Shown: in pieces, positions 1 through 64,000 of the stretch | How the letters are laid out: every line of letters begins with the position of its first letter | Position numbering within the stretch: position 1 is the stretch's first letter | Position numbers and translations under genes: made by a program | Source of the DNA: an uncultured Roseburia sp. | GTDB taxonomy: Bacteria > Bacillota > Clostridia > Lachnospirales > Lachnospiraceae | Assembly: GCA_910577925.1 (NCBI GenBank) | Contig: CAJTOI010000011.1 | Location: forward strand, 33,491-97,490 | Direction: 5' to 3' | DNA: 64,000 bases | Notes under the pieces: generated by a model | Database searches by the model: none | The model's input: only the letters and a program-made list of their open reading frames with translations | What the model was told of the DNA's origin: nothing

Positions 1-1631
1 CGGAATGGGAAGAGACGCTTCCGCTGCCGATCGAAGGCTATGCCCAGCCGGTGGATGCGAACGATATCAGCAAAGATACGGAGTATCTGCGGCTGGACGA
101 ATCAAGACTGGAAGTGTACAGGGAGGCCAATGAAGACTATCAGATTGTGGCGCTTCTGCCGGAGCAGGTTACGGCGACCGGGATTTTCAGTGAGGATTTG
201 TACGGGCAGGCGGCGTCCATTGTATCCTGGATTCTGACACTGCGCTATGCGGTTTTTGTGATTATTCCGGCAATCATCATCGCATCGATTTGTCTGTTTG
301 TCTTTTTGATCCGCAGCGCGGGACATCGGAAGGGTACGGAGGAGATCGTGATGACCTGGCCGGACGAGATCCCGACAGATGTTTTTTTGGCGATTGTGGG
401 AATGACGGAAGTCTTTCTGCTTATGCTGGGCTTGCGCGGAGCCGCAGACAAACTGCCGACCATCGGCGCGCTGCTCCTGGTTGCCGGGATTGCGCTCTGC
501 ATGTGCTACCTGGCGCTGTTTGCGGTGCTGTCGCTTGCGGTGCGTATCAAGACCGGCACAATCTGGAAGAACACGTGGGTTTATAAAATCGGACGGACGG
601 GTATGCGGCTGCTGCGGCTTCTCACAGAGCACCTGCCGCTGCTGTGGAAAGCGATTCTGCTGCTGGCGCTGTATGCGATTGCGGAGGTGTTTCTGCTGGG
701 TGCCGGCTACGGATATCTCAGCAGGCGTGTGTTGTTGATTTTCCTGCTGAAATATATCGGAATCGCGGCTGTGCTGTTCTGGGGAATCGTGCAGATGAAC
801 CGCCTTTCGGAAGGCGGGGAGCAGCTGGCCGCAGGGGACCTGCAGTATCAGATTGACACCGGCCGGATGTACTGGGAATTTAAACGGCACGGAGAACATT
901 TAAACAGCATAGGAGAGGCGATGTCCCGGGCGGTGGACGAGCGGATGAAGAGCGAGCGCTTTAAGACGGAGCTTATCACGAATGTGTCTCACGATATCAA
1001 GACGCCGCTGACCTCAATTATCAATTATGTGGATCTTCTTGAAAAAGAATGCCGCGATAATGACGTTACAGCGGAGTATATTGATGTGCTGGAACGCCAG
1101 TCGGCCAGATTAAAAAAGTTAATTGAAGATTTAATAGAAGCATCAAAAGCCTCAAGCGGGAGCCTTCCAGTACATGCAGAGCGCCTGGAAGCAGGTGTCT
1201 TTCTCGTGCAGACTGTGGGAGAATTTGAGGAGCGGACCAAAGCGAATCGTCTGGAACTTCTGATCAGAAAGCCGGAGGATGCGGTATATATTAAAGCGGA
1301 CGGCAGGCATCTGTGGAGGGTAATTGATAATCTGATGAACAATGTCTGCAAATATGCGCAGCCGGATACGAGGGTCTACATCGACATGGAAACCGCGGAA
1401 GACAGGGTGGAAATTATATTCCGGAACACTTCGAAATATCCGCTGAATATCAGCGGGGAGGAACTGACGGAGCGGTTTGTGCGGGGAGACAGCTCGCGGA
1501 ATACGGAGGGAAGCGGACTGGGGCTTTCGATTGCGAGAAGCCTGACGGAGCTGATGGGCGGACTCTTTTCGCTTTATGTGGACGGCGATCTCTTCAAAGT
1601 CATTTTAAGTTTTCCTATTGCAGGTCTTTAG
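1..1631 (+). CDS. sensor histidine kinase (5' end probably cut by window edge)
   Basis: ORF 51..1631; its frame stays open back to base 3. Several hydrophobic segments, H-box NVSHDIKTPLTSI, C-terminal ATPase motifs DNLMNNVCKY and GSGLGLSIARSL. Confidence 0.85.
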   Translation, partial: EWEETLPLPIEGYAQPVDANDISKDTEYLRLDESRLEVYREANEDYQIVALLPEQVTATGIFSEDLYGQAASIVSWILTLRYAVFVIIPAIIIASICLFVFLIRSAGHRKGTEEIVMTWPDEIPTDVFLAIVGMTEVFLLMLGLRGAADKLPTIGALLLVAGIALCMCYLALFAVLSLAVRIKTGTIWKNTWVYKIGRTGMRLLRLLTEHLPLLWKAILLLALYAIAEVFLLGAGYGYLSRRVLLIFLLKYIGIAAVLFWGIVQMNRLSEGGEQLAAGDLQYQIDTGRMYWEFKRHGEHLNSIGEAMSRAVDERMKSERFKTELITNVSHDIKTPLTSIINYVDLLEKECRDNDVTAEYIDVLERQSARLKKLIEDLIEASKASSGSLPVHAERLEAGVFLVQTVGEFEERTKANRLELLIRKPEDAVYIKADGRHLWRVIDNLMNNVCKYAQPDTRVYIDMETAEDRVEIIFRNTSKYPLNISGEELTERFVRGDSSRNTEGSGLGLSIARSLTELMGGLFSLYVDGDLFKVILSFPIAGL

Positions 1632-1707
1632 ACAATCTGCTATTATTAGAAAAATAGGAGTTTCGTACAGTATTTTCAGATAAACATGTAGCAGGAGGAT
1701 GCGAAAG

Positions 1708-2625
1708 ATGCGGAAAAGATCTTTGGTAGTGGGAACGATGACAGCTCTGTTTTGTGCTGGGATGTTTTTTATGAATCCGGATTCGGCGTGTGCGGCGCAG
1801 GGAACCGAAGCGTACCGCGCGGTGTTTGATGCCCGGTATTATCACGATACCTATCCCGATGTGGCGGAGGCTTTCGGAAGTGACAGCAGCGCGCTGTTCA
1901 ATCATTTTGTGACCTACGGCGCAAAGGAGGGACGCAGCGCCTCCGCAGAGTTTAATCCCCAGGCTTACCGGGCGCGCTACGGCGACCTGCAGAAGGCTTT
2001 CGGGAATGACATGGCAGCCTACTGTAATCATTATATCAGCTTCGGGCGCGCAGAGGGACGCAGCGGGGCTGCGGACGGAAGCGCCTACAGTGCGCCGAAA
2101 GAGACTGCGGCAGCAGGCGCATCCTCCGCGGAGAAGACCGGAGCGGACACAAACGGAACGTCGCAGACGCAGAGCGTGCAGGGAACTGTGATCGGAAGCT
2201 GTACGACAAAGTATGAGACGAAGATTCCGAGAGCGAGAAACGTAGATCTCGCGGCGGCGCGGATCAACGGAATCGTGGTACAGCCCGGGGAGAGCTTTTC
2301 TTTCAGCGCGGCGATTCTGCCGCGCACGACGGCAAACGGCTACGTGGAAGCGCCGATTTATATTAACGGGACCGTCGGCACCGGTATCGGAGGCGGTGTG
2401 TGCCAGGTATCCTCCACGCTCTATGCGGCGATGATCAACGCAGGCCTTCCGGCGACGGAGCGCCATGCGCATTCTCTGCCGGTGCCTTACCTGCCGGCGG
2501 GCTATGATGCGACGATTGCAGGCACGGCCAAAGATTTGAAGTTTACGAATATCTATGCGCAGCCGCTGGTAATTTATGCGTCCACAGGCGGCGGAGCATT
2601 GACGGTGACGCTTGCGCTGCAGTAG
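1708..2625 (+). CDS. VanW-domain protein with signal peptide
   Basis: ORF 1699..2625; AGGAGG at 1693-1698 favours the second ATG (1708). Hydrophobic leader, two copies of an NH(F/Y)xxxGxxEGRS motif, C-terminal VanW-like block GGGVCQVSSTLYAA...ERHAHS. Confidence 0.7.
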   Translation: MRKRSLVVGTMTALFCAGMFFMNPDSACAAQGTEAYRAVFDARYYHDTYPDVAEAFGSDSSALFNHFVTYGAKEGRSASAEFNPQAYRARYGDLQKAFGNDMAAYCNHYISFGRAEGRSGAADGSAYSAPKETAAAGASSAEKTGADTNGTSQTQSVQGTVIGSCTTKYETKIPRARNVDLAAARINGIVVQPGESFSFSAAILPRTTANGYVEAPIYINGTVGTGIGGGVCQVSSTLYAAMINAGLPATERHAHSLPVPYLPAGYDATIAGTAKDLKFTNIYAQPLVIYASTGGGALTVTLALQ

Positions 2626-2679
2626 ACAGACGGCGTGGGCGGCGGCATTGCCGGTAAGAAGAGAGACGGGGGGTGAGGG

Positions 2680-3150
2680 ATGGTGATAAGAAGAGCCGCA
2701 GAGGGCGATATCGAAGGGCTTCATAAGCTGCTTGAACAGGTGAATCTGATTCATCACAGAGGAAGACCGGATCTCTTCCGCTGCGGAACCTGTAAATATA
2801 CCGATGAGGAGCTGCGTGAGCTTATTGCGGATGATGACCGGCCCATACTGGCGGCGGTCGAGGGAGACCGCGTGGAGGGCTACGCATTCTGTATTTATCA
2901 GCGGCACCCCGATGACAATATCCTTACGGATATCAAAACGCTCTATATAGACGATCTCTGCGTCGACGAACACCTGCGGGGACGCCATATCGGAAAACAG
3001 CTGTATGAAGCGGTGTTGCAGCTGGCCCGCGAGACCGGCTGCTACAATGTGACGTTAAATGTCTGGTGCCTCAATGAAGGTGCGATGCGCTTTTATGAGC
3101 AGTGCGGTATGAAGCCGCTGAAAATCGCCATGGAGCAGATCATTGAATGA
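2680..3150 (+). CDS. GNAT family N-acetyltransferase
   Basis: 156-aa ORF with acetyl-CoA pocket-like LRGRHIGKQLYEAV and typical GNAT length. Confidence 0.8.
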   Translation: MVIRRAAEGDIEGLHKLLEQVNLIHHRGRPDLFRCGTCKYTDEELRELIADDDRPILAAVEGDRVEGYAFCIYQRHPDDNILTDIKTLYIDDLCVDEHLRGRHIGKQLYEAVLQLARETGCYNVTLNVWCLNEGAMRFYEQCGMKPLKIAMEQIIE

Positions 3151-3189
3151 TGTGTCCGCGGGGGATTCACGCATTCCCGTCCGGAGCCG

Positions 3190-4050
3190 TCACAGCTCAT
3201 GAAGCGGGAGCGGCCCGGCGAGTACGGCCCGCGAGACGAACAGAATGCGTTCGGGCGTCGTATCCTCAAACCATTTCACGAGAGAGATCGCGCCGTTTTC
3301 AATCTCAATGCAGGTGATACAGCGGGGATGGACACAGCTCCCCGTATTAAAATAGCGTGTTTTGGGGCTGCCAAGCATCGGGCGGTGCGTGTGGCCGGTA
3401 ATCAGATAGCAGTTATTTTTGACGGCCCAGTCAGACAGACGCCGTTCGCTTTTTTCGCGGTGCTGGTAGTTTTTTGCCGCGCTTGTAGGGTCTAAAAAGC
3501 CAATGTGTTCCATGGGTTTCCAGATATAGCGGACCAGAAAGCGGGCGAATTTCCACAGGGTTGAGTTCAGCAGATCCGCCTGATGTCCGTGGGTCAGATA
3601 CAGTTCAAGACAGAGGGGGATTTTTCTGCGGGTTTTCGGATCATATTCCGGGAACCCGCATATTTTAAGGATCAGCCCCGCGTGGCGGGGGAAATCCACA
3701 GAGCCCTTGAGCGCATGGTCATGATTGCCATAGAGCATATAGAGCCGGTCTTCCCGGGCAAACAGCGACAGAAGCCAGAAAACATTGCTGTGAATTTCCC
3801 GGATGGCGGCGAGACTGCGGTTTTCCCACAGTTCATCCCCGTCGCCGAGCTCAATATAAATAAAGTGGCTGTCGTAATAGTGCCGCAGCGCAGCAAAATA
3901 TAAATGTTGATTTTTCAGAAAATTATCGTTGGAATTGCCGACGCCGCGGTGACAGTCGCTGAAGAGCACCAGTTTTGAGTGGGGATACAGCGGGAGCACG
4001 GGGGCGTCGCGGAAGCTCTTATCCAGTCTTTTTTCACAGCCTGTTTTCAT
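3190..4050 (-). CDS. calcineurin-like metallophosphoesterase
   Basis: Motifs FSDCHRG, GDGDELWEN, YGNHDH, THGHQAD, GHTHRP in canonical order. Confidence 0.75.
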   Translation of the reverse strand: MKTGCEKRLDKSFRDAPVLPLYPHSKLVLFSDCHRGVGNSNDNFLKNQHLYFAALRHYYDSHFIYIELGDGDELWENRSLAAIREIHSNVFWLLSLFAREDRLYMLYGNHDHALKGSVDFPRHAGLILKICGFPEYDPKTRRKIPLCLELYLTHGHQADLLNSTLWKFARFLVRYIWKPMEHIGFLDPTSAAKNYQHREKSERRLSDWAVKNNCYLITGHTHRPMLGSPKTRYFNTGSCVHPRCITCIEIENGAISLVKWFEDTTPERILFVSRAVLAGPLPLHEL

Positions 4051-4060
4051 GGGAAGCTCC

Positions 4061-4999
4061 TTATTTTCTATATTTTCTTCTTCGCCGGTATTTGCGGCAG
4101 CTTTTTTTATGGCATTTTCTGCGCTTTTTATCCCGGAAGATGCGCCGGAATATCGGCGGCAGATAGAAATACAGGAAAAGAAGGCGGTCTATGGCACATT
4201 GGAACGGTTTTGTCACCCAAAGAAACAGGCGGCATAAAATCCGGTTCCGCCACTGCGCAAGGCGGCAGAAGAATCTGTGCAGGCCGGTAAATTCGCAGGA
4301 GGGGCAGCCGCAGAAGAGGATTCTGACCTGCAGATCATGCACACGGTATGCGGCAGCACCCTGGGCTTCAAGTGCGTTTGTAAAGGCGGAAAGCATTTCC
4401 GCACAGGGAAACGTGATGGCGATTTCCACCGACAGATCTCCGGGGTTGGTGTAGGCGCCCATGTGAAAGGCGGTCAGCCACCAGTGTTTTCGCGCGCGGA
4501 GATGGGAAATCTCATGGCCCTGCCGGTAAAGGCGGATGGACATCGGCAGCATTTCGGAGTCGTCCACACTTTCAAACAGCGCCGTTTTGCGCAGAATGGA
4601 GGGAACAAGCTCATCTGCCTTGTAGAGGCCGACTTCGCAGCCGAGGTTGATGCCGTACTGTCCCTTCCAGAATTCAATCAGCCAGGTGCGTCCGCCGTAA
4701 TCGAAATAGACGGGCAGACTGTCAAAGACCATATTAAAGTGCGGGGCGTAGCGGTCAAACAGCGCCGTGTAGCCGAAGGCGCGCTGCGGGGCGCAGGTTA
4801 CGGTGGAAAAAATGTCCTGCGACGGTTCGTAGCAGTAGCCGAACGGGGTGATAACGGGATATATCGTATCGCATTTTTCTTCACAGGTCATGCCGCATAT
4901 AAGCTTGCAGACTTTTTTTCTGCGGCATCGGAAGAAAATGAAGAGTATAAGAACAAGGATGAGAAGACATCCGACAAACAGATACATAACAATCTCCAT
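4061..4999 (-). CDS. membrane-anchored protein, DUF4474-like (recalled family, unverified)
   Basis: N-terminal TM helix, conserved-looking block FGYCYEPSQDIF...WLIEFWKGQYG, very basic Cys-containing C-terminal tail. A 10-nt gap to the downstream phosphoesterase gene suggests an operon. Confidence 0.5.
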   Translation of the reverse strand: MEIVMYLFVGCLLILVLILFIFFRCRRKKVCKLICGMTCEEKCDTIYPVITPFGYCYEPSQDIFSTVTCAPQRAFGYTALFDRYAPHFNMVFDSLPVYFDYGGRTWLIEFWKGQYGINLGCEVGLYKADELVPSILRKTALFESVDDSEMLPMSIRLYRQGHEISHLRARKHWWLTAFHMGAYTNPGDLSVEIAITFPCAEMLSAFTNALEAQGAAAYRVHDLQVRILFCGCPSCEFTGLHRFFCRLAQWRNRILCRLFLWVTKPFQCAIDRLLFLYFYLPPIFRRIFRDKKRRKCHKKSCRKYRRRRKYRK

Positions 5000-5060
5000 A
5001 AGGTTTTTCTATATTTTATGCGGGACGAAAAGGATGGCAACCGGATAAGGAGAATACAAA

Positions 5061-5627
5061 ATGTCCAACACGACAAAAAAGGCGCTGGAGGTCTCACTGA
5101 AACGACTGATGCTCCAGAAGCCGTTTGAAAAAATTACGATCAATGATCTGACAAAGGACTGCGGAATCAGCCGAATGACATTCTACAATCATTTCAGGGA
5201 TATCTATGACCTGGTGGAATGGAGCTGTGAGGAGGACGGAAAGCAGGCGCTTCGGGAAAATAAGACTTACGACACCTGGCAGGAGGGACTTCTTTTGATT
5301 TTTGAGGCCGTGCTCGCGAATAAGCCGTTTATCTTAAGCGTATACCGTTCCGTCAGCAGGGAGCAGATTGAGACCTATCTGTTTGGACTCACCTGCGGAC
5401 TCATTGAACATGTGGTGGAGGAGAAATCCGTGGGAAGAGATGTGACGCCCGAGGAAAAGCGTTTTATCGCGGAGATATACAAATACAGCTTTGTGGGAAT
5501 CATGTTAGACTGGGTGAAACAGGGGATGAAGGAACGCCCCGAAGTGCTTGTGGACAAGCTCGGCACGGCGCTGTGCGGCAGCGTGGAGAACTCGGTCGGT
5601 AATTTTGAGAGGCAGAAGCGTGAATAG
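5061..5627 (+). CDS. TetR/AcrR family transcriptional regulator
   Basis: N-terminal HTH ITINDLTKDCGISRMTFYNHF; 188 aa. Confidence 0.85.
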   Translation: MSNTTKKALEVSLKRLMLQKPFEKITINDLTKDCGISRMTFYNHFRDIYDLVEWSCEEDGKQALRENKTYDTWQEGLLLIFEAVLANKPFILSVYRSVSREQIETYLFGLTCGLIEHVVEEKSVGRDVTPEEKRFIAEIYKYSFVGIMLDWVKQGMKERPEVLVDKLGTALCGSVENSVGNFERQKRE

Positions 5628-5645
5628 GCGGAAAACTTTACAAAA

Positions 5646-5686
5646 ATGCCGGAATGTCTAATTTTTAGTCATTCCGGCATTTTTGT
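5646..5686 (+). terminator. rho-independent terminator after TetR gene
   Basis: Perfect stem ATGCCGGAATG (5646-5656) / CATTCCGGCAT (5670-5680) followed by TTTTTG; an A-run upstream makes it potentially bidirectional. Confidence 0.8.
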
Positions 5687-5801
5687 AAATTGCGTACCCG
5701 AAAAAACCGGCGTATATTAAGTGCAAGTTCAGAAAACAAAGACAAAAAACCGGGTCGGATATGGCGGCGTGGGGCAGAATTGGGAAAGGAAGGTATCTTT
5801 T

Positions 5802-7790
5802 ATGGAAAAGAGACAGATAGCAAAAGGAATCGCAGCGCTGGCTGCAGGTGCGGCAGGCGCAGGCGTTGCGGTGGCAGCGGCAAAGGGCGTAAAGAATCAG
5901 AACGTAAAGAAAAAAGAGGCAGCGGCGCGGATTGAGCAGGCGCAGAGCGAATACCGGAATACGGAGCGCGGAAAATATGAGAAAAACAGCAAAGGCATCT
6001 ATTATACCAACGGAAACTATGAGGCGTTTGCCCGCCCGAGGAAACCGGAGGGCGTGGACGAAAAGCACGCGTATCTGGTGGGGAGCGGTCTCGCATCTCT
6101 CGCGGCGGCATGCTTTCTGGTGCGCGACGGACAGATGCCGGGAGAGAATATCCATATCTTGGAGGCAATGGATATCGCCGGCGGCGCCTGTGACGGAATC
6201 TACGATGCGACCAGAGGCTACGTGATGCGCGGCGGCCGTGAGATGGAAAACCATTTCGAGTGCCTGTGGGATCTGTTTCGCAGTATTCCGTCCATTGAAA
6301 CGCCCGGAGTTTCGGTGCTTGACGAGTACTACTGGCTGAACAAGGAGGACCCGAACTATTCTCTGTGCCGTGCGACCGAAAACAGAGGCGAGGATGCGCA
6401 TATGGACGGCAAGTTCGGACTCAGCCAGAAAGGCTGCATGGAAATCATGAAGCTCTTTATGACAAAGGACGAAGACCTGTACGACAAGACCATTGAGGAT
6501 TTCTTTGACGAGGAAGTGTTCGAGTCGAAGTTCTGGCTGTACTGGAGAACCATGTTTGCGTTTGAAAACTGGCACAGCGCTTTGGAGATGAAGCTTTATT
6601 TCCAGAGATTTATCCACCATATCTCCGGCCTGCCGGATTTCAGCGCGCTGAAATTCACGAAATACAACCAGTATGAGTCGCTGATTCTTCCGATGCAGAA
6701 ATACCTGGAGGAAGCAGGGGTGGATTTTCGGTTCGGCACTGAGGTGACAAATGTGATCTTTGAAATCAAAGACGGCAAAAAGGTTGCCAAAGTCATCGAG
6801 TGCAGAGTCAACGGCAAGGAGCAGGGCATTTCGCTGACCGAGAATGATCTGGTATTTGTCACAAACGGAAGCTGCACGGAAGGGACGATTTATGGAGATC
6901 AGAACCACGCGCCGAACGGTGACGCGGAAATTCGTACCAGCGGATGCTGGAGTCTCTGGAAAAATATCGCAAAGCAGGATGCGGCATTCGGACATCCCGA
7001 GAAGTTCTGCTCGGATATCGCGCGCACAAACTGGGAGTCCGCGACGGTGACGACCTCGAACGATAAGATTATCTCCTACATCGAGAAAATCTGTAAGAGA
7101 GATCCGCGGAGCGGCCGTGTTGTGACCGGCGGTATCGTCAGCGCAAAGGATTCGAGTTGGCTTTTGAGCTGGACGATTAACCGTCAGGGACAGTTTAAGG
7201 AGCAGGATAAGAAAGATGTCTGTGTCTGGGTATACGGTCTGTTTACGGATGTGCCGGGCGATTATATCAAAAAGCCGATGAAGGAGTGCACCGGAAAAGA
7301 AATCACTGCAGAGTGGTTATACCATATGGGTGTGCCGGTGGATGAGATTGACGAGCTGGCGGAAAACGAGGCGGTCTGCGTGCCGACGATGATGCCGTAT
7401 ATCACCGCATTCTTTATGCCGCGCACAAAGGGCGACAGACCGGATGTGATTCCGGACGGATGTGTGAACTGTGCATTCCTCGGACAGTTTACGGAGACGC
7501 CCAGAGACACCGTTTTCACGACGGAGTATTCGGTGAGAACCGCAATGGAGGCTGTTTACGGTCTGCTCGGCGTGGACAGAGGCGTGCCCGAGGTCTGGGG
7601 CAGCGTCTACGACGTGAGAGAGCTCTTAGACAGCAGTGTGAAACTGATGGACGGCAAATCACCGCTTGAAATCGAGCTTCCGGGCCCGTTAAATGCGCTG
7701 AAAAAGCCGCTGATAAAAGCAGTGCGCGGAACAATCGTGGAAAAAGTGTTAAGAGATCATGACGTGCTGAAGGATTATATGCTGGAATAG
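5802..7790 (+). CDS. ohyA: oleate hydratase (MCRA family, FAD-dependent)
   Basis: ORF 5721..7790; ATG at 5802 follows GGAAAGGAAGG. Core YYTNGNYEAFARPRKPEGVD and FAD motif YLVGSGLASLAAACFLVRDGQMPGENIHILE. Confidence 0.9.
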   Translation: MEKRQIAKGIAALAAGAAGAGVAVAAAKGVKNQNVKKKEAAARIEQAQSEYRNTERGKYEKNSKGIYYTNGNYEAFARPRKPEGVDEKHAYLVGSGLASLAAACFLVRDGQMPGENIHILEAMDIAGGACDGIYDATRGYVMRGGREMENHFECLWDLFRSIPSIETPGVSVLDEYYWLNKEDPNYSLCRATENRGEDAHMDGKFGLSQKGCMEIMKLFMTKDEDLYDKTIEDFFDEEVFESKFWLYWRTMFAFENWHSALEMKLYFQRFIHHISGLPDFSALKFTKYNQYESLILPMQKYLEEAGVDFRFGTEVTNVIFEIKDGKKVAKVIECRVNGKEQGISLTENDLVFVTNGSCTEGTIYGDQNHAPNGDAEIRTSGCWSLWKNIAKQDAAFGHPEKFCSDIARTNWESATVTTSNDKIISYIEKICKRDPRSGRVVTGGIVSAKDSSWLLSWTINRQGQFKEQDKKDVCVWVYGLFTDVPGDYIKKPMKECTGKEITAEWLYHMGVPVDEIDELAENEAVCVPTMMPYITAFFMPRTKGDRPDVIPDGCVNCAFLGQFTETPRDTVFTTEYSVRTAMEAVYGLLGVDRGVPEVWGSVYDVRELLDSSVKLMDGKSPLEIELPGPLNALKKPLIKAVRGTIVEKVLRDHDVLKDYMLE

Positions 7791-7800
7791 ATATTGTAAT

Positions 7801-7840
7801 AAAGCCTCGGGCAGTCCGAATGGGATTACCCGGGGCTTTT
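7801..7840. terminator. bidirectional terminator between convergent ohyA and GH1 genes
   Basis: AAAGCCTCGGG (7801-7811) pairs with CCCGGGGCTTT (7829-7839, one G-U), with T-run on + and A-run on the other side. Confidence 0.75.
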
Positions 7841-7860
7841 GTGATTTGAATTGTCTGAAA

Positions 7861-9150
7861 TCAGTGTCCGCAGAAACTGCCGAGCAGCGCAAGGCTTGGT
7901 TTGGGGCTGCGCTTCTGGGTCGTGCGGTCAACCGCAATCAGGCCGAAGGTCATAGAATAGCCCTTCTGCCACTCGAAATTGTCCAGAAGGCTCCAGTACA
8001 GATAGCCGCGTACCGGAATGCCGTCGGCGATACAGTCATTTACGCCGGATAAGGCGGTTTTGATAAATTCCTCCCGTCTGGTGTCGTCTGCGGTGGCAAT
8101 TCCGTTTTCCGTTACGAGCAGCGTGCCCTTAAAGTCCTGCGCGACTTTTCGGATGACATTTGCAAGCGCCTGCGGGTAAAATTCGTAGTCCATCTGCGTC
8201 AGCTCTGCGTCAGCCGGAGCCGGAAGCGAACCGGAGGCGTCGAAGCGGGTGCGGGTATAATTCTGCACGCCGAGGAAATCGTCGTCCTCAATAGCCGGCA
8301 GATAGTGTGTAAATTCGTCGTCCCATTCCTTTGCCGCGGCTTCTTCGCCGCCCGGGAGCGCCTGGATGTCGTGCAGGCTTAAAGTCAGTCCCACCTGTAC
8401 CTGCGGCGCAACCTCGCGGATGACGGCGCGGGCCGCTTTGTGCGCTTCCATCACAAGTTCGTCGCCGTGCGGCGTACGCGGGCTTGTAAAGCACTCCGCC
8501 TTCGGCACGCCGAAAATCTGCATGCGCTCCTCTGCCGCGGCCTTCTGATTCGCCATCATTTTTTCAAGGTTCAGTCCCATCTGGACGGTACTCTCCGACA
8601 CATTTCCCTGCTGGACCTGCATCGCCCGCATCTGCTGCTCATAGCGCTTTGCGATCGCCGCGACCTGCACGCCCATATTTGCCTCATTGATGGTGCAGAC
8701 ATAGCGGAGTTCGCCGCCGAGCCGCTCCATCACATAGCGGGTATAGCGCGCAAAACGGGCGGGCGTATCGTCCGATTCCCAGCCGCCCTTTGCGATCAGC
8801 CATTTCGGGCTTGTAAAATGCAAAAGCGTGACAATCGGTTCGATGCCGTTCTCCTTACAGGTGCGGATGACAGAGCGGTAGTGCTCGATCTGTGCATCGT
8901 CAAATTTCCCCTCCTCGGGCTCGATCCGTGCCCATTCAATCGAAAAGCGGTACGCGTTTAATCCGGCCGCCGCCATCAGGCGGCTATCTTCTGCGTAGCG
9001 GTTGTAGTGGTCGACAGCGTCACCGCTCGGCTCTAAGAAATCGGTATGTACCATATGTTCCTGCGCCCAGTAGTCGCTGTGAATATTGTTTCCCTCCACC
9101 TGATGCGCCGCGGTAGCGGCGCCGAGAAAGAAATTTTTGTCAAAAATCAT
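7861..9150 (-). CDS. GH1 beta-glucosidase / 6-phospho-beta-glycosidase family
   Basis: GH1 signatures LLHFTSPKW, acid/base TINEAN, nucleophile VTENGIA. Confidence 0.9.
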   Translation of the reverse strand: MIFDKNFFLGAATAAHQVEGNNIHSDYWAQEHMVHTDFLEPSGDAVDHYNRYAEDSRLMAAAGLNAYRFSIEWARIEPEEGKFDDAQIEHYRSVIRTCKENGIEPIVTLLHFTSPKWLIAKGGWESDDTPARFARYTRYVMERLGGELRYVCTINEANMGVQVAAIAKRYEQQMRAMQVQQGNVSESTVQMGLNLEKMMANQKAAAEERMQIFGVPKAECFTSPRTPHGDELVMEAHKAARAVIREVAPQVQVGLTLSLHDIQALPGGEEAAAKEWDDEFTHYLPAIEDDDFLGVQNYTRTRFDASGSLPAPADAELTQMDYEFYPQALANVIRKVAQDFKGTLLVTENGIATADDTRREEFIKTALSGVNDCIADGIPVRGYLYWSLLDNFEWQKGYSMTFGLIAVDRTTQKRSPKPSLALLGSFCGH

Positions 9151-9350
9151 GAGAGATACCTCCTTGCCCTGTGTTCATACGCGTATTATTGCATAAAACA
9201 AAAGCGGTGGTGTTCAAAAATTAGAGAAAAAGAATCATAATTACGGAAGATAAAATTAAAACATGAATTAGGATACATAAACACGATTTTTTGTATCGTG
9301 TATGGACAGGAAGCTTGTGTATAATCGCAGTAACAGGAGGAACATATTTT

Positions 9351-11537
9351 ATGAGCGAGACAAAGAGAACAATTTTTTCTTTAAACGAAGGATGGAAGTT
9401 TTATCAGAACGGTGTGTGCAGTGAAGTACGCCTGCCGCACACATGGAACGCCGTGGACGGACAGGACGGCGGCAACGATTATTACCGCGGGACCTGCCGG
9501 TATGTGCGGACGCTCAAAAAGCCTGCGGCCGCGGACGGGGCGCGCATTTTTCTGGAGATCAAGGGCGCGGCGATGTCCGCAGAGGTGCGGCTGAACGGGG
9601 ATCTTCTCGCGGCTCATCAGGGCGGCTACAGCACGTTCCGCGTGGATCTGACGGAGCACCTTCGGGAGGAAAATGAACTTGAAATTTCCGTGGATAATAG
9701 CGACAACGACACGGTCTACCCGCAGAAAGCGGACTTTACCTTCTATGGGGGGCTGTACCGGGATGTGAATCTGATTGTGGTGCCGGAAGTACATTTTGAC
9801 CTGTCGTACTGCGGCGCGCCGGGAATTAAGGTGACGCCGATTGTCGATTTGGAGAAAAAGTCCGCAGCGGTCACGGTAGAGACCTGGCAGCAGGGAGAGG
9901 GAGACGTGACGATTGCCGTGGACGGACGCAGCAGGACCGTGACGCCGGAGAACGGACACGCCGCCGCGGAGTTTACAATTGAGAACGTGCATCTGTGGGA
10001 CGGCGTTGACGACCCGTATCTGTATACCGCGACGGCGTCTCTGGAGAGCGGGGACGAAATTTCGACCCGCTTTGGCTGCCGCTCTTACGTGATTGACGCA
10101 CAGAAAGGGTTCCTTTTGAACGGGCGCAGTTATCCGCTGCGCGGAGTCAGCCGTCATCAGGACTGCAAGGGTGTGGGAAATGCGCTGACACTCGAACATC
10201 ACAGGCGCGATATGGAGATCATCAGAGAAATCGGTGCGAATACACTGCGGCTTGCCCACTACCAGCATGCGGACGAGTTTTACGATCTGTGCGACGAGAA
10301 CGGTATGATCGTATGGGCCGAGATCCCGTATATTACGATGCACATGAAAAACGGGCGCGAAAATACGCTTTCGCAGATGGAAGAGCTGATCGCGCAGTGC
10401 TACAACCACCCCTCGATTGCGGTGTGGGGGCTCAGCAATGAGATCACGGCGGCCAGCGCCGTAAATGAGGATCTGCTGGAAAACCACCGGCTCTTAAACG
10501 AGCTGTGCCACCAGATGGATCCGACGCGTCCGACAACAATGGCAAATGTGTTTATGCTCGAAACCGACAGCCCGATTTTAGATATCCCGGATGTCAACAG
10601 CTATAATCTGTATTTCGGATGGTATCTGGGTGAGCTGGAGCAGAATGACGAGTTTTTTGACGAATACCACAGCAAGTACCCGAACCGGCCGATCGGTTTT
10701 TCCGAGTACGGAGCGGATGCAAATCCGCAGTTCCAGAACAGCGCGCCGGAAAAGGGCGATTACACGGAATCGTACCAGGCGCTCTACCATGAGCATATTC
10801 TTGCGATGATTGAGAAACGCCCGTGGATGTGGGCGACCCATGTCTGGAATCTGTTTGATTTCGCGGCGGACGGGCGCGACGAGGGCGGCAAGCACGGGGA
10901 GAACCAGAAGGGGCTTGTCACGATTGACCGACAGACGCGGAAAGACGCGTTTTATCTCTATAAGGCAGCGTGGAATCCCGCGCCGATGGTGCATATCTGC
11001 GGCAGACGCTATGTGGACCGCGCCGAGGACGTGACGGAGATTAAAGTGTATTCGAATGCGGACGGAGTGTCCTTGTCTGTGGACGGTAAGGCGTTTGAGA
11101 CGCAGCGGGGACGCCGGGTATTCCGGTTCCGTGTGCCGATTGCCGGCGAGCACACGATTGAGGCAAAGGCGGCGGGGCTTTCCGACGCGATTACCGTGCG
11201 CAGAGTGCAGGAGGAGAATCCGTCGTATGCGTTTGTGAAGAAGCAGGATGTCGTCAACTGGTTTGATCAGGACGGACTTGACCCGGACTGCTATTCGGTT
11301 TCCGACACGATGGCGGATCTGCGTTCCAACCCGCAGGCGGGCGCGGTCGTGGAAGAGCTGATGGCCAAAGCGTCGGCGTCGAGAGGCGATGTCGCGGAGG
11401 CGGTCAAGGATAATCCGGGCTTACAGCGGATGATGGGGCGCATGACGCTTATTTCCCTTCTGAAGCAGGCGGGCAACATCGACGAGGAGAGTATCAGACA
11501 GCTCAACCGTATTTTACAGGGAATCAAAAAGAGCTGA
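9351..11537 (+). CDS. glycoside hydrolase family 2 (beta-galactosidase/glucuronidase-like)
   Basis: ORF 9291..11537; ATG 9351 follows AGGAGG (9335-9340). Acid/base-type WGLSNE and nucleophile-type FSEYGAD. Confidence 0.85.
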   Translation: MSETKRTIFSLNEGWKFYQNGVCSEVRLPHTWNAVDGQDGGNDYYRGTCRYVRTLKKPAAADGARIFLEIKGAAMSAEVRLNGDLLAAHQGGYSTFRVDLTEHLREENELEISVDNSDNDTVYPQKADFTFYGGLYRDVNLIVVPEVHFDLSYCGAPGIKVTPIVDLEKKSAAVTVETWQQGEGDVTIAVDGRSRTVTPENGHAAAEFTIENVHLWDGVDDPYLYTATASLESGDEISTRFGCRSYVIDAQKGFLLNGRSYPLRGVSRHQDCKGVGNALTLEHHRRDMEIIREIGANTLRLAHYQHADEFYDLCDENGMIVWAEIPYITMHMKNGRENTLSQMEELIAQCYNHPSIAVWGLSNEITAASAVNEDLLENHRLLNELCHQMDPTRPTTMANVFMLETDSPILDIPDVNSYNLYFGWYLGELEQNDEFFDEYHSKYPNRPIGFSEYGADANPQFQNSAPEKGDYTESYQALYHEHILAMIEKRPWMWATHVWNLFDFAADGRDEGGKHGENQKGLVTIDRQTRKDAFYLYKAAWNPAPMVHICGRRYVDRAEDVTEIKVYSNADGVSLSVDGKAFETQRGRRVFRFRVPIAGEHTIEAKAAGLSDAITVRRVQEENPSYAFVKKQDVVNWFDQDGLDPDCYSVSDTMADLRSNPQAGAVVEELMAKASASRGDVAEAVKDNPGLQRMMGRMTLISLLKQAGNIDEESIRQLNRILQGIKKS

Positions 11538-11563
11538 GTGAGCGGGCGGAAGGAGTGAGGAGT

Positions 11564-12412
11564 ATGCCGATAAAGGCAGTGCAGCAGTTTATGCTGGGAA
11601 CGGTGATGAACAGTGAAAAGCAGGCGGCGGATACAATGCGGCAGATGCGGGCTGCGGGTTATGACGGGATTGAGCTGTGCGGTTTTATGATCCACCCGAG
11701 CGGTTTTCTGGTGAAGCTGATGACAAAGGCGGCGGGAATGCCGGTCGGAAACGGCGGGAAGCTGGACTGGCAGCGGCTTGTGAAAGAGAGCGGGCTGCAG
11801 GTGGTGTCGATTCATCAGGATCTCGGAAGCATTGAGCGCGACGCGTCCGCAGCCGCGGACGAGGCGAAGCGGTTCGGGACGAACAAAATCGTTATCACCG
11901 GAATGTACCGTTTTCCGTACGGGGAGGAGCAGGCTGTCCGGGCGCTTGCAGAGCGGCTGAATGCGGCCGGAAAGGCGCTCTCTGCAGAGGGGATTTCTCT
12001 GCTTTACCACAATCATAACTGCGAGTTTCTGCGTGTGGCGCCGGGGAAAACCGCTTATCAGCTTCTGTGCGAGGAGACGGACCCTGCGGCGGTTAATTTT
12101 GAGTTTGACAGCTACTGGTGCGCGGACTGCGGGCAGAACCCGCTTGCGGTCATGGAGACGCTCGGCCCGCGGATGAAGCTCTGGCATATCAACGACAGGG
12201 GAACGAGGCAGGAAGGCCCCTGCATGACGCCGATTTTAAAAAGCGACAGTATGGAACTGGGGTACGGCGCCATGCCGCTTGAGGAGCTCTCGGCGAAAGC
12301 GAAAGAGCTTGGCGTTGCGGCAGTGATTCTCGAAAGTCACCGGAACTGGATTGACAAGAGCCCGGTGAAGAGCTTTGCGCGCAGCGCGGAATTTTTAAAC
12401 AGACATTTTTGA
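11564..12412 (+). CDS. sugar phosphate isomerase/epimerase (xylose-isomerase-like TIM barrel)
   Basis: ORF 11555..12412; ATG 11564 after GGAAGGAGTGAGG. Family-like LLYHNHNCEF and LWHINDR blocks. Confidence 0.7.
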   Translation: MPIKAVQQFMLGTVMNSEKQAADTMRQMRAAGYDGIELCGFMIHPSGFLVKLMTKAAGMPVGNGGKLDWQRLVKESGLQVVSIHQDLGSIERDASAAADEAKRFGTNKIVITGMYRFPYGEEQAVRALAERLNAAGKALSAEGISLLYHNHNCEFLRVAPGKTAYQLLCEETDPAAVNFEFDSYWCADCGQNPLAVMETLGPRMKLWHINDRGTRQEGPCMTPILKSDSMELGYGAMPLEELSAKAKELGVAAVILESHRNWIDKSPVKSFARSAEFLNRHF

Positions 12413-12465
12413 GGAGAGGGGGCAGGCGCATTTGATTTGAAATGCCGGAAAATAAATTTTACCTG

Positions 12466-12496
12466 TTGACTCTGACGTTACGTGATAGTGTACAAT
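12466..12496 (+). promoter_or_regulatory. MerR-type promoter with 19-bp spacer
   Basis: TTGACT (12466-12471), 19-nt spacer containing ACGT-T-ACGT dyad (TGACGTTACGTGA), TACAAT (12491-12496), 38 nt upstream of the MerR-family ATG. Confidence 0.6.
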
Positions 12497-12534
12497 CTGT
12501 TTTGGAAAGACAAAAACAGGAGGTGTGGATTAAA

Positions 12535-13293
12535 ATGCGGACGGTAAATGAGGTCAGCAGACTTACGGGTGTCAGTGTCCGCGCACTTCACCACTATGAC
12601 GCGATCGGGCTGCTCAAGCCGACGGAAATCACGGAGGCGGGATACCGCCAATATGACGATGCGGCGCTTGCGCGGCTGCAGAGTATACTGCTGTTCCGCG
12701 AACTGCAGTTTCCGTTAAAAGAAATCGGGACAATTCTTGACAGTCCGGATTTTGATGCGGGGGAGGCGCTTGCACAGCAGATCCGGCTCCTGGAGCTGCG
12801 GCGAAAGCATCTGGATGAACTGATTGCGTTTGCACGCGAGATTGAAAGAGGAGGAATTGACAAAATGAGTTTTCAGGCATTTCAAAAAGACGAGATAGAC
12901 CAGTATGAAAAAGAGGTCCGGGAGAGGTGGGGCACTACCCGGGCATACGAAGAATACCGGCAGAAGACAGCGGGAAAGACAAAGGAGGAGCTTGGCGCGT
13001 CGGGAGAGAGACTGCTTGCGCTGCTTGCCGAGATCGGCGGACTCCGCCCGTCTTTGCCCGACGAAACCGCGGTGCAGGAAAAAGTCCGGGAGCTGCAGGC
13101 TTTTATCACGGAGCATTATTACACCTGCACGGATGAGATTTTTATGGGATTGGGTGAGATGTACGCAGGCGACGGGCGCATGAAGCGGAACATCGACGGC
13201 GCGGGCGGCGAGGGGACGGCGGAATTTGTGCGGCAGGCCGTTTCGGTGTACTGTAAGGTAAAAGCCTTAAACGGTAAAAGCCCCTGCGAATAA
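12535..13293 (+). CDS. MerR family regulator, TipA/Mta-like (C-terminal TipAS-type domain)
   Basis: ORF 12442..13293; ATG 12535 follows AGGAGG. HTH VNEVSRLTGVSVRALHHYDAIGLL; C-terminal half resembles TipAS antibiotic-recognition domains. Confidence 0.85.
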   Translation: MRTVNEVSRLTGVSVRALHHYDAIGLLKPTEITEAGYRQYDDAALARLQSILLFRELQFPLKEIGTILDSPDFDAGEALAQQIRLLELRRKHLDELIAFAREIERGGIDKMSFQAFQKDEIDQYEKEVRERWGTTRAYEEYRQKTAGKTKEELGASGERLLALLAEIGGLRPSLPDETAVQEKVRELQAFITEHYYTCTDEIFMGLGEMYAGDGRMKRNIDGAGGEGTAEFVRQAVSVYCKVKALNGKSPCE

Positions 13294-13333
13294 TAAAGAT
13301 AGTAAAACAAAATATTTTATGCTATACTCCTTT

Positions 13334-13347
13334 TGAAACAGGTTTCA
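13334..13347. promoter_or_regulatory. LacI-type operator upstream of the LacI gene
   Basis: TGAAAC-AG-GTTTCA, same arms as the two palindromes at 14452 and 14487; 18 nt before the lacI-family ATG. Confidence 0.55.
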
Positions 13348-13364
13348 TAAGGAGTATTTAATTT

Positions 13365-14357
13365 ATGGCAAGTATCAGGGATGTGGCAAAAGAAGCCGGG
13401 GTCGCAAGCTGTACGGTTTCCAGAGTTTTGAACGGGACCGCAAAAGTGGCTCCGGAGACTCAGAAGAAAATAGAAGATGCGATGAAAAAACTGGACTATG
13501 TGCCAAACGAACTGGCGCGTGGTATGTTTAAGGGAAAATCGAATACGATCGCCATGCTGGTACCGAATATTCAGCATCCATGGTTTTCCTCTCTTGCAGC
13601 TGCAATTGAGAAAATTTTATACAAACAGGGGTATAAACTCATGCTGTTTAGCACAGATGATAAAGCAGAGAGGGAGAGAGACTGTTTTCAAATTTTGAAG
13701 TCCAATATTGTCGACGGAATCATCTGCGGAACGTCAACGATGGCTGCAGCAGAATATCGAAAGGTGGAAAAGCCAATGGTTATGCTGGACTATAAGGTCG
13801 GCAAAAAATTTCCGGTTATTGTGTCGGATCATGCTATGGGCGCGGAATTTGCAGCACAGGAATTTATAAACAGTAAATGTCGATACGTGATTCATATATC
13901 AGGAAACCGCAGTGATAAGAATATTGTATCTTTTCAAAGTCATGAAGTATTGGACAGAAAGTTAAAAGAGGCAGAAATAAAATCCAGAAGAGTTGAAATT
14001 TGCTGGAATGATTTTGATTTCGAAGGTTATTTTGAATTGGCAAAATGTATTCTGGAGGAATATCCGGATGTTGACGGAATTATGGCAGCGGATCTTCCGG
14101 CGACGGCATTTTTGAAAGCGGCGTTTGCGATCGGGAGAAAACTTCCTGAAGAATTGGCGATTGTGGCATATGACGGAACATTTGTAACGAAAACCGGTAC
14201 GACGCAGATGACTACGATCTGTCAGCCGTATAAAGAGATTGCCGGGAAAGCAGTCGAGTGCCTGATGAAAATAATTCATCAGCAAGTGCCGCCGGAGCAG
14301 CTGCCGGGTGAAATTATATTACCGGTAAGGCTGGAAAAAGGAACAACGACAAGATAG
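13365..14357 (+). CDS. LacI family transcriptional regulator
   Basis: HTH MASIRDVAKEAGVASCTVSRVLNG followed by periplasmic-binding-protein-like sugar domain. Confidence 0.9.
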   Translation: MASIRDVAKEAGVASCTVSRVLNGTAKVAPETQKKIEDAMKKLDYVPNELARGMFKGKSNTIAMLVPNIQHPWFSSLAAAIEKILYKQGYKLMLFSTDDKAERERDCFQILKSNIVDGIICGTSTMAAAEYRKVEKPMVMLDYKVGKKFPVIVSDHAMGAEFAAQEFINSKCRYVIHISGNRSDKNIVSFQSHEVLDRKLKEAEIKSRRVEICWNDFDFEGYFELAKCILEEYPDVDGIMAADLPATAFLKAAFAIGRKLPEELAIVAYDGTFVTKTGTTQMTTICQPYKEIAGKAVECLMKIIHQQVPPEQLPGEIILPVRLEKGTTTR

Positions 14358-14447
14358 AGAAAGAAAAACTTTCTGAACTGTAAGAGATAAACGCTGTCAA
14401 AAGGTTTACGGTATTTACAGATCAGGAAGTTTTTTTATGAAAACCTC

Positions 14448-14476
14448 TTGACGAAACATGTTTCATATGATATTTT
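14448..14476 (+). promoter_or_regulatory. candidate promoter of the ABC/GH13 operon
   Basis: TTGACG (14448-14453), 17-nt spacer, weak -10 TATTTT (14471-14476); overlapped by operator 14452-14465. Confidence 0.35.
14452..14465. promoter_or_regulatory. LacI-type operator O1
   Basis: CGAAACATGTTTCA; the 12-bp core GAAACATGTTTC is a perfect palindrome. Confidence 0.6.
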
Positions 14477-14486
14477 GGAAACAACA

Positions 14487-14500
14487 TGAAACATGTTTCA
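14487..14500. promoter_or_regulatory. LacI-type operator O2
   Basis: TGAAACATGTTTCA, a perfect 14-bp palindrome 35 bp downstream of O1. Confidence 0.6.
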
Positions 14501-14546
14501 TTCGAGTGAGATAAAAAAGAGATACTCGAAAAACAAGGAGGATATA

Positions 14547-15896
14547 ATGAAGAAAAAATTTTTAAGCGCAGTATTGGTTTCGAGCTTGGCAATGGGGTTG
14601 TTAGCGGGCTGCGGTTCCGACAGCGGAACTGACACAGCCAAGGGAAATGAGACAGAAAATACCAAAACAGAAGGTGCGGGGACAGAAGGCGCCAAAACGG
14701 GAAGTGGGGACAAGACAAAAATCCGTGTTTATATCGGTGGAGATAATGCGGATTTGAACGCACAGCTTGTAGCAGATTTCAATGCCCAGAGCACAGACGC
14801 GGAGGCGGAGATCGTTACTTTGACAGACGGACAGAGCGGGTATCAGATGCTTACGGTTATGTACAATTCCAACAGTGCGCCGAATGTATTTTTCTTAGAG
14901 TCGGGAGATATAAAGAACTTACAGGATAAGCTGGCGGATGTGTCCGATATGGATTGTATCGGGTATGCGTCGGAGGGAACACTGGATGATGTTACATATG
15001 ACGGTAAGATTTTGGGTGTTCCGGTAAAAACACAGGCATATGGCATCATTTATAACAAAACGGCGGTAGAGGATTTGCTCGGAGCGGATTTTGATGTGAA
15101 CAGCATTCGGTCTCTTACCGATTTTACGGCGGTATGCGAAGAACTGGAGGGAAAAGGCGTTGCTCCGACCGTGATCAGCCCGTATAACTGGTCTCTTGGA
15201 AATCACTATTTTAACATGGTGTATTCCGGACAGGATGATCCGGATGCGTTTGTGGCTTCACTGAAAGAAGGTACGGCGGATCTGGCTAATAACAATGTGT
15301 TCAACAGCTATATGGATACCTTTGACCTTTTAATGAAATACAATTATTACAAGGAGAATCCGCTTGAGGATGTCGCGGATGAGGCAGTGAAACAGTCGCA
15401 GACATTATATACGGGGGAATCCGTATTCTGGTTCCAGGGAAGCTGGGAGTCAAGCGTGATCCGTCAGTTAGACACGGAGAATGAATATGGATTTATTCCG
15501 GTTCCGCTTGCATCGGAGAATGAGAATAATTATGGTAAAATCTGTTCGCTTGTCCCGGGTTATTTCTGTGTGGATACGGCGTGTTCTACAGAGGAACAGC
15601 AGGCTGCCGCAAAAGAGTTTATTGAATTTGCTGTGCAGTCTGAATACGGACAGCAGTATGTGATCGACGACGGCAATATCCCGGCATATTCCAATAATGA
15701 GAAAGAAATAACCGAGAGCCTCGTTCAGTCTGCATATGAATATGTATCGGACGGAGCAACATTCTCAATGTACACCAAATATCCTGCGGATCATTATGAG
15801 AAAGTAGGAAACCTGATGCAGCAGTATTTATCGGGAGACATTGACCGTGCAGGGCTTGCCTCCGGAATCGAAGAATATTGGAAAGGTCAGGAATAG
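14547..15896 (+). CDS. ABC transporter sugar-binding lipoprotein
   Basis: ORF 14493..15896; ATG 14547 after AAGGAGG. Lipobox LLAGCGS; size and composition of family-1 solute-binding proteins. Confidence 0.85.
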   Translation: MKKKFLSAVLVSSLAMGLLAGCGSDSGTDTAKGNETENTKTEGAGTEGAKTGSGDKTKIRVYIGGDNADLNAQLVADFNAQSTDAEAEIVTLTDGQSGYQMLTVMYNSNSAPNVFFLESGDIKNLQDKLADVSDMDCIGYASEGTLDDVTYDGKILGVPVKTQAYGIIYNKTAVEDLLGADFDVNSIRSLTDFTAVCEELEGKGVAPTVISPYNWSLGNHYFNMVYSGQDDPDAFVASLKEGTADLANNNVFNSYMDTFDLLMKYNYYKENPLEDVADEAVKQSQTLYTGESVFWFQGSWESSVIRQLDTENEYGFIPVPLASENENNYGKICSLVPGYFCVDTACSTEEQQAAAKEFIEFAVQSEYGQQYVIDDGNIPAYSNNEKEITESLVQSAYEYVSDGATFSMYTKYPADHYEKVGNLMQQYLSGDIDRAGLASGIEEYWKGQE

Positions 15897-15912
15897 ACGT
15901 TCAGAAACTGAA

Positions 15913-15960
15913 AACAGGCTGTGCAAAGTCAGATCACTGGTCATGCCAGCCTGTTTTTTC
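15913..15960 (+). terminator. intercistronic hairpin / partial terminator after the binding-protein gene
   Basis: AACAGGCTG (15913-15921) pairs with CAGCCTGTT (15947-15955), then TTTTTC; long 25-nt loop. Confidence 0.5.
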
Positions 15961-16005
15961 TGTAAAAAAGAGGTTATTTATGAAAAATAAAAAAGCAAGA
16001 AATAT

Positions 16006-16013
16006 AAAGAATT
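16006..16013. repeat. target-site duplication, left copy (AAAGAATT)
   Basis: Identical 8-mer at 17140-17147, directly flanking the IS ends. Confidence 0.8.
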
Positions 16014-17139
16014 CGTGTTAGTCAATAACTGTGTTGGTTTCGGATTGAGTCCGTTTTATGGGGCTCAAAAAGTTATAGCATATGATTATCCAATGAAATG
16101 CGAGGCGATAATCACATGAAAAATAAAATTGCGACCCTGTTTGACTGCATCAAAACCCTTTGTGAATCTGATATCGAAAGGATCATCAGCTTTGTGCTGG
16201 GTATCGTTTCTGCTAACCAGCAGCCGGACAGGCCGGCATGTCCTCATTGCGGGCACGCACATGTTATCAAATATGGCCATACCAAAGAAAAACAGCGTTT
16301 CTTCTGCCATGGCTGTAGGCAGACTTTCCTGTATTCCACCGGCACGCTGGCATATCATTCCCATTTCAGCCGTTCCATATGGGCGGACTTTATCCGCGAC
16401 ACGCTGGACGGCAAAACCCTGGATGATTCAGCGGAAGGACTGGGCTTCTCGCACCAGACCGCATTCAATATGCGGCATAAGGTCCTCATGGCCTTCCAGG
16501 ATATGCTGGAAAAGGAACCAGCCATCCTTTCCGGTATCGCAGAGCTCGATGAAACTTTTGTGCTTGACTGCTATAAGGGGAAACAGCTTCCTGAGGAGGT
16601 CAGCCGCGCCGCACGCAGACATGGAGCAAAAGCCGCAAAGCGCGGAATCTCAAGTGAATATGTCGCAATCTGCACCGGCATCCAGCGTGACGGGAAGGCT
16701 GTGGCTGAAACGGTAAACCGCGCAAAACCCTCAGGTAAGGAACTGTGCGGAATATTCAGCACTCATATAGCAGAAGAGACCCTTGTCCTGACGGACGGGC
16801 TCCGCAGCTATAAAAGCCTGGAAGCATCCACCGGCTGCACCGTTGTAAACGTGAATACCCAAAAGGGCAAAAAGGTCTTCAACCTAAATGTGGTGAACAG
16901 CCTGCATTCTTATATAAAAGAGATGTACGTCCATTACCGTGGGGTAGCCACAAAATACATTAACCGTTACAACGCATTATTCTCGATTGCATTCCGGTGT
17001 GCAAACAGCCTGGCAGACTCTCTGTTCCATTCTCTGTGTAACATTGGAAACGGCTGCTTTTGGCATGGTGTATACGATATTCACAACTACAACTTAGTAG
17101 TGCTGTGAAGCAATACCAACATATTTATTGACTAACACC
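16014..17139 (+). mobile_element. IS1595-family insertion sequence (1126 bp)
   Basis: Terminal inverted repeats GTGTTAGTCAATAA... (16015-16042 versus reverse complement of 17111-17138; first 14 nt identical, about 24/28 overall), single transposase ORF, 8-bp direct repeats. Confidence 0.85.
16098..17108 (+). CDS. IS1595-family (ISXO2-like DDE) transposase
   Basis: N-terminal zinc ribbon CPHCGHAHVIKYGHTKEKQRFFCHGC followed by a DDE-type domain (DETFVLDCYKG...). An alternative ATG at 16116 is possible. Confidence 0.8.
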   Translation: MRGDNHMKNKIATLFDCIKTLCESDIERIISFVLGIVSANQQPDRPACPHCGHAHVIKYGHTKEKQRFFCHGCRQTFLYSTGTLAYHSHFSRSIWADFIRDTLDGKTLDDSAEGLGFSHQTAFNMRHKVLMAFQDMLEKEPAILSGIAELDETFVLDCYKGKQLPEEVSRAARRHGAKAAKRGISSEYVAICTGIQRDGKAVAETVNRAKPSGKELCGIFSTHIAEETLVLTDGLRSYKSLEASTGCTVVNVNTQKGKKVFNLNVVNSLHSYIKEMYVHYRGVATKYINRYNALFSIAFRCANSLADSLFHSLCNIGNGCFWHGVYDIHNYNLVVL

Positions 17140-17147
17140 AAAGAATT
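17140..17147. repeat. target-site duplication, right copy (AAAGAATT)
   Basis: See 16006-16013. Confidence 0.8.
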
Positions 17148-17991
17148 TTATTTGTTTTGCCGGACCGGCGCTCTTCTTTTTCTTTACAATTATAGGCGCA
17201 GCATTTATAGGCGGTGTGCAGCTGAGTTTTACAGACTGGAACGGTTTATCTGATTCCTATCAATATGTTGGATTCCGAAATTATATCAATGCGTTTAAGG
17301 ATACGGAATTTATTACTTCCTTATTAAAAACATTTGAATATGTTTTCTTTGTAGTAGTGCTCACGAATATGACTGCATTTTTTATCGCGTACGGCCTCAC
17401 AAGAGGAATCAAAGCCCAGGGTATTTACCGTGTCGGTTTTTTTACACCGAATCTTATCGGCGGCGTTGTATTAGGACTTATCTGGAAATTTGTTTTTTCT
17501 ACCGCGCTTCCGACGATCGGAGAATTGCCGCATGTAGAATTTTTACAAAAAAATCTGCTGAGTCAGCCGAAAACAGCATTTGCATCTTTAGTCGTTGTTG
17601 CAGTATGGCAGTTAGCCGGTTATCTGATGTTAATTTATATGGCGGGAATTGTCGGACTGCCAAAGGACGTATTGGAGGCGGCAAAACTTGACGGCGTAAC
17701 GGGATTGAAAGAATTGAGATATATTATTTTACCGTTAATTATGCCGTCGATTACAATTTGCGGATTTATGTCGATCAAATCGGCATTTATGGCATACGAT
17801 GTGAATATGTCGCTGACCAACGGCGGACCGTTTGCATCGACAAAGCTTGTGGCAATGCAGGTGTATGAGAGGGCGTTCACTTCGCAGCAATATGGTGTGG
17901 GGCAGGCGGAAGCGCTGATTTTATTTGTAATTGTCGCAATTATTACTCTGGTGCAGGTTGGTTTGTCAAAGAGTAAGGAGGTTGAAGCGTA

Positions 17992-18828
17992 ATGAAAAAA
18001 GATGTGAAGAAGAATAACGTCGGACAGGTATTCACCTATGCATTGTTTACCATACTCCTGATACTTTTTCTTGTCCCGTTTTTCCTTGTATTGTTAAACA
18101 GTTTCAAGGAAAATAAGGAAATAATTTTGGATCCCCTGGCATTGCCGGAAAAAATAAATCTTACCGGTTATGTAAAAGCATTTACGGCGATGAATTACCT
18201 GGAGACATTTAAAAACTCATTGACCATCACGATATTGAGTATTGTACTGATTATTTTATTTGCAGTGATGTGCGCTTATTTCTTTGCGCGCAATAATTGG
18301 AAAATTAATAAGATCCTGTTCATGATCATGGTAGCATCTATGATTATTCCGTTCCAGACGATCATGATTCCTATTGTAAAGAATTTTTCGGCAATTAATG
18401 CGGTCGATAATATTTTTATGGTTGTCGTATTTTATATAGGCGCGCATATTTCCATGGCAGTATTTATGTTTCAGGGGTTTATAAAGAATATTCCGGCAGA
18501 ATTAGATGAGGCGGCCACAATTGATGGATGTAATAATTTTCAGATTTTATTTAAGGTGATTTTTCCGTTATTAAAACCCATCATTTCAACCGTGGCTATT
18601 CTGGATATTTTAGCGATATGGAATGATTTCCTGCTTCCGTATATTTTACTGCAGAGCAACCGATTAAAGACATTACCGCTCATGACATATTCGTTTTTTG
18701 GACAGTATTCTGTAGACTATTCACTGGTATGTTCGGGACTGATTATGTCGATTCTTCCGGTCATTATTATTTATGCATTTTTACAGAAGCAGATAATTGA
18801 CGGAGTGGTAGCGGGAGCAATTAAATAA
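17992..18828 (+). CDS. ABC sugar permease (MalG/UgpE-like)
   Basis: Six hydrophobic segments; EAA loop ELDEAATIDGCNNFQILFKVIFPLLKP; ATG overlaps the upstream stop (TAATG). Confidence 0.85.
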   Translation: MKKDVKKNNVGQVFTYALFTILLILFLVPFFLVLLNSFKENKEIILDPLALPEKINLTGYVKAFTAMNYLETFKNSLTITILSIVLIILFAVMCAYFFARNNWKINKILFMIMVASMIIPFQTIMIPIVKNFSAINAVDNIFMVVVFYIGAHISMAVFMFQGFIKNIPAELDEAATIDGCNNFQILFKVIFPLLKPIISTVAILDILAIWNDFLLPYILLQSNRLKTLPLMTYSFFGQYSVDYSLVCSGLIMSILPVIIIYAFLQKQIIDGVVAGAIK

Positions 18829-18846
18829 GCAGAGAGGTATAATGTT

Positions 18847-20514
18847 ATGAAGGAAAAATGGTGGAAAAATGCGATCGTATATCAGATTTATCCAAAGAGC
18901 TTTCAGGATACAAACGGCGATGGAATCGGAGACCTTCGCGGGATTATAAATAGGCTTGATTATATTAAGAATCTTGGAGCGGACACGATCTGGTTATGTC
19001 CGATTAATGTGTCGCCGATGATGGATAATGGTTATGACATTGCGGATTATTATAATGTAGATCCGGATTTCGGAACCAATGAAGATCTGGAAGAATTGGT
19101 TGAAGCGGCGAAAAAGCGCGGAATAAAAGTCTTGATGGACCTTGTTGTGAATCATTGCTCGAGTGAGCACGCGTGGTTTAAAGAGGCAGTGAGAGACCCG
19201 AAAAGCAAATATGCTTCTTACTTTATAATAGAAGAAACGGATGGAAAAGAGCCGAATAATATGCGTTGTTATGCTGCTGCGAGCGCCTGGGAGCGTATCG
19301 GGGACAGCAACCGTTTTTATTTCCATTCTTTCTCCAGGGAGCAGCCGGATTTAAACTGGGAAAATCCAGAGCTTCGTAAAGAAATCATTGAAATGATGAA
19401 ATTCTGGCAGAAAAAAGGAATCGCCGGATTCCGTATTGACGCAATCGGCAATATCAAAAAGTCAAAGGAAGCATTGGAACAGAAGCCGATTCCGACAGAT
19501 AGCTCTGACGGTATGGCGTCTATGGAGAAGCATGTGTTAATGCAGAACGGAATTGAAGAATATCTTCGGGAGTTAAAAGAAGAAGTATTTGATAAATATG
19601 ATATGATGACGGTTGCTGAGGTTGATGTGCCGGAAGAGAAAATGGAACGTTTTATTGGAAAAGACGGCCTGTTTTCCATGGTATTCGATTTTTCATATAC
19701 AGATATAGATATTGAGAAACGCAACGGCAAAGAATGGAAAAGGGACTGGTCCATAAAGGAATTAAAAGAAAAAATATTTAAAAGTCAGAATGCCATTCAG
19801 AAATATGGCTGGGGAAGTCCGTATCTGGAAAACCATGATCAGCCGAGGTCCATTGATAAATATGTATCCAAAGAAGAGATAGGCTACGAAAGCAAGACTG
19901 CACTCGGAGCCCTATATTTCTTCCTGAGAGGAACACCGTTCATCTATCAGGGGCAGGAAATTGGTATGGAGAATTATCCGTTTAAAGATGCTGATGAACT
20001 TCGGGATCCGTTTGCGGTTGAACGTTATGAGCAAAGCGTAAAAAATGGTGAGAATGCGGAAGCAGATATGGAATATTTCCGTGCAAGAGGCAGAGATAAC
20101 AGCAGAACGCCGATGCAGTGGGATGACGGTGCATATGCCGGATTCTCAGATACGGAGCCGTGGATTCCTGTAAATCCGAATTACAAAACGATGAATGCGA
20201 AATCTCAGATGGAGGAAACGCACAGCGTTTATCATTTTTATCAGAAGATGATTTGCCTGCGAAAAAGTCCGGAATACGGAAAAACGCTTACATATGGCGA
20301 TTTTGAGGGAATTGAGACGGAAAAGGACGCATTGATCGGTTATAAAAGAGCAGATGAAAAGTATGAGATAAGCGTTTGGGTGAACTTTGGCAATGAGACA
20401 GTTGATTTGCCGGAGAAGCTTGAGCAGAATAGCATATTGCTGAATAACAGGACAGAGGCGCCGGAAAGTAAATTGCTGCCGTATCAGACAATTTTGGCAG
20501 TAAAGGAAAAATAG
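18847..20514 (+). CDS. GH13 alpha-glucosidase / oligo-1,6-glucosidase family
   Basis: WWKNAIVYQIYPKSFQD start, nucleophile region GFRIDAIGNI, ENHDQPR. Confidence 0.9.
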   Translation: MKEKWWKNAIVYQIYPKSFQDTNGDGIGDLRGIINRLDYIKNLGADTIWLCPINVSPMMDNGYDIADYYNVDPDFGTNEDLEELVEAAKKRGIKVLMDLVVNHCSSEHAWFKEAVRDPKSKYASYFIIEETDGKEPNNMRCYAAASAWERIGDSNRFYFHSFSREQPDLNWENPELRKEIIEMMKFWQKKGIAGFRIDAIGNIKKSKEALEQKPIPTDSSDGMASMEKHVLMQNGIEEYLRELKEEVFDKYDMMTVAEVDVPEEKMERFIGKDGLFSMVFDFSYTDIDIEKRNGKEWKRDWSIKELKEKIFKSQNAIQKYGWGSPYLENHDQPRSIDKYVSKEEIGYESKTALGALYFFLRGTPFIYQGQEIGMENYPFKDADELRDPFAVERYEQSVKNGENAEADMEYFRARGRDNSRTPMQWDDGAYAGFSDTEPWIPVNPNYKTMNAKSQMEETHSVYHFYQKMICLRKSPEYGKTLTYGDFEGIETEKDALIGYKRADEKYEISVWVNFGNETVDLPEKLEQNSILLNNRTEAPESKLLPYQTILAVKEK

Positions 20515-20529
20515 ATGAGGTGAACAGAC

Positions 20530-21459
20530 ATGGGACAGAGTAAAAACTGGCAGCCGCCGGAAATTCCGGCACGGATTGCACATGGCGATATGCCGGGTGA
20601 CAAAGTTGAGATTGGAAAGGATCATATTGAAAAGGCGAATACAATATTTCCGGAGTTACTGGACGAGGTAGAGGAGACCGCGAAGAATCATTCCTCCGAC
20701 CGGGTAGTTGTGGCCGTATGCGGAGGTTCCGGTGTCGGAAAATCGGAGATCGCGTCTCTGCTGTCTTTTTACTTAAGCCAGGCGGGAATCGGAAGCTACA
20801 CGTTATCCGGGGACAACTATCCGCACAGAATACCGAAATATAATGACGCGGAGCGCCTGCATGTATTCCGGGAAGGCGCATTAAAGGGAATGCTGGGAGA
20901 CGGCGTGTATACAAAAGAGCGTTTTGATGTGATTCATGAACTGCAGATGAAGGGGGATGATGCGAATCCTGTTCATGCGAAGGAATATGACTGGTATGAT
21001 TCGTACCTGAAAAACGGGCGGAGGGCATTGGAAAGCTATCTTGGAACACCGAACGAGATTGGATTTGACGAAATAGAGGCTGTTTTGAAGCAGTTTAAGT
21101 CCGGCGTGCCCAAAATCTGGCTGAAGCGAATGGGCAGGGAAGACACGGAGTTATGGTATGAAGAAGTTGATTTTTCAGACGTGAAGGTTCTTGTAATCGA
21201 ATGGACACATGGAAACAGTGATTACTGCAGCGGAGCGGATATTCCGATTTTACTAAACAGTACGCCGGAAGAAACATTAGCGCACAGACGGGCAAGAAAC
21301 CGTGACGGTGCAGCCGACAGCCCATTTACAGCGACAGTCCTTGAGATTGAACAGGAAATGCTGAAAAAACAGGCTCACAAAGCGAAAATAATCGTTGCTA
21401 AAAACGGTGAGAAGCTGAGTTATCAGGAATACTGCAGGTTCATGGGAATAGAAGAGTGA
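20530..21459 (+). CDS. uncharacterised P-loop kinase-like protein (uridine kinase / phosphoribulokinase-like fold, tentative)
   Basis: Walker A VAVCGGSGVGKSE; no other motif recognised. Stop overlaps the GTG at 21456 of the next ORF. Confidence 0.55.
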   Translation: MGQSKNWQPPEIPARIAHGDMPGDKVEIGKDHIEKANTIFPELLDEVEETAKNHSSDRVVVAVCGGSGVGKSEIASLLSFYLSQAGIGSYTLSGDNYPHRIPKYNDAERLHVFREGALKGMLGDGVYTKERFDVIHELQMKGDDANPVHAKEYDWYDSYLKNGRRALESYLGTPNEIGFDEIEAVLKQFKSGVPKIWLKRMGREDTELWYEEVDFSDVKVLVIEWTHGNSDYCSGADIPILLNSTPEETLAHRRARNRDGAADSPFTATVLEIEQEMLKKQAHKAKIIVAKNGEKLSYQEYCRFMGIEE

Positions 21460-21470
21460 GGGGATTGGAA

Positions 21471-23168
21471 ATGAATGGAAATGATAACGGACCAATGCTG
21501 AATGCATATCCGGACAGCCTTGGAGGAACGCTTGCCGATATTACATCTTTTCTTGGCAGACCGGAATTAAAAGAGGTATTTTCATCTTTTTACATACTTC
21601 CCAGTTTGTTTCATACAGATTTGGACAGAGGGTTTTCTGTAATTGATTATTCATTAAACGAACTTGTGGCAGCAAAAGAGGATTTAGAGGAGTTAGGGAA
21701 TCTTGAGATTGATCTGAAACTCGATTTTATCTTAAATCATGCATCCGTATTATCAGAACAGTTTCAGGATATTCTCAAAAACGGAGATCAGTCAGAATAC
21801 AGAGATTTTTTTATTGACTGGAATAAATTCTGGGAAGGATATGGAGAACTGACAGAGGACGGGTATATACAGCCGTACCCGGATGTGATAAAGGATATGT
21901 TTTTCCGCAAGCCGGGACTTCCAATCTTAATGGTTCGATTCCCGGACGGAAAAGAAGTTCCGTATTGGAATACGTTTTATCAGGAAGTGAAGTATCCGAC
22001 TTTAGATGCGCAGGACATCCGAAGCACAGTGGGAGCGCAGTATGCAGCTGCGGACAGAATAGCGGACAAATTGAATAGCGGATTGAAAGAGGGAAAAAGA
22101 CCGGCGGAAATTATGAGAGAACAGGATTTTTGCATGGACAGACTTTCGGCAGAACAAAAAGAAAAACTGTGTGATATGTTAGAATCAGGACGAAAATATC
22201 TTGGACAGATGGATTTGAATATCAAGTCTCCGCTTGTATGGGAATTTTATGATAATACGTTAAAAACGCTGTCAGAATATGGTGCGAAAATTGTACGGCT
22301 GGATGCGTTTGCCTACGCGCCCAAAGAACCGGGGGAGAAAAACTTTCTCAATGAGCCCGGAACATGGGAGGTATTAGAGAAAGTAAGAAAATTAGCCGAT
22401 AAATACCGGTTGAAACTGCTGCCGGAAATTCATGCAGGCTATGCAGAGAAAAATTATGAAAGAATCGCAGAGAAAGGATATATGATATATGATTTCTTTC
22501 TCCCGGGACTTATCATTGATGCATTTGAACAGCATTCCGGTGATGTTTTGAAAAAATGGGCAGATGAACTTGCGGAGAAGAAAATACAGGCTGTTAATAT
22601 GCTTGGATGCCATGACGGGATTCCGCTTTTGGATTTAAAAGGACTGATACCGGAAGAACGAATCCGGACTGTGATTGATGCCGTTGTTGCAAGAGGCGGA
22701 TGTGTAAAGGATCTGCATGGACAGAAAAATGTTTATTATCAGGTCAATGCAACTTATTATAGTGCGCTGGGAGAAGATGACAACAAAATGCTTCTCGCAA
22801 GGGCGATTCAGATTTTTATGCCCGGAAAACCGCAGGTCTGGTATCTCGATCTTTTTGCAGGGAAAAATGATTACAAAGCAGCGGAACATGCCGGGGCGGG
22901 CGGACATAAAGAAATTAACCGTACGAATCTTACGAAGGAAGAGATGGAAGCGGGGCTGCAGAAGGAGATTGTGAGGAAACAGTTAGAAATGCTGCGGTTT
23001 CGCTCCGCATTTCCGGCATTTTCATTTGAAAGCGAATTTACAATGAGGAGTTCCGGAACTAAAATTTTCATGGAATGGAAGAGAGGCGATTGTGTGGCGA
23101 CTCTGGATGCGGATCTTGGCGACTTTTCATTTGAAATAAGCGGAAGAACAGAAGGAAAGAAGGGCTAA
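21471..23168 (+). CDS. GH13_18 sucrose-phosphorylase-family glycoside phosphorylase
   Basis: ORF 21456..23168; ATG 21471 after GAGGGGA. Family blocks MLNAYPDSLGG, VRLDAFAYA (nucleophile), LLPEIHA (acid/base), GCHDGIP. Confidence 0.8.
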   Translation: MNGNDNGPMLNAYPDSLGGTLADITSFLGRPELKEVFSSFYILPSLFHTDLDRGFSVIDYSLNELVAAKEDLEELGNLEIDLKLDFILNHASVLSEQFQDILKNGDQSEYRDFFIDWNKFWEGYGELTEDGYIQPYPDVIKDMFFRKPGLPILMVRFPDGKEVPYWNTFYQEVKYPTLDAQDIRSTVGAQYAAADRIADKLNSGLKEGKRPAEIMREQDFCMDRLSAEQKEKLCDMLESGRKYLGQMDLNIKSPLVWEFYDNTLKTLSEYGAKIVRLDAFAYAPKEPGEKNFLNEPGTWEVLEKVRKLADKYRLKLLPEIHAGYAEKNYERIAEKGYMIYDFFLPGLIIDAFEQHSGDVLKKWADELAEKKIQAVNMLGCHDGIPLLDLKGLIPEERIRTVIDAVVARGGCVKDLHGQKNVYYQVNATYYSALGEDDNKMLLARAIQIFMPGKPQVWYLDLFAGKNDYKAAEHAGAGGHKEINRTNLTKEEMEAGLQKEIVRKQLEMLRFRSAFPAFSFESEFTMRSSGTKIFMEWKRGDCVATLDADLGDFSFEISGRTEGKKG

Positions 23169-23171
23169 CAT

Positions 23172-23219
23172 AACAGGCGGCAGCATTCTAACAAAGAAAA
23201 GCGGCTGCCTGTTGTTTTT
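23172..23219 (+). terminator. terminator after the phosphorylase gene
   Basis: AACAGGCGGCAGC pairs 11/13 with GCGGCTGCCTGTT, followed by GTTTTT. Confidence 0.6.
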
Positions 23220-23580
23220 ACTTTGAATAAACAGTGTCATTTCTTGAAAGAAGATACACACAATACTGATTCATACTGATGTCTTCCCTTTTGGAATGTT
23301 CTGCAAATAAGCGATGCAAACTACGGGGTAATCTCAATTTAAACTGACCGGAATAATCTTCCAAGTTGTCCGGTTCATTAATCTTAATCCCCTCTTCCAG
23401 TGCGGCTTCAATCCATTCCCTCTTAGCATCCGATGCATTTGCCACCGCTTTTTCTATTGTTTCACCACAAGTAATACATCCCGGCAGATCAGGGTAAGAA
23501 ACCACAAAACCACCCTCATCCTTATCCTCCAGAATCTCCATCCGATAAGACATTGCCATATAGTCATTCGGCGTTTTCAT
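23218..23580 (-). CDS. hicB: HicB-family antitoxin-like protein (no HicA partner seen)
   Basis: HicB-fold N-terminus EDKDEGGFVVSYPDLPGCITCGETIEKA and RHH-like C-terminus KLRLPRSLHRLFAEHSKREDISMNQY. Confidence 0.75.
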   Translation of the reverse strand: MKTPNDYMAMSYRMEILEDKDEGGFVVSYPDLPGCITCGETIEKAVANASDAKREWIEAALEEGIKINEPDNLEDYSGQFKLRLPRSLHRLFAEHSKREDISMNQYCVYLLSRNDTVYSK

Positions 23581-23646
23581 CGTTTCTTTCCTCTATAAAA
23601 AGTTGTCTTAACAGTAATAGAAATAGGAGTGTAACAAAGGACAATC

Positions 23647-23679
23647 AAAAAGGGAATAAACCATTTCTGATTTATTCCC
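23647..23679 (-). terminator. rubrerythrin terminator (copy A of a 33-nt repeat)
   Basis: On the minus strand GGGAATAAA-loop-TTTATTCCC followed by TTTTT, 37 nt after the rbr stop. 31/33 identical to 54280-54312. Confidence 0.75.
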
Positions 23680-23715
23680 TCATCGTTCAAAATCCTTTAA
23701 AGTCCGGCGTTCTGA

Positions 23716-24303
23716 TTAGCCGAAGTATCTCTTTAACAGACCCTCAAGCGCCTTGCCGTGTCTTGCCTCGTCACGGGCCATCTCATGCACGGTGTCATGG
23801 ATTGCATCGAGGTTGTTCTTCTTTGCGCATTTTGCGAGGTCAAACTTGCCGGAGGTAGCGCCGAACTCGCAGTCTACACGCCATGCGAGGTTCTTCTTTG
23901 TGGAATCGGTCATGTTGGACTCCAGCTCGGAACCTAACAGCTCTGCAAATTTTGCAGCATGCTCAGCCTCTTCAAAAGCTGCCTTCTCCCAGTAGAGACC
24001 GATCTCCGGATAACCCTCGCGGTGAGCAACGCGTGCCATGCACAGGTACATACCAACCTCGGCACACTCGCCGTCGAAGTTTGCTTTTAACTGATCGAAG
24101 ATGAACTTCTTGTCCTCGTCGCTGATCTCGGAATTATTCTTAACCGTAGCGGCATAAACGCCGAACTCATGCTCTGCTGCAAGGGTAAGCTCGCCCTCTA
24201 CCTTTTTAAACTTGTCCGCACCTACGTGACATACCGGACACTCTGCCGGAGCTGCATCTCCCTCGTAAACATAACCACATACAGTACATACATACTTTGC
24301 CAT
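23716..24303 (-). CDS. rbr: reverse rubrerythrin (N-terminal rubredoxin-like domain + di-iron ferritin-like domain)
   Basis: CTVCGYVYEGDAAPAECPVC at the N-terminus, then ExxH di-iron motifs (EEAEH, DEARH). Confidence 0.9.
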   Translation of the reverse strand: MAKYVCTVCGYVYEGDAAPAECPVCHVGADKFKKVEGELTLAAEHEFGVYAATVKNNSEISDEDKKFIFDQLKANFDGECAEVGMYLCMARVAHREGYPEIGLYWEKAAFEEAEHAAKFAELLGSELESNMTDSTKKNLAWRVDCEFGATSGKFDLAKCAKKNNLDAIHDTVHEMARDEARHGKALEGLLKRYFG

Positions 24304-24352
24304 AATGGAATCTCCTTTTCTTTTATAAAATTAATTTGCATTTCACATAATC

Positions 24353-24395
24353 AGTAACCGTTACTAATATTAATCCATTTTGTCCACGCTGTCAA
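24353..24395 (-). promoter_or_regulatory. rbr promoter with overlapping palindrome
   Basis: Minus strand: TTGACA (24390-24395), 17-nt spacer, TAATAT (24367-24372). The dyad AGTAAC-N-GTTACT (24353-24365) starts 1 nt after the -10. Confidence 0.5.
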
Positions 24396-24410
24396 CTGTT
24401 TTTTTTCAAA

Positions 24411-24791
24411 TCACGAATGACTGCAATTCGGACATTTTCCGTAAAAATGAACCTGATGTCCCTCGATCTCGCCGTCAAAATCCTGACCGGCAAGAATGTT
24501 GATGTGGTCGAGCCCCCCCACCTCCAAATCCAGTACACTGCCGCAGGCGTTGCAGATAAAATGATAATGCGGGTCTGTGTTTCCGTCAAAACGATCCGGC
24601 CCTATCCCGGTGGAAAGCTTCTGTATCTCGCCGATCTCGGCCAGCAATGACAGATTGCGGTAAACGGTGCCGAGACTGATATTCGGAAAATCCTCCTTAA
24701 GATTCGTATAGACCGTCTCGGCGGTAGGGTGATCAAAGCGGTGAAGAAGGAAATTTTTGATTGCCTCACGCTGTCTGCTATATTTTAACAT
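24411..24791 (-). CDS. Fur-family repressor, PerR-like
   Basis: ORF 24411..24890; ATG 24791 after AGAAAGAAGG. Winged helix TVYRNLSLLAEIGEI, HHFICNACG and CPNC metal motifs; adjacent to rbr. Confidence 0.8.
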   Translation of the reverse strand: MLKYSRQREAIKNFLLHRFDHPTAETVYTNLKEDFPNISLGTVYRNLSLLAEIGEIQKLSTGIGPDRFDGNTDPHYHFICNACGSVLDLEVGGLDHINILAGQDFDGEIEGHQVHFYGKCPNCSHS

Positions 24792-24831
24792 AGCTGCCTT
24801 CTTTCTAATAGTAGGAACTGTTACTGAAATC

Positions 24832-24860
24832 AGTATAAAATACAAAAAGAAGTTTGTCAA
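24832..24860 (-). promoter_or_regulatory. promoter of the Fur-family gene
   Basis: Minus strand TTGACA (24855-24860), 17-nt spacer, TATACT (24832-24837). Confidence 0.55.
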
Positions 24861-24938
24861 TAAAAAAATTAAAACTGTCATATCCTGCATTGCGCAGGCA
24901 TATATATAAAAGGAAACGAATTATTGCTTGGAGTTCAG

Positions 24939-26027
24939 ATGGCAGGAATGAAACGGTTTGTTACCTATATCTATTCGTATGAGGATGAGAAAAAAGGGAA
25001 CAATGTCGGGTTTGCAAAAATAGAAATCCGCGGGGAGGAGTGCCGGATTGAGATACATCTGCGGGAAGTGTACATAGGGGCTGCGGGCTGCATGGTATAT
25101 CTGTTCCGCAGAGAGAACGGAGAAATGGAAGGAGTTCCTCTGGGAAAAATGCAGCTTGCGCGCGGAGCGGGAGATTTCGGAGTCCGCTTCCGGGAAGCGA
25201 AAATCGGAAACAGTCCCTACGGCGTCAGCCAGATGGAAGGAATTTTTCTGCTGGGAGAGGACGGAAGTATCTTTATGAGCCGGTGGACGGAAGGACCGGC
25301 TCTGACCGTGAGCGAGAAGCATTTCAGAGAGTGGCAGCCGAGGGCCGAAGAGCCGGAGAACCGGCAGTCGGAGTCCGCACAGAGTGACAGCGCGGCATCG
25401 GCAGATCAGACAGCGGAGAGGACGGCACAGGCGGCAGGTCAGACACCGGGAGAGAAAGTACCGGAGCCGATGGGGGCAGGCGCGGCTGCGGCAGAGATAT
25501 GGCAAGAGAGCGAAGCCCCCGCGGTAGATGCGCTGCCGCGGGAGCCGGCGGCGGAAGCGAAGCCAGGGGAAGCCGCGGCGGAAACACCCATCATAGCTAC
25601 GGAGCTTGGGGCGATGAAAATTCCGGCGCGGAACGTATTCCCGGACTATTACTGGCCGCAGATCTGGGATCACATGCTGCAGAAGCATGAGGCCGGAACG
25701 CCGTTTGTGAATAAGGAAGTCCGGTGTATGCAGCTGGAGCTGAAAGAGCTGCGGGATCTGCCCAGGCGGTATTGGTATCTGGGAAACAACAGTTTTCTTC
25801 TGCACGGATATTTCAATTATCAGTATCTGATACTCGGAAAGACGGAGGGAGCCGAACCGCGGTGGATGCTCGGAGTTCCGGGAATCTATCAGAGGCAGGA
25901 ACGGGTGATGGCGGCAATTTTCGGATTTCCGGATTTCCTTGCAGCGGACAGCGGTGAGGAAGAGATCGACAAAAATGCGGAACCGATCAACCGATTCGGC
26001 TGCTGGGTTCGATACATTGAAGAGTAA
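24939..26027 (+). CDS. hypothetical protein with central Ala/Glu/Pro-rich linker
   Basis: ORF 24924..26027 (ATG 24939). Two globular-looking ends separated by a low-complexity region; no motif recognised. Confidence 0.6.
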   Translation: MAGMKRFVTYIYSYEDEKKGNNVGFAKIEIRGEECRIEIHLREVYIGAAGCMVYLFRRENGEMEGVPLGKMQLARGAGDFGVRFREAKIGNSPYGVSQMEGIFLLGEDGSIFMSRWTEGPALTVSEKHFREWQPRAEEPENRQSESAQSDSAASADQTAERTAQAAGQTPGEKVPEPMGAGAAAAEIWQESEAPAVDALPREPAAEAKPGEAAAETPIIATELGAMKIPARNVFPDYYWPQIWDHMLQKHEAGTPFVNKEVRCMQLELKELRDLPRRYWYLGNNSFLLHGYFNYQYLILGKTEGAEPRWMLGVPGIYQRQERVMAAIFGFPDFLAADSGEEEIDKNAEPINRFGCWVRYIEE

Positions 26028-26034
26028 TTGAACG

Positions 26035-26583
26035 TCAGAATGGACAGATTCGGCCGAAGCGCAGGTGATCTGTCCATTTTCCCTGAATCAGAATGCAGTC
26101 CCGCTCGAGACCTTCCTCGGTGAAGGACAAGTCCGAGAGCAGACGAACGGAAGCAAGGTTGTCGGGAATTACCCGGGCGAATACGCGGTGAAGCATAAGG
26201 TCGCGGAAAGCGATCGTTACCGCGGCGTCCACGGCTTCGCGCGCGTAGCCCATATGGTGATAGGCATGGTCGAATTTATAACCGATCTCGCAGCAGAAAT
26301 AGGGCATGCGCACAATATCGCGCAGACAGACGGTTCCGATAATCGGGAGGGGATTTTCCTTTAAGAAGACATAAAAACGAACGGTGGAGAGACTGAGCGC
26401 CAGCTTCTGCTCACATTTGAGAATGGCCTGCTGATGTGCCAGCGTATAAAAATTGTCGGGGCGTGTCGGCTCATAGCGCTCAAAGAGCTCCCTGTTGCGC
26501 AGCTGAAAATCAAGAACCGGACGCATGGCATCGGGGCCGAGGATTTTGAGGACAAGCCGGTTGGTTTCATAAACGGTTTTCAT
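26035..26583 (-). CDS. GNAT N-acetyltransferase (RimJ/RimL-like)
   Basis: 182 aa; block HHMGYAREAVDAAVTIAFRDLMLHRVFARV typical of the RimJ/RimL group. Confidence 0.8.
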   Translation of the reverse strand: MKTVYETNRLVLKILGPDAMRPVLDFQLRNRELFERYEPTRPDNFYTLAHQQAILKCEQKLALSLSTVRFYVFLKENPLPIIGTVCLRDIVRMPYFCCEIGYKFDHAYHHMGYAREAVDAAVTIAFRDLMLHRVFARVIPDNLASVRLLSDLSFTEEGLERDCILIQGKWTDHLRFGRICPF

Positions 26584-26702
26584 AGATGTCTCCTGTTTCC
26601 TTTCGCTTTGCCGGTATGAGACGCAAGCATGACATCGACAAAAGGAAAGTATTGCGATAAAATAGCTTTAGATTATAGTATAACATTTTGGAGAAACTGT
26701 CC

Positions 26703-27191
26703 ATGACACAGGAAGAAAAATATATGCGGGCTGCCGTGCGCGAGGCAAAGAAGGCGTACGCGCTCGGGGAGGTTCCGATCGGCTGCGTGATCGTGCAGAA
26801 CGACAGGATCATTGCCCGGGGATACAACAGAAGGAATACCGAGGGGAATACCCTCGCACATGCGGAGCTTGCGGCGATCCGCAAGGCGAGCAAAAAGACG
26901 GGCGACTGGCGGCTGGAGGACTGCACGATGTATGTGACGTTAGAGCCCTGCCAGATGTGCGCCGGGGCCATTGTGCAGAGCCGCATGAAAAAAGTAGTCA
27001 TTGCGAGCATGAATCCGAAGGCGGGATGTGCGGGTTCCGTGCTCAATCTTTTGCAGATGGCGGAATTTAATCATCAGGTAGAGATTGAGCGGGGAGTGCT
27101 GGAGGCGGAGTGCTCGGACATGCTGTCATCGTTTTTCCGCGAGCTGCGGGAGGCAAAAAAGCAAAAGCCGAAATGCGTCCCGACGGCTTGA
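26703..27191 (+). CDS. tadA: tRNA adenosine(34) deaminase
   Basis: ORF 26688..27191 (ATG 26703). Zinc motifs HAELAAI and PCQMCAGA. Confidence 0.9.
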   Translation: MTQEEKYMRAAVREAKKAYALGEVPIGCVIVQNDRIIARGYNRRNTEGNTLAHAELAAIRKASKKTGDWRLEDCTMYVTLEPCQMCAGAIVQSRMKKVVIASMNPKAGCAGSVLNLLQMAEFNHQVEIERGVLEAECSDMLSSFFRELREAKKQKPKCVPTA

Positions 27192-27217
27192 CAAGCGCCG
27201 GGCAGATAAGCTATACT
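27188..27217 (+). promoter_or_regulatory. ffs promoter
   Basis: TTGACA (27188-27193, overlapping the tadA stop), 18-nt spacer, TATACT (27212-27217). Confidence 0.65.
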
Positions 27218-27223
27218 TAAGAC

Positions 27224-27487
27224 TCCGAGCAGCCGGGGTGGCAGCGGTACCCTGCACCAACAATCCGCTATAGTTGGGGTGATGCCGAACGGAGGGTCTT
27301 AAGCTGTAGAGCTGCCCGTTATAAGTGGCGTTGAAGCTTGGGTCTTGCGCAACAGGAATCTATGAACCGGGTCAGGTCAGGAATGGAGCAGCCCTAAGTA
27401 GAAGCTCTTGTGTGCCGCAAGGGTGCCTGGGCTGAGTTAACTGTAACGGTAACGTCTGGGGCTGTGATTCGAAGGGAGGCGCTCGGA
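27224..27487 (+). ncRNA. ffs: signal recognition particle RNA, long Bacillus-type (about 264 nt)
   Basis: Domain IV core GGGTCAGGTCAGGAATGGAGCAGCC; Alu-domain-like 5' part GGTGGCAGCGGTACCCTGCACCAACAATCCGC; 5' TCCGAGC pairs with 3' GCTCGGA; followed by ATTTTTATTTTTT. Ends approximate. Confidence 0.85.
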
Positions 27488-27545
27488 TTTTTATTTTTTG
27501 AAGCGTATCGGGAGGTTTGGAAACGACAGTCTGCGGAGGATATGT

Positions 27546-28040
27546 ATGTGGGATAAAGTGAGAAAGGCATTGTATAATGTCTGTGAATGGCTGGAAATCG
27601 TCATGGCCGGGGCCGTTTTGATCGGACTGGTGATCGCGGCGGCGGCGCTCTGGCCGGAGCTGGTTTACCTGTGGAAGCATATGATGGAGCCGGGTGTGTT
27701 CCTGGAATATCTGGACAAAGTGTTCGGTGTGGTTATCGGCATCGAGTTTATGAAAATGCTCTGCCGGCCGAATTCCGCAAATATTATCGAGGCTTTGATT
27801 TTTTTGATTGCGCGGCATATGATCGTCCAGGCGACGACGCCGGCAGAGGATCTGCTTGCGGTGATCAGCATCGGAATTCTGTTTTTCTTCCGGAGATATA
27901 TGATGGCGACGAAACCGGATAAGAACAATCACGTGCCGCCGCTTCTCGGGGCAATCAGGGCATCGCGCAGACAGCGGGAGGAAGACGCAGACGGATACGA
28001 AGACGATATGGAAGACGGCGGTGAGTACGAGGACGAATGA
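27546..28040 (+). CDS. PsiE-like membrane protein (phosphate-starvation-inducible E family, tentative)
   Basis: ORF 27498..28040 (ATG 27546 after GGAGGA). Four hydrophobic helices with IGIEFMKML and LIFLIARHMIV blocks; acidic C-terminal tail. Confidence 0.6.
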   Translation: MWDKVRKALYNVCEWLEIVMAGAVLIGLVIAAAALWPELVYLWKHMMEPGVFLEYLDKVFGVVIGIEFMKMLCRPNSANIIEALIFLIARHMIVQATTPAEDLLAVISIGILFFFRRYMMATKPDKNNHVPPLLGAIRASRRQREEDADGYEDDMEDGGEYEDE

Positions 28041-28266
28041 GAAAACCGGGAGCGGATAAAAGGGCGGGGGTGCACTGCGCTTAAAAAGAGAAATTGTATG
28101 CATTTATTTGAATACATCCTTGAATTTCGCGGAATCTATTATATAATAAAAGTAGCTCGTAAGCGCGTCAACCCCGCACGGAATCGGTGAGTAAGCGCTT
28201 ACATAACCAACCGGGAGGACGCCGCGCTGCGCGCACCCGAAATTCAGAATAAAGTGAGGAAGTATC

Positions 28267-29250
28267 ATGTTTGGATTTGGTCAGTTGATCGGTATTTTGA
28301 AGAAGGATCCGAAGAAAATCGTTTTTACGGAAGGAAATGACCCGCGTGTCTTAGAGGCCGCATCCCGGCTGCTTGCAGGTACGTTCCTGCATCCGATTTT
28401 AGTCGGCAATGTGGAAGAGATTCTGGCTTCCGCAGAGGATTGCGGATTTAATATCCGCGGAGCGGAGATTATCGACCCGGCGGATTATGACAGAATGGAT
28501 GAGATGGTAGAGCTTTTCTGTGAGCTCCGCAAGAGCAAGGGCGTTACGCCGGAGCAGGCGCGCAAGACGCTTTCCCAGGCAAACTATTTCGGGACGATGC
28601 TGGTTAAGATGGGGGTTGCCGATTCGCTTCTCGGCGGCGCAACGTATTCCACCGCAGATACGGTTCGTCCGGCTCTGCAGCTGATCAAGACGAAGCCGGG
28701 CAATTCCATTGTATCTTCGTGCTTTATTCTGGTTCGTCCGTCGGCAACCGGTGAGAGAGAAGTGCTCGCGATGGGAGACTGTGCGATTAATATTAATCCG
28801 ACCGAGGACGAGCTTGTCGAGATTGCAGGCGAGACCGCAGAGTGTGCGAAGATTTTCGGAATCGACCCGAAGGTTGCGTTTTTAAGCTACTCTACGTTCG
28901 GCTCCGCAAAGGGCGAGGAAGTAGATAAGATGAGCAATGCGGCGAAGAAAGCGATGGAGAAGTATCCGTCTATTCCGATTGCAGGAGAGCTGCAGTTTGA
29001 CGCGGCCGTTTCTCCGCGTGTCGCACGTACGAAATGTCCGGGCAATGAGGTTGCCGGACATGCAAATACCTTTATTTTCCCGGATATCAATGCGGGAAAT
29101 ATCGGTTATAAGATTGCGCAGCGCCTCGGTAATTTCGAGGCATACGGCCCGATTCTTCTGGGACTGAATGCGCCGATTAACGATTTGTCCCGGGGATGCA
29201 ACGCCTCCGAGGTATACTCCATGGCAATCATTACCGCAGCGCTTGCATAG
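28267..29250 (+). CDS. pta: phosphate acetyltransferase
   Basis: 327 aa with PTA_PTB family blocks (KIVFTEGNDPRVLEA, ATYSTADTVRPALQLIKT, GHANTFIFPDINAGNIGYKIAQRL). Confidence 0.9.
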   Translation: MFGFGQLIGILKKDPKKIVFTEGNDPRVLEAASRLLAGTFLHPILVGNVEEILASAEDCGFNIRGAEIIDPADYDRMDEMVELFCELRKSKGVTPEQARKTLSQANYFGTMLVKMGVADSLLGGATYSTADTVRPALQLIKTKPGNSIVSSCFILVRPSATGEREVLAMGDCAININPTEDELVEIAGETAECAKIFGIDPKVAFLSYSTFGSAKGEEVDKMSNAAKKAMEKYPSIPIAGELQFDAAVSPRVARTKCPGNEVAGHANTFIFPDINAGNIGYKIAQRLGNFEAYGPILLGLNAPINDLSRGCNASEVYSMAIITAALA

Positions 29251-29292
29251 ATACGGACAGCCGGACAGTCAGATATCGTATGACAGATTTTC

Positions 29293-29323
29293 GTGGCATA
29301 GCAGAACGCTATGCCACATTTTT
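29293..29323 (+). terminator. pta terminator
   Basis: Perfect 10-bp stem GTGGCATAGC/GCTATGCCAC, 5-nt loop, then ATTTTT. Confidence 0.8.
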
Positions 29324-29353
29324 CGTGGATAAGTTTGTGGATAACGTGGATAA
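29324..29353 (-). promoter_or_regulatory. cluster of three DnaA-box-like 9-mers
   Basis: CGTGGATAA (29324-29332), TGTGGATAA (29336-29344, exact reverse complement of consensus TTATCCACA), CGTGGATAA (29345-29353); all in the same orientation. Confidence 0.55.
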
Positions 29354-29553
29354 AAGCAGTGAATATGGTGACACTACCTATAGTTTTCAAACAATTTTGC
29401 ACAATTGCTTTAATAATTAAAAAATGACGCCGAAAGCCGCGCAAAATCTGCGGTTTTCATTTGCCGGGGAATATGGTATAATGCTCTCGCATTGTACCGG
29501 CCCCATGCAACGCGGAAACGACTGACGTCAAGATTACGGAGATTCAGAAGAAA

Positions 29554-30420
29554 ATGTTTAAAAATCGAGGAAGGATTCAGAGAATCCTGGAGGAATATGT
29601 GATACTGACAGCGGCAACCTTAATTTTGGTGGCGGGAGTATACGTGTTTAAATTTCCGAACAATTTTTCGTTCGGGGGTGTCACGGGTATTGCCGTGGTA
29701 CTCAGTGCAATTCTGCCGGCGACACCGGCGAGCATCACGTTTGTCATCAATATGGCGCTGCTGTTTTTGGGATTTATTTTCCTGGGGACCGGTTTTGGAT
29801 TAAAGACGGTGTATGTCAGTGTTCTGATGTCGGTCGGTTTGAGTGCTGCGGAGGTGCTTTTTCCGATGGAGCATGCGCTGACGGGAGAGCCGGTGCTGGA
29901 ATTAATCTACGCAATCGTGCTGCCGGCATTCAGCGCTGCGATTATGTTCAATATCGGCGCTTCGGGCGGCGGAACGGATATCATAGCGATGATTTTGAAA
30001 CAGCACACGAAACTGAACATCGGGGCTGCGCTGTTTGTCGTCGATTTGAGTATTGTTTTGGCCTCCTGCCTGATTTTTGATGCGCAGACCGGCCTGTTTT
30101 CGATGTGCGGCCTTCTGGCAAAGTCACTTGTGGTAGATAATGTGATTGAAAGTATCAACTTGTGCAAATACTTTACTATTATCTGTACGGACCCGGAGCC
30201 GATCTGCGCGTTTATTATGAACAAATTAAACCGCAGTGCGACGGTTTATAAGGCGGAGGGGGCCTACGAACACAATCAGAAGACGATTATTATCACGATT
30301 TTAAAGAGGAGCCAGGCGGTGGAGCTGCGCAACTACATCCGCGTACATCAGCCGACAGCGTTTATTGCGATTACGAACAGCAGTGAGATTATCGGCAAGG
30401 GCTTCCGGGGGTTTAATTAA
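29554..30420 (+). CDS. YitT-family membrane protein (DUF2179 C-terminal domain)
   Basis: Five or six TM segments with GGTDI block, soluble C-terminal domain ending ITNSSEIIGKGF. Confidence 0.8.
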   Translation: MFKNRGRIQRILEEYVILTAATLILVAGVYVFKFPNNFSFGGVTGIAVVLSAILPATPASITFVINMALLFLGFIFLGTGFGLKTVYVSVLMSVGLSAAEVLFPMEHALTGEPVLELIYAIVLPAFSAAIMFNIGASGGGTDIIAMILKQHTKLNIGAALFVVDLSIVLASCLIFDAQTGLFSMCGLLAKSLVVDNVIESINLCKYFTIICTDPEPICAFIMNKLNRSATVYKAEGAYEHNQKTIIITILKRSQAVELRNYIRVHQPTAFIAITNSSEIIGKGFRGFN

Positions 30421-30436
30421 AAAGAGAGAGGGAATT

Positions 30437-32062
30437 ATGCTAATCAGTTTGTTGGTCACACTTGTTTTCGGAGCGATTTATTTTTATGTACAGCTGCCGG
30501 CGCTCAACATACACGCAGCGGATTTTTATACGTTTGTGTTTCTGCTGTGCGCGGTCTACTGTATCTGCAATATTTTTATCACGGGTTTCCGCGCGGCGGG
30601 GATTCGGGATTATCTGAACCATCTGATAAAAAAATGCACGATTCCCGTCATCATTGCGGCTGTGCTTATGGCTGCGGGCGTGCTGGGGACCCTCGCGGGA
30701 AGCGTGTTTCTGCGTGCCAAGGCATATGCGAAACTGTTGCCGCTTGAGGCCGGGGACTTTGCGCAGGAGGTTGAGGAGGTAACCTGGGATCAGATTCCGA
30801 AGCTGGACGAGAACTCGGCCAATACGCTGGCGAACAAGAAAATGGGAGAGCTTTCCGATCTGGTTTCACAGTTTGAGGTGAATCCGGAATCGGTGCAGAT
30901 TAATTATCAGGACCGGCCGGTGCGGGCGGCGTATCTTGATTATGGCGGCGCGATTAAGTGGTGGAACAACCGTAAAAACGGAATACCCGCCTACCTTCTG
31001 ATTGATATGGTCACGCAGGAGGTCTCGGTGCAGCGGCTTGAGCAGGGGATGAAATATTCGCCCTCCGAGATATTCAATCGGAATATATACCGTCATCTGC
31101 GGTTCCGTTATCCGACGAAAATGTTTTATGACGTATATTTTGAGGTGGCGGACGACGGAACGCCGTACTGGTGTGCGACGACCGTCACAAAGACCATCGG
31201 GCTTTTCGGTGGAACTGATGTGACCGGAGCCGTGCTGGTAAATGCCGTGACCGGCGAGGGGGAGTTCTATGAGATCGGCTCCGTGCCTTCGTGGGTAGAC
31301 CGGGTGTGCAGTGCGCGGCTGATTATGGAGCAGTATGATTACTACGGACTGTATCAGGGCGGTTTTTGGAATTCGATTCTCGGGCAGAGCGGCTGTACGA
31401 AAACGACTTCCGGGTACAACTACATTGCGATGGATGACGATGTATGGGTGTACACCGGTGTCACTTCGGTGGGCGGCGACGAGAGCAATCTCGGGTTTAT
31501 TCTGGTAAATCAGCGCACGAAGGAGTCGCGCTATTATTCCTGTGCCGGTGCGAACGAAAACGCGGGTATGAACTCGGCGGAGGGAGCCGTTCAGCAGTAT
31601 TCCTACCGGGCGACGTTCCCGATTCTTCTGAATATCGGCGGCGAGCCGACCTATTTTATGGCGTTAAAAGACGCGTCGCAGCTGGTCAAGATGTACGCGA
31701 TGGTAAATGTCAGCCAGTATCAGATTGTGGCGACGGGCTCCACGGTGGAGGAGTGCCAGGAAAGCTATGCGGCGCTGATGCAGAAAAACGGTATTGCGGA
31801 AGTTCCGCCCGTGCCGGAGAAAGAGTCGGGCGAGATTACCGGCAGAGTCGCCGAGATTCGCTCCAGCGTCATGGACGGAGACACGTATTATTTTATCCGT
31901 CTGCAGGAGGGACCGGAGTACTATCTGATCAACGGGAAGGAGTACCCGGTGGCGACGATACTGAATGTGGAAGATAAAGTCACGATTACCTATTATATGG
32001 ATGACACGGAAGAAGACGGGGCAGAAGAAATCCGCACGGGCGTGTCGCTGAATCGGAAATAA
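30437..32062 (+). CDS. conserved membrane protein of unknown function
   Basis: ORF 30365..32062; ATG 30437 after GAGAGGGAA. Three N-terminal TM helices, then a large soluble domain. Confidence 0.6.
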   Translation: MLISLLVTLVFGAIYFYVQLPALNIHAADFYTFVFLLCAVYCICNIFITGFRAAGIRDYLNHLIKKCTIPVIIAAVLMAAGVLGTLAGSVFLRAKAYAKLLPLEAGDFAQEVEEVTWDQIPKLDENSANTLANKKMGELSDLVSQFEVNPESVQINYQDRPVRAAYLDYGGAIKWWNNRKNGIPAYLLIDMVTQEVSVQRLEQGMKYSPSEIFNRNIYRHLRFRYPTKMFYDVYFEVADDGTPYWCATTVTKTIGLFGGTDVTGAVLVNAVTGEGEFYEIGSVPSWVDRVCSARLIMEQYDYYGLYQGGFWNSILGQSGCTKTTSGYNYIAMDDDVWVYTGVTSVGGDESNLGFILVNQRTKESRYYSCAGANENAGMNSAEGAVQQYSYRATFPILLNIGGEPTYFMALKDASQLVKMYAMVNVSQYQIVATGSTVEECQESYAALMQKNGIAEVPPVPEKESGEITGRVAEIRSSVMDGDTYYFIRLQEGPEYYLINGKEYPVATILNVEDKVTITYYMDDTEEDGAEEIRTGVSLNRK

Positions 32063-32152
32063 AAGAAGCAGGGCAGAGACAGAAACAGAAACAACGGAAC
32101 GGATAAATGAGGCAGCGCAGTCCGGCGCTGTCTGTGGAGGAGGAATTACAAA

Positions 32153-33361
32153 ATGGAAATTTGGGAAGACGAAAAGCAGATTTATATCCGCGCCGCAATG
32201 GAGGCAAACACACCGGAGGAAAATGAGGCTTTAAAAGAAGCGCTCCGGGCTGTGGACTGGTCTGTGTTAGAGCATATCAGCCGCAGAGAGACCGTCAATG
32301 AGCGCGGGGTGTTCGCCCCGCTTGCGGCGGTGGAAGTCAGTGAGATAGAGGCGCGCCGGGATGAATTTAAGGAGCTTGGGCAGAAGGCGGTCCGCGGCGG
32401 AAAGGTGGGCGCGGTGCTTTTGGCCGGCGGGCAGGGGACAAGGCTTGGGCTTGACCGTCCGAAAGGAACGATGAAGATCGGAGTAAACCGCGAACTGTTT
32501 CTGTTTGAACAGCTGATGCGCAACCTGATGGATGTGACGGATGAGGCGGGGGCGTACGTGCCGCTCTATGTGATGACGAGCAATATCAACCGCGACGATA
32601 CAGAAGCCTTTTTTAAGGAACACGGATTCTTCGGTTATCCGGAGGAATATGTGAAATTTTTCGTACAGGAGATGAATCCGGCCTGCGACTATGAGGGAAG
32701 GGTTTACATGGAGTCAAATACGAAAGCTGCGATGTCCCCCAACGGGAACGGAGGCTGGTTCGGTTCGATGGTGCGGGCGGGACTGCTTGCGGATCTTCAT
32801 GACAGAGGGATTGAATGGCTCAATGTGTTTGCCGTGGATAACTGCTTACAGCGTATCGCGGATCCGCTGTTTGTGGGGGCGACGATTGCCTGCGGCTGCG
32901 AGAGCGGAGCGAAGGTCGTGCGCAAGGCGGCGCCGGACGAGCGGGTCGGCGTGCTCTGCACGGAGGACGGTAGACCGTCCATCGCGGAGTATTACGAGAT
33001 GACGGAGGAGATGGCGACGGCCCGCAGGGAAAACGGCGATTTGCTCTACGGATTCGGCGTTATCTTAAATTATCTGTTTTCCGAGAAAAAACTCGAAGAG
33101 ATTGCCGATGCCCGCATGCCGATTCACGTGGTGGAAAAGAAGATTCCCTATCGGGATACGGACGGCAGCATCGTGACGCCGGAAACGCCGAACGGATACA
33201 AGTTTGAGACACTGGTGCTCGATATGGTGCATATGATGGAGGATTGTGTCCCGTATGAGGTGGTGCGGGAGAGAGAGTTCGCGCCGATTAAGAATCTGCA
33301 CGGCGTGGATTCATTAGATTCGGCCAGAGAGCTGATGAAGGGCTGCGGCATAGAATTATAA
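32153..33361 (+). CDS. UDP-sugar pyrophosphorylase (UDPGP / UAP1-type nucleotidyltransferase)
   Basis: Signature LLAGGQGTRLGLDRPKG and downstream PNGNGG block. Confidence 0.8.
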   Translation: MEIWEDEKQIYIRAAMEANTPEENEALKEALRAVDWSVLEHISRRETVNERGVFAPLAAVEVSEIEARRDEFKELGQKAVRGGKVGAVLLAGGQGTRLGLDRPKGTMKIGVNRELFLFEQLMRNLMDVTDEAGAYVPLYVMTSNINRDDTEAFFKEHGFFGYPEEYVKFFVQEMNPACDYEGRVYMESNTKAAMSPNGNGGWFGSMVRAGLLADLHDRGIEWLNVFAVDNCLQRIADPLFVGATIACGCESGAKVVRKAAPDERVGVLCTEDGRPSIAEYYEMTEEMATARRENGDLLYGFGVILNYLFSEKKLEEIADARMPIHVVEKKIPYRDTDGSIVTPETPNGYKFETLVLDMVHMMEDCVPYEVVREREFAPIKNLHGVDSLDSARELMKGCGIEL

Positions 33362-33450
33362 ATACTAGTGTATTTGAGGGAAAACCTCATTTCTGTCAGA
33401 TTTAATAAATATTTTATAGGGATTTAACTTAGGATTCATGTTTATCTGCT

Positions 33451-34329
33451 ATGATATATTTATCCTTCCCGGGGGAGGTGGAAATAATTTCCAAATCATA
33501 TACAGAAGTGAGGTTTTTACATAGAATGGGACGAAAAAAGACAGTAAAGGCGGCGACGGCACAGCGGGAGAGAGTTTACAGAAAGGAAGTCTATGCAAGT
33601 GAGCGATATGAGGTAGAGACTGCGGAAGAATGCAGCGGTCTCTGCATGTATGAAATCGTACCTTTCCGGGGGCGCAAGGCCGACAGCATGGAACATATAG
33701 CGGACATTACGGAGGAGTTTTCTCAGAGCATGGACCCGATTCTTCGGATGTACAGCGCGGCCATGAGCGCGGCGACGGCGCGTCTGGAGATTATCGAGGA
33801 CGAATTTCGTTATCGGAAACGGCGCTGCCCGATCCACCATATTGACACCCGGCTGAAATCGGCGGCCAGCATTCTCGGAAAGCTGAACAAAAAAGATCTG
33901 GATCTCACGCTGTCGGCGGCCTGCAACAATATCTATGACATTGCGGGAATCCGTGTTGTGTGTTCCTATATCAAAGATGTGTACCTGATCCGCGACCGCC
34001 TGCTGGCGCAGGACGATATCTATATCATGGATATCAAGGATTATATCGAAAGCCCGAAGAAAAACGGCTACCGCAGCCTGCACATGATTATCCGCGTTCC
34101 GGTGTACTTTATGGATAAGAAACAGATGGTGCCGGTGGAACTGCAGATACGCACGCTGGCGATGGATTTGTGGGCGAGCCTTGAGCACGATATCAAATAT
34201 AAGTCGCTGTATCAGATCAGGGCGGAGGCGCTCGATATGGACTTTGACAGAGAGTTAAAGGAGTGCAGCAGGCTTATCTACGAGGCGGAGGAAAAGATGG
34301 AGCGCATGAATCGAATGCTCGAGCTGTAA
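33451..34329 (+). CDS. small alarmone synthetase (RelQ/RelP-type GTP pyrophosphokinase); start uncertain
   Basis: Synthetase blocks YDIAGIRVVC, NGYRSLHMII, ELQIRTLAMDLWASLEHD. Several in-frame ATGs (33451, 33526 and later) without a clear RBS. Confidence 0.8.
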   Translation: MIYLSFPGEVEIISKSYTEVRFLHRMGRKKTVKAATAQRERVYRKEVYASERYEVETAEECSGLCMYEIVPFRGRKADSMEHIADITEEFSQSMDPILRMYSAAMSAATARLEIIEDEFRYRKRRCPIHHIDTRLKSAASILGKLNKKDLDLTLSAACNNIYDIAGIRVVCSYIKDVYLIRDRLLAQDDIYIMDIKDYIESPKKNGYRSLHMIIRVPVYFMDKKQMVPVELQIRTLAMDLWASLEHDIKYKSLYQIRAEALDMDFDRELKECSRLIYEAEEKMERMNRMLEL

Positions 34330-34345
34330 GCGGGAGGACGCATGT

Positions 34346-35173
34346 ATGCAGAACAAATATTTGGAGCAGGAATGGCGGCAGATGCGGAAGGAGGAACAGC
34401 GCTTTCTGAACGAAAATCGGATTCCGAGGAAGCCGGGCTGGCAGCAGCGGGTGGAGAAATATGTTCCGGATAAGCTGGAAGGAACACTGAATACAGTGTT
34501 TTGCAAAGCATTTGAAGTTATTTTTGAGAAGGGAACCGGAGCGATTGAGAAGACCTGCGGCAAAGAGAAGAAGCAGCACAGCTATCAGGTCCACGAGTAT
34601 GCCGCTCGGATTCGGGGAAACCGGAAATCGCTGCAGGCGTTCGGGAGGGAGGCAAACACGGGAAAGCTGATCAATACGGCCGTATCCGCGGTGGAGGGTG
34701 TCGGCATGGGGGTGCTTGGCATGGGAATCCCGGACATCCCTGTATTTCTTGCCGTTCTGCTCAAAAGTATCTATGAGATCGCGCTCAGCTACGGATTCTC
34801 ATATGACACGGAGGAGGAGCGGATTTTTATTCTGCGCCTGATAGAGACGGCTCTCTCCCATGAGGAAGCGCTTACGGCGCGCGATGCCGAATTAAATTGC
34901 TGGATAGAGCGCATAGCGCGGCAGCCGCAGGAAACCGCGGACGCTCCGGATGCATGCGGGGAACTTCCGGTTCCGTCTTTTAAAGCGCAGATACGCCGCA
35001 CGTCGGATGCGCTCGCGGCGGAACTGCTCTATCTGAAATTTGTCCAGGGGATCCCGATCATAGGTGTTGCAGGCGGATGGTCCGATGTGGTGTATCAGAA
35101 GAAAATCAGCGATTATGCGGCGGTCAAATACAAACGCCGCTTTCTGGAAGAAAAGCGGCGCGGCAGCAGTTAG
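34346..35173 (+). CDS. EcsC-family protein (tentative)
   Basis: 275 aa, central hydrophobic block GIPDIPVFLAVLLKSIYEIALSYGF recalled from EcsC-type proteins. Confidence 0.5.
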   Translation: MQNKYLEQEWRQMRKEEQRFLNENRIPRKPGWQQRVEKYVPDKLEGTLNTVFCKAFEVIFEKGTGAIEKTCGKEKKQHSYQVHEYAARIRGNRKSLQAFGREANTGKLINTAVSAVEGVGMGVLGMGIPDIPVFLAVLLKSIYEIALSYGFSYDTEEERIFILRLIETALSHEEALTARDAELNCWIERIARQPQETADAPDACGELPVPSFKAQIRRTSDALAAELLYLKFVQGIPIIGVAGGWSDVVYQKKISDYAAVKYKRRFLEEKRRGSS

Positions 35174-35937
35174 AAGAATTTGACGCCTAAGACGGCGATT
35201 CCGAGCACCAGAAGAACGATACCGGTGGCGCGGTTTAAGGTGACGGCGCTGGCCTTGTTTGCGAAGCGGGCGGCGATCCGCGCCCACAGCAGTGTGGAGA
35301 GCACGCAGAAAACGAGGCACGGGATATTCGGCATACCGCCGATAGCAAAGTGGCTGACCGAACCGGTCAGCGCGGTAAAGGCCATGATAAAAACGCTGGT
35401 TCCCACGGCGGTTTTCAGCTCGTAGCCGAGCACGCTCGTGAGAATCAGGAGCATCATCATGCCGCCGCCGGCGCCGATAAAGCCGCAGATAAAACCGATG
35501 GCCATACCGCAGAGGACGGACTGGACGAAACGCTTTTTCGGGCTGACGCCGCCCATGGCTTCCTTTGTGGTCATGACCGGTTTTACGATAAATTTGATGC
35601 CAAGCAGCATCGTCATAAAGACGGAAAAGCTTCCCATCGCATTGCTCGGCACAAGGCTTGACACCCAGCTTCCGATAAGCGTAAATAAAAGTACCGCGAT
35701 CATCATGACCAGGCCGTTTCGAATATCCAGATTTTTATTTTTGCCGTAGGTATAAGCGCTTACGGCACTGGCCAGCACGTCGCTTGCGAGAGCGATACCC
35801 ACGGCCTCGTAGGCGGGTATGCCGAGGAATGTGATAAGCATCGGGCTGATGACGGCCGCGGCGCTCATGCCGGCAAAACCGGTGCCCAAGCCCGCGCCGA
35901 TGCCTGCGAGAAAGCAGATGATAAATGTAAAAAACAT
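35170..35937 (-). CDS. TauE/SafE-family sulfite/anion exporter
   Basis: Eight hydrophobic segments, internal duplication with GxGGG motifs (GIGAGLGTGFAG, GFIGAGGGMMM). Confidence 0.8.
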   Translation of the reverse strand: MFFTFIICFLAGIGAGLGTGFAGMSAAAVISPMLITFLGIPAYEAVGIALASDVLASAVSAYTYGKNKNLDIRNGLVMMIAVLLFTLIGSWVSSLVPSNAMGSFSVFMTMLLGIKFIVKPVMTTKEAMGGVSPKKRFVQSVLCGMAIGFICGFIGAGGGMMMLLILTSVLGYELKTAVGTSVFIMAFTALTGSVSHFAIGGMPNIPCLVFCVLSTLLWARIAARFANKASAVTLNRATGIVLLVLGIAVLGVKFF

Positions 35938-36093
35938 GGAATCCTCCTTGTGAACTGTTTGGCTGCCGAAATGAAAATCGGTGTAAAGATAGGACTATTC
36001 TAAAAAAGAAGCAGAAAAATGTCAAGAAAAAGGGCTTTTCAAATCAGAGAAATGTGGTATAATAGATAAGCACGTATGAGTATGGGCACAAAA

Positions 36094-36167
36094 CGGAGTA
36101 TGGCGTAGCTTGGTAGCGCGCTCGGCTGGGGGCCGAGAGGTCGCAGGTTCAAATCCTGTTACTCCGA
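36094..36167 (+). tRNA. tRNA-Pro (GGG)
   Basis: Hand-folded cloverleaf: acceptor CGGAGTA/TACTCCG, anticodon stem CTCGG/CCGAG with loop CTGGGGG, T-arm GCAGG-TTCAAAT-CCTGT. CCA not encoded. Confidence 0.9.
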
Positions 36168-36180
36168 CTAAGACAAATAA

Positions 36181-36228
36181 GCCGCAAACTCTTGATTTCG
36201 CTGTTGAAATCAGGAGTTTGCGGCTTTT
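36181..36228 (+). terminator. terminator after tRNA-Pro
   Basis: 11-bp stem GCCGCAAACTC/GAGTTTGCGGC followed by TTTT. Confidence 0.8.
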
Positions 36229-36245
36229 CATATGCCTTTTATAAA

Positions 36246-36319
36246 TGGAAGCAAAGGGGCTCGAACCCTTGACCTCCCGCTAGTCAGGCGAGCGCTCATC
36301 CCAGCTGAGCTATGCTTCC
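36246..36319 (-). tRNA. tRNA-Val (GAC)-like with atypical anticodon loop
   Basis: Minus strand GGAAGCA...TGCTTCC acceptor, D-arm GCTC/GAGC, T-arm AAGGG-TTCGAGC-CCCTT, anticodon stem CTCGC/GCGGG with loop CTGACTA (T instead of a purine at position 37). Confidence 0.7.
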
Positions 36320-36425
36320 GTGAAATTTATTGTAACATAAAAATCCTGATTTGAAAAGGACAATTCAAAAATGGGATGCCGGAAAATTTATAATGATTTA
36401 GCTTGTTAAATCGGAATGGGACATA

Positions 36426-36456
36426 GTTTTTTCTAAAACACACTTGTTTTTTCTAA
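36426..36456 (+). promoter_or_regulatory. direct repeats upstream of the AraC-family gene
   Basis: GTTTTTTCTAA at 36426-36436 and 36446-36456 (20-bp period); the second abuts the -35 position of extended -10 TGCTATAAT (36474-36482). Confidence 0.45.
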
Positions 36457-36534
36457 CAAATGGCTTTTATTTTTGCTATAATTGAAAAAAAGGTACGATA
36501 GAATGGCGGATTTCACTTTGAAAAAGGAGAAGTT

Positions 36535-37410
36535 ATGTTTATATATGATTCCTGCATATCCGCAATACAGTCCTGTCTGGAGACAAAGACGTTTGCTGTT
36601 GCCTGGATGTATAATGATGAAAAAACCATGAGTATTCATATTCATGACTGCTACGAGATTTATTTTTCCATTTCGGGCGGAAAGCAGTTCCTGATCGACA
36701 ATCGGATATACGAGTTCGAACCGGGAAATATTTTTTTTATCAATCAGTTTGAGAGTCATTATCTCGCGCAGATTGATCAGACGACCCACGAAAGAATTGT
36801 GATTTCCATTCACCCCGAGTATTTAAAACAGCTTTCCACGCCGCAGACGGACTTATACACCTGCTTTACTTGCAGAGAGACTCCGTTTGGACACAAAATC
36901 ATGCTCTCCGAGGAGGAGCAGAAGCGGTTTATTTACTATATCCACAAGCTGTCCGCAGATAAGAACTTCGGACAGGATATCATTGATCAGGCGGTCTTTG
37001 TGGAGCTGATGGCTTACCTGAACGGGATTTTTATCTCCCGCTGCAGCGAAAAGAAGACGGTAAGCGCGATACAGCGGGAGGCGGCAGGTTCTCACCATGG
37101 ACAGATTGACGAGATTTTGTCTTATATTAATCAACATCTGGCGGAAGAATTGACGATTCCTGCTCTGGCGGACCAGTTCCACTTCAGCAGCTCTTATCTG
37201 CGCAAGATATTCAAGGACGCTACGGGGACCACGATGAACCGCTACATCACTGCCAAGCGGATTTCCCGTGCAAAAACCCTGCTGGCGGAGGGACACTCCG
37301 TGGCGGAAACCGTCAATCTGTGCGGGTTCCGGGACTACAGTAATTTCCTCAAGGCATTTACGAAAGTCGTGGGAGTATCTCCGAAGAAATATGCATCCTA
37401 CGAGCATTGA
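36535..37410 (+). CDS. AraC family transcriptional regulator (cupin + double HTH)
   Basis: N-terminal cupin-like HIHDCYEIYFSISG; C-terminal AraC HTH LADQFHFSSSYLRKIFK...GFRDYSNFLKAFTKVVGVSPKKY. Confidence 0.85.
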   Translation: MFIYDSCISAIQSCLETKTFAVAWMYNDEKTMSIHIHDCYEIYFSISGGKQFLIDNRIYEFEPGNIFFINQFESHYLAQIDQTTHERIVISIHPEYLKQLSTPQTDLYTCFTCRETPFGHKIMLSEEEQKRFIYYIHKLSADKNFGQDIIDQAVFVELMAYLNGIFISRCSEKKTVSAIQREAAGSHHGQIDEILSYINQHLAEELTIPALADQFHFSSSYLRKIFKDATGTTMNRYITAKRISRAKTLLAEGHSVAETVNLCGFRDYSNFLKAFTKVVGVSPKKYASYEH

Positions 37411-37601
37411 GCGGATGACGGGAATGGCCGGAACATTTTTAAATACGCTCGATTGGGAAAAAGAAAAGCAGATTTGCAACATTTACAGATAAATATGACG
37501 GGAAATTGAGAAAACACTTTGCTATAATATATATATTCCGCAATGAGAAGGCGCACCGTGGAATTGTGTATGTCAAAAGAGTACAGTGAGGAGGTATGTA
37601 T

Positions 37602-38801
37602 ATGGGAGAGACAAAAACGGGGCAGACAAATCAGGAATGGCTGGATGAGGTGTATGACAAGCTGCTGCTTAAGATGAAAGCGGAGTGCGATCGGCTCGGG
37701 ACGCTGATTCCTTACACGCCGAAGGACGGAAAGTATGTCGATATGGGCGGTGACGATTCGCTCTACGGCATCGGCAACTGGACTAACGGCTTCTGGCCGG
37801 GGATGCTGTGGCAGATGTATGAGGCGACCGGTGACGAGGCATACCGGACCGCCGCAAAGGGGGTGGAGGACCGGTTGGCCGTTATCCTGGAGGATTCCGA
37901 TGAGGTGGATCACGATCTCGGTTTCCTGTTCCTGCCCTCCGCCGTGGCGAATTACCGCAAGACCGGGGATAAGGATGGGCGCCGCAGGGGACTTCTCGCG
38001 GCAAATCTGCTGGCGGGACGCTACAACCTGGAAGGCGGTTTTATCCGCGCGTGGCCGGACCGGATGGGGGAAATAGCCGGCAAGGTTATGGGCAGCGGCA
38101 AGTGCGATATCCGCGGCTGGATGATCGTTGACTGTATGATGAACATTCCGCTGCTGTACTGGGCGTCGGAGGAGACGGGGGACCCCCGGTTTCGGCATAT
38201 CGCAGTAAATCATGCCAAAACGGCGCAGCAGTATGTCACGCGCCCGGACGGAAGCTGCAATCACATTGTGGGTCTTGACCCCGAGACCGGTGAATTTATC
38301 CACGCTCCCGGCGGACAGGGCTACGGGGAGGGTTCCTCGTGGAGCAGAGGCCAGTCCTGGGCGGTGTATGGCTTTGCGCTGAGCTATCGCCACACCGGGG
38401 ACGTATCATTTTTGGACACCGCCAAACGGTGTGCGCATTACTGCATCGCCAATATGGCGGTCAACGACTGGCTGCCGCTTGTCGATTACCGCGCGCCAAA
38501 GGAGCCGGTGAAGTACGATACCACCGCGGCGATGATTACCGCCTGCGGTCTGCTGGAAATCGCAGAGCATGTGACCGAAAATGAAAAACGGTTTTATATC
38601 GAGGCGGCTTACCGCATGCTCAGAGCCTGCGACGAGAAGTTCTGCAATTGGGTTCCGGAGGAGGACTCTATCGTGGACGGCGGAACCTATTTCTACAACG
38701 ATCCCACCGGGGAAAACACCGAAGTGCCGATCATTTACGCGGACTACTATCTGATTGAGGCAGTGCTGCGGCTGAAAGGGAAAGATATGTTTATCTGGTA
38801 A
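37602..38801 (+). CDS. GH88 unsaturated glucuronyl hydrolase
   Basis: ORF 37596..38801; GAGGAGG spacing favours ATG 37602. Blocks GNWTNGFWPGMLW, HDLGFLF, WSRGQSWAVYGF. Confidence 0.85.
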   Translation: MGETKTGQTNQEWLDEVYDKLLLKMKAECDRLGTLIPYTPKDGKYVDMGGDDSLYGIGNWTNGFWPGMLWQMYEATGDEAYRTAAKGVEDRLAVILEDSDEVDHDLGFLFLPSAVANYRKTGDKDGRRRGLLAANLLAGRYNLEGGFIRAWPDRMGEIAGKVMGSGKCDIRGWMIVDCMMNIPLLYWASEETGDPRFRHIAVNHAKTAQQYVTRPDGSCNHIVGLDPETGEFIHAPGGQGYGEGSSWSRGQSWAVYGFALSYRHTGDVSFLDTAKRCAHYCIANMAVNDWLPLVDYRAPKEPVKYDTTAAMITACGLLEIAEHVTENEKRFYIEAAYRMLRACDEKFCNWVPEEDSIVDGGTYFYNDPTGENTEVPIIYADYYLIEAVLRLKGKDMFIW

Positions 38802-38872
38802 TCGGGAACGGGAATCGGATTACATGGGTCATGGTTTGGACAAAGTATAGAGTATAAGGAGGGAATTAAAAA

Positions 38873-39664
38873 ATGGCAGATTTTAGTTTGAAGGGCAAAA
38901 CGGCGTTGGTCACCGGCGCATCTTACGGCATTGGCTTTGCCATTGCAAATGCATTGGCAGAGGCCGGGGCGACGATCGTTTTCAACGATATCAAGCAGGA
39001 GCTCGTGGACAAGGGGCTGGCTGCATACGCGGAGAACGGCATCACCGCGCACGGCTATGTGTGTGATGTGACAGACGAGGAGGCGGTGCAGGCCATGGTG
39101 GCTCAGATTGAGTCCGAGGTAGGCGTTATCGACATTCTGGTAAACAATGCGGGCATCATCAAGCGGATTCCGATGCTTGAGATGAGTGCAAAGGATTTCC
39201 GTCAGGTCATCGATGTGGACCTGAATGCGCCGTTTATCGTGTCAAAGGCCGTGATCCCAAGTATGATTAAAAAGGGCGGCGGCAAGATTATCAATATCTG
39301 CTCGATGATGAGCGAACTGGGACGTGAGACCGTATCCGCATACGCGGCGGCCAAGGGCGGACTGAAAATGCTGACGAAGAACATTGCGAGCGAGTACGGA
39401 CAGTACAATATCCAGTGCAACGGCATCGGACCCGGCTATATTGCAACGCCGCAGACCGCGCCTCTGCGGGAGGTTCAGCCCGACGGTTCGAAGCATCCGT
39501 TTGATCAGTTCATTCTTGCCAAGACACCGGCGAACCGCTGGGGAGAGGCTGCGGATCTGGGTGGTCCGGCAGTGTTCCTTGCCTCTGCGGCTTCGGACTT
39601 TGTAAACGGGCACATTCTGTATGTGGACGGCGGTATTTTAGCATATATCGGCAAACAGCCGTAA
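38873..39664 (+). CDS. SDR oxidoreductase, gluconate-5-dehydrogenase / KduD / DhuD-like
   Basis: TGASYGIG cofactor motif, catalytic YAAAK. Confidence 0.85.
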   Translation: MADFSLKGKTALVTGASYGIGFAIANALAEAGATIVFNDIKQELVDKGLAAYAENGITAHGYVCDVTDEEAVQAMVAQIESEVGVIDILVNNAGIIKRIPMLEMSAKDFRQVIDVDLNAPFIVSKAVIPSMIKKGGGKIINICSMMSELGRETVSAYAAAKGGLKMLTKNIASEYGQYNIQCNGIGPGYIATPQTAPLREVQPDGSKHPFDQFILAKTPANRWGEAADLGGPAVFLASAASDFVNGHILYVDGGILAYIGKQP

Positions 39665-39697
39665 GAGAGAAATATGATAATTTCAGGAGGAAAAACA

Positions 39698-40333
39698 ATG
39701 AGAATCGCATTAATCAATGAGAACAGCCAGGCAGCGAAAAACGCCACGATCCTGGCGGCGCTGAAAAAAGTCGTGGAGCCTATGGGCCATACCGTGGATA
39801 ATTACGGAATGTATGCCGCGGACGACGCGAGCCAGCTCACTTATGTACAGTGCGGGATTTTGGGAGCAATCCTTTTGAACAGCGGTGCGGCGGACTTTGT
39901 GATCACCGGCTGCGGCACCGGCGAGGGAGCCATGCTGGCGATGAACAGCTTCCCCGGCGTGATCTGCGGCCATGTGGAAGATCCGGTGGACGCCTATACC
40001 TTTGCCCATGTCAATGACGGTAATGCCGTGGCAATGCCGTTTGCCAAAGGCTTTGGCTGGGGCGGCGAGCTGAATCTGGAGTATGTGTTTGAGAAGCTGT
40101 TCGGCTTCGGTCACGGCCAGGGTTATCCGCCCGAGCGCGTGGAGCCGGAGATGCGGAACAAGCGCATTCTGGACGAAGTGCGTGCAAAGACGCTGCGGCC
40201 GCTGATTGACGGTCTGAAAGACATCGATCAGGAGCTGCTGAAGGGTGCCGTAGCGGGGGAGCATTTTAAAGAGCTGTTTTTTGCAAACTGCAAAAACGCA
40301 GAGATCGAGGAGTATGTAAAGGGACTGCTGTAA
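39698..40333 (+). CDS. RpiB/LacA/LacB-family sugar isomerase, DhuI-like
   Basis: ORF 39674..40333; ATG 39698 after AGGAGG. GCGTGEG block; position after UGL and the SDR matches the streptococcal DhuD/DhuI arrangement. Confidence 0.75.
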   Translation: MRIALINENSQAAKNATILAALKKVVEPMGHTVDNYGMYAADDASQLTYVQCGILGAILLNSGAADFVITGCGTGEGAMLAMNSFPGVICGHVEDPVDAYTFAHVNDGNAVAMPFAKGFGWGGELNLEYVFEKLFGFGHGQGYPPERVEPEMRNKRILDEVRAKTLRPLIDGLKDIDQELLKGAVAGEHFKELFFANCKNAEIEEYVKGLL

Positions 40334-40411
40334 GCAGCCGGACCCGGACTGCCGGCGCCAGGAGGCGCCGGGATCCGGGTATTTTTGAATCGAGTATGAA
40401 AGGGGTATGGC

Positions 40412-41230
40412 ATGGCAAAACTGAGTATTGATTTACAAAACGGCTCGGGTGACAGGAAATGTCACGCAGAAGGAGAAGACAATATCTGGATGGTGCACCA
40501 GGGGGAATACGATCCCGGTGACAAGCTGATTTTTTCCACGGACGAGTTTCCGGCATTCTATGTGATAAGGGTGGACGGAGCGATGGATGAAGCCTACGTG
40601 TATCTCACCCGGGCCGAGGTGGAGTATACCATTCCGTTCGAAAAGGAGAATCCGTTTGGGATGCCCAGAATCTCCTATTGTCCCGGCAGTTTCATCGGGG
40701 AACGGCATTACGTCACGATGCGCAGAGTAAAAGAACCGGAAAACGCGAATTACCGCAACCTGGCTAAAAATGTGATGGATCAAAAGGACAGCGAGGGCTG
40801 CTATCCGCATGTTCACGCGAATGTGGCGACAAAAGGCCCGATTGAGGCGTTGTTTGCCGCCCGCAACGTGATAGACGGCGTGCTTGCAAATACCTGTCAT
40901 TATCCCTGGCCGTTCCAGTCATGGGGGATAGACCAGCGGGAGGACGCCGAGATTACGGTGGAGTTCGGCCGACCCGTGGATATGGATGAGCTGCGGCTGA
41001 CCACGCGTGCGGATTTCCCGCACGACAGCTGGTGGGAGGAGGCTACGGTATCGTTTTCCGACGGAAGCTCCGAGATCCTTAAAATGGAAAAAAGCGTGGC
41101 TCCCCATGTATTTCCGATCCGGCGTACCGGGATTACCTGGCTGAAACTAAGCAGCCTGATCCGCGCGGATGATCCGTCCCCGTTCCCGGCGCTGACGCAG
41201 ATTGAGGTATTTGGCCGTAATTCGCAGTGA
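40412..41230 (+). CDS. cytoplasmic protein with C-terminal discoidin/F5-8-type-C-like carbohydrate-binding domain (tentative)
   Basis: No signal peptide; C-terminal half VIDGV...WPFQSWG...ITVEFGRPVDMDELRL...ALTQIEVFG resembles galactose-binding-like domains. Confidence 0.45.
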   Translation: MAKLSIDLQNGSGDRKCHAEGEDNIWMVHQGEYDPGDKLIFSTDEFPAFYVIRVDGAMDEAYVYLTRAEVEYTIPFEKENPFGMPRISYCPGSFIGERHYVTMRRVKEPENANYRNLAKNVMDQKDSEGCYPHVHANVATKGPIEALFAARNVIDGVLANTCHYPWPFQSWGIDQREDAEITVEFGRPVDMDELRLTTRADFPHDSWWEEATVSFSDGSSEILKMEKSVAPHVFPIRRTGITWLKLSSLIRADDPSPFPALTQIEVFGRNSQ

Positions 41231-41365
41231 CAGAGAGGATGCCTGCACAGACGGCAGCTGAGGCGGACATGCCGCCTTACATCAAAGAATCTTCTGCCGC
41301 TTAATCGGGTACGAAAACATCAGGTTCATGGCTCCGGCCCTCCGGTATGATTTTGTCGAATCAAT

Positions 41366-41839
41366 TCATTTGGTCAGTTCAAGTACGGCGACTGCAGGTT
41401 CAAAAAGAACGACATAATTGTCAACGGTCGTGTAGGCGCCGTATTTGCCTTTGTAATAAGATATGGCATCTCTTAAAAAGTCTTCGGTTACATTGAGGTA
41501 TTCGGCGGTTTCGGAAAAGCTCTGACAGTGATGCCGGTAGGCGTTCAGAATCCCGTGTAAGCCGACGAGCCGGTCGTATGCGTGAATGCGGCCGCGCATC
41601 TCCTGCCTGCGGTTAGCCGCGGAAGACTGCAGAACGATATCTCCGACCGCGGTATAGTGGTGACCGAGTTCCTCCGCCAGAATGCAGGCTTTTTCGGCGT
41701 CTGTTTCCATGTTTTTACCCAGAGCAACCACACCGTCACAATAAAGGCCCTTTAAACGCTTGCTTTCGAGGGGATAATTTTCGATGACGGTTATATTATT
41801 TTTTTCTGCATGGTCCAAAAGTTTTTCGTATTCTGTCAA
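41366..41839 (-). CDS. ImmA/IrrE-family metallopeptidase
   Basis: HEXXH zinc motif in ILAEELGHHYT; lies downstream of the XRE repressor gene on the same strand. Confidence 0.85.
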   Translation of the reverse strand: MTEYEKLLDHAEKNNITVIENYPLESKRLKGLYCDGVVALGKNMETDAEKACILAEELGHHYTAVGDIVLQSSAANRRQEMRGRIHAYDRLVGLHGILNAYRHHCQSFSETAEYLNVTEDFLRDAISYYKGKYGAYTTVDNYVVLFEPAVAVLELTK

Positions 41840-41931
41840 ATTTATTACTCCATAATAATTGTTCGGATTTTCATCGCTGCCGTGAAGGTACCTTCCTAAA
41901 TAATATCACAGATGATGTCCAATAAATGAGA

Positions 41932-42258
41932 CTACTGCCGTCTGGATTTGACAAATTCGGCAAATTTTTTGATTTCGTCCAGTTCCGCTTCGGTGTATTC
42001 GTCGCCGTCAAAGTGGGCGGCGATGGTCCGGGGCTCATTTTCCCCGCTGCCGTCTGCAAATAAATAGGAAGTGGAAGTATTCAGCGCTTTTGCAAAAGCG
42101 GATATTTTACTTTGCGGCAGGTCTACCTTCCCCGCTTCGACTTTTGCAATGGCTGTCTTATCCTTATATCCGACTAATTCGGCGAGTGCGGACTGAGATA
42201 ACTTTTTTTCTTCCCGCAGAGCTTTGATTCTTAATCCCATCGATTCCTGTGCCGTCAT
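41932..42258 (-). CDS. XRE-family HTH repressor
   Basis: ORF 41932..42270 (TTG); the ATG at 42258 is more plausible. HTH LSQSALAELVGYKDKTAIAKVEAG. Confidence 0.85.
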   Translation of the reverse strand: MTAQESMGLRIKALREEKKLSQSALAELVGYKDKTAIAKVEAGKVDLPQSKISAFAKALNTSTSYLFADGSGENEPRTIAAHFDGDEYTEAELDEIKKFAEFVKSRRQ

Positions 42259-42284
42259 GCTGTTCACCAACCTTTCCTATAGTT

Positions 42285-42313
42285 ATCATACCATGAAAAA
42301 GAATTTTATTCAA
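42285..42313 (-). promoter_or_regulatory. leftward promoter for the XRE/ImmA genes
   Basis: Minus strand TTGAAT (42308-42313), 17-nt spacer, extended -10 TGGTATGAT (-10 hexamer 42285-42290). Confidence 0.6.
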
Positions 42314-42329
42314 CTTTTTTCGAAAAACA

Positions 42330-42346
42330 GTTGACAAAAATTCAAC
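42330..42346. promoter_or_regulatory. 17-bp operator-like palindrome Oa
   Basis: GTTGAC-AAAAA-TTCAAC, overlapping the -35 of the rightward promoter. Confidence 0.55.
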
Positions 42347-42359
42347 CGTGGTGTAATAT
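42331..42359 (+). promoter_or_regulatory. rightward promoter toward the tail genes
   Basis: TTGACA (42331-42336), 17-nt spacer, TAATAT (42354-42359). Confidence 0.65.
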
Positions 42360-42367
42360 GATCGCAG

Positions 42368-42384
42368 GTTGAACAATATTCAAC
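42368..42384. promoter_or_regulatory. 17-bp operator-like palindrome Ob
   Basis: GTTGAA-CAATA-TTCAAC, perfect arms, just downstream of the rightward -10. Confidence 0.6.
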
Positions 42385-42448
42385 AAAAAAGCAGAAAAAT
42401 GTTTGATTTGACAAAATCAAGGCCTCATAATATTTTTTTACAAAAGAA

Positions 42449-42465
42449 GTTGAATATAAATCAAC
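42449..42465. promoter_or_regulatory. 17-bp operator-like palindrome Oc
   Basis: GTTGAA-TATAA-ATCAAC, 5/6 arm symmetry, 20 nt upstream of the first tail-module ORF. Confidence 0.5.
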
Positions 42466-42486
42466 CGAGAAAGAAGGTGAGGAGCG

Positions 42487-42918
42487 ATAAATACGATAAT
42501 CGATGCGGTCGGAATCGCGCTGAATGAGGAATTTGGCGATAATTACACAATCCAGACGGAAGAGACCGGGCAGAACGAGGAGAACGCTTGCTTTTTTGTT
42601 TCCTGCATCAGCCAGACAAACAGCCGGATATCCGGGAACCGGTATTTTTGGGCAAATCAATTCCGCATTCGATATTTCCCGCAGACCGGTGAAAAACAGA
42701 AGGAATGCAACGATATTGCGGCAAGATTGCAGCAGTGCCTGGAATATATCACGATTCGCGGAGAGGACAGGCCGGCCCGGGGGACGAAGATGAAATGCGA
42801 GATAACGGACGGTGTCTTGAATTTCTTTGTAAATTACGACTGCTTCGTGATCCGGGTGAAACAGAAGGAATGTATGGAGCAGTTGGAAGGAAAGACCGGT
42901 GTGAAAGGAGGCGAGTGA
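42487..42918 (+). CDS. small tail-module protein (tail-terminator/XkdJ position), no canonical start codon
   Basis: Frame open from 42481 (after TGA 42478-42480) to TGA 42916-42918 with protein-like translation (INTIIDAVGIALNEEFGDNYTIQTEE...VLNFFVNYDCFVIRV). First ATG/GTG/TTG in frame is only at 42727; ATA at 42487 follows GAAGGTGAGGAG. Confidence 0.5.
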   Translation: MNTIIDAVGIALNEEFGDNYTIQTEETGQNEENACFFVSCISQTNSRISGNRYFWANQFRIRYFPQTGEKQKECNDIAARLQQCLEYITIRGEDRPARGTKMKCEITDGVLNFFVNYDCFVIRVKQKECMEQLEGKTGVKGGE

Positions 42919-43127
42919 TTTTGGCGGCAGTGAAAAAGCGGGAAACCGGTGCACAGGCAGAAAGCAGGATGGCGGAAGCGCTGTTCAATAAAGAGCAGAT
43001 TGCGGCATCAGGGCGATATCGCAGTCAAAGGGATCTGGTGGAGGCCCTTCTTACAGAGGGGAAAACGTACACCATCGCAGCAGTTGACAACATGATTGAG
43101 AAATACAGGAAAGGAAAGGTGAACTAA
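42915..43127 (+). CDS. small hypothetical tail-module protein
   Basis: GTG 42915 overlaps the upstream stop (GTGA) and follows AAAGGAGG. Ends 1 nt before the sheath ATG. Part of listed ORF 42705..43127. Confidence 0.5.
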   Translation: MILAAVKKRETGAQAESRMAEALFNKEQIAASGRYRSQRDLVEALLTEGKTYTIAAVDNMIEKYRKGKVN

Positions 43128-43128
43128 T

Positions 43129-44436
43129 ATGGCTTTAGGCGGCGGTAATTTTACCACACAGAATAAGGAATTACCCGGCACATACATCAACTTCGTGTCG
43201 GCGGCTTCCGCTTCGGCGGCATTATCCGGACGGGGGATTGCAACGATGCCTCTCGAGCTGGACTGGGGAAAAGAGGGAGAAGTTTTTGAGGTGACAAACG
43301 AGGAGTTCCAGAAAAACAGCATGAAGATTTTCGGATATGCGTTTGACGATCCGAAAATGAAGGGGATTCGTGATCTGTTTTTGGGAGCAAAAACTTTATA
43401 CGCATACCGCTTAAACGGCGGCGGGGAAAAAGCGTCAAATACATATGCGTCGGCTCTGTACGGCGGAACCCGCGGGAATGATCTGAAAATTGTGATTCAG
43501 GCGAACGCGGACGATGAGGCAAAGTTTGATGTGGCAACCTACCTCGGAACGGCAAAGGTGGACACACAGACGGTTGCGGCGGCATCCGAACTTACCGCAA
43601 ATGACTATGTGACTTTTAAAGCGGACGCAGAGCTCGCCGTTACGGCATCCATGCCGCTTGCAGGCGGGACAGACGGAACGGTCGACGGCACGGCGCACCA
43701 GAACTATCTCGATAAAATCGAGTCGTACACCTATAACACGATGGGTGCGGCGGTGACGGACGAGACGACAAAGAAGCTGTATGCGGCGTTTAACAGGCGC
43801 CTCCGGGATGAGATGGGAGTGAAATTCCAGCTGGTGCTTTACCGGATGAACGCAGACTTCCCCGGTGTGATCAGCGTGAAGAATAAGGTCACGGATGCCG
43901 GATGGAGTGAGGCTGCGCTTGTATACTGGGTGACCGGCGCCGAGAGCGGCTGCGCAGTCAATAAATCCTGTCAGAATAAGGTCTATGACGGCTCCTTTAC
44001 GGTTGATGCGGATTTCACACAGAACGAGCTGCGTCAGGCCATGAAAGACGGAGAGTTTGTGCTGCACCGGGTAAATACGGATATCCGCGTCCTGGAAGAC
44101 ATCAATACGATGGTTACGGTGACGGATACGCAGGGGGAAGTTTTTAAGGACAATCAGACCATCCGTGTCATTGACCAGATCGGAAATGACATTGCGGTAC
44201 TGTTTGCGACAAAGTATCTGGGTGTTGTCCCGAATGATGCGGCAGGCAGAGTCTCTCTGTGGTCCGATATCGTGGCGCATCACCGGGAACTGGAAAGAAT
44301 CCGTGCAATCGAGGATTTTTCCGACAGCGATGTGACCGTGGAGCAGGGGACATCAAAGAAATCCGTGGTTGTCACCGATCTTGTGACGGTCGTAAATGCG
44401 ATGAGCAAACTGTATATGACCTGCATGATATCTTAA
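43129..44436 (+). CDS. contractile tail sheath protein (XkdK-like)
   Basis: 435 aa; N-terminus MALGGGNFTTQNKELPGTYINF is typical of Firmicute phage sheath proteins. Confidence 0.9.
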   Translation: MALGGGNFTTQNKELPGTYINFVSAASASAALSGRGIATMPLELDWGKEGEVFEVTNEEFQKNSMKIFGYAFDDPKMKGIRDLFLGAKTLYAYRLNGGGEKASNTYASALYGGTRGNDLKIVIQANADDEAKFDVATYLGTAKVDTQTVAAASELTANDYVTFKADAELAVTASMPLAGGTDGTVDGTAHQNYLDKIESYTYNTMGAAVTDETTKKLYAAFNRRLRDEMGVKFQLVLYRMNADFPGVISVKNKVTDAGWSEAALVYWVTGAESGCAVNKSCQNKVYDGSFTVDADFTQNELRQAMKDGEFVLHRVNTDIRVLEDINTMVTVTDTQGEVFKDNQTIRVIDQIGNDIAVLFATKYLGVVPNDAAGRVSLWSDIVAHHRELERIRAIEDFSDSDVTVEQGTSKKSVVVTDLVTVVNAMSKLYMTCMIS

Positions 44437-44453
44437 GGAAGGAGTGAAGAAAA

Positions 44454-44936
44454 ATGAGCCAGAATGTGATTATGAATGCCAAGGACGCCGTGTACGGCAG
44501 TCTTGCAGAGTGTTTCATTACAATTGAGAACAGGCGTTACAATTTCATGAGCCTGACAGATTTTGAGAGTAAATGGGAGGTAAATATCACGGATGTTCCG
44601 ATTCTGGGAAAAGTCGGAATGGGACATAAAGCGGCAGGCGGAAAAGGTACATGGAGCGGCACGGCACATTACAACCAGTCCGTTTTCCGGGAAATGGCAA
44701 ACCATTACCAGAAAACCGGCGAAATGCCGTATTTTGAAATCCAGGTGAGCAATGAGGACCCTGTCAGCGCGGCGGGCAGACAGACCATCGTGCACAGAGA
44801 CTGCCTGTGCGACACGTTTGTGCTTGCGAAATTCCAGGCCGGTGAGGAGATTTTGGACGAGGAGCTCTCCGGAACTTTTGAGAGCTGGGACATGCCGGAG
44901 AAATTTAACGAGATAGACGGTTTTGTCGCGAACTAA
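44454..44936 (+). CDS. tail tube protein (XkdM-like)
   Basis: 160 aa immediately after the sheath gene; block ECFITIENRRYNFMSLTDFESKWE resembles XkdM-type tube proteins. Confidence 0.85.
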   Translation: MSQNVIMNAKDAVYGSLAECFITIENRRYNFMSLTDFESKWEVNITDVPILGKVGMGHKAAGGKGTWSGTAHYNQSVFREMANHYQKTGEMPYFEIQVSNEDPVSAAGRQTIVHRDCLCDTFVLAKFQAGEEILDEELSGTFESWDMPEKFNEIDGFVAN

Positions 44937-44956
44937 CAGAAAGGGGACAAGTATTT

Positions 44957-45388
44957 ATGTCAAAATTCAGCCGTTTTATGCGGACAAATAAAATCACAGA
45001 ACCAAATGTGAAGTATGCACCTACCCATACGCTTCTGGACGAAAACGGGAAGCCGCTGGAATGGGAATTTAAGCAGATATCTTCGAAAGAAAACGAGGAG
45101 CTGCGGGATTCCTGCACGATCGAGGTTCCGATCAAAGGAAAGCCGAACCTCTACAGGCCGAAGGTAAAGACTGCCGAATATCTCGCAAAGATGATTGTGG
45201 CATCGACGGTATATCCGGACCTGTATGACAAGGAGCTGCAGGACTCCTACGGGGTTATGACACCGGAAGAATTGCTCTATGCAATGGTGGATAATGCCGG
45301 AGAATATCAGGAATTTGCCGCCTGGATGCAGAAATTCCAGGGGTTTGCGAAGGGGCTTGACGATAAGGTAGACGAGGCAAAAAACTGA
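44957..45388 (+). CDS. tail assembly chaperone (XkdN-like), short form
   Basis: 143 aa between the tube and tape-measure genes; ends with slippery A_AAA_AAC followed by TGA. Confidence 0.8.
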   Translation: MSKFSRFMRTNKITEPNVKYAPTHTLLDENGKPLEWEFKQISSKENEELRDSCTIEVPIKGKPNLYRPKVKTAEYLAKMIVASTVYPDLYDKELQDSYGVMTPEELLYAMVDNAGEYQEFAAWMQKFQGFAKGLDDKVDEAKN

Positions 45389-45579
45389 TTGAGGGAGGGG
45401 ATGGTGAGGCGAATTTCGCCTACTATGCCCTCCATAAACTTCACATCCGGCCTTCTGTATTTCTTGAAATGGAGGAGCAGGAAAAGGCGTTTGTGATTGC
45501 CGCGATTAAAATCCGGCTGGAAAACGATAAAAAAGAAAGACAGAAAGCGGCAGACAAAGCGAAGCGAAGAAGAAAGTAA
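44957..45579 (+). CDS. tail assembly chaperone, predicted -1 frameshift long form
   Basis: The -1 frame is open from 45367 to TAA 45577-45579 and encodes LIEGGDGEANFAYYALHKLHIRPSVFLEMEEQEKAFVIAAIKIRLENDKKERQKAADKAKRRRK. It has no start codon of its own. Confidence 0.6.
45379..45385 (+). promoter_or_regulatory. -1 programmed frameshift heptamer A_AAA_AAC
   Basis: In the zero frame the codons are GCA AAA AAC TGA; X_XXY_YYZ pattern immediately before the stop. Confidence 0.6.
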
Positions 45580-45591
45580 TAGAAAAGGCAG

Positions 45592-48075
45592 GTGGGCAGG
45601 ATGTCAGGTATTCAGGCACAAATTGAGCTGAATGATCATTTCAGCAGTGTTTTAAACTATATTGTAAACGCCGTCAATCTTGCGGCTGCGGCGGAACCGG
45701 TTGAAGTTCCGGTTCACTGGGAGGTGAATGAAGTTCCGGTTTTTACCGGCACGGGAGCAGACCGCTTCCGGCAGGAAGTGCAGAGCGCGGACACCATGTT
45801 GGAACAGCTGTGCAATACACAGAATGCGATTGCGAAGCAGGCATACGAAACCATGCTGTTTCCGCCGGAAGCATTTCAGAATCTGAACACATTAGCGGTC
45901 AGAATTGATACGGTGCGGGAACGCATCCGGCAGATTGAGAGTAATCCGGTAAACATCGGAACCGACACTGCTAATGCGGAACTGGAACGTCTGCGCGGCA
46001 GCCTTGGCCAAATGGTGCAGGAACAGGCGGAACTGAACAGCGCCATGCAGAACAAGGACGTTTCAGCCGCAAATGACGCTTATCTGCGCCTGTCTCAGAC
46101 GGTCGGCGGGACAGAGCGTTATATCCGGGACAACGTGGACGAACAGGGGCGGTTTAATCAGGAGATACAAGCCGGGGCACAGCAGACAAACGGGCTGACC
46201 AACATGATAAAAAAAGTGGCGGGCGCATATATCAACGTGCAGAATGCCGGGAAAGTGCTGGATATATCGGATGAGCTGACGCAGGCGACGATGCGGCTTG
46301 ATTTGATGAATGACGGTCTGCAGAGTACGCCCGAGCTTGTCAATATGGTGTATGCGGCGGCGAGAAGTACACACGCCCCGTTTCTGGAAACGGCAGATGC
46401 CATCGCTAAAATGGGGAATGAAGCAGGCGGTGCCTTTGGATCCAATGCGGAATTAATCGCATTTATGGATCAGGCAAATAAACAGTTTGCAATCGGCGGC
46501 GCAGGCGCGGAGGATCAAGCGGCCGCAATGGAGCAATTGCGTCAGGCGATGGCGGCGGGAACGTTTAGCGGGAACGAATTAAATTCCGTTTTGGCCGCGG
46601 CCCCGCAAATTGCAGGGGCAATCGAACAAAGCATGGGTTGGGCAGAAGGCTCTATCATGTCGTATGCACAGGAAGGCGCCGTCACCGCGGAGGTGGTCAA
46701 GAACGCACTGCTTTCTGTGGCAGATGAGACAAACGCGGCTTATGAAAATGTGCCGGTCACATTTTCTCAGATGATGACAGACTTAAAGAGCGGTGCGCTC
46801 AAAGCGTTTCAGCCGCTCCTGCAGGGAATCAATGACATCGTAAACAGCGAGATCTTTCAGAGTTTTGCAGACGGTGCGGTTGAAGCGTTGGGGATACTTG
46901 CCGGGATGGCGACAGATGTGTTTGATATGATGATGGCGGCAGGCGGATTTATCGCGGACAATTGGTCGATTATCGAACCGCTTATTCTGGGGGTGGCTGC
47001 GGCGCTGATTGTGTACAATGCGACGATGGGTATTGCATGGCTTACGACACTGCAAGAGACAGCAGCAAAGATAGCAGGTGTTGCAGCCAGTGGGGCGCAG
47101 GCCGTAGCTACTTTTGCGGCGACGGTTGCGCAGCAAGGATTAAACGCTGCTCTTGCGGCATGCCCGCTTTCATGGATTATTATAGCGATTATTGCTTTGA
47201 TTGCGATTATCTATGCGGCCGTGGCGGCATTTAATAAATTTACCGGAGAATCCGTCTCGGCGACGGGGCTCATCATGGGTGCGTTTGCCGTACTTGCAGC
47301 GCATATCCTGAATACGTTTGTGATTCCGGTTATTAACGGGTTTGCAATGTTTGCAAACTTTATCGGAAATGTATTTCACAATCCGATTGCGGCGATTAAA
47401 GTGCTTTTTTATGACATGTGCCTGAATGTCATCGGCTATATTCAGAATCTGGCGCACGGAATAGAGACGCTGCTCAACAAGATACCGGGCGTGACGGTGA
47501 ATATCACGAGCGGGCTGGACAGCCTTTATGCAGAGTTAGCGGAGGCGCAGCAGGCGGTAAAAGACGAGTCCGGGTGGATTGAGTATGTAGGAAAGATAGA
47601 CTATATCGACGATACAGGCGCAATGAATGCAGGGTATGAGTTCGGCGCCGGCATTGAGGAGACAGTCAGCAATTTCAATCTGTCCGATATCTTCGGCAGC
47701 GGGGGATTACCAGGCTCGCAGGAGAGCCCGTTAAAGGACTTAGTATCGCAATTTGCCGGTGTAATAGGGAATCCGGGGACGGATGATAGTTTCGGCGGCA
47801 ATATGGAAGGGATGAGTGACAATCTCGGCAGTATTGCCGGGGACACCGGCGCGATTAAGGATTCCATGGACATCACGCAGGAAGACCTGAAGTATCTGCG
47901 GGATATTGCGGAGCAGGAAGCGATTAACAGATTTACAACGGCAGAGATTCATGTGGATATGTCAGGTATGAGCAACACGGTCAACAGCGGTGACGATCTT
48001 GACGGATTCATGTCAAAACTGACGGATTCGGTGTATGAAGCGGTTGACAATATGACAGAGGGGGTACATGCGTAA
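45592..48075 (+). CDS. tape measure protein
   Basis: 827 aa, Ala/Gly-rich with coiled-coil-like N-terminus and long hydrophobic central segments. Position after the chaperone pair. ATG 45601 is an alternative start. Confidence 0.85.
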
Positions 48076-48749
48076 TGGCAGACAGCGGTTATGAATTTTA
48101 CTTAGACAAATGCTTATTGCCTGTGACTCCGTCGAAGCTGGAGTTAAAGATTAACAATGCAAATAAGACGGTAACGCTCATCAATGAGGGTGAGATAAAC
48201 ATTTTAAAACGGGCAAAGCTGACGGATATCGAGTTTACCTGCGAGATTCCGCAGATGAAGTACCCGCATGCCGTCTATAAAGATGGTTTTAAGGGAGCGG
48301 ATTACTTCCTGGACTATTTTGAGTCGCTGAAAAACAGCGGCAAACCGTTTCCGTTTATCGTGTGCCGGGCGCTCAGTGACAAAAAGCTGTTCGGCACAAA
48401 CATGAAGGTAACGCTGGAGGATTACAAGCTGACCGAGGATGCCGGAAACGGCGTTGATCTTGAGGTAAAGATAGCGCTTAAGCAGTGGCGGGATTACGGC
48501 ACAAAAACGGTACATGTAACCGTGACGGCCCAGAAACCGCAGATGTCGGCGGGACCGCAGCGGGAGGGAGCACCGGCACAGCCAGGTACCTATACGGTGG
48601 TAAAGGGGGACTGTCTCTGGAATATCGCCAAACGATTTTACGGGAACGGTTCCATGTATACCGTTATCTACAATGCAAACAAAGGCGTGATCGGCGGGAA
48701 TCCGAATCTGATTTATCCGGGACAGGTGCTGACAATTCCGGCCGTATAA
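48075..48749 (+). CDS. LysM-domain tail protein (XkdP-like)
   Basis: C-terminal Lys[51 protein letters not shown]; ATG overlaps the TMP stop. Confidence 0.85.
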
Positions 48750-48758
48750 GGAGAATTT

Positions 48759-49742
48759 ATGGACATTGAACTTTTAATCGGGGACGAGACGGGGACAAAA
48801 GCGTATCTTCCCGCGGTGGAAGAAGGGATTGAGTGGACGACGGAACGGCGGGGCACACCGGGAAAACTGACGTTTCAGGTATTAAAGGACGACGCTCTCG
48901 ACTTTTCGGAGGGGAGCGCCGTCAGGCTCAAAGCAGACGGACATGAGATTTTCTTCGGCTTCGTATTTAAGCAGCGGCGGGAAAAAGACCGGATTATCAC
49001 GGTCACGGCATATGATCAGCTGCGGTATTTAAAGAATAAAGACACGATTGTCTATGAGAACAAAACCGCTGCGCAGTTTATTCGGATGATCGCAGCGGAC
49101 TATTCCATGAATCCGGGGCAGATCGATGACACCCTGTTTGTGATTGAATCGCGGGTAGAAGAAAACACGTCTCTGTTTGAAATGATAGAGAACGCCTTAG
49201 ACCTCGAGCTGACGAACACGGGGGAGCTGTATGTGCTGTACGATGATTTCGGCCGGTTGAGTTTGAAGCACTTATCGGAAATGTATGTGGGGGATAATGT
49301 AAACGGATACCTGATGATAGATGAGGAAACCGGAGAAAATTTCGAATACACATCCTCCATCGACGACAACACGTTCAACCGGATAAAACTGACTTATGAC
49401 AACGAGGAAACCGGACGGCGGGACGTGTACATCACGCAGGACGGGAGCAATATCAACCGGTGGGGGATTCTGCAGTACTTCGACACGCTGTCGAAAGGCG
49501 AAAACGGGCAGGCAAAGGCGGATGCGCTGTTAAAGCTGTATAACAAAAAGACGCGCAGCTTACGGCTCACAAACGCAATCGGGGATAACCGGGTGCGGGC
49601 AGGGTCGATGGTGATCATCTGTCTCGATCTCGGAGATATGAAGTTAAACAATTTTATGCTGGTGGAGACCTGCAAACACACATATCGGCAGGGGGAACAC
49701 CGGATGGATCTGACATTGAGGGGAGGCGAATTTGTTGGCTGA
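48759..49742 (+). CDS. baseplate hub-like protein (XkdQ/YqbQ position)
   Basis: 327 aa; order and size match XkdQ; family assignment from memory only. Confidence 0.7.
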   Translation: MDIELLIGDETGTKAYLPAVEEGIEWTTERRGTPGKLTFQVLKDDALDFSEGSAVRLKADGHEIFFGFVFKQRREKDRIITVTAYDQLRYLKNKDTIVYENKTAAQFIRMIAADYSMNPGQIDDTLFVIESRVEENTSLFEMIENALDLELTNTGELYVLYDDFGRLSLKHLSEMYVGDNVNGYLMIDEETGENFEYTSSIDDNTFNRIKLTYDNEETGRRDVYITQDGSNINRWGILQYFDTLSKGENGQAKADALLKLYNKKTRSLRLTNAIGDNRVRAGSMVIICLDLGDMKLNNFMLVETCKHTYRQGEHRMDLTLRGGEFVG

Positions 49743-50139
49743 TGCAAACGAGCTGGTTGCGGCGATGAAGAAGGCTGCGACCGAGGCGGTGGAAGCCGGA
49801 AAACCGGTCAATGTATTTTTCGGGAAGGTGAAAGCGGTAAAACCGCTCAATATTGACGTAGAGCAAAAGCTGCTGCTGGGTGAAAAGCAGCTGATACTTT
49901 CGCGGAGTGTGACGGATTACAAGATAACGATTACCGGAGGGAATACGAAGGATTATTATTACACCGGTTCGACAGCGGAATCCGGTACGGCGGCAGTCTC
50001 CCCGCCGCATATACATGCCATCGGAAAAACAGAAATCACCGTGCACAATGGGCTGGATGTCGGAGACGAAGTACTATTGATAAGGCAGCAGGAAGGACAG
50101 AAGTTTTTCGTGATAGAGCGAATAGGAGGTGCGGGATGA
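49732..50139 (+). CDS. DUF2577-like baseplate protein (XkdR position)
   Basis: 135 aa, TTG start overlapping the upstream gene. Confidence 0.65.
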   Translation: MLADANELVAAMKKAATEAVEAGKPVNVFFGKVKAVKPLNIDVEQKLLLGEKQLILSRSVTDYKITITGGNTKDYYYTGSTAESGTAAVSPPHIHAIGKTEITVHNGLDVGDEVLLIRQQEGQKFFVIERIGGAG

Positions 50140-50540
50140 TTCCGTCGACAACCGGATTTTTAAAGCAGGATATTGAAATCAAAGAGCAGCCGGGCAAAAC
50201 CTATGGGATGGACTTAAACGGCGATTCCGTCCGCGGGTATGCGGACGGGCGGGAAGCCGTACAGCAGGCGGTTTTCCGCATATTGAACACGGAGCGGTAT
50301 CGGTATCTGATCTACCCGTGGTGGTATGGGATTGAAACAACGGATTTATACGGGGAGCCGCTAAACTGGGTATGCGCGGAGCTGGAGCGCAGAATCGCGG
50401 AAGCGCTTCTTACGGATTCCAGAATCAAAAGTGTGACGGATTTTGAACATGACATCCGCAAAAAAGGAACGGTCCACACGACTTTTACCGTAAATACGAT
50501 ATATGGAGATGTGCGGGGGGAGAGAGAGGTGAGCATATAG
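50136..50540 (+). CDS. DUF2634-like baseplate wedge protein (XkdS position)
   Basis: 134 aa, 4-nt overlap with the upstream gene; block AVFRILNTERYRYLIYPWWYG. Confidence 0.7.
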   Translation: MIPSTTGFLKQDIEIKEQPGKTYGMDLNGDSVRGYADGREAVQQAVFRILNTERYRYLIYPWWYGIETTDLYGEPLNWVCAELERRIAEALLTDSRIKSVTDFEHDIRKKGTVHTTFTVNTIYGDVRGEREVSI

Positions 50541-51743
50541 ATGTATGAAAAAATGACAGATGATTTTCTGCGGGAACGGATGCTGGCGCGGGTATCGGAT
50601 AAGCTGGATAAACGGCCGAGCGCCCTGATATATGACACGCACGAGGCGACGGCAAACGAACTCGCAATCTTATACATTGAACTTGAATATCTGGTTAAAA
50701 ACTCATACGGCGATACGGCGGCCCGGGAATTTCTGACTTTACTGTGCAGGGACCGCGGAATTACGCCGGAACCGGCGAGCCGCGCCGTATTAAAAGGGGT
50801 ATTCGAGCCGGACAACATTGATGTGACCGGGAAGCGGTTTAACATCGGGGATATCAATTATACGGTCATGGAGCAGATTGCGCCCGGACAGTATCGGGTG
50901 GAATGTGAGTCGGAGGGCGTTATCGGAAACCGATATCTGGGACAGATGATACCGATGGACTACATACGGGGGCTGAACACGGCGGAGCTTGTGGAACTCT
51001 TAATTCCCGGGGAGGACGAGGAGGATACCGAAGCGCTGCGGAAGCGTTATTTTGACAGCTTTAACGAGCAGGCGTTCGGCGGAAACAGGACAGACTATGC
51101 CGCGAAAGTAAAGCGCATACCGGGCATCGGGGCTGTGAAGGTTACCCGCGTGTGGAACGGGGATATCCGTCCGGCCGAGCTGATTCCGACGAGTGCGGTC
51201 ACGGCGTGGTATGAGTCCGTGATAGGCGGCCTTGACAAAGAGACGGCCGATTGGCTGTCTGCGGTCTATCTGGCAGCGCTGCAGAAGAAATTGACGGTGG
51301 GAGGGACAGTGCTGGTTACGGTCGCAAATGCCGATGATTTCGGGGAGGCCGGCGACGTGCTGCTGAATGAAGTGCAGTCCGTGCTTGATCCGGAAGAACA
51401 TGCGGGTGAGGGGTACGGGCTTGCGCCGATCGGACATGTCGTAACGGTGAAAAGTGCAGAACCCGTCGAGATAAACGTCAGTACAACGTTGACGTTTGAG
51501 GACGGGTACGGCTGGAATAACCTGGAAGCATCGATTACAGGTGCGGTGGATGACTATCTGCTGGAGCTTCGGAGCAAATGGGCGGACAGCAATGATACAG
51601 TCGTCAGAATCAGTCAGATTGAATCCCGGATTCTGTCGGTGCAGGGAGTGGCGGATATTAAGGATACAAAACTGAACGGAAACGCCGAAAACGTAATATT
51701 GGGCGCGTATGAAATTCCGGTAACGGGAGGTGTTGGCGCATGA
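50541..51743 (+). CDS. baseplate J-like protein (XkdT position)
   Basis: 400 aa, starts directly after the upstream stop; size and order of Baseplate_J proteins. Confidence 0.8.
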   Translation: MYEKMTDDFLRERMLARVSDKLDKRPSALIYDTHEATANELAILYIELEYLVKNSYGDTAAREFLTLLCRDRGITPEPASRAVLKGVFEPDNIDVTGKRFNIGDINYTVMEQIAPGQYRVECESEGVIGNRYLGQMIPMDYIRGLNTAELVELLIPGEDEEDTEALRKRYFDSFNEQAFGGNRTDYAAKVKRIPGIGAVKVTRVWNGDIRPAELIPTSAVTAWYESVIGGLDKETADWLSAVYLAALQKKLTVGGTVLVTVANADDFGEAGDVLLNEVQSVLDPEEHAGEGYGLAPIGHVVTVKSAEPVEINVSTTLTFEDGYGWNNLEASITGAVDDYLLELRSKWADSNDTVVRISQIESRILSVQGVADIKDTKLNGNAENVILGAYEIPVTGGVGA

Positions 51744-52270
51744 TTCGAGAAGTCGACCTTGTTTCCTACTTACCGCCGTTTATGGCCAAGTACAGAGAAC
51801 CGGCTGCGGCACTTGAGGCCGAAAATCCCGAGTTTCTGCTTGCGTGGAGCGCTGCGGACCGGATTTTAAACAACCGGTTTCTGTCGACCGCGGACGAGTA
51901 CGGAATTTCAAGATTTGAAAAAATGCTGAAGATTTATCCGGACAAAGCAGACGACATAGAAACGCGGAGAACGCGGGTGCTGCTGCGCTGGAACAACCGC
52001 GTGCCGTATACGCTGCGCAGCCTGACGGCGAAGCTGAATGAGGTTTTAAAAGGCGGGCATAACTTTGTGCTCGAGCTGAAGGAGTATGAGCTTGTTTTGA
52101 CGGTATACGGGTTAGACGACAGTCAAAATGCGGAATTAGAGTATGTGCTGTCCGTAATGGTTCCGCTGAATATAACGACAGACATCATATATGAAAGCCC
52201 GCTTGCGGGGAGTGTGTTTTTCGGCGGAATTATGCAGGAAGCAGATCTGATCGAACTGAGAGAAAGGTAG
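51740..52270 (+). CDS. DUF2313/YmfQ-like tail protein (XkdU position)
   Basis: 176 aa, 4-nt overlap; N-terminal YLPPFMAKYRE...LSTADEYGISRFEKML block. Confidence 0.7.
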   Translation: MIREVDLVSYLPPFMAKYREPAAALEAENPEFLLAWSAADRILNNRFLSTADEYGISRFEKMLKIYPDKADDIETRRTRVLLRWNNRVPYTLRSLTAKLNEVLKGGHNFVLELKEYELVLTVYGLDDSQNAELEYVLSVMVPLNITTDIIYESPLAGSVFFGGIMQEADLIELRER

Positions 52271-52279
52271 GGAAAAGAG

Positions 52280-53692
52280 ATGGCATGGACAGGATTAACG
52301 CTGACGGTAGACGGAAGAAATGCGCTGAACCAGGCACAGATGAACAACAGATTGTGCTTTAAGGCGATTGTGATAGGGGACGGAAATCCTCCGGGAAATT
52401 TTGGGACGCAAAAGAGTCTGGTACATCCGTTATATGAGCTGACCGACTTGAAAGTCGACATGACGGACGAAGGCTGTGCTTTGACAGCGGACTTTCCTGC
52501 AGTCGACGCCGATTATTATTTTCGTGAAATCGGTGTGATCGTCGCCACGGAAGACGGCGATAAGCTGTATGTGTATGATAATTGCGGGGACGATGCACAG
52601 TACATTGTGTCCACGACGGGGGCGGAGCGGACACAGAAGAGGATACGGCTTTATCTGACAATCAGTGATGTTGCGGATGTCGCGGTGTCTGCGCCCGCCA
52701 TCCTGTATGTCGATTATGACGAGTATGAAAAGGATATCGAAGAATTGAACCAGAAGATCGATGTACTGGGTACAAATGATATCTCAGGTATTGGGGATGG
52801 GAGTGTGACGGGGGCCCTTACTGCACTGAAAGAATCAACGTCAAATAATGAAGATGCCTTGATAGCATTGGAACAGGTGATGGGTACAAAAGCAGGACAG
52901 GCAGAGACGGAGTCCGCCCTTGCCCGAAAGCTTGATAAAACCGGGGATGCGAAAGACACCACAGTGACATTTGCGAGTGCCGATGTGGCGGACGGAGGCG
53001 CAGGTGCGTGGACGAGTGTTGGGAAACTGTCAACAGGTGAAAAACTTGGCAGTGCATTTAATAAGGTATCAATGATGTTTAAAAATATCCGATATCTGTA
53101 TAAAATGCTCGGGACGACAAATATATCAGCGATTGGTGGAGGGACGGTGACGGGGGCAATCAGTAAGTTAAACACCGATTTGGGTGGGAAACAAAACGCT
53201 GCGACCGCTATAAATACTTCTAATATTGGTAGCCAGAGAGTAAATTATGCTACATCCTCTGGGACTGCAACGAAAGCCACACAGGACGGAAACGGACGCA
53301 ATATCGTAAATACCTATCTGCCCAAAAGTGATACTGGGGTTTATTACGGAGCGTCATTAACGACTGCAAAATCAATTCCAAATGATGTTGAAATAGAAAT
53401 ATTAACCGTTACAGCGGCCGTAACGGGTATTTACATGATTTTAGGCCAGGTCAATTTTGTGAGCAATAAAACAGGTCTGCGATATATATTGTTTAAAAAT
53501 AATGCCGCAGACGGGTCGTTTGGAGGGGTCCAAGTCGGCGCCTCACAGAGCGGTAAAACACAGGTGCAGGCATTTGGGGTAGGCGCATACGCGATTGGCG
53601 CCGGGGAGAAAGTCCGTTTATACGCAAAGCAAAACAGCGGCGCAGCGTTAAATGTATCGACCGCATACATGTCTCTCGTACGCCTAAAATAA
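52280..53692 (+). CDS. tail fibre / receptor-binding protein
   Basis: 470 aa, last gene of the module. Two copies of an I(S/A)xIGxGxVTGA motif. The C-terminal 169 aa lie inside the segment bracketed by the 15-bp inverted repeats. Confidence 0.8.
   Translation: MAWTGLTLTVDGRNALNQAQMNNRLCFKAIVIGDGNPPGNFGTQKSLVHPLYELTDLKVDMTDEGCALTADFPAVDADYYFREIGVIVATEDGDKLYVYDNCGDDAQYIVSTTGAERTQKRIRLYLTISDVADVAVSAPAILYVDYDEYEKDIEELNQKIDVLGTNDISGIGDGSVTGALTALKESTSNNEDALIALEQVMGTKAGQAETESALARKLDKTGDAKDTTVTFASADVADGGAGAWTSVGKLSTGEKLGSAFNKVSMMFKNIRYLYKMLGTTNISAIGGGTVTGAISKLNTDLGGKQNAATAINTSNIGSQRVNYATSSGTATKATQDGNGRNIVNTYLPKSDTGVYYGASLTTAKSIPNDVEIEILTVTAAVTGIYMILGQVNFVSNKTGLRYILFKNNAADGSFGGVQVGASQSGKTQVQAFGVGAYAIGAGEKVRLYAKQNSGAALNVSTAYMSLVRLK
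53168..53182 (+). repeat. inverted repeat, left copy (inside fibre gene)
   Basis: TTAAACACCGATTTG = fibre codons 297-301 (LNTDL). Perfect reverse complement at 53981-53995. Confidence 0.9.
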
Positions 53693-53980
53693 TTATATCT
53701 TAGATATTGTCATGAGCTGGTATATACCCATTAATTCACAGGTTTTATCAGATCTCAGTGTCATATTGCCAGTCGCGGAGTTGTACACATAATCTATGGT
53801 AATTGTGCCATCGGTGATGCGTCCTCTGGTATTAGTAATACCAATTAATGTATAAAATTTGGCATCGAAATTGATGTAAAATAATATCAAAAAACCTCTT
53901 AATGATATAGAAAATTCTTTTGGCGTATCCTTTCCCAGGTGACCGCCTCTATTCGTTAGGCCATATGTTAAGCTGTTACT
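53693..53980 (-). other. promoterless, inverted alternative fibre C-terminal cassette
   Basis: Minus-strand ORF 53693..53983 (96 codons). It continues in frame from the inverted LNTDL repeat, which is itself preceded by TAA. No RBS or ATG. Its stop abuts the fibre stop. AT-rich (about 35% GC in line 53701-53760). Confidence 0.55.
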
Positions 53981-53995
53981 CAAATCGGTGTTTAA
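53981..53995 (-). repeat. inverted repeat, right copy
   Basis: CAAATCGGTGTTTAA on the + strand; on the minus strand TTAAACACCGATTTG. Confidence 0.9.
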
Positions 53996-54007
53996 TTAAA
54001 ATCGTCT

Positions 54008-54279
54008 AACCATGCTGCATCCGCTGGAACTGCCACCAAAGCGACACAGGACGGGAATGGACGTAATATCGTAACTATTTATTTAACGAAAAGTGATCGG
54101 CGTATATTTCATACACGGCCAGGCGAACTTTGCAAGTAATAAGACCGGATTGCGTCGGTTGGAATTGAAAAATAATAATGTAAATGGTTTGTTTGGAGGA
54201 ACCCAGGCAGGGGCTTCAGGGAGCGGAAAAACGGATGTGCAGGTTGTCGGTATCAGCGGATCGACATTTGCAGCTAGAG
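54008..54279 (+). pseudogene. decayed third fibre C-terminal module (direct orientation)
   Basis: Two frames translate to NHAASAGTATKATQDGNGRNIVTIYLTKSD and IGVYFIHGQANFASNKTGLRRLELKNNNVNGLFGGTQAGASGSGKTDVQVVG. These parallel fibre residues NYATSSGTATKATQDGNGRNIVNTYLPKSD and TGIYMILGQVNFVSNKTGLRYILFKNN.... There is an internal deletion/frameshift and a 3' truncation. Confidence 0.65.
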
Positions 54280-54312
54280 AAAAAGGGAACAAATCATTTC
54301 TGATTTATTCCC
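54280..54312 (-). repeat. copy B of the 33-nt terminator-like repeat
   Basis: AAAAAGGGAACAAATCATTTCTGATTTATTCCC, 31/33 identical to 23647-23679, same orientation. Confidence 0.8.
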
Positions 54313-54645
54313 CCAACAAAATTGCGGTACTGCTTTAAAATGGAACCGGTGCGTATATGTGCGCCATTCGTTTAAAATAAGTCTAATGTAACATTTCCGG
54401 CGAGTCATTAAAACGCCTGGATTTGTGGCGACATTTGACAAGAGATGTCCATACATAAAGAATATTATGTAGTAAATGATATGAATAAAAACGGAGAGAG
54501 CAGACACTTGGATTTTTGGGGAACGTCGTTGGAAACTTCATAAATTAGGCGAATGCAAGAAGAGCTGCGGAAAAATAGTGAATCGAAATCATATGAGATT
54601 TAAAAATTTTCATTAGTGACAGGTTATGGTTATTGTCTGGTATGG

Positions 54646-54689
54646 TATAAGAACCCACATATAAAGTGCGGGTTCTTATACTTATTTTT
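54646..54689 (+). terminator. terminator-like hairpin at the end of the AT-rich tail-cluster remnant
   Basis: TATAAGAACCC pairs with GGGTTCTTATA, followed by CTTATTTTT. Confidence 0.55.
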
Positions 54690-54792
54690 CCTATGAAAAG
54701 GTGAATATTTTCTTGGCCTGTTTGATTAAAAAACAGACATATGAAAAAGTGTTACAGGCAATACAGGCTTCCGGCTTCGATAGAATCCCAAT

Positions 54793-55428
54793 TTATTCGG
54801 TAGATTGCTCGGCATTTCCTATATCAGAAGAATCTGCAGAGTTTATAATCTCTCCGGAATCAGCATTTATAAAATCTACATGAACATTGTCTACTGGTGT
54901 TCCGTTGAAAATATTATACATTCCGCCATACATATAATAGGCAATAACGGAGAGCGATTCGTTCAAACCTAATTCGACGGAAGTGGTGGTTATCTTAAAT
55001 TCTGTAAAATTATCATTTGCAACGATCTCCGTAAAATTTGGATAGTCCTCTGAACCAACCATATCAGACAGGCTGCTGTTAATATTGTTTGCCAAATCCT
55101 CCATCATTTCCTGATGCTGTATTTTACTCATGACATATGTGGCACTGCCGTCATCATTTAAGGTAATTGATTTATAGCCCTTTTCTTTTGCGATAGCATT
55201 TAAACCCTCTTGCGTGGTTTCACCCAAATAGTCAGCAGGAATTGTAAGTTCGACAGTAAGAAGATTTTTGTCAACGTCAACCTCGCCAATGACGTCTGGT
55301 TCGGAGGTACCTTCCTCGATGACAGATTTAGCAGTTTCATTGGAAGTATCGGCAGGGCTGTCGGTGTTTCCGCATGCAGAGAGTGTAAGCATGCAGACGA
55401 ATAGTGATGTAATAATTTTCTTTTTCAT
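54793..55428 (-). CDS. hypothetical lipoprotein
   Basis: Signal plus lipobox MKKKIITSLFVCMLTLSACGN; acidic mature part; AT-rich gene. Confidence 0.75.
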   Translation of the reverse strand: MKKKIITSLFVCMLTLSACGNTDSPADTSNETAKSVIEEGTSEPDVIGEVDVDKNLLTVELTIPADYLGETTQEGLNAIAKEKGYKSITLNDDGSATYVMSKIQHQEMMEDLANNINSSLSDMVGSEDYPNFTEIVANDNFTEFKITTTSVELGLNESLSVIAYYMYGGMYNIFNGTPVDNVHVDFINADSGEIINSADSSDIGNAEQSTE

Positions 55429-55580
55429 AAGTATTTGACCTCTTAATTTCGTGATATTCTTTAGTTATAATTCTTAATGGGTAATAGAACAATCCATTTT
55501 TTAATAATAGGAAGACCGGCGTATTACGCACAAACCCCTGTAAACGCAGGGTATGCAAGCGCTTACAGGGGTTTTCCGAG

Positions 55581-55666
55581 CGGAGACGGAGGGATTCGAA
55601 CCCTCGTGCCCCGGAGGGCAAACGCATTTCGAGTGCGCCCCGTTATGACCACTTCGATACGTCTCC
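55581..55666 (-). tRNA. tRNA-Ser (CGA)
   Basis: Minus strand GGAGACG...CGTCTCC acceptor, anticodon loop CTCGAAA, long variable arm TGCCCTCCGGGGCA, T-arm with GGTTCGAATCC. Confidence 0.9.
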
Positions 55667-55870
55667 AAGTATATCAAATACTTGATTAGTATATCATATT
55701 TTTGTCAATTTGCAAGAGAAAGATATACGGATTTCTGTGAGAATAATATTTTGGGCAGTATTTTGTCCGCTGTCCGGCTCTCGGCAGAAAGAAGCGGTTG
55801 TGATTCTCTGCAAAACATACTATACTTAGTGGGACAGAAAACAGAATAAAAATATATGAGGTGACGGGAA

Positions 55871-56245
55871 ATGAGCGTATTATTTGTGGAATATCCGAAA
55901 TGCAGTACGTGCCGGAAGGCAAAGGGCTGGCTGGATGCGCACGGCGTGGATTATGAGGAGAGGAATATTAAAGAGCAGAATCCTACGGCAGAAGAGCTCG
56001 CGGCATGGCATGAGAAGAGCGGACTCGATATCAAACGTTTTTTCAATACGAGCGGGCTTGTCTATAAAGAAATGCATTTAAAAGACCGGCTGCCGGAAAT
56101 GACGCTGCAGGAAAAGTATGAGCTTCTGGCAGGCGACGGTATGCTTGTGAAGCGTCCGATTCTGGTGTCGGAGGAAACGGTTCTTTTGGGATTTAAGGAG
56201 GAGGACTGGGACAAAGCGATTGCAAAATACGGAAAAAAAGGGTAA
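55871..56245 (+). CDS. ArsC/Spx-family protein (arsenate-reductase-like)
   Basis: 124 aa; N-terminal YPKCSTCRKAKGWLDAHGVDYEERNI thioredoxin-like motif. Confidence 0.8.
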   Translation: MSVLFVEYPKCSTCRKAKGWLDAHGVDYEERNIKEQNPTAEELAAWHEKSGLDIKRFFNTSGLVYKEMHLKDRLPEMTLQEKYELLAGDGMLVKRPILVSEETVLLGFKEEDWDKAIAKYGKKG

Positions 56246-56293
56246 TATTTTAGATACACAGGAAGTTTGTTATGGAACAGGAGGGTATGCAGG

Positions 56294-57367
56294 ATGAAGA
56301 GAATTGGTATGTTGACGAGCGGCGGAGACTGTCAGGCGCTGAATGCCGCGATGCGCGGAGTGGTAAAGGGGCTTTCCGGAAATGTGGACGGGCTTGAGGT
56401 TTACGGGTTTCTGAACGGTTACAAAGGTCTGATCTACGGAGATTACCGGCTTTTGACTTCGGCGGATTTTTCCGGGATTCTCACGAAGGGCGGAACGATT
56501 CTTGGCTCATCAAGACAGCCGTTTAAACAGATGCGCGTGCCGGACGAAAACGGTCTTGACAAGGTGGAGGCGATGAAGCACACCTACTATAAACTGAATC
56601 TGAACTGCCTGGTGATTCTCGGCGGAAACGGAACCCAGAAGACCGCGAACCTTCTGCGGGAGGAAGGGTTAAATATCATTCATCTGCCGAAGACGATCGA
56701 CAATGATATCTACGGAACCGATGTGACTTTTGGATTCCAGAGCGCCATTAATATCGCGACCGATGCGATCGACTGCATCCACACGACGGCCGCATCCCAC
56801 AACCGTGTATTTATCGTGGAGGTCATGGGACATAAAGTGGGATGGCTGACGCTGTATGCGGGCATTGCAGGCGGCGCCGACATTATTCTGCTGCCGGAGA
56901 TTCCCTATGATATAGAAAGCATTATTGCGGCGATTAACCAGAGGGCAAAGGCCGGAAAAGGATTTACGATACTGGCGGTTGCCGAGGGCGCGATTTCCAA
57001 AGAGGATGCGACGCTTTCCAAGAAGGAATACAAAGAGAAGCTCGCAAAGCGCAAATATCCGTCCGTGTCCTACGAGCTTGCAGACCAGATTTACAAGGCA
57101 AACGGGATGGAAGTGCGCGTCACGGTACCGGGACACACCCAGCGCGGCGGAAGCCCCTGCCCGTACGACAGAGTGCTCTGCACCAGACTCGGATCGGCTG
57201 CGGCGAAAGCCATCATGGATGACGACTACGGTTATATGATCGGTATGGTAAACGGCAAGACAAAGCGGATCTCACTCGGAGAAGTGGCCGGTAAGCTTAA
57301 GACCGTAGACCCGGAGAGCCAGATGATCAAAGAAGCAAAGAGAACAGGAATCAGTTTCGGAGACTGA
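56294..57367 (+). CDS. pfkA: 6-phosphofructokinase
   Basis: ORF 56267..57367 (ATG 56294). MKRIGMLTSGGDCQALNAAMRG, PKTIDNDI, GHTQRGG blocks. Confidence 0.9.
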   Translation: MKRIGMLTSGGDCQALNAAMRGVVKGLSGNVDGLEVYGFLNGYKGLIYGDYRLLTSADFSGILTKGGTILGSSRQPFKQMRVPDENGLDKVEAMKHTYYKLNLNCLVILGGNGTQKTANLLREEGLNIIHLPKTIDNDIYGTDVTFGFQSAINIATDAIDCIHTTAASHNRVFIVEVMGHKVGWLTLYAGIAGGADIILLPEIPYDIESIIAAINQRAKAGKGFTILAVAEGAISKEDATLSKKEYKEKLAKRKYPSVSYELADQIYKANGMEVRVTVPGHTQRGGSPCPYDRVLCTRLGSAAAKAIMDDDYGYMIGMVNGKTKRISLGEVAGKLKTVDPESQMIKEAKRTGISFGD

Positions 57368-57392
57368 TGTCTTTATATAATGAGGTAACAGA

Positions 57393-58979
57393 GTGGCTTA
57401 TCAGGCATTGTACCGAAAGTTCCGGCCGCAGGAATTTTCGGATGTAAAAGGGCAAGACCATATCGTCACGACCCTGAGAAATCAGATTAAGGCGGACCGC
57501 ATCGGCCACGCCTATCTGTTTTGCGGTACAAGAGGAACGGGAAAGACTACCATTGCCAAGATTTTTGCGAAGGCAGTGAACTGTGAGAGCCCGGCAGACG
57601 GCAGTCCCTGCGGGGAGTGCCCGACCTGCCGGGCAATTGCGTCGGGAGCGTCGATGAATGTGATCGAGATTGACGCCGCATCAAACAACGGTGTGGATAA
57701 TATCCGGCAGATTCGCGAGGAGGTGGAATACCGCCCGACCGAGGGAAAGTATAAAGTCTATATTATCGACGAGGTTCATATGCTTTCGATAGGAGCTTTT
57801 AACGCGCTGTTAAAGACGCTCGAGGAGCCGCCGTCTTATGTGATCTTTATTTTGGCGACGACGGAAGCGCACAAGATTCCGATCACGATTCTCTCGCGCT
57901 GCCAGCGCTATGACTTCCGGCGGATTTCCATTGACACCATCGCGGCGAGACTGTCCGATCTGATGGAGCAGGAGCAGGTCGCGGTGGAAGAAAAAGCCAT
58001 CCGCTATGTGGCGAAGGCGGGGGACGGATCGATGAGAGATGCGTTAAGTCTGCTCGACCAGTGCATTGCGTTTTATCTGGGACAGGAGCTGACCTACGAT
58101 AAAGTGCTTGAGACGCTGGGAGCCGTAGATACCGAGGTGTTCAGCAAGCTTCTGCGCCGGATACTCGACAAAAATATCACGGGCGCGATTTCCACCGTGG
58201 ATGATCTGGTGGTGGAGGGCCGCGAGCTGGGACAGTTTGTCAACGACTTCACCTGGTATCTGCGCAACTTGATGCTGGTGCAGAGCTCCGACGACATGGA
58301 AGATGTGCTCGATATCTCGACCGAGAATCTTGCCCTTCTGAAAGAGGAGGCCGGGATGGTGGACGCGGAAGTTCTGATGCGCTATATCCGCATTTTCTCG
58401 GAGCTTGCCAGCCAGATAAAATATGCGGCGCAGAAGCGCATTCTGATCGAGATAGCGGTGATTAAGTTATGTAAACCTGAAATGGAAAAGGATTACACCT
58501 CGCTGATCGACCGGATTGACAGCCTTGAGAAGAAACTGGAAAAAGGAGCCGCGGTGATTGCGCAGCCGTCGACGGCGCCAAACGCCGCAGCCGCTTCGAG
58601 TGGTGCGGGCGGCGCTGCTTCAGTGAGGAAAACGGAACTGCCGAAGGCGATTCCGGAGGATATAAAGCAGGTGATCGCAAGCTGGAACGGGATCATTTCC
58701 GGTCTTACGGGTCTGACAAAGACATATCTGAAAAAAGCGATTAAGTCACTGGGACCGGACGATTCCCTGCTTTTGGTGTTTGACGATGCGAACGCATTCA
58801 GCTACGTTGACGAGAACCGCTCGGGCTGCAGGGATGCTTTAAAGGCAGCCGTCGCGGAACGGCTTGAAAAAGAGATCGAGATTCAGGTAAAGTTAAACGA
58901 CACCGGGCAGCCGGGGGAAGAGATTTATCCGGACCTGGGACAGCTCATTCAGATGGATATAGAAGAGGAGGATTTCTAA
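57393..58979 (+). CDS. dnaX: DNA polymerase III subunits gamma/tau
   Basis: [18 protein letters not shown], Walker [10 protein letters not shown], zinc module [15 protein letters not shown]. Confidence 0.95.
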
Positions 58980-58980
58980 A

Positions 58981-59331
58981 ATGGCAAAAAGAGGAGGATT
59001 TCCGGGCGGTATGCCGGGGAACATGAATAACCTGATGAAGCAGGCGCAGAAGATGCAGCGCCAGATGGAAGAGGCGCAGAAGGAGCTCGAGGAGAAAGAG
59101 GTGACGGCCTCTGCGGGAGGAGGAGCCGTGGAGGTGACGGTATCCGGAAAGCATGAAGTGACAAAGGTAAAGCTCTCGGAGGAGGTTGTGGACCCCGAAG
59201 ACATCGAGATGCTCGAAGATCTGATCATGGCGGCGACCAACGAAGCGTTCCGTCAACTCGACGAGATTTCGGCGGATTCCATGTCGAAGATTACCGGAGG
59301 CATGAGCGGACTCGGCGGACTGCCGTTTTAG
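58981..59331 (+). CDS. ybaB: YbaB/EbfC nucleoid-associated protein
   Basis: 116 aa, [23 protein letters not shown] signature, directly after dnaX. Confidence 0.9.
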
Positions 59332-59365
59332 GACACATAAAAAAGTGCCGCATTGCGGCGCTTTT

Positions 59366-60136
59366 TTACAGTTTCGCCTTAAACACTTCATCCGCCGGAT
59401 ATCCGCCGGCGCACTTCTGCATCGCGCGCTGAATGCTGTCCGCCGAATTTCCCCAATCCTTGTCTTTGTTTCGGTAATCGTTTTTTTCTACAAACCAGGA
59501 GACTTCCTCCTGCAGCCGGGACAGATTGTCCCGCATCATTGAAAATGCGTTCGGATAAAAAGATTTTTTCTCTTCATCGGTAAGCTTATCTTCCGCAACT
59601 TCAATCAAATCTCCGAAATGAGGCAGGCAAAAGCCCTTACTCTGCTCAAAAAGACTCCGAAATTCTTCATTTTTCTTATACAGATCAAAAAACGTGTCGA
59701 GGTAGCGGCCGTATATCTGACGGAAATGGTCGCAGACATAACAGTCGGCGGTCTTTTTTGCAATCCATGCGCCGAGCGGTGTTTTCGGAGCCGAGTCTTT
59801 CGCGGCGTCGGTGTGCCGCATGCGTTTGAGAAGGCTGGACTTGCCGGGGGCAAAAGCGTTCAGTTCCTCTCCGAGTTCCTGATTTAATTTGCGCAGATGC
59901 GTGGACAAAATCAGAGCGTTACCGAGGCGGTTGCCGTAGTCGTACATCATTTTATAGTGATGGCGGCAGAAGCCGATGGCGTCGGTTTTCTCGCGGATAT
60001 CATCTTCCATATAGGCGGAGCCCAGAATAAATGAGACGGCGTGCTGCTCGGCTTCCCGCTCCAGATAGCAGAAAGGACACTCGTCTTTGGCGTGAAGGGC
60101 GTTCATCAGCGGAATTGTAGCAATATTTTCTTTCAT
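59366..60136 (-). CDS. Cys-rich hypothetical protein (two CxxC motifs; DUF6062-like from memory)
   Basis: ORF 59366..60310; ATG 60136 preceded by GGAGGA. CPFC, CRHH, CYVC and CLPH motifs; antisense to the flanking dnaX-ybaB and recR. Confidence 0.65.
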   Translation of the reverse strand: MKENIATIPLMNALHAKDECPFCYLEREAEQHAVSFILGSAYMEDDIREKTDAIGFCRHHYKMMYDYGNRLGNALILSTHLRKLNQELGEELNAFAPGKSSLLKRMRHTDAAKDSAPKTPLGAWIAKKTADCYVCDHFRQIYGRYLDTFFDLYKKNEEFRSLFEQSKGFCLPHFGDLIEVAEDKLTDEEKKSFYPNAFSMMRDNLSRLQEEVSWFVEKNDYRNKDKDWGNSADSIQRAMQKCAGGYPADEVFKAKL

Positions 60137-60321
60137 GGCTGTCCTCCGTTTTCGGTATTTGCGGTTATAATAAAAGTATAGCACGGGGATGCTCGGAACG
60201 CAAAAAAAGAAAACTGCCTTGTAAAAACCTGCGTTATCAAGTAATATAGTAACGGCAGGAAAACAACAGCGGCGATAAGTCGTTTGTCGTCTCAAAATCA
60301 GCTGCGGCATGGAGGCAGAAC

Positions 60322-60918
60322 ATGGAATACTACAGCAGGCAGATCAGCAAATTAATACAGGAACTGTCATCGCTTCCGGGCATCGGGACGAAATCCGCCC
60401 AGCGCCTGGCCTTTCATATTCTGAATATGCCGACAGAGCAGGTGGAGGCGCTCTCGGCTGCGATTGTCGATGCGAAGCGAAATGTCTGTTACTGCAGGGA
60501 GTGTTTTACGCTGACGGACGAGGAACTCTGCCCCATCTGCAGGGACGCATCCAGAAACCACAGGCTGATTATGGTAGTCGAGAACACCAGAGATCTGGCC
60601 GCCTACGAGAAGACGGCAAAGTATGAGGGTGTTTACCATGTGCTGCACGGAGCGATATCGCCGATGCTTGGGATCGGGCCGAACGATATCCGGCTCAAAG
60701 AATTGATGCAGCGGCTGCAGCAGGAGGTGGAAGAGGTTATTATCGCCACAAATTCCAGCCTCGAAGGTGAGACTACGGCGATGTATATCAGCAAATTAAT
60801 CAAACCCACAGGGATAAAGGTGACGCGGATTGCCAGCGGAGTGCCTGTGGGCGGCGATTTGGAATATATTGATGAGGTTACGCTGCTGCGTGCGCTGGAG
60901 GGACGCACGGAATTGTAA
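60322..60918 (+). CDS. recR: recombination protein RecR
   Basis: [15 protein letters not shown] helix-hairpin-helix, C4 zinc finger CRECFTL...CPIC, Toprim domain. Confidence 0.95.
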
Positions 60919-60961
60919 TCAGGGGGCTGCTGCGGCAGAAGATAAAAGAAAGGAAACCAAT

Positions 60962-61798
60962 ATGACGAATCTGGAACTTCAGAAAACGGCAAATGAAATC
61001 AGGAAAAGCATTGTGACTGCGGTTCACAGTGCAAAGGCGGGACATCCGGGAGGTTCGCTTTCGGCCGCGGACATTTTTACTTATCTGTACTTTGAGGAGA
61101 TGAATGTGGATCCCGGGAATCCCCGGATGGCGGATCGGGATCGCTTTGTACTGTCAAAAGGGCATACGGCGCCGGGACTTTATGCGGCGCTGGCCGAGAG
61201 AGGTTTTTTCCCGAAAGAGGACCTTGTGACACTGCGCCATACCGGCTCGTATTTGCAGGGGCATCCGGATATGAAGCAGATACCGGGGGTTGACATGTCG
61301 TCCGGTTCCCTGGGACAGGGGCTGTCCGCGGCAGTCGGAATGGCTGCGGCAGGCAAGTTTGACAAGAAGGATTACCGCGTATACGCACTCTGCGGGGACG
61401 GGGAGATTCAGGAAGGACAGATTTGGGAAGCCGCGATGTGGGCCGGTTTCAAAAAGCTGGACAATCTCGCGGTGATTGTGGACAACAACAATCTCCAGAT
61501 TGACGGCTGCGTGGACGAAGTGTGCTCGCCCTACCCGATTGACAAAAAGTTCGAGGCGTTCGGTTTTCATGCGATAACGATTGACGGAAATAATTTCGAT
61601 GAAATCCGGAAAGCTTTTCGGGAGGCCAGAGAGACAAAGGGAATGCCGACGGCGATTATCGCGAAAACGGTAAAGGGACTGGGCGTTTCCTTTATGGAAA
61701 ATGCGGTCGGCTGGCACGGAAAAGCGCCGAACGACGCGGAGTATGCGGTTGCGATGGAAGATTTGAAGAAAGCGGGGGAAGCGTTATGTCAGAAATAA
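60962..61798 (+). CDS. transketolase, N-terminal subunit
   Basis: ORF 60830..61798 (ATG 60962). GHPGGSLSAADI and GDGEIQEGQIWEA thiamine-diphosphate motifs. Confidence 0.9.
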   Translation: MTNLELQKTANEIRKSIVTAVHSAKAGHPGGSLSAADIFTYLYFEEMNVDPGNPRMADRDRFVLSKGHTAPGLYAALAERGFFPKEDLVTLRHTGSYLQGHPDMKQIPGVDMSSGSLGQGLSAAVGMAAAGKFDKKDYRVYALCGDGEIQEGQIWEAAMWAGFKKLDNLAVIVDNNNLQIDGCVDEVCSPYPIDKKFEAFGFHAITIDGNNFDEIRKAFREARETKGMPTAIIAKTVKGLGVSFMENAVGWHGKAPNDAEYAVAMEDLKKAGEALCQK

Positions 61799-62748
61799 AA
61801 GGCGATACGACTGTAAAGATTGCAACCAGGGAGAGCTACGGATATACGCTGGCGGAGCTCGGAAGGGAGCATGAGGAGCTGATTGTGCTGGATGCGGACC
61901 TTGCGGGAGCCACGAAGACCGATATTTTTAAGAAAGCGTTCCCGGAGCGGCACTGGGATATCGGGATTGCGGAGGCAAATATGACGGGGATCGCTGCGGG
62001 TCTCGCAGCCTGCGGAAAAGTGCCGTTTATCAGTTCTTTTGCGATGTTTGTATCGGGAAGAAATTACGAGCAGATAAGAAATTCCATCGGTTATCCCCAT
62101 CTGAACGTAAAAATCGGAGCCACGCATGCCGGAATCTCGGTCGGCGAGGACGGGGCATCGCATCAGTGTCTTGAGGATATCGCGCTGATGCGCACGATTC
62201 CGGGAATGACGGTGATCAACCCGGCGGATGACATTGAGGCGCGCGCCGCAGTCAGAGCGGCATACGACCATGTGGGGCCGGTGTACCTGCGTTTCGGAAG
62301 GCTGGCGGTTCCGGTATTTAACGATCCGGCAGAATATCGGTTTGAACTCGGACGCGGCATTGTGCTCAAAGAGGGGAAAGACGTTTCGATTTTTGCCACG
62401 GGTCTCTGCGTAAATGAGGCCAGGCAGGCGGAGCGGCTTCTCGCGGCGGACGGGATTGACGCGGAGCTGATCAATATCCATACCATAAAGCCGTTAGACG
62501 AGGAGCTTGTGACGGCCTCCGCCGTAAAGACGGGGCGGGTAGTCACGGTGGAGGAACATTCGGTCATCGGCGGTCTCGGAAGTGCGGTTTGCGATGTGCT
62601 GTCAGAAAAGGCGCCGACAAGGGTGATGAAAATCGGAATCAACGATACCTTCGGGGAGTCCGGTCCGGCGTGGGAATTGATCGCAAAATACGGTCTGGAT
62701 GCGGAGAGTATTTACCGGCGTGTCAAAGCGTTTGTAAAACAAAACTGA
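61786..62748 (+). CDS. transketolase, C-terminal subunit
   Basis: Overlaps the upstream gene by 13 nt. Pyrimidine-binding domain block ATRESYG...GIAEANMTGIAAGLA and C-terminal domain. Confidence 0.9.
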   Translation: MSEIKGDTTVKIATRESYGYTLAELGREHEELIVLDADLAGATKTDIFKKAFPERHWDIGIAEANMTGIAAGLAACGKVPFISSFAMFVSGRNYEQIRNSIGYPHLNVKIGATHAGISVGEDGASHQCLEDIALMRTIPGMTVINPADDIEARAAVRAAYDHVGPVYLRFGRLAVPVFNDPAEYRFELGRGIVLKEGKDVSIFATGLCVNEARQAERLLAADGIDAELINIHTIKPLDEELVTASAVKTGRVVTVEEHSVIGGLGSAVCDVLSEKAPTRVMKIGINDTFGESGPAWELIAKYGLDAESIYRRVKAFVKQN

Positions 62749-62779
62749 AAATCGGCGTGTGGGAAACATGGCTGCGGCG

Positions 62780-62809
62780 GGGCGGAACAGAAAGACCCCG
62801 CCCTTTTTT
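62780..62809 (+). terminator. terminator after the transketolase genes
   Basis: GGGCGG (62780-62785) pairs with CCGCCC (62798-62803), followed by TTTTTT. Confidence 0.6.
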
Positions 62810-62935
62810 GTCGAAATGTTTTTTTGAAACGGTACACAATCCACCAAAAAATTTCACGGTGCTGTGCTACTATCCTCTCTGAGACAAGCAATGCAGGAAA
62901 AATGCCTGCGCGGCCGGAAAGGAGCAGGGAGGAAT

Positions 62936-64000
62936 ATGATAGAAATCATTCGGGAAGAAAATTCGGACGGTACAAAGGATCAGAGAGGATTGCCGAAAGA
63001 TATCAAACAGATAGGAAAACCGGATATCGGAGAACGCATATATGTGGAGAATCAGGTGTATCAGTATATGCATCCCTACCACGGCTATGAGGAGGCGGCA
63101 TATGTGCTGCTCGGAAGGTTTGAGAATTATGCGGGCAAGCAGTGCGTGTTTGTCGAGGCGGCAATTCGTTTGGAGGAGATCGCGTTTGAGGGAGAAGTCC
63201 CCGTCTGGAATGATCAGACATGGGCCTACATATATAAACAGCTGAAACACGAATATGACAGTATGGTGATTGTGGGATGGGCGCTGGATATCAAAGGACA
63301 GCTGCCGAATATGACGGCAAAAATCGAGACACTGCATCAGAATAATTTCGGAGGGCCCCATCAGGTACTGTTTCTGATGGACAGCCTGGAGCGGGAAGAG
63401 ACTTTCTACTGCACCCGCAACGGCCACCTGTACCGGAGAGACGGGTTTTATGTATACTACCGCAAATCCGGCGAATGGATCACGGATGAGGAGGGAGTAT
63501 CCGTGCGGGAAAAAGCCGCGGAGCGGATGGCAATGACTGCGGAAGAACCCGGGGAAGGAGCCGAAAAAGAGGCGGAGCCTGTCGATACGTCCGCAAAATC
63601 CGAGGAGGAATCCATGGGATTTGCGGAGCGTTTTCTGCGGTTCGGAGAGGACACGAGTGACCAGACATCATCCGGCGGCGGATTTTTCAGAGGAAAGGGA
63701 AGCTATAGGGAACAGCTGAAAGAGAAACAGCAGAAGGGATGGAATCTGTCGTATGCGTACACGGGGCTTATGGTGGCCATTGTGTGTGCGCTCGGGGCGA
63801 CCGTGTACCAGAATTATCAGAAACTCGGGGATATGGAAGCCGCTATTGCGGAGATGAATAAAGACGAAAAGAAAGAAGCGGAAGCGTCCGCGATAACCGT
63901 GGAGACAGTGGCCGGGAACGTGGAGAAACAGCAGACGCAGCCGACCGGGACGGATGCGGCGGCATCGACCGGGACGGACGAAACGGACACGCCGTCCGGA
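62936..64000 (+). CDS. hypothetical protein, 3' end beyond window
   Basis: Not in the ORF track because it has no stop. ATG 62936 after GGGAGG; frame open for 355 codons to the window end. Globular N-terminal domain, acidic linker, one TM-like segment LMVAIVCALGATVY. Confidence 0.6.
   Translation, partial: MIEIIREENSDGTKDQRGLPKDIKQIGKPDIGERIYVENQVYQYMHPYHGYEEAAYVLLGRFENYAGKQCVFVEAAIRLEEIAFEGEVPVWNDQTWAYIYKQLKHEYDSMVIVGWALDIKGQLPNMTAKIETLHQNNFGGPHQVLFLMDSLEREETFYCTRNGHLYRRDGFYVYYRKSGEWITDEEGVSVREKAAERMAMTAEEPGEGAEKEAEPVDTSAKSEEESMGFAERFLRFGEDTSDQTSSGGGFFRGKGSYREQLKEKQQKGWNLSYAYTGLMVAIVCALGATVYQNYQKLGDMEAAIAEMNKDEKKEAEASAITVETVAGNVEKQQTQPTGTDAAASTGTDETDTPSG

Follow-up and report, generated by a model that had tools for sequence, protein, structure and literature searches.

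A contractile-tail locus at 41366–53692 of a 64,000-nt window (the whole stretch of DNA that was analysed) from an uncultured gut Lachnospiraceae bacterium (Roseburia sp.) is best explained, with a probability of about 0.6, as a domesticated R-type tailocin. By this we mean a chromosomally fixed, head-less contractile-tail cluster that derives from a temperate myophage of Lachnospiraceae of the phiC2/PBSX type. For a tailocin it would be unusual in three respects: there is no linked lysis cassette, the regulatory switch is fused directly to the structural operon, and the fibre belongs to a shufflon.

The features of the locus are collected in Table 1. The ImmA-like protease and XRE repressor genes point away from an intact tail operon, which runs from the tail terminator to the fibre in the PBSX/phiC2 order (XkdK to XkdV, an order also displayed for phiC2), and housekeeping genes lie on both flanks. 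Pfam and PHROG profiles together recover a complete set of tail genes (sheath, tube, chaperone, tape measure, baseplate, fibre and terminator), and all ORFs are full length. An earlier, sequence-only reading had proposed the same genes from sheath to fibre, and profile-HMM annotation reproduced each call, including that of a frameshifted chaperone, where the Phage_TAC_5 match is followed by a −1 extension behind the heptamer A AAA AAC with PHROG matches of its own. The tight, co-directional packing it described was also recovered (all tail genes in one direction, overlaps or gaps of 0–20 nt), and the inactivation of structural genes that it had considered as a counter-argument is not the case, every ORF being full length. 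The two small ORFs that it placed ahead of the sheath are present and can now be named: the first is the tail terminator and the second a conserved 70-aa tail-module protein, which occupies this position, between terminator and sheath, in almost all of the 80 related loci. It had, however, extended the cluster to 54312, a position that falls within a decayed fibre-tip remnant and in no gene. Further downstream, a G+C-rich hairpin is probably a bidirectional terminator serving both the tail operon and a convergent lipoprotein gene, a role suggested by its inverted repeat and T run.

Table 1. Genes and other features in and beside the tail locus (positions counted from the first letter of the window).
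Feature	Position	Strand	Evidence or remark
ImmA-like metalloprotease, 157 aa, putative anti-repressor	41366-41839	-	phrog_87 metallo-protease 4e-31
XRE-family HTH repressor, 112 aa	41932-42270	-	HTH_3 3e-12, HTH_31; several PHROG repressor families
Divergent control region	42271-42486		predicted promoters and operators
Predicted promoter	42313-42285	-	
Predicted promoter	42331-42359	+	TTGACA-17-TAATAT
Three predicted operators	42330-46, 42368-84, 42449-65		17-nt palindromes GTTGAnnAnAnTTCAAC
Tail terminator	42487-42918	+	PF20765 6e-34; phrog_525 2e-36 across full length
Tail-module protein, 70 aa, conserved	42915-43127	+	phrog_966 1e-19
Tail sheath	43129-44436	+	four Pfam domains: Phage_sheath_1/1C/domII, Gp18_domIII_N
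Tail tube	44454-44936	+	DUF2001 6e-47
XkdN-type tail assembly chaperone	44957-45388	+	Phage_TAC_5 4e-44
Chaperone -1 frameshift extension	45376-45579	+	PHROG matches; slippery heptamer at 45379-45385
Tape measure protein	45601-48075	+	TMP_3 7e-37
LysM tail protein, XkdP-like	48075-48749	+	LysM 2e-9
YQBQ/XkdQ-like baseplate hub	48759-49742	+	PF24032 3e-111
DUF2577 (XkdR-like) baseplate protein	49732-50139	+	PF10844 2e-25
Sheath initiator, gp25/XkdS-like (previously DUF2634)	50136-50540	+	PF10934 5e-27
Baseplate_J, XkdT-like	50541-51743	+	PF04865 1e-44
Mu Gp48/XkdU-like baseplate protein (previously DUF2313)	51740-52270	+	PF10076 1e-19
Tail fibre / receptor-binding protein	52280-53692	+	weak PHROG match only: phrog_19961 tail fiber 5e-7
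Fibre constant part	52280-53167	+	
Crossover site, core AAACACCGATTT	53168-53185		constant/variable junction in fibre
Expressed tip cassette A	53186-53692	+	
Alternative tip cassette B (100 codons), intact, silent	53693-53995	-	in frame with LNTDL
Inverted crossover site	53978-53995		pairs with the site at 53168-53185
Decayed fibre C-terminus remnant	53996-54380	+	stops and frameshifts
G+C-rich hairpin then T run	54645-54681		inverted repeat

The tail terminator has no ATG, GTG or TTG start codon in any strain, which is why it was overlooked by the ORF lister. Its start is likely the ATA at 42487, which stands behind a Shine-Dalgarno-like AAGGTGA. The 5′ end of this start-less gene is identical in 16 strains, and its pN/pS is 0.09–0.12.

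The absence of head, packaging, replication, integrase and lysis genes, also claimed by the sequence-only reading, was confirmed for the annotated ORFs of ∼5.7–64 kb, a span covered except for a few short stretches. Outside the tail locus these ORFs have sugar-utilisation or housekeeping functions, bar one IS1595-family transposase. A tblastn search of the whole window with 14 head-module proteins of related prophages, covering terminase, portal, MuF, scaffold, capsid and head-tail adaptors, returned noise only. There is no holin-like ORF downstream of the fibre in the window, in none of the strains does a holin or endolysin gene lie upstream or between the fibre and tRNA-Ser, and att repeats are absent. 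Thus the locus has neither a dedicated lysis cassette, a usual although not strictly defining trait of tailocins, nor, with no head genes in the window, the retained head/packaging module of PBSX-like elements. Lysis-associated genes are included in the drawings of the pyocin, diffocin, monocin and efagin clusters, according to the legend of Extended Data Fig. 2 of PMC12713668.

Most relatives of the sheath sit in complete prophages. The complete Lachnospiraceae prophages (e.g. L081, L002 and L007) have sheaths 74–84% identical to that of the window and share all genes from the terminator to the Gp48-like gene. In these prophages the stretch directly ahead of the terminator encodes terminase, SPP1-type portal, MuF, scaffold, capsid, adaptor and gp10-like proteins; in the window the immunity switch takes that place. 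Of 53 related loci from species-representative genomes, 14 likewise lack the head; these are scattered over the tree and usually adjoin an HTH regulator. Heads have been lost frequently and independently among the relatives. Upstream of the 15 head-less loci, 14 ORFs match an HTH regulator domain and five match M78, and several loci have a sigma-like gene immediately ahead of the terminator. The deletion boundary in the window coincides exactly with the first codon of the first tail gene, the point at which relatives have the gp10-like and adaptor genes. Since this first tail gene is kept in 15/15 head-less relatives, the boundaries are non-random, gathering at the neck/tail junction.

The retained terminator is the head-facing part of the tail, and its preservation under purifying selection would also fit a split transfer system that is no weapon at all, in which these tails join DNA-filled capsids encoded elsewhere, by a tail-less prophage, a capsid-forming satellite or a GTA-like head cluster. 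The lack of an own lysis module is to be expected if another element supplies lysis, and switching of the fibre tip (below) would suit control of the host range of a transfer particle. We nevertheless consider such a role quite improbable: the adaptor and gp10-like neck genes that stand beside the terminator in relatives are gone, there is no head cluster within 64 kb and no partner element was identified, and a free tail also needs the terminator for its completion. Still less credible is a role as an Afp-, PVC-, MAC- or Bacteroidales-type extracellular contractile injection system directed against an animal host or other eukaryotes. The organism does live in the gut and the sheath, tube and baseplate core is contractile, but no AAA+ ATPase, Afp-type duplicated tube or sheath, or toxin cargo was found by Pfam or PHROG among the genes of 41366–55428. 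Moreover, both the order and the sequences of the genes match temperate myophages of Clostridia (the sheath is 54% identical to that of phiC2), and close relatives of the sheath are in complete prophages.

The head-less locus occurs at the identical site, between the same flanks, in 16 further independent assemblies of the species, at 97–100% identity; one sibling assembly is 100% identical across 20.5 kb. Because the same junctions recur in these assemblies, a prophage split by an assembly artefact, which had been raised as a caveat, is excluded. In the sequence collection, proteins of the locus are listed for 128–146 blocks, and 247 contigs carry the ImmA sequence. Within the head-less lineage all tail genes are under purifying selection: the pooled tail genes have a pN/pS of 0.09–0.17 (Sd 41.5–122, Nd 19.5–54), against 0.04–0.08 for host flank genes, which indicates a cluster that is maintained and not decaying. 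The species therefore maintains the locus, which is fixed in its chromosome. Mosaic identity blocks reveal recombination, and some of the pN/pS signal could therefore stem from evolution in phages.

These data also bear on whether the locus is simply a cryptic prophage remnant, a recent deletion derivative without present function and too young to have decayed. Several of the points that count against a tailocin would favour such a remnant, namely the missing lysis cassette, the terminator without a canonical start, the loss of the recombinase from the window and the lesions in some strains (a sheath gene split in two MAGs and, in one assembly each, a deletion that reaches from the XRE gene to LysM and a transposase downstream of the fibre). 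The locus is absent from sister species with DnaX 84–86% identical, and hence is young; the frequent, independent loss of heads among relatives also suits a remnant. The recombination and the EELGH motif of the ImmA-like protein (below) are further points against the tailocin reading. However, about 100 synonymous against 30–50 non-synonymous differences over 9–10 kb of tail genes in the head-less lineage give a pN/pS of ∼0.1, near that of host genes. Most of the 16 assemblies have all 13 genes intact, the silent fibre cassettes are all intact, and the first tail gene is kept in every head-less relative, with boundaries at the neck/tail junction. On balance we think a functionless remnant unlikely, if still to be reckoned with.

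The protease and HTH repressor genes are adjacent, co-oriented and divergent from the tail operon, with predicted operators between, which is the layout of an ImmA/ImmR-type switch. The divergent control region is conserved in 16 strains. For the ImmA label given to the protease by the sequence-only reading the evidence is divided: the protein matches a PHROG metallo-protease family but reaches only 14.9 bits against the Pfam Peptidase_M78 cutoff of 22, and the label rests on a non-canonical motif, EELGH in place of HEXXH. One homolog passes the cutoff at 27.5 bits, the motif is invariant in six homologs, and the gene has a pN/pS of 0.07. By the paradigm of ICEBs1, the repressor may be cleaved upon DNA damage.

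Judged from its sequence, the fibre of the window is a locked remnant, with two cassettes, of a shufflon of the tyrosine-recombinase kind, which remains active in sibling strains. The two crossover sites form an 18-nt inverted pair (53168–85 and 53978–95) for which 0.03 matches are expected by chance, and alternative C-termini are in frame in both reading directions at this pair. The constant part of the fibre is common to the sibling strains, and the tips swap exactly at the crossover site. Siblings carry, between the inverted crossover site and the decayed remnant, a second cassette pair and a 332-aa tyrosine recombinase (PF00589, 1.5e-37), of which no homolog is present in the window. Recombinase-bearing siblings have four cassettes per locus, shuffled at the 12-bp core AAACACCGATTT. 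Rearrangement was observed in sibling strains only: cassettes c1–c4 and the recombinase gene vary in order and orientation among L096, L099, L101, L102, L103 and L105, while the 5′ flanks are fixed. Across the species there are eight distinct intact tip cassettes, with 10–30% identity apart from one pair at 57%.

Among known systems, the diffocin of Clostridioides difficile (an R-type tailocin, CD1359-CD1379, 21.8 kb) is likewise Gram-positive, head-less and phiC2-type-related, a likeness drawn via phiC2, with its 54% identical sheath and same gene order, rather than from diffocin gene sequences. Its target is set by its receptor-binding protein (PMC10481535). The diffocin cluster is longer and, in the figure legend cited above, is depicted together with regulatory as well as lysis-associated genes (PMC12713668), whereas the window has no lysis gene, has a repressor switch abutting the first tail gene, and comes from a species with a fibre-tip shufflon. 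Diffocin particles are proven, while the window cluster is known from genes alone. PBSX of Bacillus subtilis shares with the window, in the same order, the XkdN-type chaperone, LysM, YQBQ/XkdQ, DUF2577, sheath initiator, Baseplate_J and Gp48-like families. A sigma-like late activator and a lysis cassette are further parts of PBSX; both are missing from the window, as are its terminase, portal and capsid genes. PBSX is under repressor control, kills without DNA injection, and, keeping terminase, portal and capsid genes, packages 13-kb host DNA (PMC12946183).

The R-type pyocins of Pseudomonas aeruginosa are also head-less, chromosomally fixed contractile tails, repressor-induced and aimed at related strains, as is proposed for this cluster; however, they are Gram-negative and P2-derived, and their sequence relation to the window is limited to shared fold families. 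Their activator, PrtN, is separate, and they encode a holin and a lysin of their own. In carotovoricin Er of Pectobacterium the fibre C-terminus is switched by DNA inversion, changing the killing range. The carotovoricin invertase, Ein, is of the serine type and its host is Gram-negative, whereas here the recombinase is a tyrosine enzyme with four cassettes per locus and eight types in the species. The carotovoricin invertase gene is present in just 47% of loci (PMC13195805), a patchiness that matches the presence and absence of the recombinase among strains of the window's species. The Rin shufflon of Bifidobacterium prophages likewise has a tyrosine-family invertase adjoining several alternative receptor-binding C-termini with a short repeat, and its tips are 6–30% identical (PMC6109161). 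Rin, however, works with an 11-bp repeat in siphophage-type prophages of Actinobacteria that are complete and inducible, in contrast to the 12-bp core and head-less contractile-tail cluster of a Firmicute described here.

Overall, the architecture put forward by the sequence-only reading, a complete head-less contractile tail with an adjoining repressor/protease pair in chromosomal surroundings, is borne out, and its tailocin interpretation is supported as a candidate. Beyond that reading, support now comes from purifying selection, from the deletion boundary at the first tail gene and from tip diversification in the same species. In the proposed origin of the tailocin, deletions would have taken away the integrase, early and replication genes together with the packaging, head and neck genes on one side, and the lysis module on the other, leaving the prophage immunity switch joined straight to the first tail gene. 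The repressor, bound to the three operators over the near-consensus sigma-70 promoter, would keep the 11-kb tail operon silent until a stress signal, DNA damage by analogy with ImmA/ImmR, leads via the ImmA-like protein to its removal. Production of terminator, sheath, tube, chaperones, tape measure, baseplate and fibre should then yield DNA-free sheathed rods, whose release would have to depend on unlinked lysis functions. The fibre tip would bind a surface receptor of related bacteria, and contraction would puncture their envelope.

The best-supported reading of the cluster, to which we assign a probability of roughly 60%, is that of a domesticated R-type tailocin-like element in an uncultured organism; what sets it apart are variant features within a known kind of element. 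The six-frame ORF listing and the profile searches resolve the tail operon into tightly packed genes running in one direction, reproducing the co-directional contractile-tail set proposed by the sequence-only reading. The frameshifted chaperone of that reading was also recovered, with both the −1 extension and a slippery heptamer ahead of it. The two small ORFs it had placed ahead of the sheath gene are present as well, and prove to encode the tail terminator and a conserved 70-aa protein. An NCBIfam search of the unassigned ORFs gave no further assignments.

Features of the tail cluster and its flanks, in window positions
Feature	Position	Strand	Evidence or content
Further upstream			tRNA-Val, tRNA-Pro; then TauE, EcsC, RelA_SpoT, UDPGP, YitT and PTA_PTB (pta) matches
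Upstream flank			AraC, GH88, SDR, RpiB-like gene, 272-aa protein without family assignment
ImmA-like protein, 157 aa	41366-41839	divergent	phrog_87 metallo-protease, 4e-31
XRE HTH gene	41932-42270	divergent	upstream of the tail operon
Tail terminator	42487-42918	+	PF20765, 6e-34
Conserved 70-aa protein	42915-43127	+	phrog_966
Tail sheath	43129-44436	+
Tail tube	44454-44936	+
XkdN-type chaperone	44957-45388	+
Chaperone −1 frame extension	45376-45579	+	preceded by canonical slippery heptamer A AAA AAC
Tape measure	45601-48075	+
LysM protein	48075-48749	+
YQBQ/XkdQ-like hub	48759-49742	+
DUF2577 protein	49732-50139	+
Sheath initiator	50136-50540	+
Baseplate_J	50541-51743	+
Mu Gp48-like protein	51740-52270	+
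Fibre, 470 aa	52280-53692	+
Locked shufflon remnant	53168-54380		two inverted 18-nt sites, expressed cassette A, intact silent cassette B, decayed C-terminus
Downstream flank			lipoprotein gene, tRNA-Ser(CGA), ArsC/Spx-like gene, pfk, dnaX, recR, transketolase genes

The head and packaging genes are indeed missing, as had been proposed: tblastn with the terminase, portal, MuF, scaffold, capsid, adaptor and gp10-like proteins of related prophages found no match in the 64 kb. The claim that no lysis cassette is linked to the cluster held up too, there being no plausible holin ORF after the fibre gene and no linked lysis gene in any strain. The 3' end of tRNA-Ser is not repeated in the window, and neither border region contains convincing att-like direct repeats. 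The sequence-only reading had allowed for a complete prophage whose head module was split off by an assembly artefact. This can be rejected, because 16 other, independent assemblies (from ENA, Logan and NCBI MAGs, found by exact-protein look-ups) have the same locus with identical junctions, the same neighbours and housekeeping genes on both sides, at 97–100% DNA identity; one of them, L090, matches the window without a difference across 20.5 kb. It is conceivable that the tails are supplied to capsids encoded elsewhere, a proposal that we consider distinctly improbable.

At the right-hand side, the stretch 53700-55500 is low in GC (0.40). Besides remnants of fibre cassettes it contains, on the minus strand, a 211-aa lipoprotein gene (54793-55428) that is 100% identical in the three siblings compared (L089, L091 and the window-identical L090). 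This stretch may be all that survives of the ancestral prophage at its right end. Many siblings have one or two genes for glycine-zipper membrane proteins between the shufflon and the lipoprotein gene (L096 14473-14826, L091 12700-14054), which the window lacks; the proteins are C19orf12-like (117 aa in many siblings), one has a SHOCT domain, and they may or may not bear on particle release. Beyond the upstream genes of the table, a low-GC island (0.39–0.46) at 13000-24000 holds a LacI regulator, a sugar ABC transporter and two amylase-family enzymes, with an IS1595-family transposase gene (16098-17108) separating the binding-protein gene from the permease genes. A database look-up of the protein at 12442-13293 returned no record.

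Relatives of the sheath at ≥77% identity number thousands in gut Clostridia. The nearest annotated phages are the C. difficile myophages phiC2, phiMMP01 and CDMH1, at 54% sheath identity and with the same gene order; that such genes should form a eukaryote-directed injection system appears to us very remote. The core tail module is present in all 80 species-representative loci, and the set from the terminator to the Gp48-like gene is complete in most of those that reach far enough. Most relatives have terminase, SPP1-type portal, MuF, scaffold, capsid, adaptor and gp10-like genes ahead of the terminator; the window instead has the immunity switch, placed exactly where the gp10-like gene of these relatives ends. 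We infer from this that one or more deletions took the interval between switch and tail, the integrase side and the lysis side. In one complete prophage, that of [Clostridium] asparagiforme (L007), MuF is fused to an ADP-ribosyltransferase toxin domain (3319-5826 of that locus), a known type of phage-borne polymorphic toxin.

Head loss is not confined to this species. Sequence of 6 kb or more before the sheath gene is available for 53 related loci, and 14 of these gave no head-gene match; a fifteenth head-less locus has 4.7 kb there. The 112 upstream ORFs of these 15 loci include 14 matches to HTH_3 and five to Peptidase_M78, and no terminase, portal or capsid family is found among the families common to at least two of the loci. 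In neighbour-joining trees of the sheath, Baseplate_J and YQBQ proteins, the head-less loci mingle with complete prophages, one small all-head-less clade aside. This scatter rules out a single ancient head-less lineage, and indicates that head loss occurred many times. Since the terminator is kept in all 15 head-less loci, their boundaries concentrate at the neck/tail junction. In several of the head-less Lachnospiraceae loci (L004, L037, L047, L069 and L076) the ORF preceding the terminator, between the repressor and the tail genes, is sigma-70 region-4 or DUF1492-like. A sigma-like gene in this place suggests an arrangement of repressor, activator and tail, of which the window lacks the activator; these loci look like a PBSX- or pyocin-like repressor–activator cascade.

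The locus is young. In three sister species (L106, L108 and L109; DnaX 84–86% identical) the EcsC gene, pfk and dnaX are almost adjacent, and ∼21 kb (window ∼35200-56250) is missing. This segment, which holds TauE, tRNA-Pro, tRNA-Val, the uronate genes, the tail cluster, the lipoprotein gene and tRNA-Ser, is thus specific to the species of the window. One sister species (L109, L110) retains an ArsC gene beside pfk. The cluster might then be a young remnant without function, which we regard as unlikely given the constraint on its genes. When the window was compared with five same-species assemblies, all with the head-less junction, by the Nei–Gojobori method, pN/pS for the pooled tail genes was 0.09–0.17 (Sd 41.5–122, Nd 19.5–54), although identity is mosaic among strains (the 70-aa gene is 87% identical in some and 100% in others), so that recombination could have imported variation filtered elsewhere. 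The flanking host genes gave 0.04–0.08; values for the repressor/protease pair did not exceed about 0.1, the ImmA-like gene by itself giving 0.07. These values argue against neutral decay since head loss. Lesions do occur: L103 has a deletion from the XRE gene into the LysM gene, L100 has transposase fragments past the fibre gene, and the sheath gene is split in two MAGs, L098 and L104, where we could not tell real splits from MAG errors. The Gp48-like protein is indexed in 146 collection blocks and one variant of it in 128, and the ImmA-like sequence is on 247 contigs, indicating that the host is a frequently sampled Lachnospiraceae.

Between the XRE gene and the tail operon lies a 216-bp spacer with a near-consensus promoter (TTGACA-17-TAATAT) directed into the operon and three 17-nt palindromes GTTGAnnAnAnTTCAAC, one of which overlies the −35 box. 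Together with the XRE/ImmA-like pair, the spacer has the layout of a phage immunity region. An Rfam scan of 40–57 kb for regulatory RNA found tRNA only. The label ImmA, given from sequence alone, stands as far as the phrog_87 match goes; against it, the window protein is sub-threshold for Pfam M78, which one homolog passes, and residues 56-60 (window 41660-41680) read EELGH in place of the zinc motif HEXXH, so that Glu stands for the first His. The stretch LAEELGH(H/Y)YT is invariant between this protein and five homologs adjoining other head-less clusters. On its sequence, the protein is best described as a putative protease from a branch of the ImmA/IrrE group that is both divergent and conserved. 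Five siblings (L085-L088 and L095) have an extra 3.3 kb at window 41284-41333, where the 272-aa gene adjoins the ImmA-like gene; it carries genes for an ABC ATPase, a membrane protein, a histidine kinase and a response regulator.

The terminator gene is unusual in its start, at window 42478-42500. In all 16 strains that reach the region the ORF opens, after TGA, with GGA GCG ATA AAT ACG ATA ATC, and ATG, GTG and TTG are absent before codon 82, in all 16 again; gene callers report just a 42-aa piece. In alignment, the phage ATG falls opposite GCG 42484-42486. The ORF fits its family profile from residue 2–5 on, and with 11 synonymous against 4–5 non-synonymous changes it is under purifying selection. 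On the most economical reading, translation probably starts at ATA 42487, 7 nt past AAGGTGA. Initiation there would be weak, which would suit a low-copy protein; few copies of the terminator are needed per contractile tail.

The fibre gene ends in the remains of a shufflon. An 18-nt site at 53168-53185 has an inverted copy with a single mismatch at 53978-53995, against 0.03 matches expected by chance, and encodes LNTDL in frame both ways, which makes the minus-strand ORF of 100 codons at 53995-53693 an alternative fibre tip. Sibling strains have the fibre in common up to exactly this site and differ in the tips that follow. Five siblings (L093, L096, L099, L101 and L105) have four cassettes in shuffled orders and a 332-aa tyrosine recombinase (PF00589, 1.5e-37) that sits between the two cassette pairs. 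The order and orientation of cassettes c1-c4 vary among L096, L099, L101, L102, L103 and L105, and in L099 the recombinase gene is itself inverted; the bases just 5' of the 12-bp core AAACACCGATTT keep their place while the cassettes move. All eight cassette types seen are intact ORFs of 83–174 codons, 10–30% identical pairwise except for one pair at 57%.

The window and L089-L092 have the first cassette pair only, and no recombinase homolog was found in the window. A decayed fibre C-terminus follows the second site in the window and also the last site in L096. The recombinase was probably lost, and tip A locked, through a deletion between two directly oriented sites. The core and the recombinase are absent from the 80 species-representative loci, but most of those stop at the fibre. 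Scans of IMG/VR and JGI metagenomes with a 20-mer of constant fibre plus core found nothing related, the JGI hit L112 being a chance match. Two known systems resemble the sibling shufflon. One is the Rin shufflon of Bifidobacterium prophages (PMC6109161); the other is the tailocin carotovoricin with its invertible fibre locus, of which only 47% of loci have the invertase (PMC13195805). A full-text literature search found no paper mentioning tailocins and shufflons together.

Two wider proposals concern retargetable tails. In one, to which we give very little credence, the locus would be half of a split particle system and not a bacteriocin: its repressor-controlled retargetable tails, made without linked lysis genes, would join capsids from a satellite, a GTA-like head cluster or a tail-less prophage, and it would fall to the shufflon to determine the range of hosts reached by gene transfer in a gut commensal. 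The other, which we rank as likelier and still hold tentatively, is that Lachnospiraceae, a dominant gut family, have time and again converted prophages of the myophage type into retargetable tailocins, which would form a class of weapon so far unrecognised there. No paper devoted to tailocins of Lachnospiraceae turned up in our literature search. A 2023 review describes diffocin as the sole well-documented head-less R-type tailocin among Gram-positive bacteria, and states that capsid genes are generally kept by Gram-positive producers (PMC10538166). If the cluster is a tailocin, it would be a truly head-less one in this family, maintained by selection, with proteins indexed in well over 100 public collection blocks, and about a quarter of the related loci in other species likewise look head-less. 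It could also offer lessons in domestication, in the tyrosine-recombinase fibre shufflon of its species, its missing lysis cassette and its terminator without a canonical start codon. If functional, it would provide a scaffold for engineered narrow-spectrum antibacterials, for which diffocins and avidocins are a precedent, and would be a strain-specific weapon shaping gut communities.

Follow-up and report, generated by a model that had tools for sequence, protein, structure and literature searches.

A tail-fibre locus with two opposed tip cassettes in an uncultured Roseburia is most likely a locked derivative of a tyrosine-recombinase shufflon

We aimed to clarify whether a tail-fibre gene of an uncultured Roseburia sp. 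is part of an invertible switch of receptor-binding tips, and whether such a switch could still be operated at a locus at which no invertase gene is in sight. The analysed stretch of DNA has a length of 64 kb and is called the window throughout. A first-pass annotation had described a perfect 15-bp inverted repeat in and behind the fibre gene, and all coordinates and reading frames were confirmed. The sequence TTAAACACCGATTTG (the site sequence is also written YTAAACACCGATTT) has exactly two copies in the window, at 53168-53182 on the plus strand and at 53981-53995 on the minus strand, and extension into the flanks yielded a match at 17 of 18 positions. No other perfect 15-mer inverted repeat in the 64 kb has arms separated by 50-1500 nt, and a repeat of this kind was present in only 7 of 100 Markov-shuffled windows.

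The left repeat, which represents crossover site S1, lies within the 470-aa fibre ORF (52280..53692, plus strand), where it covers codons 297-301 (LNTDL), as had been claimed. It separates the constant N-terminal part of the fibre (codons 1-296, 52280..53167) from cassette A, which encodes the expressed C-terminal tip of 169 aa (53183..53692, stop codon at 53690-53692). The right site is an inverted copy of S1; behind it, the plus strand continues with TTA at 53996-53998, a TAA stop codon on the minus strand that lies directly 5' of the LNTDL encoded by the right site. Minus-strand translation (RF, stop, LNTDLSNSL...SKI, stop) verified that this second LNTDL follows immediately after a stop codon and is in frame with the ORF 53693..53983. 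Cassette B (53693..53980, minus strand, stop codon at 53693-53695) encodes a silent alternative tip of 95 aa and lacks both a start codon and an RBS; the stop codons of the fibre gene and of the minus-strand ORF abut at 53690-53695. Inversion of 53183-53980 would create the junctions CAGTAAGTTAAACACCGATTTGAGTAACAGC between the constant part and B and GATTTTAATTAAACACCGATTTGGGTGGGAAAC between the outer flank and A; at protein level, the fusion to the shaft reads LNTDL-GGKQ for tip A and would read LNTDL-SNSL for tip B. The proposed architecture was thus supported: the fibre has a constant N-terminus that leads in frame through a crossover site, and the two C-terminal cassettes face each other, the silent one being startless.

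The AT-richness that had been noted for cassette B was found as well (about 34% GC versus about 50% for the fibre gene), and the cassette does not resemble an unconserved random ORF. Its dN/dS is 0.17 in comparison with a 78%-identical copy in locus L001, which adjoins a recombinase, and more distant relatives (37-41% identity) make up the C-terminal ends of full-length fibre proteins of 213-275 aa (P0123, P0126, P0128). An AF2 model of B computed from only two sequences was poor (pLDDT 51.5), whereas the addition of six remote homologues raised the pLDDT to 84; the best fold matches of the latter model were the tip of T7 gp17, with weak E-values of about 0.05, and phage tail fibres. As judged from dN/dS, relatives and predicted fold, cassette B is a genuine fibre tip under purifying selection.

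Searches of the window for a recombinase agreed with the earlier statement that no invertase gene is present: tblastn with the XerC/D-like recombinase and with Gin as well as Pfam scans of about 60 ORFs revealed neither a tyrosine nor a serine recombinase. The only transposase in the window is an IS1595-type DDE enzyme (16098-17108). The orthologous locus of a sister strain, L003, has chromosomal flanks that are 96-99% identical to those of the window. DNA homology of the constant part to L003 is 98.8% and ends exactly at 53182. L003 contains four copies of TAAACACCGATTT, at 6892+, 7557-, 8744+ and 9352-, each of them before an LNTDL-led cassette, so that the repeat and the cassette arrangement are also found in a related strain. 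The four tip cassettes are grouped around a tyrosine recombinase of 332 aa (7621-8619), which is XerA/XerC/XerD-like. The outer flank of the right site of the window is homologous to that of the outermost L003 site, S4 (53982-54383 versus L003 9352-9738, 82%). In P0004, P0007, P0010, P0017 and P0018, the constant part is 97-99% identical, and four other unrelated C-termini follow directly after LNTDL. Tips of the A type, silent or expressed, are also present in L003, L020 and L035.

Recombinases of the L003 type were found at 27 genome loci, 26 of them in Lachnospiraceae, and at 11 IMG/VR loci, and from these sequences a family of tail-fibre shufflons with a putative tyrosine recombinase is widespread in Lachnospiraceae genome assemblies. 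Literature searches yielded no description of a Lachnospiraceae tail-fibre shufflon family. Many recombinase-bearing loci have the layout S1+ S2- rec S3+ S4-, the relatives carry four to six sites, and the silent cassettes are systematically preceded by a stop codon. The site consensus of the family is YTAAACAC plus 5-7 locus-specific bases, with the core common to all four L003 sites. YTAAACAC is invariant across the recombinase-bearing loci, while the next bases agree among the sites of one locus and vary from locus to locus; for example, they are all C in L012 and all G in L013, although both loci belong to one genome. We infer that YTAAACAC may serve as the binding arm and that the 5-7 nt behind it may form the overlap region. 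Because the same site lies beside a dedicated recombinase in L003 and in dozens of further loci, the resemblance of the window to a switch becomes homology. Two recombinase-bearing shufflons are present in Eubacterium sp. 14-2, and at least three recombinase copies in Bacterium D16-50. Recombinase scaffolds of about 1 kb from D16-50 were considered as a sign of inversion in culture, and this was rejected, as their ends are not located at sites and they represent collapsed paralogues.

Comparison of related genomes, which had been proposed as a check, revealed swapped cassettes in relatives, while for the A/B pair itself only A was found expressed. In L044 and L047, the S3-S4 pair is swapped, indicating a reciprocal inversion (97.6% and 99.3% aa identity); the S1/S2 pair of L046 equals the S4/S3 pair of L048; and the L005 contig shows, at its end, an alternative junction, rec-flank|S3|D. 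To the extent that assembled loci reveal it, natural cassette shuffling is shown for the relatives. A second type of rearrangement is represented by L004, which equals L003 less exactly S2..S4, with flanks that are 99.7-100% identical; a window-like architecture results. The alignment of the two loci shows an apparent exact site-to-site deletion of the recombinase module. Two further recombinase-less cassette pairs, C/S74 and D/A2, were found at the same locus.

The best explanation is that the locus derives from a tyrosine-recombinase tail-fibre shufflon, of which it retains two sites and two cassettes, and that it is most likely locked; we assign this reading a probability of about 0.65. In complete members, the order is S1> tip, tip <S2, recombinase, S3> tip, tip <S4, with opposed, promoterless cassettes. 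The XerC/D-like recombinase would act on the short in-frame sites, which comprise YTAAACAC and the locus-specific overlap and encode L-N-T-x, and inversion between S1 and an inverted site would fuse the constant fibre shaft to another receptor-binding tip. In the window, the recombinase and the inner cassettes would have been lost, most likely via recombination of the directly oriented sites S2 and S4, which would leave constant-S1-A> <B-S4, followed by an old pseudo-tip. With the recombinase gone, the switch would most likely be locked, with A expressed and B kept as a silent, intact spare. Because L003 and about 35 related loci contain the recombinase and the window does not, the window would be the derivative that lost it, and we infer that it arose by the same deletion as L004. 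The opposite evolutionary direction could also be envisaged, in which a two-site ancestor acquired a recombinase module, rather than a deletion from four sites.

The old pseudo-tip, pseudo-A', had been overlooked in the first-pass annotation. It is a decayed A-type tip at 54002..54380 on the plus strand (direct repeat D1, 81% identity) that contains frameshifts and has lost an internal segment, and its three-frame translations still end in ...AYMCAIRLK and a stop codon, as A does. The remnant is also found after S4 in L003, L004 and L055, and it is probably the original C-terminus, displaced as the shufflon arose. A diversity-generating retroelement (DGR) acting on A and pseudo-A' was considered and rejected, as Pfam revealed no RT and the differences between the two, at 81% identity, involve every base rather than adenines only and include indels.

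The absence of the recombinase of the sister strains makes it probable that the window copy is frozen. In more than 30 contigs of the window's lineage from many samples, A is the expressed tip in all cases, although consensus assemblies would hide a minority orientation, and no constant-B fusion protein was found among 15 billion proteins; for both reasons, the copy looks frozen and not switching, and its switch appears to be currently inactive. The locus is also carried by metagenome ERZ13404991, on a contig with 100% identity. The flanks diverge by up to 2.8% among the compared contigs, and S1-A-B-SR is identical in ten full-length loci (L007-L011, L061-L064). Scans of JGI metagenomes gave no match to the flipped junction and none to constant|S1 either, the collection being devoid of this lineage. 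Against a locked state stands the perfect integrity of both sites and of the B reading frame, which means that the locus bears no mark yet of a dead switch.

This integrity is also what an active switch would predict. An enzyme encoded beyond the visible 64 kb, either a paralogue of the shufflon recombinase or a different tyrosine invertase, could flip 53183-53980 in trans, with A as the majority form, an explanation that deserves attention but that we regard as clearly less probable. It would easily account for the three different recombinase-less two-cassette pairs that are common at the locus, and some related genomes do contain two or three recombinase copies. However, the uniform expression of A and the lack of constant-B proteins argue against it. 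Moreover, the L003 genome contains a second tail cluster, but no recombinase lies beside the fibre gene of that cluster, which thus gives a trans-acting enzyme no support, and L004 indicates that a simple site-to-site deletion suffices for the loss of the recombinase. The first-pass annotation had concluded that any inversion would need a trans-acting, RecV-like enzyme; its premise, the lack of a recombinase in the window, is correct, but module deletion, as seen for L004 versus L003, explains the locus better.

Far less probable is the explanation that no site-specific system exists at all, that LNTDL is a conserved linker, that homologous recombination swaps tips between phages, and that the inverted cassette B is debris. 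The fibre family is indeed highly mosaic, and patch exchange does occur: window and L007 share a 100% identical tract of 1177 nt (52976-54152) that extends beyond both sites, by 192 and 157 nt. Because this tract overruns both sites, homologous patch exchange fits, and a recombinase-mediated movement of the A/B module between lineages was rejected. Nevertheless, exchange by homology alone does not fit the tight linkage between the site and a dedicated recombinase, which recurs in dozens of loci with a fixed four-site layout, the site bases that are uniform per locus and different between loci, the systematic stop codons before silent cassettes, the reciprocal inversion of L044/L047 and the exact site-to-site deletion of L004. 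A chance repeat with a spurious minus-strand ORF, for which the frequency of 15-mer repeats in shuffled windows might be quoted, is refuted by the comparative data, because the site is in frame and lies exactly at the module boundary common to all family members, L003 has it four times, and B has its low dN/dS and its homologues at fibre C-termini.

Judged by described features rather than by sequence, the closest known system to the shufflon family appears to be the Rin shufflon of Bifidobacterium breve and B. longum prophages, in which an armless XerD-like tyrosine recombinase joins, by inversion, the constant N-terminus of a receptor-binding protein (RBP) to one out of a set of short C-terminal cassettes that are dissimilar to each other; the short asymmetric crossover sites are located at the cassette starts, and variants differ by inversions there (Mavrich et al. 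2018, PMC6109161). Shared features are the type of recombinase, the constant N-terminus, the short sites at cassette starts and the inversion variants. The differences concern the site (rix is TTCCCTAACCC, versus YTAAACAC... in the Lachnospiraceae shufflons), the place of the recombinase (at one side of the cassettes versus between two cassette pairs), the host (Bifidobacterium versus Firmicutes, here Lachnospiraceae) and the genetic context (inducible prophages with an RBP like those of lactococcal siphophages versus a contractile head-less tail cluster). Rin also keeps its recombinase, whereas the window copy has none.

The R64/IncI1 shufflon (Rci, sfx, PilV) is likewise based on a tyrosine recombinase and multiple inverted sites with a conserved arm and a spacer, and exchanges C-terminal adhesin tips on a constant N-terminus. 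However, its target is a conjugative pilus adhesin and not a phage-tail fibre, and the site sequences are unrelated. To our knowledge, Rci has been reported to give inversions only, in contrast to the site-to-site deletion documented at L004. Compared with shufflons of the Rin and R64 types in general, the window shares the in-frame constant part and promoterless alternative C-termini at a short repeated site, but it has neither a dedicated recombinase nor more than two sites, only one inverted pair.

The first-pass annotation had likened the locus to the Mu G, P1 C and p15B Min switches. This remains valid for the switch architecture, as the Mu G/Gin, P1 C/Cin, e14 P/Pin and p15B Min systems have a constant fibre N-terminus, an intragenic site and an opposed, startless, silent C-terminus, but not for the enzyme class. 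The Gin, Cin, Pin and Min switches are operated by serine invertases with Fis-dependent enhancers. Their recombinase gene is adjacent, whereas the window gave no tblastn match to Gin and the relatives encode a tyrosine recombinase of the XerC/D type. Their segments also hold an accessory tail-fibre assembly gene (U/U'), whereas the cassettes of the window abut stop-to-stop, and no further ORF, and hence none for an assembly protein or chaperone, is located between A and B. Independently, Terrisporobacter phage TPELB_ph1 was found to encode a 31%-identical XerC/D-like protein directly after a putative fibre gene; a scan of this phage for inverted repeats gave no clear site pair.

At this chromosomal locus, the shufflon is joined to a contractile tail cluster that is head-less and PBSX/Xkd-like (42705..52270, plus strand) and that was annotated by Pfam and PHROG matches. 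It encodes, all on the plus strand, the sheath (43129-44436), the tube (44454-44936), an XkdN-like chaperone (44957-45388), the tape measure (45592-48075), a LysM protein (48075-48749), a YqbQ-like protein (48759-49742), baseplate proteins (49732-51743) and a Mu gp48-like protein (51740-52270). The contractile tail gene set is complete, and the ORFs scanned in the 41 kb upstream and 10 kb downstream had no Pfam match to head (capsid), portal or terminase genes. Neither a holin nor an endolysin could be identified in the window, and a lysis cassette was not seen. R-type tailocins and PBSX-like tails (diffocin, PBSX xkd) have the same order of sheath, tube, XkdN-like protein, tape measure, LysM protein, YqbQ-like protein, baseplate J and fibre and likewise lack head genes. 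Literature searches retrieved no paper that ties tailocins to shufflons, and no match for an intragenic inverton combined with a tail fiber.

Programmed switching of receptor-binding tips lets phages and phage-tail weapons change targets without mutation. The proposed deletion would represent a failure mode of shufflons, in which the recombinase is removed by recombination of directly oriented sites and a single specificity becomes fixed, and it may account for 'orphan' invertible-looking cassettes in genome scans. A defined site and a library of tips of about 90-130 aa could serve host-range engineering of tailocins and phages. It is conceivable, though rather speculative, that the cluster specifies a functional tailocin with a killing spectrum determined by the shufflon, and that the recombinase module (recombinase, two tips and one site) is a mini-circle that can be excised and re-inserted. 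If the mini-circle reading were true, recombinase-less loci would represent a reversible 'parked' state, and the Lachnospiraceae population would hold many fixed-specificity tailocins beside few shuffling variants.

On the 5' side of the tail cluster, a putative ImmA-like/XRE pair (41366-42270, minus strand) is nearest and metabolic genes lie beyond; the pair was read from the translations, and the ImmA-like ORF has no Pfam match. In comparison with L007, two PH_gly_zipper genes are deleted in the window.

The 15-mer TTAAACACCGATTTG occurs in the window in two copies only, at 53168-53182 (+; site S1) and 53981-53995 (-; right site SR), and is the sole perfect 15-mer inverted repeat of the window with an arm spacing of 50-1500 nt. 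At least one such repeat was present in only 7 of 100 Markov shuffles of the window, and with flanks included the two copies match at 17 of 18 positions. The left copy forms codons 297-301 (LNTDL) of the 470-aa fibre ORF (52280..53692, +), which runs on into the expressed 169-aa tip, cassette A (53183..53692). The minus strand read through the right copy gives RF*LNTDLSNSLTYG...MTISKI*; the silent cassette B (53693..53980, -) comprises 95 in-frame codons past LNTDL with a stop codon immediately before, and its own stop codon abuts that of the fibre gene. The segment is AT-rich (GC about 34% versus about 50%), and no Shine-Dalgarno sequence could be read upstream of the cassette B TTG. The repeat, its coordinates, the LNTDL frames, the stop codon before the distal copy and the abutting stop codons had been described in the first-pass annotation, and this two-tip layout was confirmed throughout.

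A search for fibre homologues yielded proteins that share the first 301 residues with the window at 97-99% identity. Past ...GGTVTGAISKLNTDL each runs on into one of four other, unrelated C-termini, namely those of P0004, of P0007/P0017 and of P0010/P0018 and the A type, in P0003; by this comparison, LNTDL is the module junction of the fibre. P0010 is encoded in L003, a 195-kb ENA contig, at the equivalent chromosomal position and between the same flanks (tail genes upstream; lipoprotein, ArsC-family, PFK and DnaX genes downstream). The window and L003 are 98.8% identical through base 53182, and homology returns at 53982. Four copies of TAAACACCGATTT were found in L003 (6892+, 7557-, 8744+ and 9352-; 0.2 expected), each of which starts an LNTDL-led cassette of 83-128 aa, and both inverted cassettes have a stop codon immediately before them. 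Sites 2 and 3 enclose the gene for a 332-aa tyrosine recombinase, which scores as XerA/XerC/XerD-like and matches structures of XerC-like, XerD and XerA proteins from about residue 60 to the C-terminus. Site 4 is followed by a decayed A-type tip, pseudo-A', as in the window. Judged from its sequence, the orthologous locus contains a complete shufflon.

A further locus, L004 (a MAG), matches L003 except that the stretch S2 to S4 is precisely deleted; the flanks are 99.7-100% identical. This deletion produces the order constant-S1-tip> <tip-S4-pseudo-A' (constant: the N-terminal fibre codons before LNTDL), which is the architecture of the window, and the outer flank of the window's right site is of the S4 type. 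At this locus, recombinase-less versions fall into three groups by cassette pair. A/B is present in the window, L002, L007-L011 and L061-L064, C is paired with a long Peptidase_S74 tip in L006, L055, L056 and L058, and L004 has D/A2. The window copy would have arisen by a site-to-site deletion of the L004 kind. The earlier statement that the 64 kb lack a recombinase gene was borne out: a scan of about 60 ORFs from all parts of the 64 kb found no head, portal, terminase, integrase or invertase gene, and tblastn of the window with an XerC/D-like recombinase and with Gin gave zero matches.

Comparison of relatives indicated that cassettes do shuffle. L044 and L047, from one metagenome, carry the same two S3-S4 cassettes (97.6% and 99.3% aa identity) with positions and orientations exchanged, and the cassettes at S1/S2 in L046 are those present at S4/S3 in L048 (95% and 100% identity). 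L005 (GCA_948487935.1) is identical to L003 through S3 and continues into cassette D, which L003 has at S1. The end of the L005 contig (8740-8797) is this alternative junction, recombinase-flank|S3|cassette D, and cassette D also stands at S1 of the same contig; it was likely left in the assembly by a recombined subpopulation or an excised circle. Together with the four-site shufflon of L003, the shuffled relatives support the initial reading of the locus as a fibre-tip switch architecture.

The window copy itself appears locked. The exact 470-aa A-form fibre was found in 54 blocks of the collection, and 23 of 23 contigs read among them showed one gene arrangement without a recombinase gene. 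The four loci fetched share an identical S1-A-B-SR segment in one orientation, with flanks up to 2.8% divergent; L002 and L007-L011 agree with the window. The comparison of orthologous loci for a flipped orientation, proposed in the first-pass annotation, thus revealed shuffling in relatives, but a single orientation of A/B. Neither of two protein searches returned a constant-B fusion. Scans of JGI metagenomes were empty and uninformative on orientation, because the reference junction was also unmatched. Alternatively, a recombinase encoded elsewhere could keep the switch active in trans: some related genomes encode several recombinase paralogues, and the single orientation was judged from consensus assemblies, which could hide a minority. 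Because the A-form arrangement is uniform and the constant-B fusion was not found, we favour a locked state and consider trans-driven switching unlikely.

A lack of conservation or purifying selection in cassette B, as in a random AT-rich ORF, had been named in the first-pass annotation as evidence against the switch. Only two close relatives were found, an identical ORF and a 78%-identical copy on the 928-nt contig L001. The L001 copy opens *NTDL with synonymous site changes, and the 3' end of a tyrosine recombinase gene is about 100 nt away. Between cassette B and the L001 copy, dN/dS was 0.17 (99 codons, dS 0.68), consistent with purifying selection. An exhaustive HMMER search placed further relatives (37-41% identity) at the C-terminal approximately 95 residues of 213-275-aa fibre-like proteins, where the B-like region begins LN(S/Q)(N/D/S)L. 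The AF2 model, with remote relatives included, was all-beta (pLDDT 84, pTM 0.73). In the PDB it matched best the T7 gp17 fibre tip, at a probability of about 1.0 and TM-scores of 0.52-0.58 but with weak E-values (near 0.05), and a Klebsiella phage tailspike; several annotated tail fibres were among its best viral matches. The low dN/dS, the fibre C-terminal relatives and the predicted fibre-tip-like fold argue that B is a genuine receptor-binding tip retained in a silent position.

Pseudo-A' (54002-54380, +), just outside the right site, is 81% identical over 86 nt to the A-type tip; it has frameshifts and an internal deletion, and still ends ...AYMCAIRLK*. Its position is conserved in L003, L004, L007 and L055, and it is probably the C-terminus that the fibre had at first, displaced on shufflon acquisition. 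At 52732-52879, the constant part contains about 41 extra codons (…KDIEELNQKIDVLGTNDISGIGDGSVTGAL…), missing in P0003/L007, with a copy of the pre-site motif GT.NIS.IGGG.VTGA (52766-52815 / 53108-53157; 72% DNA identity). A 1177-nt tract with both sites and both cassettes (52976-54152) is 100% identical between the window and L007. Divergence is 7% over the 96 nt adjoining it and about 25% over the 230 nt beyond; such a mosaic suggests recent homologous exchange of a patch around the switch.

A recombinase scan of species-representative genomes yielded 27 loci, 26 of them in Lachnospiraceae, including Eubacterium sp. 14-2 (twice), Acetatifactor, Petralouisia, Parablautia and Muricoprocola; IMG/VR added eleven contigs. 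The layout S1(+) S2(-) recombinase S3(+) S4(-) recurs, and the Acetatifactor muris locus has six sites. YTAAACAC (codons L-N-T) is invariant among family sites, whereas the following 5-7 bases are uniform within a locus and variable between loci, e.g. ...ACCGAT in one and ...ACGGAT in the other shufflon of Eubacterium sp. 14-2. We infer that YTAAACAC is the recombinase-binding arm and the following bases the overlap region, a parallel to the asymmetric sfx sites known from R64. Cassette diversity is extreme (97 cassettes, mostly singletons). In the cultured Terrisporobacter phage TPELB_ph1 (L050, PP197244.1), an XerC/D-like 'integrase' (17645-18640), 31% identical to the shufflon recombinase, lies between a putative fibre gene and the holin and may belong to a related fibre switch; a separate large 'integrase' (20529-22112) was guessed from its size to be a serine recombinase.

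The likeness to Mu G, P1 C and p15B Min drawn at first holds for the switch logic, but not for the enzyme class, a tyrosine recombinase in L003, nor for the accessory assembly gene, which the window segment lacks. The mechanistic archetype is the R64 Rci shufflon. Among described systems, Rin, a shufflon in Bifidobacterium prophages, comes nearest; it has an armless tyrosine invertase of XerD-like type, rix sites of 11 bp, a constant part (Rc) and variable cassettes (Rv) (PMC6109161). Points of difference here are the site sequence, the central recombinase of the complete relatives, a Firmicute host, the setting in a head-less contractile tail cluster and a site-to-site deletion, documented in L004. 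We found no paper that describes this Lachnospiraceae shufflon family or links shufflons with tailocins; the window locus belongs to the family as a recombinase-deleted and probably frozen copy.

The fibre gene is the last of a PBSX/Xkd-like contractile tail cluster, after genes for sheath, tube, XkdN-like chaperone, tape measure, LysM protein, YqbQ-like protein, baseplate J and Mu gp48-like protein; no lysis genes were recognisable beside it. Directly upstream, on the opposite strand (41366-42270, -), two ORFs, judged by their translations, would encode an ImmA/IrrE-like metalloprotease (HEXXH motif; no Pfam family) and an XRE-type HTH repressor, with metabolic genes farther out. The pair looks like a prophage-style SOS regulatory module kept by the tail element. 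At 54388-54402, between pseudo-tip and lipoprotein gene, the window lacks about 1.5 kb of L007 (8971-10513), which encodes 247-aa PH_gly_zipper/SHOCT and 117-aa PH_gly_zipper proteins. Elsewhere, an IS1595-family DDE transposase gene (16098-17108, +) separates the genes for the solute-binding protein and the permease of a sugar ABC transporter, and a HicB-like antitoxin gene lies at 23218-23580 (-). Downstream of the fibre region, a hairpin at 54645-54681 (15-nt stem, 7-nt loop; GTATAAGAACCCACA/TGCGGGTTCTTATAC) is shared with L003 and L004 and resembles a terminator.
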